DNA from: Candidatus Methanomethylicia archaeon
GTDB taxonomy: Archaea > Thermoproteota > Methanomethylicia > Nezhaarchaeales > B40-G2
NCBI GenBank assembly: GCA_029259155.1
Contig: JAPDJI010000024.1
Location: 1 to 15,391, forward strand
Reading direction: 5' to 3'
Length of the DNA stretch: 15,391 nucleotides
The position numbers and the translations under genes were made by a program. The notes below the pieces were generated by a model. The model ran no database searches. It was not told the DNA's origin and was given only the letters and a program-made list of their open reading frames with translations. Below are positions 1-15,391 of the stretch, one piece after another; position 1 is the first letter of the stretch, and each line of letters opens with the position of its first letter.

Positions 1-762
1 ATCGTGGATACATGGTGGCAGACCGAGACCGGAGGTATTCTAATAAGCTCTTTGCCGGGGATAGGCCCCATCATACCCACGGTGGCTGGTAGGAGCTTTC
101 CAGGCACCAAACACCTCATCTTAGATGAGGAGGGTAGGCCAGCACCCATGGGTGAGGAGGGCTACCTAGTCCAAATTCCTCCCTTCGCTCCAGGCATGCT
201 TAGAGGTATATGGGGAGACCCTAAGAGGTACGTGGATACCTACTTCTCCCAGTTTGGGCCTGAATACTACTTTACCGGCGACGGGGCTAGGATGATGGAA
301 GGGGAGGCCTTCAGGATAATAGGTAGGTTAGACGACGTGTTGAAAGTGGCTGGGCATAGGTTATCGACGGCTGAGCTTGAAAACGCGATAGCCAGCCACC
401 CTAAAGTAGCTGAAGCTGCTGTGGTGGGCGTACCCCACGAGGTTAAGGGAGAGGTGCCGGTAGCCTTCGTTATACTCAAGGCAGGCGTGGAGCCTACTCC
501 AGAGCTTGAGAGAGAGCTGGTCAAGAAGGTGGATGAGGCCATCGGCCCCATAGCTAGGCCTGAACGCGTAGTGTTCGTGACCGACGTCCCGAAGACGAGG
601 AGCGGCAAGATCATGAGGAGGATCCTGCGTAGATTGCTGCGCAATGAGCCTTTAGGCGACGTCACCACTTTAATGAACCCTGAGGTTGTCGAGGAGCTTA
701 AGAGCCTAGTAGGCTATAGGGGTAGCCGGGGGCTTCTCCTTGAAGGTGGAGGTGGCTGGTAA
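1..762 (+). CDS. acs: Acetyl-CoA synthetase (AMP-forming acetate--CoA ligase), 5'-truncated by the window edge
   Basis: Frame is open from base 1 (IVDTWWQTETGG). Diagnostic Acs motifs DTWWQTETGG, YFTGDGA, GRLDDVLKVAGHRLSTAE and PKTRSGKIMRR. Stop TAA at 760-762. Confidence 0.95.
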   Translation: MVDTWWQTETGGILISSLPGIGPIIPTVAGRSFPGTKHLILDEEGRPAPMGEEGYLVQIPPFAPGMLRGIWGDPKRYVDTYFSQFGPEYYFTGDGARMMEGEAFRIIGRLDDVLKVAGHRLSTAELENAIASHPKVAEAAVVGVPHEVKGEVPVAFVILKAGVEPTPELERELVKKVDEAIGPIARPERVVFVTDVPKTRSGKIMRRILRRLLRNEPLGDVTTLMNPEVVEELKSLVGYRGSRGLLLEGGGGW

Positions 763-1291
763 AACCTTCGAGCTGGCTCAGGGGGACATAACGGAGCTTA
801 CCGTAGACGCCATAGTCAACGCTGCTAACGAGCTCTTGAAGCTAGGTGGAGGAGTGGCAGGCGCTATTAGGCGTAAAGGAGGCCCAAAGATACAGGAGGA
901 ATGTGATAGGATACGTTACTGCCCTGTAGGTAGCGCTGTGATAACTACAGGCGGTAATCTCAAGGCAAGCTACGTTATCCACGCTGTAGGTCCAAGGCAG
1001 GGGGATAGCGACGTGGAAGGCAAGCTTAGAAGCGCTACGCTGAGCAGTTTAAGGCTAGCCGACGAATATAGGCTGCGTAGCATAGCTTTCCCGGCTATCT
1101 CCACAGGTGCCTTTGGCGTGCCCTTGGAGGTATGCGCAGACGTAATGATACCAGCCATACTGGACTACCTAAGCAAGGACACTGGGCTTAAGAGGGTGGT
1201 TCTATGCCTCTATAGGAATGAGGCTTACAACGTGTTCGCTGAGGCTTTAAAGAAACACGCTGAAGCTAGGGGGCTTAAGGTGGAGGAATGA
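740..1291 (+). CDS. Macrodomain protein (O-acetyl-ADP-ribose deacetylase / ADP-ribosylhydrolase, MacroD/YmdB type)
   Basis: Motifs GDIT, AIVNAAN, GGGVAGAI, VIHAVGP and AFPAISTGAFG. TTG start after GGGGG. Overlaps acs by 23 bp. Confidence 0.93.
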   Translation: MKVEVAGKTFELAQGDITELTVDAIVNAANELLKLGGGVAGAIRRKGGPKIQEECDRIRYCPVGSAVITTGGNLKASYVIHAVGPRQGDSDVEGKLRSATLSSLRLADEYRLRSIAFPAISTGAFGVPLEVCADVMIPAILDYLSKDTGLKRVVLCLYRNEAYNVFAEALKKHAEARGLKVEE

Positions 1292-1302
1292 AAACGTTAC
1301 GC

Positions 1303-1308
1303 TTTAAT
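1303..1308 (+). promoter_or_regulatory. Putative TATA box of a leaderless transcript starting near ATG 1333
   Basis: TTTAAT lies 30 bp upstream of the ATG, and no SD motif precedes the ATG. Confidence 0.5.
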
Positions 1309-1332
1309 CCAGCGCCTTTACCGTCCATCTAG

Positions 1333-2166
1333 ATGACCGAGCTCCTCCTGTTTTTTAGGCCTAGAAGGTTAAGGTTGGCTAATAGGCAGGCCGCAGTAAA
1401 CCTTTACTCGGCTGCTTTAACCCTAGGCTCCGACCTATTATTGATCGACCTCCCTGAAGGCATGGAACCCTTCCTATCTTGGCCTCAGCTCTCCTCAGCT
1501 TCCACCATCCTCGAGGCCGCTGTGGAGGCTGGTGTACTGCCAGCCAGCTCCTCCATGTTAAGGTCTCTTGAACCCTTAGTGGAGGGTGTGATGAAGGCTA
1601 AGCGCCAACTCGACGTGGAGGTGCGCTGCTACGCAGATCCTTCGTTGATGAAGGATGACCACGCCCTGTCCATGGAGGTCCCTAGACTACTACTTAGAGC
1701 CTCGCTGAGCAGCTTCCTAGAGAGAGACCTTAAGGAATGGCTTGACCTAGTTGAGAGGCGTAGGATGCTAGCTCACAGACACCTTCAATCCTCAGTGGGC
1801 AAAGTAGCCTCTCTAGCGCTTAAAGCTAAACGCCCCATCTGTCTAGCAGGCTTAGAGGCGTGGGAGCTAGCTAAACAGCTTAGAGAGGTCGGCTTCAAGG
1901 TTCAATTAAGGTCGGCTGGGCTACCCTACCTACATACTCCTCTGGAGGTCTTAGAGAAGCTTCACTCCGGAGGCTTATTGACGCAGGGGTTACTGGAGGA
2001 GTTGGTGAAGGAGCAGCTAAGCTACGTCAAGGAGTACGTGATGAAGCATGAAGGCGTAGACGAAGCTCACGCCACCTGGACTTTGAGTAAGGCTCCTTGG
2101 CTTCTCTGCTTCAAAGCTAAGCTTTATCCAGGTTCAGGCTCCTCTCCTCCTAAATGTACAGATTAG
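1333..2166 (+). CDS. Hypothetical protein, 277 aa
   Basis: Long ORF with codon usage like its neighbours and a TATA-like box at -30. No catalytic motif recognised. Confidence 0.8.
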   Translation: MTELLLFFRPRRLRLANRQAAVNLYSAALTLGSDLLLIDLPEGMEPFLSWPQLSSASTILEAAVEAGVLPASSSMLRSLEPLVEGVMKAKRQLDVEVRCYADPSLMKDDHALSMEVPRLLLRASLSSFLERDLKEWLDLVERRRMLAHRHLQSSVGKVASLALKAKRPICLAGLEAWELAKQLREVGFKVQLRSAGLPYLHTPLEVLEKLHSGGLLTQGLLEELVKEQLSYVKEYVMKHEGVDEAHATWTLSKAPWLLCFKAKLYPGSGSSPPKCTD

Positions 2167-2261
2167 TCGTCGACGAGGAGAAATGTAGAGGTTGCGGAGC
2201 CTGTAAATACCTGATCTACTGTCCAAGCTCTAAGAGCTGTATAGGGATTTCCTGGACGTGA
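2154..2261 (+). pseudogene. Truncated 5' end of a 4Fe-4S (ferredoxin-domain) protein gene
   Basis: Manual translation from ATG 2154: MYRLVVDEEKCRGCGACKYLIYCPSSKSCIG|ISWT*. It has a VDEEKCxGCGAC cluster motif and a second CIG.. motif cut short. TTTATC at 2123-2128 (-31) could be its promoter. Confidence 0.75.
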
Positions 2262-2398
2262 TGATCATAGACGAGGTGGACGCTACTCTCAAGCCTAGGA
2301 TTGAAGGGTTAAGCATCGGGGTGGTCACGGCTCCTACGTTGATGAAGAGTCTAGAGGATAAGGTTAGGCTCGCTAAGATAGTCTTAAGCTTACGATGA
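2234..2398 (+). pseudogene. cofD: 3' remnant of 2-phospho-L-lactate transferase (F420 biosynthesis)
   Basis: Manual translation: ELYRDFLDVMIIDEVDATLKPRIEGLSIGVVTAPTLMKSLEDKVRLAKIVLSLR*. This fits the CofD C-terminal pattern YxDFLDxxVIDxxD...TxMxxxEDKVRLA as I recall it. An in-frame TAA lies at 2231-2233, so the rest of the gene is absent. Confidence 0.75.
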
Positions 2399-2704
2399 CA
2401 GCTCTTGGAGGAGGGCTGAGAGGTACTCCTTAAACCTCCTAAGTATGGCCCTGCCCTGCTCAGTCATCGAGTACTCCTTGATCTTCCTACGACCCCTATT
2501 AAGCCACTTCCCCTTAACGTAGCCCTTCAGCTCAAGCTCCTTGAGGGCGGGGTAAAGCAGGCTAGGCCCTACGCTCCTACCGGTCAGGCGCTTAATCTCC
2601 GACATTAAGCTATAGCCGTGGCGCTCCCCTTTCTCTAAGAGCCCTAGTATAATGGGCTTAACGAGGCTTCTAGAGAGGGGCTTAAGGAGCTCCTCCTCGA
2701 ACAA
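2390..2704 (-). CDS. PadR-family transcriptional regulator
   Basis: ILGLL...HGYSLM...GPSLLYPALKELELKGYV...W...RRKIKEYSMTEQG is the PadR winged-HTH signature. TTG start after GGGGG. Overlaps the upstream gene by 23 bp. Confidence 0.93.
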   Translation of the reverse strand: MFEEELLKPLSRSLVKPIILGLLEKGERHGYSLMSEIKRLTGRSVGPSLLYPALKELELKGYVKGKWLNRGRRKIKEYSMTEQGRAILRRFKEYLSALLQELSS

Positions 2705-4262
2705 TTAAACCCCCTACTTGTGCGGTTTGAGTAATAGCTAGCCTCCGTTTAAAGGCTTTAGCCGCTTTCCGCGACACGTAAACCTTGATGGCCCTCGCCA
2801 GCCACCTGATAAAGGCTCCTGCGAGCGGGCCTAGGTAACTGGAGTAGTCGTCGGCTAGCTCCACCAGCCACTTAAGGTTATGCTCCAACACCACCCTATA
2901 CAGCTCCCAGTGGTGGGGACCAGCGTCCTCCAGCATCCTCATCGCTTTATGGTCCTTCGACCCTGGGGGAGGCACGTAGAGGAGGGGGACTATGAAGCTC
3001 TTGTAGGGCTTTAAGCGCTCCACGAGCTCGACGGTATCCATCACGTCGTCGACGGTCTCTCCGGGTAGGTTGATTATCAAGGTGGCGCAGGGTATCCAGT
3101 TGTTGTCGACGCTTATAGCGAAGGACTGTTCAACCACCTCGGGCCAGTCCTTGGGCTTAAACGGGTAGGGCTTCATGTACATGTGCCTTTCCATAAGCCT
3201 AGGGCTGCCGGTCTCAATGCCCGTCTGGTAGCCCATCCACCTGGTCTTCGTCAGCCCCAGGAGCTCACTTAACTCCTCGATTAGCTTAGGGTGGCTCGCT
3301 ATCGAGGAGAGGGCCGCGTGGCTGATGCCTACGTTCTCAACTCCAGGTACGCCCAGCACCTTCTTGAAGAGCTCCACCACCTTGCCTGCCTTGACCTCTA
3401 GGGCTGTGCCGCCATACCTCAGGGCGTCCTCGGCGTGAAGGCATATCGTGCGTTTGCCGAACCTTACGTTCACCTCAACGTCGGCTAAGATATCGTCTAG
3501 AGGCCTATGGCGGAGCCTCCTCAGCGTGGGTAAGCAGAATTTACATCCACGCCCACACCCCCTAGACGCCTCTACGAGCCCTCCTACTGTAGCCCCTAGA
3601 AGCCTAGGTATCTGTCTCGGAGTCGGAGTCTCACTGGGCGGCACCTTCACTGTGCATGGCGTCTTAAGGGAGCCATCCATTAGGCCCCGGAACACCCTAG
3701 GCGCTACGAGCTCCGCCTCCCCGTCAACCACTACGTCTATGCCTAGGGCGGCCATGTCCTTTAAGCTCAGCTGCCAGGCCCCAGGCCCCCCGACGACCAC
3801 TTTAGCTCCTCTCCTCCTCTCCTCCTGGATGGACCTGGAGGTTAAGAGCTCCCTAAACTTCCAGGCAGACATGGGCTCCTCGTGGATCACCCCGTAGGGC
3901 CCTGCCAGCGTGGAGGATGAAGGCCCAAGCCCAAGCGGGTCGTTGGTGGAGACCCCTATTACCTTGGTCTCTGAGCCTATAACCTTGGGCAGCGAGTCGG
4001 GGGTAGCTACGGCGACCTCTTCCCTCTTAACTACGCCAGCCTCTACGAGCGTAGCCTCCACCCTCCTTAGGCCGTGGGGGGCTAGTAGGGCCCTCCCCTC
4101 TTTATCGGACGGCACGGGCTTGGCTATGAAGTTGAAGAGAATCGAGGGATGTAGCAGCGGGAACCCTTTCTTAGGGGCGGTGGTCATGAAGCCTAGGAAG
4201 AGCCCGCCAAAGTAGTCGCTCATCAAGGTTCTATCGGCGGTTAAGACCACCTTGAAGCCCAT
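2682..4262 (-). CDS. Radical SAM enzyme with a B12-binding-like N-terminal domain, GDGT ring synthase (GrsA/GrsB) family-like
   Basis: CxxxCxxC motif (RGCGRGCKFC), VVVGGPGAWQ, DVVVDGEAE and GIETGSPRL. The N-terminal LTADRTLMSDY..FLGF..P and APHGLRRVEA, and DPLGLGPSSST, resemble Sulfolobales Grs proteins as I recall them. Confidence 0.85.
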   Translation of the reverse strand: MGFKVVLTADRTLMSDYFGGLFLGFMTTAPKKGFPLLHPSILFNFIAKPVPSDKEGRALLAPHGLRRVEATLVEAGVVKREEVAVATPDSLPKVIGSETKVIGVSTNDPLGLGPSSSTLAGPYGVIHEEPMSAWKFRELLTSRSIQEERRRGAKVVVGGPGAWQLSLKDMAALGIDVVVDGEAELVAPRVFRGLMDGSLKTPCTVKVPPSETPTPRQIPRLLGATVGGLVEASRGCGRGCKFCLPTLRRLRHRPLDDILADVEVNVRFGKRTICLHAEDALRYGGTALEVKAGKVVELFKKVLGVPGVENVGISHAALSSIASHPKLIEELSELLGLTKTRWMGYQTGIETGSPRLMERHMYMKPYPFKPKDWPEVVEQSFAISVDNNWIPCATLIINLPGETVDDVMDTVELVERLKPYKSFIVPLLYVPPPGSKDHKAMRMLEDAGPHHWELYRVVLEHNLKWLVELADDYSSYLGPLAGAFIRWLARAIKVYVSRKAAKAFKRRLAITQTAQVGGLIVRGGAP

Positions 4263-4270
4263 AGCGCCTC

Positions 4271-4310
4271 AGATATATCCAGAACTAGATATATCTCTTT
4301 CTGGAGATAA
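4271..4310. promoter_or_regulatory. Tandem palindromic operator over the grs-like/padR promoter
   Basis: Perfect inverted repeat AGATATATC-N8-GATATATCT at 4271-4296. An overlapping degenerate copy ATATATC-N8-GAGATAA lies at 4289-4310. The array is 9-48 bp upstream of ATG 4262. Confidence 0.7.
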
Positions 4311-4342
4311 GCGATAACTTATTAGACTGCGCGTAGCTTAAT

Positions 4343-4615
4343 CTACATGGCTATCAGCGTTATCCTCCTAGCCTTCTCTTCAAACTTCGAGAAGCCTACT
4401 CCCACCAGCGAGGGAGCTATGGAGGCCGCGAAGAGGATGTTCACAGCTGTAGCTATAGCTATTAAGGCTTCTCTAAGCGTTTTAGCCTCCTAGAGAGGGT
4501 AGGCGACCATGAAGCAAGCTAGCATCCAAGCTCCGCCGATGAAGAGGAGGACCAAGCTCACCGCTGTAAACCAGGGTGAGCGGCTTAGCCTCCATCCATA
4601 TCCCTTTAATAATGC
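4343..4615 (-). pseudogene. Probable degraded membrane-protein (permease-like) gene fragment
   Basis: One frame reads ALLKGYGWRLSRSPWFTAVSLVLLFIGGAWMLACFMVAYPL*EAKTLREALIAIATAVNILFAASIAPSLVGVGFSKFEEKARRITLIAM*. Two TM-like segments are separated by an in-frame TAG (4492-4490), and there is no credible start codon. Confidence 0.4.
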
Positions 4616-4667
4616 CTATACTCAAGGCATATGTGAGCCTTGGCTAGGTTACGTAGAGGTGGTGGCT

Positions 4668-5366
4668 TTGTCTACAGACTTGGAGAAGCTACTGGATACC
4701 GCTCTTTCCGAAGGGCGTGCATGGCTACTTGAACCTGAAGCTAAGCAGGCCTGTAGGTTGATGAACATAGCTACGGCTAGGTTTAAGGTGGCGCATAGCC
4801 TAGACGAAGCCTTAACGGCCGCTGAGGAGATCGGCTACCCCGTCGTTTTGAAGGTGGTGTCGCCCGACATACTGCATAAAAGCGATGTGGGCGGCGTGGT
4901 CTTAGATGTTAAGGGCCCTGAAGCCTTGAAGGCTTCCTACAATGCCCTGCTAAGCAGGGTGAAGGAGGCTAAGCCGGAAGCTAAGATCGTAGGCGTGCTC
5001 GTCGAGGAGATGTTGAGGCCGAGCCTCGAGGTCGCCTTCGGCCTCGTCAGAGACCCTCAGTTCGGCCCAGCGGTAATGTTTGGGCTTGGAGGAATCTACG
5101 TGGAGCTCTATAGAGATGTAACCTTCCGGATAGCTCCAATCAGCGTGGAGGAGGCCCAGGAGATGATAAGGGAGGTCAAGGTCTACCGCTTATTGACGGG
5201 CTACCGCGGCATGCCTAAGCTGGACATCGAGGCCTTAGTGGACATAGCATTGAAGCTTTCGAAGCTAGGGGTCGAGCACTCTAAGGTGAGGCAGGTCGAC
5301 TTAAACCCGGTAATGGTATATGAGAAGGGAGCTATAGTGGCCGACGCAAGGATGCAGGTGGGCTAG
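4668..5366 (+). CDS. acdB: ADP-forming acetate/acyl-CoA ligase beta subunit (ATP-grasp)
   Basis: LLEPEAK, IGYPVVLKVVSPDILHKSDVGGV (phosphorylatable His), RDPQFGPAVMFGLGG and VDLNP. Start re-assigned from 4509 to TTG 4668 (SD GAGGTG upstream), giving 232 aa, a typical beta-subunit size. Confidence 0.9.
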   Translation: MSTDLEKLLDTALSEGRAWLLEPEAKQACRLMNIATARFKVAHSLDEALTAAEEIGYPVVLKVVSPDILHKSDVGGVVLDVKGPEALKASYNALLSRVKEAKPEAKIVGVLVEEMLRPSLEVAFGLVRDPQFGPAVMFGLGGIYVELYRDVTFRIAPISVEEAQEMIREVKVYRLLTGYRGMPKLDIEALVDIALKLSKLGVEHSKVRQVDLNPVMVYEKGAIVADARMQVG

Positions 5367-7096
5367 GAAGAAGTAGCTATGGGCGCAACTAGGTCAGGTG
5401 CGACGAGGTCTAAGCCTGTATACTTAGCTACTCGTTCATCGATCTCTAAGGCGTTTAGGAACCTCCTATACTTCCACAACAGGTAGTTGGCGCGTTCAAG
5501 TTTAAGCTGCCTCACATAGGTCTCCATCTGCTCCTCGGTGTAGTAGCGTTTAAGGTCAAACCTGGAGATATCCACGTCCTCCACGTACTTAGGCACCTCC
5601 ACGCCGAAGTAAGGCTCCTCAACCCACTCGATCGTGCCCCTGAGGATGCCTCTAATGATAGCTGCCGTCTCCCTTATCTCCACCCTAGTCACCCTCTGCT
5701 TCACGTATACCTTATACCCGTTCTTGACCATGACCTCCCCTATGCCGCCTGTATTGAGCAGGTAGCACTGTACCTTGTCCCTGTTGAGCCTTAGGAAGTT
5801 GTAGAACCATACGCCTTCCTCCACCGGGTCCCCTACGATGAACGGGTTGGTGCCCACCACCCTCACCGACTCCCCTATCCTACGCGGGTCGCTAGCCGCC
5901 GTCTCTATGGACTCGCCTAGCATGAAGGTGGCTGCCGCCTGCTCCACGGTCAGCCTCGATATTATGGGCACCACGGTGTTCCTCCTGGTGATGAAGATGA
6001 TCACCATGCCATCCAGCTCGCTCAGCGGCGGCAGGTTTATCGACGGGCTTAGGTAGGACTGGTCTAGGTCAGACCTAGGGAAGACTCCTCTACCGTTACC
6101 GGTGAGGGTATCGTCTAGGAAGTCGACGGCCCCTGTGTAGTCGACCATCACATTCTCGAACACAGCGTTGCGCTTCGTAGCGGCGTTCCATATCAGCGGC
6201 TGGTTGATAGGGTCTATGTCCGTCTTCAAGAAGAACCCGTTCTCCGTCCCCAGCGCTGAGCCGTCCATCTTCAGGAACACTACGTCGTCCTGCACTATCT
6301 CGATGCCTTCACCATCCTCCGGGTTCAAGCCGTGGTGGTGACAGGTGTGCGTTGTCTTACCCGTAGCTGAAAGCCCGAAGAGGAGCATGGAGTATCTCCT
6401 AAGCCTGCCGTCAGGGCTTCTAGCCCTAACGATCTTGGCCCCTGCGTGTACGCCTAGCATGCCCCTCTGCTTGGCGTACCACATGGCCATCCTGAGGAAG
6501 CCCTTCTTAGCCTCCCCGAAGTAGTCGCTGCCTAAAACGTAGGTTACGCCTATCTCTGGGAAAACGAGGATTTGACGGTCCTTCTCATGCCACTCAGGTA
6601 TGAAGATTAAGTAGAGCTCAGGGCTTCCACTAGCCATCCCCCTGCTCTTATCGAAGAGCAGCACGTCTAACATGTAAGCTAGCCTAACGCAGTCTTTACG
6701 CTGCAGCGACACGTACATCGTGCATTTAGGGGTAAACTCGTCGTTATTCCCCATGATCTTCTCCACGCATATCAGAGGAGTTCTCTTAAGGTACCTCTGC
6801 ACCTTCTCAACCGTCTCAGGAGCTTCCTTCACGAGCTCCCTCTGCCTATCGCTTAGGGCATCGTAATCCATCACCCTTGGGCTACCTATGTAAACCGTGA
6901 GCGCAGCGCTACGGTTCCTAACGTTAGTGGAGAACACCAAGTTTCCGTACACGGTCCTGATACCGTGCTGCTCAGCCATGGCTCTGAGGGTCTCGGAGTC
7001 CACGTGTATCACGTTGGGTTGATGATGAAGCTGCCTGACATCCTCAAGTACGCTTTCCAGCAACGTGCCAGCGTCATCCCAGATGGCCTTAACCAC
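5363..7096 (-). CDS. pckA: Phosphoenolpyruvate carboxykinase, ATP-dependent family
   Basis: YFGEAKKG, HAG, P-loop FGLSATGKTT, metal-binding QDD, GNGRGVFP and YLLNTG motifs. GTG start with AGGAG SD. Confidence 0.88.
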   Translation of the reverse strand: MVKAIWDDAGTLLESVLEDVRQLHHQPNVIHVDSETLRAMAEQHGIRTVYGNLVFSTNVRNRSAALTVYIGSPRVMDYDALSDRQRELVKEAPETVEKVQRYLKRTPLICVEKIMGNNDEFTPKCTMYVSLQRKDCVRLAYMLDVLLFDKSRGMASGSPELYLIFIPEWHEKDRQILVFPEIGVTYVLGSDYFGEAKKGFLRMAMWYAKQRGMLGVHAGAKIVRARSPDGRLRRYSMLLFGLSATGKTTHTCHHHGLNPEDGEGIEIVQDDVVFLKMDGSALGTENGFFLKTDIDPINQPLIWNAATKRNAVFENVMVDYTGAVDFLDDTLTGNGRGVFPRSDLDQSYLSPSINLPPLSELDGMVIIFITRRNTVVPIISRLTVEQAAATFMLGESIETAASDPRRIGESVRVVGTNPFIVGDPVEEGVWFYNFLRLNRDKVQCYLLNTGGIGEVMVKNGYKVYVKQRVTRVEIRETAAIIRGILRGTIEWVEEPYFGVEVPKYVEDVDISRFDLKRYYTEEQMETYVRQLKLERANYLLWKYRRFLNALEIDERVAKYTGLDLVAPDLVAPIATSS

Positions 7097-7145
7097 TGCT
7101 CCTATCCCTCTTCTTTAAACCTCCCCCCTCTTGGCAGATCGACAT

Positions 7146-7178
7146 ATTTAAAAGTTTCCAAGTTAACATTTTGTAAAC
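7146..7178. promoter_or_regulatory. Shared divergent TATA element plus an imperfect palindrome (candidate Lrp operator)
   Basis: ATTTAAAA (7146-7153) reads as a TATA box on both strands, with GGAAAC as a BRE-like element on the minus strand. GTTAACA-TTT-TGTAAAC at 7162-7178 has 6 of 7 pairs complementary. Confidence 0.55.
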
Positions 7179-7179
7179 A

Positions 7180-7647
7180 ATGCTAAGAAAACTGGACCGG
7201 GAGATCATAGTTAAACTGATGGAGGATTCACGTTCCCCCATATACAGGATAGCTAGAGAACTGGGGGTTAGCAGACAGGCTGTGGCGAAGAGGCTTGAGA
7301 AGCTGAAGCGAGAAGGCATGGTCAAGTTCACGGCTATACCCGACCCTAAGTCCCTCGGCTTAATGTTGAAGGCCTACATCCTCGTCAGGGTGGCTCCAGG
7401 AGACGAGGTGAGGAGCAGGTTTGAGAATAAGGTTAAACGGTTGAGGCAGGTGTCGCAGGTGCACTACGTGTACGGACGGTTCGACGTCCTCATAGAGGTG
7501 CTGGTTAAAGACCACGACGAGCTCTCCAGGCTGGTCAAATCGCTACATAGGCTTAAAGGCGTACTGGAGACGGAGACCTATATTGTTAGGGAGCCTATCA
7601 AGGACAGGTTCTTGGACCCCTTACTTCGAGCCCTCAAGGCTTCTTAG
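7180..7647 (+). CDS. Lrp/AsnC-family transcriptional regulator
   Basis: N-terminal HTH LDREIIVKLMEDSR..IARELGVSRQAVAKRLEKL..G and C-terminal RAM domain VYGRFDVL...GVLETETYIV. Confidence 0.93.
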   Translation: MLRKLDREIIVKLMEDSRSPIYRIARELGVSRQAVAKRLEKLKREGMVKFTAIPDPKSLGLMLKAYILVRVAPGDEVRSRFENKVKRLRQVSQVHYVYGRFDVLIEVLVKDHDELSRLVKSLHRLKGVLETETYIVREPIKDRFLDPLLRALKAS

Positions 7648-8409
7648 AAAGCTCCTCAAAGCCTCGTTAAACTCCTTAGGCTTCTCCAGCATGGAGGCGT
7701 GGCCAGCGCCTTCCACCACCACAAGCCTCGAGCCAGCTATGTGTTTATGTAGGTATTCAGCCCACCTAACCGGCGTCAACTTGTCCTCGCTTCCCACCAG
7801 TATCAGCGTGGGTACCTTCACCTCGCTCAGCCTATCCCTAAAGTCGAAGGCGTTACATGCCTTAAAGTTCCTGTAGGCTACGTGGAGCGGCACCTTCATC
7901 ATCTCGGCTATGGAGGCTTCCAGGAGCGCCTTATCGACCGTGGAAGCGAAGGACATGGGTGCTATCACCTCCTCCACGGTCCTCCTATAATCCCTACTCA
8001 ACCCCTCCAAGATCTCGGGGAGGACGCCTAGCTTAGCCCCTGTATTGGCGAGGGCCAGCCCTTTAACCCTCCTAGGCGCTTCGGCGGCGAGGGTCATGGC
8101 TATAGCTCCACCCATGGAGTGCCCGACCACCACCGCCTCCTCTACGCCTAAAACCTCCAAGAAACTATTCATTAAACCGGCTAGGTAGGCTATGTCCACC
8201 TCTCCTTGAAGGTCGCTTGACCCTCCATGCCCAGGGAGGTCAGGCGCTAAAGCCTCGAAGCCCTCCTCCTCAGCCATCCGTAGCTGGAAGACCCAAGCCA
8301 TGCTGGAGCCCAAGGCGCCATGAATAAAGAGGACCTTCATCGAGCCCTGCCCAGCTACACGGTAGCTTAGCTTAACTCCCTGCACGGTAACCTCCTTCAA
8401 AGGCCTCAC
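7621..8409 (-). CDS. Alpha/beta hydrolase (esterase/lactonase-like)
   Basis: FIHG, DLPGHGGS, nucleophile elbow GHSMGG, acid GSEDKL and His in AGHA form a complete catalytic triad. GTG start overlaps the upstream TGA (GTGA). Confidence 0.92.
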   Translation of the reverse strand: MRPLKEVTVQGVKLSYRVAGQGSMKVLFIHGALGSSMAWVFQLRMAEEEGFEALAPDLPGHGGSSDLQGEVDIAYLAGLMNSFLEVLGVEEAVVVGHSMGGAIAMTLAAEAPRRVKGLALANTGAKLGVLPEILEGLSRDYRRTVEEVIAPMSFASTVDKALLEASIAEMMKVPLHVAYRNFKACNAFDFRDRLSEVKVPTLILVGSEDKLTPVRWAEYLHKHIAGSRLVVVEGAGHASMLEKPKEFNEALRSFLRSLEGSK

Positions 8410-8834
8410 CTAGTGTAGCTGGTGGTGGGTCCTGGCTCCTCACGTCTTCCAGAAGGTGTAGGCGGAGGGCCTATCGGAGGTATGGGTGGAGGTATGTTGA
8501 GGCTCCTCGAGATAATGATGGCCTCCGTGATACATGCCGTTGAGACCGCCTGTATAACCTGAGGGGGAGGGCGGCGGCTACGTTTCTGCTCCTCCATAAC
8601 CGCCTCCACCTCCTCCTCGGTCCCAGTTACCATAGCCTTCCCCTTGATGCTTATGTGGGCTATTGGAGGCGAGTAGTTTATGGTGAACATGAAGGGAGCC
8701 TCCAGCCCGCTAGCGGTCCTCGTGGCCTCCATCACGTTGATGTTTATGGATAGGTTAGCCTTAGCGGGCAGAGGCTTATCGTAGTCCCAAAGCCTCTCCC
8801 CGGAAAGACTAATGATGCGTATGTCTACTCTCAA
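8406..8834 (-). CDS. Hypothetical protein, 142 aa, with a Pro-rich tail
   Basis: Tightly coupled between two clear genes (2-bp gap upstream, 4-bp overlap downstream). Alternating beta-strand pattern, then helices, then IPPPIPP. Confidence 0.8.
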   Translation of the reverse strand: MRVDIRIISLSGERLWDYDKPLPAKANLSININVMEATRTASGLEAPFMFTINYSPPIAHISIKGKAMVTGTEEEVEAVMEEQKRSRRPPPQVIQAVSTACITEAIIISRSLNIPPPIPPIGPPPTPSGRREEPGPTTSYTR

Positions 8835-8836
8835 AC

Positions 8837-9877
8837 CTAAGCCCCCGTTATTGAACGCATCTTCTCTACTATAGCTTCCGCCATATCTAAGGTGCTCGAT
8901 CCTCCGCCTAGGTCTGGCGTAACCCTTCTCCGCTCGCGCAGCACTTGGTTCACCGCTTCTTCCAGCAGCTTAGCTGCCTTCTTCTCCCCTAGCCAGTCCA
9001 GCATCATCTTCGAGGCTAAGATAGCGCCGCATGGGTTAGCAACTCCTCTACCAGCATACTTAGCAGCGGTGCCGTGGACAGGCTCAAACATGGCGTAGCG
9101 CTCCCCTATATTGGCTGAGGCAGCTACGCCGAGCCCACCCGTAACGCCTGCAGCTGCATCTGACAGGATATCTCCGAAGAGGTTGGTGGTTACCAATACG
9201 TCGAAGCTCTGTGGACGCCTCGAGATCGCGTAGGCTGCGGCGTCCACGAACATCTCCTCGCACTCCACGTCAGGGTAGTTCTTAGCCACCTCCAAGCATA
9301 CTTGTCGAAAGAGGCCGCAGGTCTCCTTCAATATGTTGGCTTTATGCACCACCGTCACCTTCCTCCTACCCTGCTTCCTCGCAAGGTCGAAGGCAAACCT
9401 AGCAATACGCTCAGACCCCTTCTCGGTTATGAGGCGTAGGCTAATGGCTCCTCCATCCAACCTATACTCGTGGCCAGCGTAGAGGCCCTCGGTGTTTTCG
9501 CGGACGATAACCATGTCCACGCCTTTATGAACCGCCTCCACCCCCTCTCTAGACTTGAAGGGGCGGACGTTAGCGTAGAGGTCGAGGCTCGCCCTAAGCG
9601 TAACCGCGACGCTCCTGTAGCTTCTAGGCCCTGTAGGCGTGGTGGTGGGGCCTTTCAGCAGTGCTCTACAAGACTTGATCAGCTCAAGGTCCTCCTCGCT
9701 TATCTGAACCCCTGTCTTCTCCCAGCGTTTCATCCCTGCCTCCACGTACTCGAAGTTAAACCCAACCTTAGGGTAGACGTCCTCCAGCCCCTTAAGCACC
9801 TTGAGCGCAGCCTCCACGACTTCAGGGCCCACCCCGTCGCCTGGAATGACAGCTACCCTATACTGCGCCAGCTCCAC
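8837..9877 (-). CDS. Isocitrate/isopropylmalate dehydrogenase family protein (IDH-like motifs, NADP-type signature)
   Basis: PGDGVGPEV, LKGPTTTP, LRASLDLYANVRP, VRENTEGLY, VHKANILK, NLFGDILSD and FEPVHGTAAKYAG motifs. Confidence 0.92.
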   Translation of the reverse strand: MELAQYRVAVIPGDGVGPEVVEAALKVLKGLEDVYPKVGFNFEYVEAGMKRWEKTGVQISEEDLELIKSCRALLKGPTTTPTGPRSYRSVAVTLRASLDLYANVRPFKSREGVEAVHKGVDMVIVRENTEGLYAGHEYRLDGGAISLRLITEKGSERIARFAFDLARKQGRRKVTVVHKANILKETCGLFRQVCLEVAKNYPDVECEEMFVDAAAYAISRRPQSFDVLVTTNLFGDILSDAAAGVTGGLGVAASANIGERYAMFEPVHGTAAKYAGRGVANPCGAILASKMMLDWLGEKKAAKLLEEAVNQVLRERRRVTPDLGGGSSTLDMAEAIVEKMRSITGA

Positions 9878-9931
9878 ACACCCATTCTTCAGCGCAGCCT
9901 CGTCCCTAATAATAGATATGGCTCCCTCAAC

Positions 9932-10426
9932 CTATGTCAGCTTAATCACCCACTCGCAGGAGACTTCGCTTAACGGGGCTGGGCGCGGACCGTAGGTGCA
10001 CGTAGCTCTACCCTTCAGCCCTAAGCCCTCCACGAAGCCTTCGAGCACCTTGGACGTGAACCTCGAGCAGTCATAGCTCTCCGCCCTCCACTTCACCAGG
10101 GCGTTCTTGGCGGAGCAGCCATAGATCTTGAGCCTCACCCCATCGCCTTCCCCCTCCAGCTCTATGTGTTCAAGCAGCGCCCAGTGTGAAACCTTGAAAG
10201 CCTCTAGGAGCCGCTGTAAACCCTTCAGCTTCTTGGGGAGAAGCCTAGCCAACCCTTCACCCTCCCTGAAGCCAACCCTCCAGCCAAGCCTAAGCCACTC
10301 CTCGCTTTCGAAGAACTCTGAGCCGTAGCGCTTAACTATCAACGCTATGGTCCTCCACCATCCATAGGTACAAGCAAGCCCTAGGTTCCTGATGGCCTCC
10401 TCCATGAAGCGCCGAGACCTACGCAT
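9932..10426 (-). CDS. Hypothetical Cys-containing protein, V4R/DUF6125-like ligand-binding fold (tentative)
   Basis: 164-aa ORF with the pattern SHWA..IE..VRLKIYGCSA..YDC..LEGF..ATC..P..SCEW, which recalls V4R/ATC-hydrolase-like domains. Confidence 0.7.
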   Translation of the reverse strand: MRRSRRFMEEAIRNLGLACTYGWWRTIALIVKRYGSEFFESEEWLRLGWRVGFREGEGLARLLPKKLKGLQRLLEAFKVSHWALLEHIELEGEGDGVRLKIYGCSAKNALVKWRAESYDCSRFTSKVLEGFVEGLGLKGRATCTYGPRPAPLSEVSCEWVIKLT

Positions 10427-10465
10427 AAGGTAGAGAAGCTCGTAGGGAACTGTTATGTTTTAAGC

Positions 10466-10514
10466 GCCCCGTTAAGGACGGGGCCCAGCCTCAGCCTTAA
10501 AGGAGAGGTGAGGC
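10466..10514. repeat. Two tandem GC-rich hairpins in a divergent intergenic region
   Basis: GCCCCGT-TAAGG-ACGGGGC (10466-10484, perfect 7-bp stem) and GCCTCA(g)CCT-taaaggag-AGGTGAGGC (10488-10514). Confidence 0.55.
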
Positions 10515-10571
10515 ATCCAGGTGGAGCTATCTTTAACTGCATAGGTTGAAGAGCTATCTAGGGGCTGAGGT

Positions 10572-12140
10572 TTGAGGAAACCTTGGCTCAAGAACTGGCC
10601 TGACTACGTGCCTAGAACCATAAAGTACCCTAGAGCCCCTCTCCACTGGCTACTGACCAACGCGGCTGAGAGGTTTAAGGAGGACATCGCTCTGCTCTAC
10701 GAAGACCGCGCCTTCACCTTCGCTGAGCTGGCTTCTAAGGCCGCTAGCTTCGCTGGCTGGCTAGCTAACATGGGGGTCTCTAAGGGGCTTAGGGTAGCCC
10801 TCTACATGGCCAACTCCCCCTTCTTCGTCATAGGCTACTACGGGTCCTTGATGGCCGGCGCCACCGTGGTCGCCTTAAACCCTCTGTTAAAGGAGAGGGA
10901 GGCTATCTACCAGCTGGAGGACGCTGAGGTAGAGGTCATCGTGGCTGACGAGGTAGGCTACGCTACGTTAAAAAGGATAGAGCAGGCGGTCAAGGTAAGC
11001 AAACTAGTATTGACGGAGACATCCTCCAGCGAGGCTCCAAGCCTAGAAGGCATTGCTGCGCTGGGCCTTAAACGCCCTGAGGTAAAGGTGAAGCCTGAGG
11101 AAGACGTAGCCGTGATCCAGTACACGGCAGGCACCACGGCTGAGCCTAAAGGAGTGATGTTGACCCACTACAACCTGCTCTCCAACGCCATAGCCATAGC
11201 CAAAGTAACCCTCCTTAGACGCCATGAAGTCCAGCTAGGCGCGTTGCCCCTCTACCACTCCTACGGTATGACCAACGTCATGAACGCTTCGCTATACGTA
11301 GGCGCCTCGGTAGCCTTAATGAAGCGCTTCGACGTTGAGGCTGCGCTGCGCATCGTAGAGAAGCATAGGGTCAACGTGTGGTTCGGCGTGCCGGCCATGT
11401 TTATCGCCGCGCTGCACCACCTAAAGACCTGCCCCCACGACTTAAGCTCGCTACGCTTCTGTAATAGCGGTGGAGGCCCCATCGCCAGCGAGGTGGTAGA
11501 GGAGTTCGAGAAGCTTACGGGCGTGCTCCTCATGCAGGGCTATGGTTTAAGCGAAGCCTCGCCCGTCACCCACTCCAACATCCCCGTCAAGGGCTTGGTC
11601 AAGAACAACTCGGTGGGCATGCCCCTACCGGATACTGAGGCTAAGATCGTCGACCTAGACCTAGGCTTCAAGGAGCTACCTCCAGGCGAGGTGGGAGAAC
11701 TGGTGGTTAGAGGCCCGCAGGTCATGAAGGGGTACTGGAAGAAGCCCATCGAGACCGCTGAGGCCTTGAGGAATGGCTGGCTTTACACAGGCGACATAGC
11801 CTGGATGGATGAGGAAGGCTACTTCTACGTCGTTGACCGTAAAAAAGACGTGATCAAGTATAAGGGGTACTCCATAAGCCCAAGGGAACTCGAGGACGTG
11901 CTCTACGCACACCCAGCCGTGAAGGAGTGCGCCGTGGTCGGTAAGCCTGACCCCATCGCTGGCGAGGTGCCTAAAGCCATCGTAGTGTTGAGGGAAGGCT
12001 TCCAGACAACCCCGGAGGAAATCATGAAGTTTGTGGAGGAGAGGGTAGCGCCGTACAAGAAGATACGGGAAGTAGAGTTTAGGGAAGAGCTGCCTAAAAG
12101 CGCCATAGGCAAGATATTGAGGAGGCTTCTACGAAGCTAG
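10572..12140 (+). CDS. Long-chain fatty acid--CoA ligase (AMP-forming, FadD-like)
   Basis: N-terminal KPWLKNWP, P-loop QYTAGTTAEPKG, QGYGLSEASP, GWLYTGDIA, VDRKKD and LPKSAIGKILRR. Confidence 0.92.
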   Translation: MRKPWLKNWPDYVPRTIKYPRAPLHWLLTNAAERFKEDIALLYEDRAFTFAELASKAASFAGWLANMGVSKGLRVALYMANSPFFVIGYYGSLMAGATVVALNPLLKEREAIYQLEDAEVEVIVADEVGYATLKRIEQAVKVSKLVLTETSSSEAPSLEGIAALGLKRPEVKVKPEEDVAVIQYTAGTTAEPKGVMLTHYNLLSNAIAIAKVTLLRRHEVQLGALPLYHSYGMTNVMNASLYVGASVALMKRFDVEAALRIVEKHRVNVWFGVPAMFIAALHHLKTCPHDLSSLRFCNSGGGPIASEVVEEFEKLTGVLLMQGYGLSEASPVTHSNIPVKGLVKNNSVGMPLPDTEAKIVDLDLGFKELPPGEVGELVVRGPQVMKGYWKKPIETAEALRNGWLYTGDIAWMDEEGYFYVVDRKKDVIKYKGYSISPRELEDVLYAHPAVKECAVVGKPDPIAGEVPKAIVVLREGFQTTPEEIMKFVEERVAPYKKIREVEFREELPKSAIGKILRRLLRS

Positions 12141-14584
12141 AAGCCTCTACGCCTACGTAGATAGAGGGCTACGGATACAGCTACACCTATTATCGACGCT
12201 ACGGAGAGGATGACCGGTATCGAGAACACGACCTCCACCTGAACCCTCGTGGACGTTGAGGTGTGGCCCTCCACTTTAACCACTTGTCCTAGGTACTTCA
12301 CCTCAACGGTATAGTTCCCGCACGGTATCATCTCTATTAGCGCTACCCCGCCTCCACCAGTAGCTGTTGTCACCGTGGTTCCGTTTGAAAGCGTCACCGC
12401 CACCTCTGCCCCCTCCACCGGCAGCTTATATGGGTCTTGAACCCTCACCTCTAGGTCGTAGACCTTACAGTTGAGGGTGAAGGTGGTAGGCCAGTAAACC
12501 ATCAACGTGGGGGCGGGTGTAGGCTTCACATCTACCCCATGCCACATAACCTCCTCCACCACCCATTCACCTCTATCCACCCATACATCGGTGAACTCCG
12601 TGAACATCTCCTCGCGCTGGTTGCTGGTCAACGTCATCCAGGATGGAGGAGGGATATCCTTAGCTCCAGCCACGTCCTTGAAGATGAAGCTGCACAGGTA
12701 CTGGGTCTTCCAAGAGGCCATTAAGGTCTTAGGCCCATCCACCAACACCTCCACCGTGGTCGACGTGGAGCTAAGGTCCCCGCTCCATCCTAGAAACACC
12801 CTCCTAGTACCGTTACCATGGTAGAACGGGCTCGCAACGCTTACCTCAACCACTTCTCCTTCCCTAAACCACCCTCCACCTGTCGGTGAGCCGTAGTCTG
12901 AAACCACTGTAATGAGGTGTTCGACCGCGTATAGGGCTTCAAGCTCCACGTTATGGTCAAGGTACAGAGGCCTAGGGTTATCCATCACCCCGTCGAGCCA
13001 CCCTGTAAATACAAGCCTAGAACCCTCCGCGTAGGTGAAAGGCGTCTCCACCTCCACCTCGTAGAGGCCTGGGTCTAGGTGGAGCTCCACGTAGCCTGAA
13101 GCGTTAGTATAGTAGCTGGCGCCGTTAACCTTCACCTCCATGCCCTCCATGCTCAGCTTAACCAGCAGCTTAACCTTCACCTCCACCGTGAAGGAGGCTT
13201 CGTTGTTAGCCTCGTTACCCTCAGCCACCTGCCCCAAAGCATCCACCACCCAGAGCACCTCGTGGCTACCTGCCTCCGCCGTCCACTCCACGCTAAGCTC
13301 TACTCTACTCCCCGCCTCCAGCCCATCGACCTGGAAGATGTGGTAGAGCGAGCCGTCGATGTAGAGGTAGACCTTGAACGACCCTGCGTCCTCGTTGCCG
13401 ATGTTCTCCACCATAGCCTTAAACACCACGGAGTCGCCGGCTAAGATCTCTTCAGGAGTCGCTGAGACGCTGGTAATCGTTAGGTCGGGGGACCTGTAAA
13501 CCACGTCGATGAGGTAGGCGTGATCCGTCTTTGAGACCAAGGTTACCGTTAACCTGTAGGTGGGATCGTCAAACACAGTCGTCTCTCCTGGGCCTATATC
13601 GAAGGCTGCGTCGCTCAACGTAGCCGTAGAGGGGTTAGCGTCGCGAACCCTTACGATGCCTTCCCCCGACTCTAAGCTATCGTCGCACAGCGTCACTAAT
13701 ACGCCCTCGTCTGGTAGGCCTTCGTCGAAGCCTAGCTTAGCCCTAACCTCGATCAAGTAGTACCTAGTGTCGCTTAACGGTACCTTAACCACTTGGTGCT
13801 CGTCCACGTTCAGCTCGAGCGCGTATAGCTCCACCCTCATCGAGGCTCCAGTGCTCAGCACCATTATCCTGTTGGATGGAAGCCACCCCAGCTTGATCTT
13901 GGACCAAGCCATCATGTGAGCTGGCTTACTACCTGCAGGCGCTCCATTCCAGCTCCCCTCAGCCATCACTCCCCACGGGCCGACGAAAGCCTCCCCTCCG
14001 TAGCCATAAAGGTCTGGGAGCCCCAATGAATGGCCAAATTCATGGGCAAACGTACCTAGAGGGCTACTCTCCGAGACTACTGAAAGCCCTATCTCCACGT
14101 AGCCCTCATCGGTATCGACCCCTATAGGCCCCATGTAGGCGAAGCTCCAAATGTCCTGCTCATTACCCGTCTCGGCTTCGTCAGGGCCGGCGTGGACAAT
14201 AATAACATGGTCGTAGGCCTGGAAATCCACGTAGGGGTCGGCGGCGTCCACCGCGTCCTCTATCAGTTGATCGCACTTGGAACTATCGTCGTAGTCTATG
14301 CCGTAGCCGTAGTAGCCCATAGTGTAGGGTAGCACATACCAACCCTTAACATCGATCGTCAGCCTAGCGGAGCCGTATGAAACCTCAACCACGTAGTCGT
14401 TGAGCTGCTGAAGGATGGCCTCCAAGCTGCTCGTGGACACAGTATGGGGCGTATCCGTGAACTCCACTAGGACGACCACGACCTTCAACTCGCCCTGCGT
14501 AGCGTAAGCCCAAGCCGACCCTTGGACATACACCGCTACGAACAACATAAAGATAGACAAAGCTAAAACGAACTTCCTACTCAA
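12137..14584 (-). CDS. Secreted, membrane-anchored M6-family (immune inhibitor A-like) zinc metalloprotease with CARDB/Ig-like domains
   Basis: N-terminal signal peptide, IIVHAG, HEFGHSLGLPDLY zinc motif, Met-turn WGVMAEGSW, WSKIKLGW and EGVLV. CARDB-like segment PDLTIT..VENIG..EGNEANN. C-terminal TM helix followed by RRRR. Confidence 0.92.
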   Translation of the reverse strand: MSRKFVLALSIFMLFVAVYVQGSAWAYATQGELKVVVVLVEFTDTPHTVSTSSLEAILQQLNDYVVEVSYGSARLTIDVKGWYVLPYTMGYYGYGIDYDDSSKCDQLIEDAVDAADPYVDFQAYDHVIIVHAGPDEAETGNEQDIWSFAYMGPIGVDTDEGYVEIGLSVVSESSPLGTFAHEFGHSLGLPDLYGYGGEAFVGPWGVMAEGSWNGAPAGSKPAHMMAWSKIKLGWLPSNRIMVLSTGASMRVELYALELNVDEHQVVKVPLSDTRYYLIEVRAKLGFDEGLPDEGVLVTLCDDSLESGEGIVRVRDANPSTATLSDAAFDIGPGETTVFDDPTYRLTVTLVSKTDHAYLIDVVYRSPDLTITSVSATPEEILAGDSVVFKAMVENIGNEDAGSFKVYLYIDGSLYHIFQVDGLEAGSRVELSVEWTAEAGSHEVLWVVDALGQVAEGNEANNEASFTVEVKVKLLVKLSMEGMEVKVNGASYYTNASGYVELHLDPGLYEVEVETPFTYAEGSRLVFTGWLDGVMDNPRPLYLDHNVELEALYAVEHLITVVSDYGSPTGGGWFREGEVVEVSVASPFYHGNGTRRVFLGWSGDLSSTSTTVEVLVDGPKTLMASWKTQYLCSFIFKDVAGAKDIPPPSWMTLTSNQREEMFTEFTDVWVDRGEWVVEEVMWHGVDVKPTPAPTLMVYWPTTFTLNCKVYDLEVRVQDPYKLPVEGAEVAVTLSNGTTVTTATGGGGVALIEMIPCGNYTVEVKYLGQVVKVEGHTSTSTRVQVEVVFSIPVILSVASIIGVAVSVALYLRRRRGF

Positions 14585-14632
14585 CAGCAGCTCACACCCA
14601 GCCCAAAAGCCACCAACACTTACAGCTCACAG

Positions 14633-14642
14633 TATAAATAAA
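14633..14642 (-). promoter_or_regulatory. Putative TATA box for the M6 protease gene
   Basis: TTTATTTATA on the minus strand, about 50-60 bp upstream of TTG 14584. It also reads TATAAATA on the plus strand. Confidence 0.5.
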
Positions 14643-14979
14643 GTTAAACCAGATCGTTAGTACAGATCCTTAAGACATTAAACTTTCCTTAAGTGGAAAG
14701 GTAGGAGGTTTTTTTATCCCTAAGTGGACTCGAGGAAGGATTGATCAGTAAGGTTCACCGACGTGGACCAGGTACTCTTCAACGTTGAGCTATCTATGGC
14801 CCTATAGCTAACCCAACTTAACCTTACTTCAACTAACCTGTCTAAGCCCCTCTTCAGCCTCTTCCCTACCTTAAAGCCAACCAAAGCCAAGGTGCCCTTA
14901 AGGAAGAACCATGCATTATAACAATGAAGCTTCACGTAGAGCTATCATTAATTCCAAGATAATCCAAGCAACCTAAATC

Positions 14980-15192
14980 TTAAAGGTAGCCTAAGGCCCT
15001 AAGCCTCCTCTTGATCTCTTCCTCCTCCTCAGGGCTATAGACCTCTTCAGCCTCCTCCTTCACTATTTCATTAAGCACGAACTCCACGTACTCCTCAACG
15101 CTCTTAAACTCTCCTTGGCTTTCCTCCACCCTACGCTTGATTTCATCGTATAGCTTACGAGGAATAGTTATGGACACCCTCTCCTCCGACAT
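14980..15192 (-). CDS. Ribbon-helix-helix (CopG/MetJ/Arc-like) protein with acidic C-terminal EEEEEIKRRLRALGYL tail
   Basis: VSITIPRKLYDEIKRRV...FKSVEEYVEFVL follows the RHH strand-helix-helix pattern. Confidence 0.88.
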   Translation of the reverse strand: MSEERVSITIPRKLYDEIKRRVEESQGEFKSVEEYVEFVLNEIVKEEAEEVYSPEEEEEIKRRLRALGYL

Positions 15193-15210
15193 TACCTAAA
15201 GCCCCCTAGA

Positions 15211-15232
15211 AATAGCTGGTTGCATAGCTATT
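15211..15232. promoter_or_regulatory. Perfect 7-bp inverted repeat upstream of the RHH gene
   Basis: AATAGCT-GGTTGCAT-AGCTATT, 19-40 bp upstream of ATG 15192. Confidence 0.4.
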
Positions 15233-15391
15233 AAGCCTTAGCCTCAATCAACAACGGTTCAAGCACAGCTAGCACTCTATTGACGCTTTCCTCCACGGAT
15301 TCACGCTCGGTATCCACCGTCACCTCAGGGGTTAAAGGGGGCTCATAGGGATCGTCCAGCCCCGTCATGTGTTTAACCTCACCGGCCAAAG
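15231..15391 (-). CDS. cysC: Adenylylsulfate (APS) kinase, 3' end; the 5' part lies outside the window
   Basis: Manual translation: [52 protein letters not shown]. This matches the CysC AGEIxxFTGIDDPYExP motif. Stop TAA at 15233-15231. Not in the ORF track. Confidence 0.9.

Follow-up and report, generated by a model that had tools for sequence, protein, structure and literature searches.

Widely used palaeotemperature proxies build on the ring number of GDGTs, which is also a main route by which archaea adapt their membranes. In the 15,391-nucleotide stretch of a Candidatus Methanomethylicia archaeon genome analyzed here (hereafter, the window), a gene resembling the known GDGT ring synthases (Grs) runs into a gene encoding a PadR-family regulator, which raises the question of whether ring synthesis is controlled by a transcriptional switch of its own, as a preliminary description of this DNA had proposed. 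A small, conserved regulator gene beside a ring-synthase homolog offers a testable handle: a single protein, ~60 bp of promoter DNA, and the enzyme itself. Concerning precedents, the accessible text of PMC10465181 reports that grsB expression changes with pH and temperature and names no grs regulator, and our literature searches returned no paper linking PadR to GDGT genes, in agreement with the initial impression that no regulator of such a kind had been described. Our verdict is that the enzyme family is known and that the PadR regulator module is a candidate, as yet undescribed. The genes of the locus comprise the following features:

2682..4262, minus strand: grs-like gene encoding P0001 (526 aa, ATG start), from the ORF, translation, Pfam, BLASTP, trees and AF2 model
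2390..2704, minus strand: padR gene encoding P0002 (104 aa, TTG start), a PadR-family winged-helix regulator of subfamily-2 size
2682..2704, minus strand: 23 bp shared by the end of grs (3') and the start of padR (5'), from ORF coordinates
3534..3557, minus strand: codons for C236, C240 and C243 of the CX3CX2C radical SAM cluster motif, from translation and alignment

The ORF coordinates confirmed the overlap of 23 bp between the 526-aa radical SAM gene and the PadR gene that had been reported initially. This overlap leaves no space for a separate promoter between the genes, and grs and padR are probably co-transcribed as a two-gene operon. A G-rich stretch, GGGGGT, lies a few bases ahead of the padR TTG start. 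Comparison with related loci revealed the same grs/padR overlap in locus L033 and a 1-bp overlap in locus L038.

The family membership of P0001 was examined through domain profiles, pairwise alignments, and structure prediction. Pfam searches retrieved Radical_SAM above the cut-off (E 3.6e-10) and B12-binding below it (E 0.0068; 16.7 bits against a cut-off of 32.1). In BLASTP comparisons, P0001 aligned with GrsA at 38% identity (E 7e-96, query residues 3-465 of 526, ~88% of the length) and with GrsB at 33% identity (E 7e-78, query residues 3-464, ~88% of the length), while GrsA and GrsB share 32% identity, each of them being nearer to P0001 than to the other. The references for GrsA and GrsB were P0123 and P0124 of genome G102, which was recognized as Sulfolobus acidocaldarius-like by a 58/58 match to Sac7d (PDB 1azp) and by gene position. 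The locus tags of Sac7d and Sac7e served as background to this assignment. Grs homologs have been defined by >=70% coverage, >=20% identity, and E <=1e-40 against both GrsA and GrsB (in the accessible text of Blum et al., bioRxiv 10.1101/2022.08.15.504015), and P0001 lies within these bounds for both references. The motifs quoted in the preliminary description (LTADRTLMSDY, FLGF, APHGLRRVEA, GPSSST, GGPGAWQ, GIETGSPRL, and KPYPF..WPEVVE) were all present in the translation, and C236, C240, and C243 did not vary across alignment A1, whose 30 sequences include GrsA and GrsB.

The AF2 model of P0001 (pLDDT 91.6) displays strands and helices at residues 5-206, a barrel at 229-428, and helices at 449-522, which correspond to a predicted Rossmann-like N-terminal domain, the barrel of the radical SAM core, and a C-terminal part built of long helices. 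Its top fold matches were MgmA, MiaB, AprD4, TsrM, OxsB, and TokK, the nearest structures being cobalamin radical SAM enzymes and MiaB. Models of GrsA and GrsB are described with a CX3CX2C motif, a Rossmann-like N-terminal domain of B12 type, a partial TIM barrel, and a C-terminal helix (PMC13459092, in the part consulted), and the same motif and three-part architecture are found in the predicted structure of P0001. On these sequence comparisons P0001 belongs to the Grs family; its modeled N-terminal domain appears to be of B12 type, and cobalamin binding itself is putative.

Three other identities were considered for P0001. Gms, described in the accessible part of PMC11214058 as an AhbD-like radical SAM/SPASM protein with an N-terminal extension of ~100 aa, was rejected as P0001 produced no AhbD or SPASM match; Tes was rejected as NF045702 was not among the matches and no PDB tetraether synthase matched at E <=1; and a methylthiotransferase identity was also rejected.

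Phylogenetic analysis placed P0001 more precisely. In the careful tree, the clade harboring P0001 (99/96) and the GrsA clade are sisters (88/83), GrsB branches closer to the root, and the P0001, GrsA, and GrsB clades recur in trees of 94 and 137 rows. Rooted on distant B12-domain proteins of Sulfolobaceae, a root whose position is not secure, the trees nest P0001 between the characterized GrsA and GrsB, the latter being basal. The GrsA clade sensu stricto (100/100) excludes P0001, which also falls outside the GrsB (Saci_0240-type) clade. The preliminary placement in or near the Grs clade is thereby upheld by both the homolog thresholds and the nesting within the family, with the refinement that P0001 lies in a sister clade of GrsA and is neither GrsA nor GrsB proper. 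The P0001 clade spreads mostly through anaerobic archaea, namely (names per the sources) Nezhaarchaeales, Bathyarchaeia, Methanomethylicaceae, Archaeoglobales, Odinarchaeia, Baldrarchaeia, and Hadarchaeales; family f2, from the same order as the window, harbors a true GrsA-type gene instead (L169). Archaeoglobus profundus is reported to possess two "GrsA homologs" and to make rings (PMC11214058 and its supplement, in the accessible portions). Among the 120 listed relatives of the Archaeoglobales member, A. profundus was not named and Ferroglobus placidus was. A large sister clade of GrsA in anaerobes is hereby delineated, and its product range needs checking before its members are counted as "GrsA" in environmental surveys.

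With regard to the regulator, P0002 matched the Pfam PadR profile (PF03551) with E 4.6e-16 and 59 bits against a cut-off of 27, the domain covering residues 19-89 of 104, and its best PDB sequence matches, short PadR proteins among them, were 3l7w, 5x11, 4ejo, 5zhc, and the 3f8b/3f8c group. PadR subfamily 2 (PadR-s2) proteins are described as ~110 aa long, with known operators formed by 4-bp inverted repeats 8-10 bp apart (PMC3506622, in the part consulted), and the 25 grs-linked PadR ORFs range from 104 to 137 aa. By size, Pfam domain, and PDB matches, P0002 can be assigned to subfamily 2. The translation does not contain the tryptophan of the C-terminal helix which, according to the same part of PMC3506622, is the drug-binding residue in LmrR, and direct ligand sensing by P0002 is therefore uncertain. 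The window's genome encodes only three PadR genes above the cut-off.

The distribution of the grs-PadR pair was surveyed across archaeal genomes. P0002-type PadR genes adjoin grs in 18/63 loci of the P0001 clade, spread over 8/20 family codes, although the first count overstates the independent events since same-family genomes are kin. An adjoining PadR was found in 2/121 other Grs-family loci and in none of the 66 named GrsA-type loci (L076-L141) that served as GrsA-clade set and as control, the best of which is 88% identical to the GrsA-type query and among which there is no S. acidocaldarius record. Four arrangements were observed: PadR overlapping downstream, convergent, divergent, and as a divergent PadR pair upstream. 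The grs-padR synteny, whose survey the preliminary description suggested, is thus conserved across family codes and arrangements but patchy within the clade. All 16 grs-linked PadRs tested from other genomes had P0002 as their best match in the window's genome, and the genome-wide best match of P0002 was the grs-adjacent gene in 5/5 genomes tested; the grs-linked PadRs are reciprocal best hits and orthologous. As a separate observation, genes found beside grs encode CofD, NfeD, arginyl-tRNA synthetase, LarA, a Na/H exchanger, isocitrate/isopropylmalate dehydrogenase, a small radical SAM protein, a glycosyltransferase, and an amine-oxidase-type flavoprotein.

It is conceivable, albeit unlikely, that P0001 is a Grs ring synthase and the PadR exerts no control over grs, acting instead in autoregulation or on distant targets, with their adjacency reflecting shared inheritance or co-transfer as a cassette. 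No PadR was found in the fetched flanks (1.5-2.5 kb; three had <410 bp upstream) of 45/63 clade loci, including 3/5 of the window's own family, and the linkage is accordingly dispensable. Aligning the upstream regions by eye, we could not define an operator shared across lineages; the canonical ATGT-N8-10-ACAT operator does not occur in the grs promoter, its one match in the window (7363-7379) lying inside another ORF; and grsA of Sulfolobales is reported to appear constitutive, not differentially expressed, in the accessible text of PMC10465181. Such a decoupled PadR is, however, difficult to reconcile with the adjacency of grs and PadR in four arrangements and 8 family codes while all other neighbors change, there being no other conserved grs neighbor. 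Moreover, the 23-bp overlap implies that whatever controls padR also controls grs in the window. In four divergent f4 loci (L042, L044, L167, and L203), an ORF in convergent orientation comes after the PadR gene, which therefore stands alone, leaving grs as the only gene with a promoter region in common with PadR. Finally, in five genomes with unlinked grs, the best matches of P0002 were weak or absent.

As for the reaction catalyzed, P0001 most likely forms cyclopentane rings in GDGTs, judging from its homology to both characterized synthases. It is the only Grs-family member found in the window's genome, which also harbors a Tes gene (C3:68974-70482; NCBIfam NF045702, 659 bits against a cut-off of 450). 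A rather improbable alternative is that P0001 performs another tetraether modification (a ring placed elsewhere, GMGT preference, or desaturation-like or other C-H chemistry) under a PadR engaged in an amphiphile or membrane-stress response. Its clade is distinct from both characterized enzymes, and the genes of the small sister clade share operons with another B12 radical SAM gene. Among homologous lipid enzymes of the B12 radical SAM type, divergence in function into methylases and the desaturase Ted is reported (bioRxiv 10.1101/2025.10.20.683597), and ammonia oxidizers are reported to possess Grs homologs of unknown role (bioRxiv 10.1101/2022.08.15.504015), both in the accessible parts of these preprints. 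The window's genome also contains a Gms-like gene (C2:116389-117867) exhibiting the AhbD/SPASM and N-terminal-extension pattern. Against this different chemistry, P0001 is nearer to GrsA and to GrsB than those two are to each other, and the two ring synthases bracket it in the rooted trees. The methylase/desaturase group, in turn, is Gmm-like rather than Grs-like, and the HpnJ/BchE-like B12 radical SAM gene of the window's genome failed to score at E 0.001 when P0001 was the query. As indirect evidence on whether P0001 is nearer to Gmm (Moek5-like; the Gmm/Cgm/Pgm/Ted group) or to Grs, its search against G102 retrieved only GrsA, GrsB, and one partial 401-aa match.

Further evidence bearing on ring formation comes from Candidatus Methanosuratincola petrocarbonis, strain LWZ-6 of which is reported to contain GDGT-0 to -4 and ringed GMGTs (PMC12244365, in the accessible part). 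Genome G016 encodes a P0001-clade member, 53% identical to P0001, which is identical over 465/465 residues to a protein assigned by NCBI to this organism, the match between genome and organism being based on this one protein. It is the sole Grs homolog found in G016, and the occurrence of GDGT-1 to -4 in M. petrocarbonis together with a lone Grs homolog in the matching genome fits, as a correlation, ring synthesis by the P0001 clade. The matching genome has the grs/PadR pair in the divergent arrangement, and since LWZ-6 is a cultured methanogen that contains these lipids, the hypothesis is open to tests in vivo and not only in vitro.

In the region preceding grs, the following elements, none assigned to a strand, were detected:

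4288..4295: distal GATATATC box, spanning -26 to -33 relative to the ATG; probably the TATA box, half of the operator, or both
4272..4279: proximal GATATATC box, spanning -10 to -17 relative to the ATG; a candidate operator located after the TATA box and before the transcription start
4274..4309: extended imperfect palindrome with 19-nt arms, 84% complementary, its outer arms CCAGAA/TTCTGG placed around the distal box
4271-4282/4285-4296: palindrome arms of 12 nt, 92% complementary
4271 and 4287: direct repeat AGATATATC
4307..4322: ATAAG-N6-CTTAT, a second and smaller inverted repeat spanning -45 to -60 relative to the ATG
4276-4291: TATC-N8-GATA, formed by the inner halves of the GATATATC boxes, the sole such site in the window

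The palindrome array noted initially over the promoter was recovered as two exact GATATATC palindromes, 16 bp apart and 10-33 bp upstream of grs, with a longer palindrome overlapping them. GATATATC occurs twice in the window against 0.10 expected, a count reached in 4/200 shuffles, and 31 times in the 1.55-Mb genome against ~25 expected from composition; the exact pair at 4272/4288 is the only one separated by <40 bp in the whole genome. A relaxed search for the double box (one mismatch per box, 6-10 nt spacer) retrieved two sites in the 1.55-Mb genome, the second inside an ORF, and hence no second target outside ORFs. The double box is also conserved in L033 and in the promoter of the second grs paralog of the L033 genome, L176, the 16-bp spacing being the same in both and roughly so in L038. 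Similarly, L033 carries the CCAGAA/TTCTGG outer arms and an identical ATAAG-N6-CTTAT repeat, conservation ending at about -85. In the divergent loci, the alignment by eye revealed AT-rich repeats 16-17 bp apart that we could not tell from paired TATA boxes.

The distal box, judging from its position, may be the TATA box, and the AT-rich boxes could be mere TATA elements. It is nevertheless very unlikely that the palindromes are promoter elements only (a TATA box plus an accidental copy), with the PadR acting as an activator or binding elsewhere, for instance at ATAAG-N6-CTTAT (4307-4322), because, although the distal box occupies what its location suggests is the expected archaeal TATA position, a second conserved inverted repeat lies upstream of the boxes, and the repeats of the divergent loci resemble paired TATA boxes, the exact duplicate 16 bp away is unique in 1.55 Mb, L033 and L176 show the same spacing and L038 a similar one, and the inner halves reproduce the 4-N8-4 geometry of known PadR operators.

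Taken together, we lean, by a narrow balance of the evidence, toward a Grs-family ring synthase whose gene is repressed along with padR through paired GATATATC boxes, with release by a ligand. In this model, the Grs enzyme would form cyclopentane rings, at most four as with GrsA, in GDGT (and GMGT) core lipids made by the Tes of the same genome. P0002, a putative small dimer of PadR subfamily 2, would bind the paired GATATATC palindromes (inner halves TATC-N8-GATA), thereby overlapping the TATA box and the stretch from the TATA box to the transcription start, and would repress the operon and so itself. P0002 would come off the DNA in response to a signal, for which a lipid intermediate or some hydrophobic or amphiphilic molecule is plausible, and ring synthesis would then rise. 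The binding of P0002 at the boxes, repression rather than activation, and the ligand are what we infer from the locus and its relatives. The initial suggestion that this PadR could be a dedicated switch thus held up: the linkage recurs, if patchily, the linked PadRs find each other as best hits in both directions, and this promoter is the sole site outside ORFs with the double palindrome. The PadR cannot be a general regulator of ring number, since S. acidocaldarius-type GrsA/GrsB loci do not have it.

More tentatively, and with somewhat less than even expectation, we propose that grs and its cognate PadR represent an ancient module, the first dedicated transcriptional switch for archaeal membrane-lipid cyclization, which would have been present near the base of the GrsA-sister clade and its small sister clade and been lost towards GrsA. 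Responding to a ligand that is membrane-active or derived from lipids, it would determine how many rings are made in anaerobic Thermoproteota and in the lineages with which they share genes. If true, ring indices from anoxic and hydrothermal sediments would in part reflect a chemical cue perceived by PadR, and not temperature or pH alone.

In comparison with known systems, P0001 shares with GrsA (Saci_1585, S. acidocaldarius) full-length homology, the N-terminal motifs, CX3CX2C, and the predicted three-part architecture, and it is the only family copy of its genome, as in many organisms with a GrsA-type gene; it differs in lying outside the GrsA clade proper, in its mostly anaerobic lineages, in its PadR neighbor, and in having an activity that is predicted. 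With GrsB (Saci_0240, S. acidocaldarius) it shares 33% identity over ~88% of its length, whereas GrsB belongs to a separate, more basal clade and is reported to add rings 5-8 to GDGT-4 (PMC13459092, in the part consulted); a sole Grs copy, as P0001 is, must start from GDGT-0 instead. P0002 resembles the PadR-s2 repressors (LmrR of Lactococcus lactis, bcPadR1/2 of Bacillus cereus, Rv3488, SMU.1704) in its size, its winged-helix domain, and a candidate operator built as a 4-bp inverted repeat with an 8-bp spacer. As described for LmrR and bcPadR1 in the accessible part of PMC3506622, its gene stands beside its presumed target, and by analogy autoregulation is likely. In contrast with these repressors, P0002 is archaeal, its half-sites are TATC/GATA instead of ATGT/ACAT, its C-terminal helix has no Trp, and what it presumably controls is a radical SAM enzyme that modifies lipids, not an efflux pump or a detoxifying enzyme. 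A parallel is found in the MarR-type regulators located by the GDGT methylase genes cgm and pgm (BldR2-like, TK0169-related), for which an amphiphile-induced response has been proposed, the link resting on gene neighborhood only (bioRxiv 10.1101/2025.10.20.683597, in the accessible part). Although those pairs join a MarR with a methylase and the present one a PadR with a Grs, in both a small ligand-sensing type of winged-helix regulator adjoins a B12 radical SAM lipid gene.

The grs-like gene, which encodes the 526-aa radical SAM protein P0001, and the padR gene, which encodes the 104-aa protein P0002, have 23 bp in common by their ORF coordinates, and several repeats lie upstream of the former:

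2682-4262, minus strand: grs-like ORF, 526 aa, ATG start
2390-2704, minus strand: padR ORF, 104 aa, TTG start
4271-4282/4285-4296: inverted repeat upstream of the grs-like gene, 12-nt arms, 92% complementary
4274-4309: longer overlapping palindrome upstream of the grs-like gene
4307-4322: second inverted repeat, ATAAG-N6-CTTAT, 45-60 bp upstream of the grs start, identical at the related locus L033
Upstream of the grs-like gene: direct repeat of AGATATATC

The overlapping pair and upstream palindromes of the preliminary description were confirmed by ORFs, Pfam, and a repeat search, and every motif quoted there was present in the 526-aa translation. In Pfam, P0002 matched PadR with 59 bits (cut-off 27) and P0001 matched Radical_SAM above the cut-off, along with a weak B12-binding match below it; no NCBIfam model came near its cut-off for P0001. 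The remaining ORFs annotated by Pfam (1-762, 740-1291, 4509-5366, 5363-7096, 7180-7647, 8837-9877, 10572-12140, and 12137-14584) are of ordinary metabolic and other types, comprising two AMP-binding acyl-CoA synthetase-type genes, one Macro-domain protein, an ATP-grasp_5 protein encoded divergently from grs, an ATP-type PEP carboxykinase, an Lrp/AsnC regulator, an isocitrate/isopropylmalate dehydrogenase, and a surface-type protein of 815 aa with M6-peptidase/CARDB matches; Pfam gave no match for ORFs 1333-2166, 8406-8834, and 9932-10426. Public metagenome runs, with hydrothermal vent and marine sediment as labels, contain DNA near-identical to positions 2300-4500; no RNA run was among the matches listed.

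Nearly the whole phylum carries the P0001 family, with a match at E <= 1e-10 in 359 of the 401 sampled genomes, and the window's genome (94% complete) has one copy. References for the GDGT ring synthases (Grs) GrsA and GrsB were drawn from G102, a single 2.2-Mb contig encoding a protein identical to Sac7d of PDB 1azp (58/58 residues). This genome has exactly two full-length P0001 homologs, at 1.354 Mb (505 aa, P0123) and 0.200 Mb (528 aa, P0124). Interpolation between its two 7-kDa protein genes, which we take to be Saci_0064 and Saci_0362, places Saci_0240 at ~200 kb, and because of the Sac7d identity and the gene positions P0124 was taken as GrsB and P0123 as GrsA. The assignment fits the published pattern, in which, according to the available part of the source, GrsA-type genes are single and GrsB-type genes are found where a genome has several copies (bioRxiv 10.1101/2022.08.15.504015). 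Pairwise comparisons gave 38% identity between P0001 and GrsA (E 7e-96), 33% between P0001 and GrsB (E 7e-78), and 32% between GrsA and GrsB (E 1e-68), so that P0001 passes the published Grs homolog thresholds against both enzymes.

Three trees (94 rows, 137 rows, and 47 rows with a careful search) gave the same clades, in which that of P0001 has an SH-aLRT support of 97 (99/96 in the careful tree) and is distinct from the GrsA clade (100/100). The careful tree places the two as sisters with moderate support (88/83), followed by a small three-row clade, beyond which lie two small lineages and a clade of multi-copy homologs, whose host genomes, judging from their size and copy number, appear to be ammonia oxidisers. 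GrsB adjoins the outgroup, and the root is insecure because this outgroup is distant. The initial placement in or near the Grs clade was upheld by both thresholds and trees: P0001, at 38% identity to GrsA, belongs to the sister clade of GrsA and stands outside the GrsA clade proper. By source names, the clade includes Nezhaarchaeales, Bathyarchaeia, Methanomethylicaceae, Archaeoglobales, Odinarchaeia, Baldrarchaeia, Hadarchaeales, and others. In relatives from the same order, those of family code f2, a true GrsA-type gene (L169) stands in place of the P0001 type, as if one type had replaced the other.

P0001 gave a confident AlphaFold model (pLDDT 91.6), in which a Rossmann-like N-domain is followed by a radical SAM barrel and by long helices at the C-terminus; all three cluster cysteines are invariant. 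Among solved structures, the closest in fold to this model are those of the cobalamin enzymes MgmA, TsrM, OxsB, TokK, and CysS, and also AprD4 and MiaB; no Grs structure was among the structural matches. Other tetraether-lipid genes of the window's genome (G000) lie outside the window:

G000:C3:68974-70482: tetraether synthase (Tes), NF045702 at 659 bits
G000:C2:116389-117867: AhbD-like radical SAM/SPASM gene, ~117-residue N-terminal extension
G000:C4:48081-49547: HpnJ/BchE-like B12 radical SAM gene, of a broad type including lipid methylases

P0001 is ruled out as Tes, which is a separate gene, and as the GMGT synthase Gms, which is AhbD-like (PMC11214058) as P0001 is not; the second and third genes listed, the remaining alternative set aside, occur in the genome alongside it. 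The AhbD-like gene fits the pattern published for Gms, and judging from these genes the organism probably makes both GDGTs and GMGTs.

A functional anchor is offered by G016, a single 1.5-Mb contig in which searches with P0001 and with GrsA returned the same sole gene. Its product is a P0001-clade member, 53% identical to P0001 and identical over 465/465 residues to an NCBI protein named Ca. Methanosuratincola petrocarbonis. The accessible text on strain LWZ-6 of this species (PMC12244365) reports a 1.54-Mb genome and lipids comprising GDGTs with 0-4 cyclopentane rings, GMGTs with <=2 rings, and methylated GMGTs, a ring range that is, as a correlation, the output expected of a GrsA-like enzyme acting alone. 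Taken jointly, Grs-family membership and ring chemistry are likely for P0001, a new member of a known enzyme family whose clade deserves its own functional test.

The 401-genome sample yielded 63 P0001-clade loci in 62 genomes, with membership defined by the 137-row tree, and flanks of 1.5-2.5 kb were scanned for P0002 relatives. These were present at 18 of the 63 loci, in 8 of the 20 family codes, a count that includes kin genomes and is not one of independent cases; three clade loci have <410 bp of upstream sequence, where a divergent arrangement is not judgeable. The arrangements were as follows:

padR co-directional downstream, overlapping grs: L001 (the window locus), L033, L038
padR convergent with grs: L036, L039
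padR divergent, with an 8-141 bp gap where the ORFs separate (L050 overlaps): L037, L042, L044, L045, L047, L050, L052, L167, L203, L204
Divergent PadR gene pair upstream of grs: L208, L214, L224

The proposed conservation of the linkage stands, though patchily; most loci of the clade lack the link, which is therefore dispensable. Even so, it would be difficult to account for its reappearance in four gene arrangements unless the two genes were functionally connected. Since a convergent ORF follows the PadR gene at four divergent f4 loci (L042, L044, L167, and L203), this gene is a single-gene unit there, with a promoter region common only with grs. The remaining grs neighbors vary between lineages; at L037 (G172:C58, 3177-4508) the gene immediately downstream of grs encodes an amine-oxidase/phytoene-desaturase-type flavoprotein, and at L208 (G053:C27, 1251-2366) a family-2 glycosyltransferase separates the PadR pair from grs, both of which may be lipid-related.

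Among other Grs-family loci, PadR neighbors occurred at 2 of 121, both in the small next-branching clade, and at 0 of the 66 named GrsA-type loci; a profile from all 25 PadR ORFs gave no further match. The two loci have the layout padR<->padR-grs-(B12 radical SAM):

L160 (G176:C4), 265-4392: PadR pair, grs homolog, then HpnJ/BchE-like gene
L177 (G096:C15), 1-3959: the same order

The HpnJ/BchE-like gene (~440 aa) overlaps or adjoins the grs homolog, a layout suggestive of an operon that is flanked by PadR genes and serves two lipid modifications. A 2025 preprint describes a desaturase, Ted, adjoining a grs gene (bioRxiv 10.1101/2025.10.20.683597).

Best-match searches support orthology of the linked regulators. 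All 16 foreign grs-linked PadRs found by that stage had P0002 as best match in the window's genome, with its two PadR paralogs far behind, and the genome-wide best match of P0002 was the grs-adjacent gene in 5/5 genomes tested. In five genomes with PadR-free grs, the best P0002 matches were weak (2e-13 to 6e-5) or absent. Because only three PadR genes exceed the cut-off in the window's genome, we estimate the probability of chance adjacency at well under 1%.

The element GATATATC, its own reverse complement, occurs twice in the window (0.10 expected) and 31 times in the 1.55-Mb genome (~25 expected), and one copy by itself is thus hardly informative. The window pair, with its 16-bp spacing, is the only one <40 bp apart in the whole genome, and a relaxed double-box search gave one further match, inside an ORF. 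In gene sense the promoter reads CCAGAAAGA-GATATATC-TAGTTCTG-GATATATC-TGAGGCGCT-ATG, with the distal box at -33 to -26 from the ATG and the proximal box at -17 to -10. By position, the distal box would be the archaeal TATA box if the transcript had little or no leader, and a protein bound at the proximal box would block the polymerase. Together, the inner box halves make up TATC-N8-GATA, which occurs nowhere else in the window. Known PadR operators, described in the available part of PMC3506622 as ATGT/ACAT inverted repeats 8-10 bp apart, have the same geometry but different letters, and the canonical ATGT/ACAT motif is absent from the grs-like promoter.

Both boxes and their spacing are kept at L033 (Grs 94% identical to P0001), where upstream similarity stops at about -85, and in the promoter of L176, a second, PadR-free paralog (77% identical). 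These are the two grs paralogs of G248, the closest relative genome, which has padR beside one only. The shared boxes may reflect either a regulon of two promoters or promoter duplication. In L038, which belongs to a different family, GTATATG and GATATAT are separated by the same 16 bp, the PadR-free L034 and L035 of the window's own family have a single TATA-like element each, and no shared operator could be defined among divergent loci. We tentatively regard the double GATATATC box as a putative PadR operator, and consider control of grs by PadR rather probable.

Within the open literature, no paper linking PadR with GDGT was found among the matches listed, nor any mention of PadR in those on tetraethers, ring synthases, grsA, or Nezhaarchaeota. 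The available portions of texts on grs name no regulator of it, and that of Blum et al. (bioRxiv 10.1101/2022.08.15.504015) contains no word starting with 'regulat'. In S. islandicus, grsB responds to acid and cold whereas grsA does not, according to the accessible part of a study citing Yang et al. 2023 (PMC10465181). The grs-padR pair represents a local regulator module of known type, for a target process whose regulator was not found described in the open literature. Its nearest precedent is provided by the MarR-type regulators that adjoin the methylase genes cgm and pgm, for which the available text of Garcia et al. 2025 (bioRxiv 10.1101/2025.10.20.683597) proposes a response to amphiphiles.
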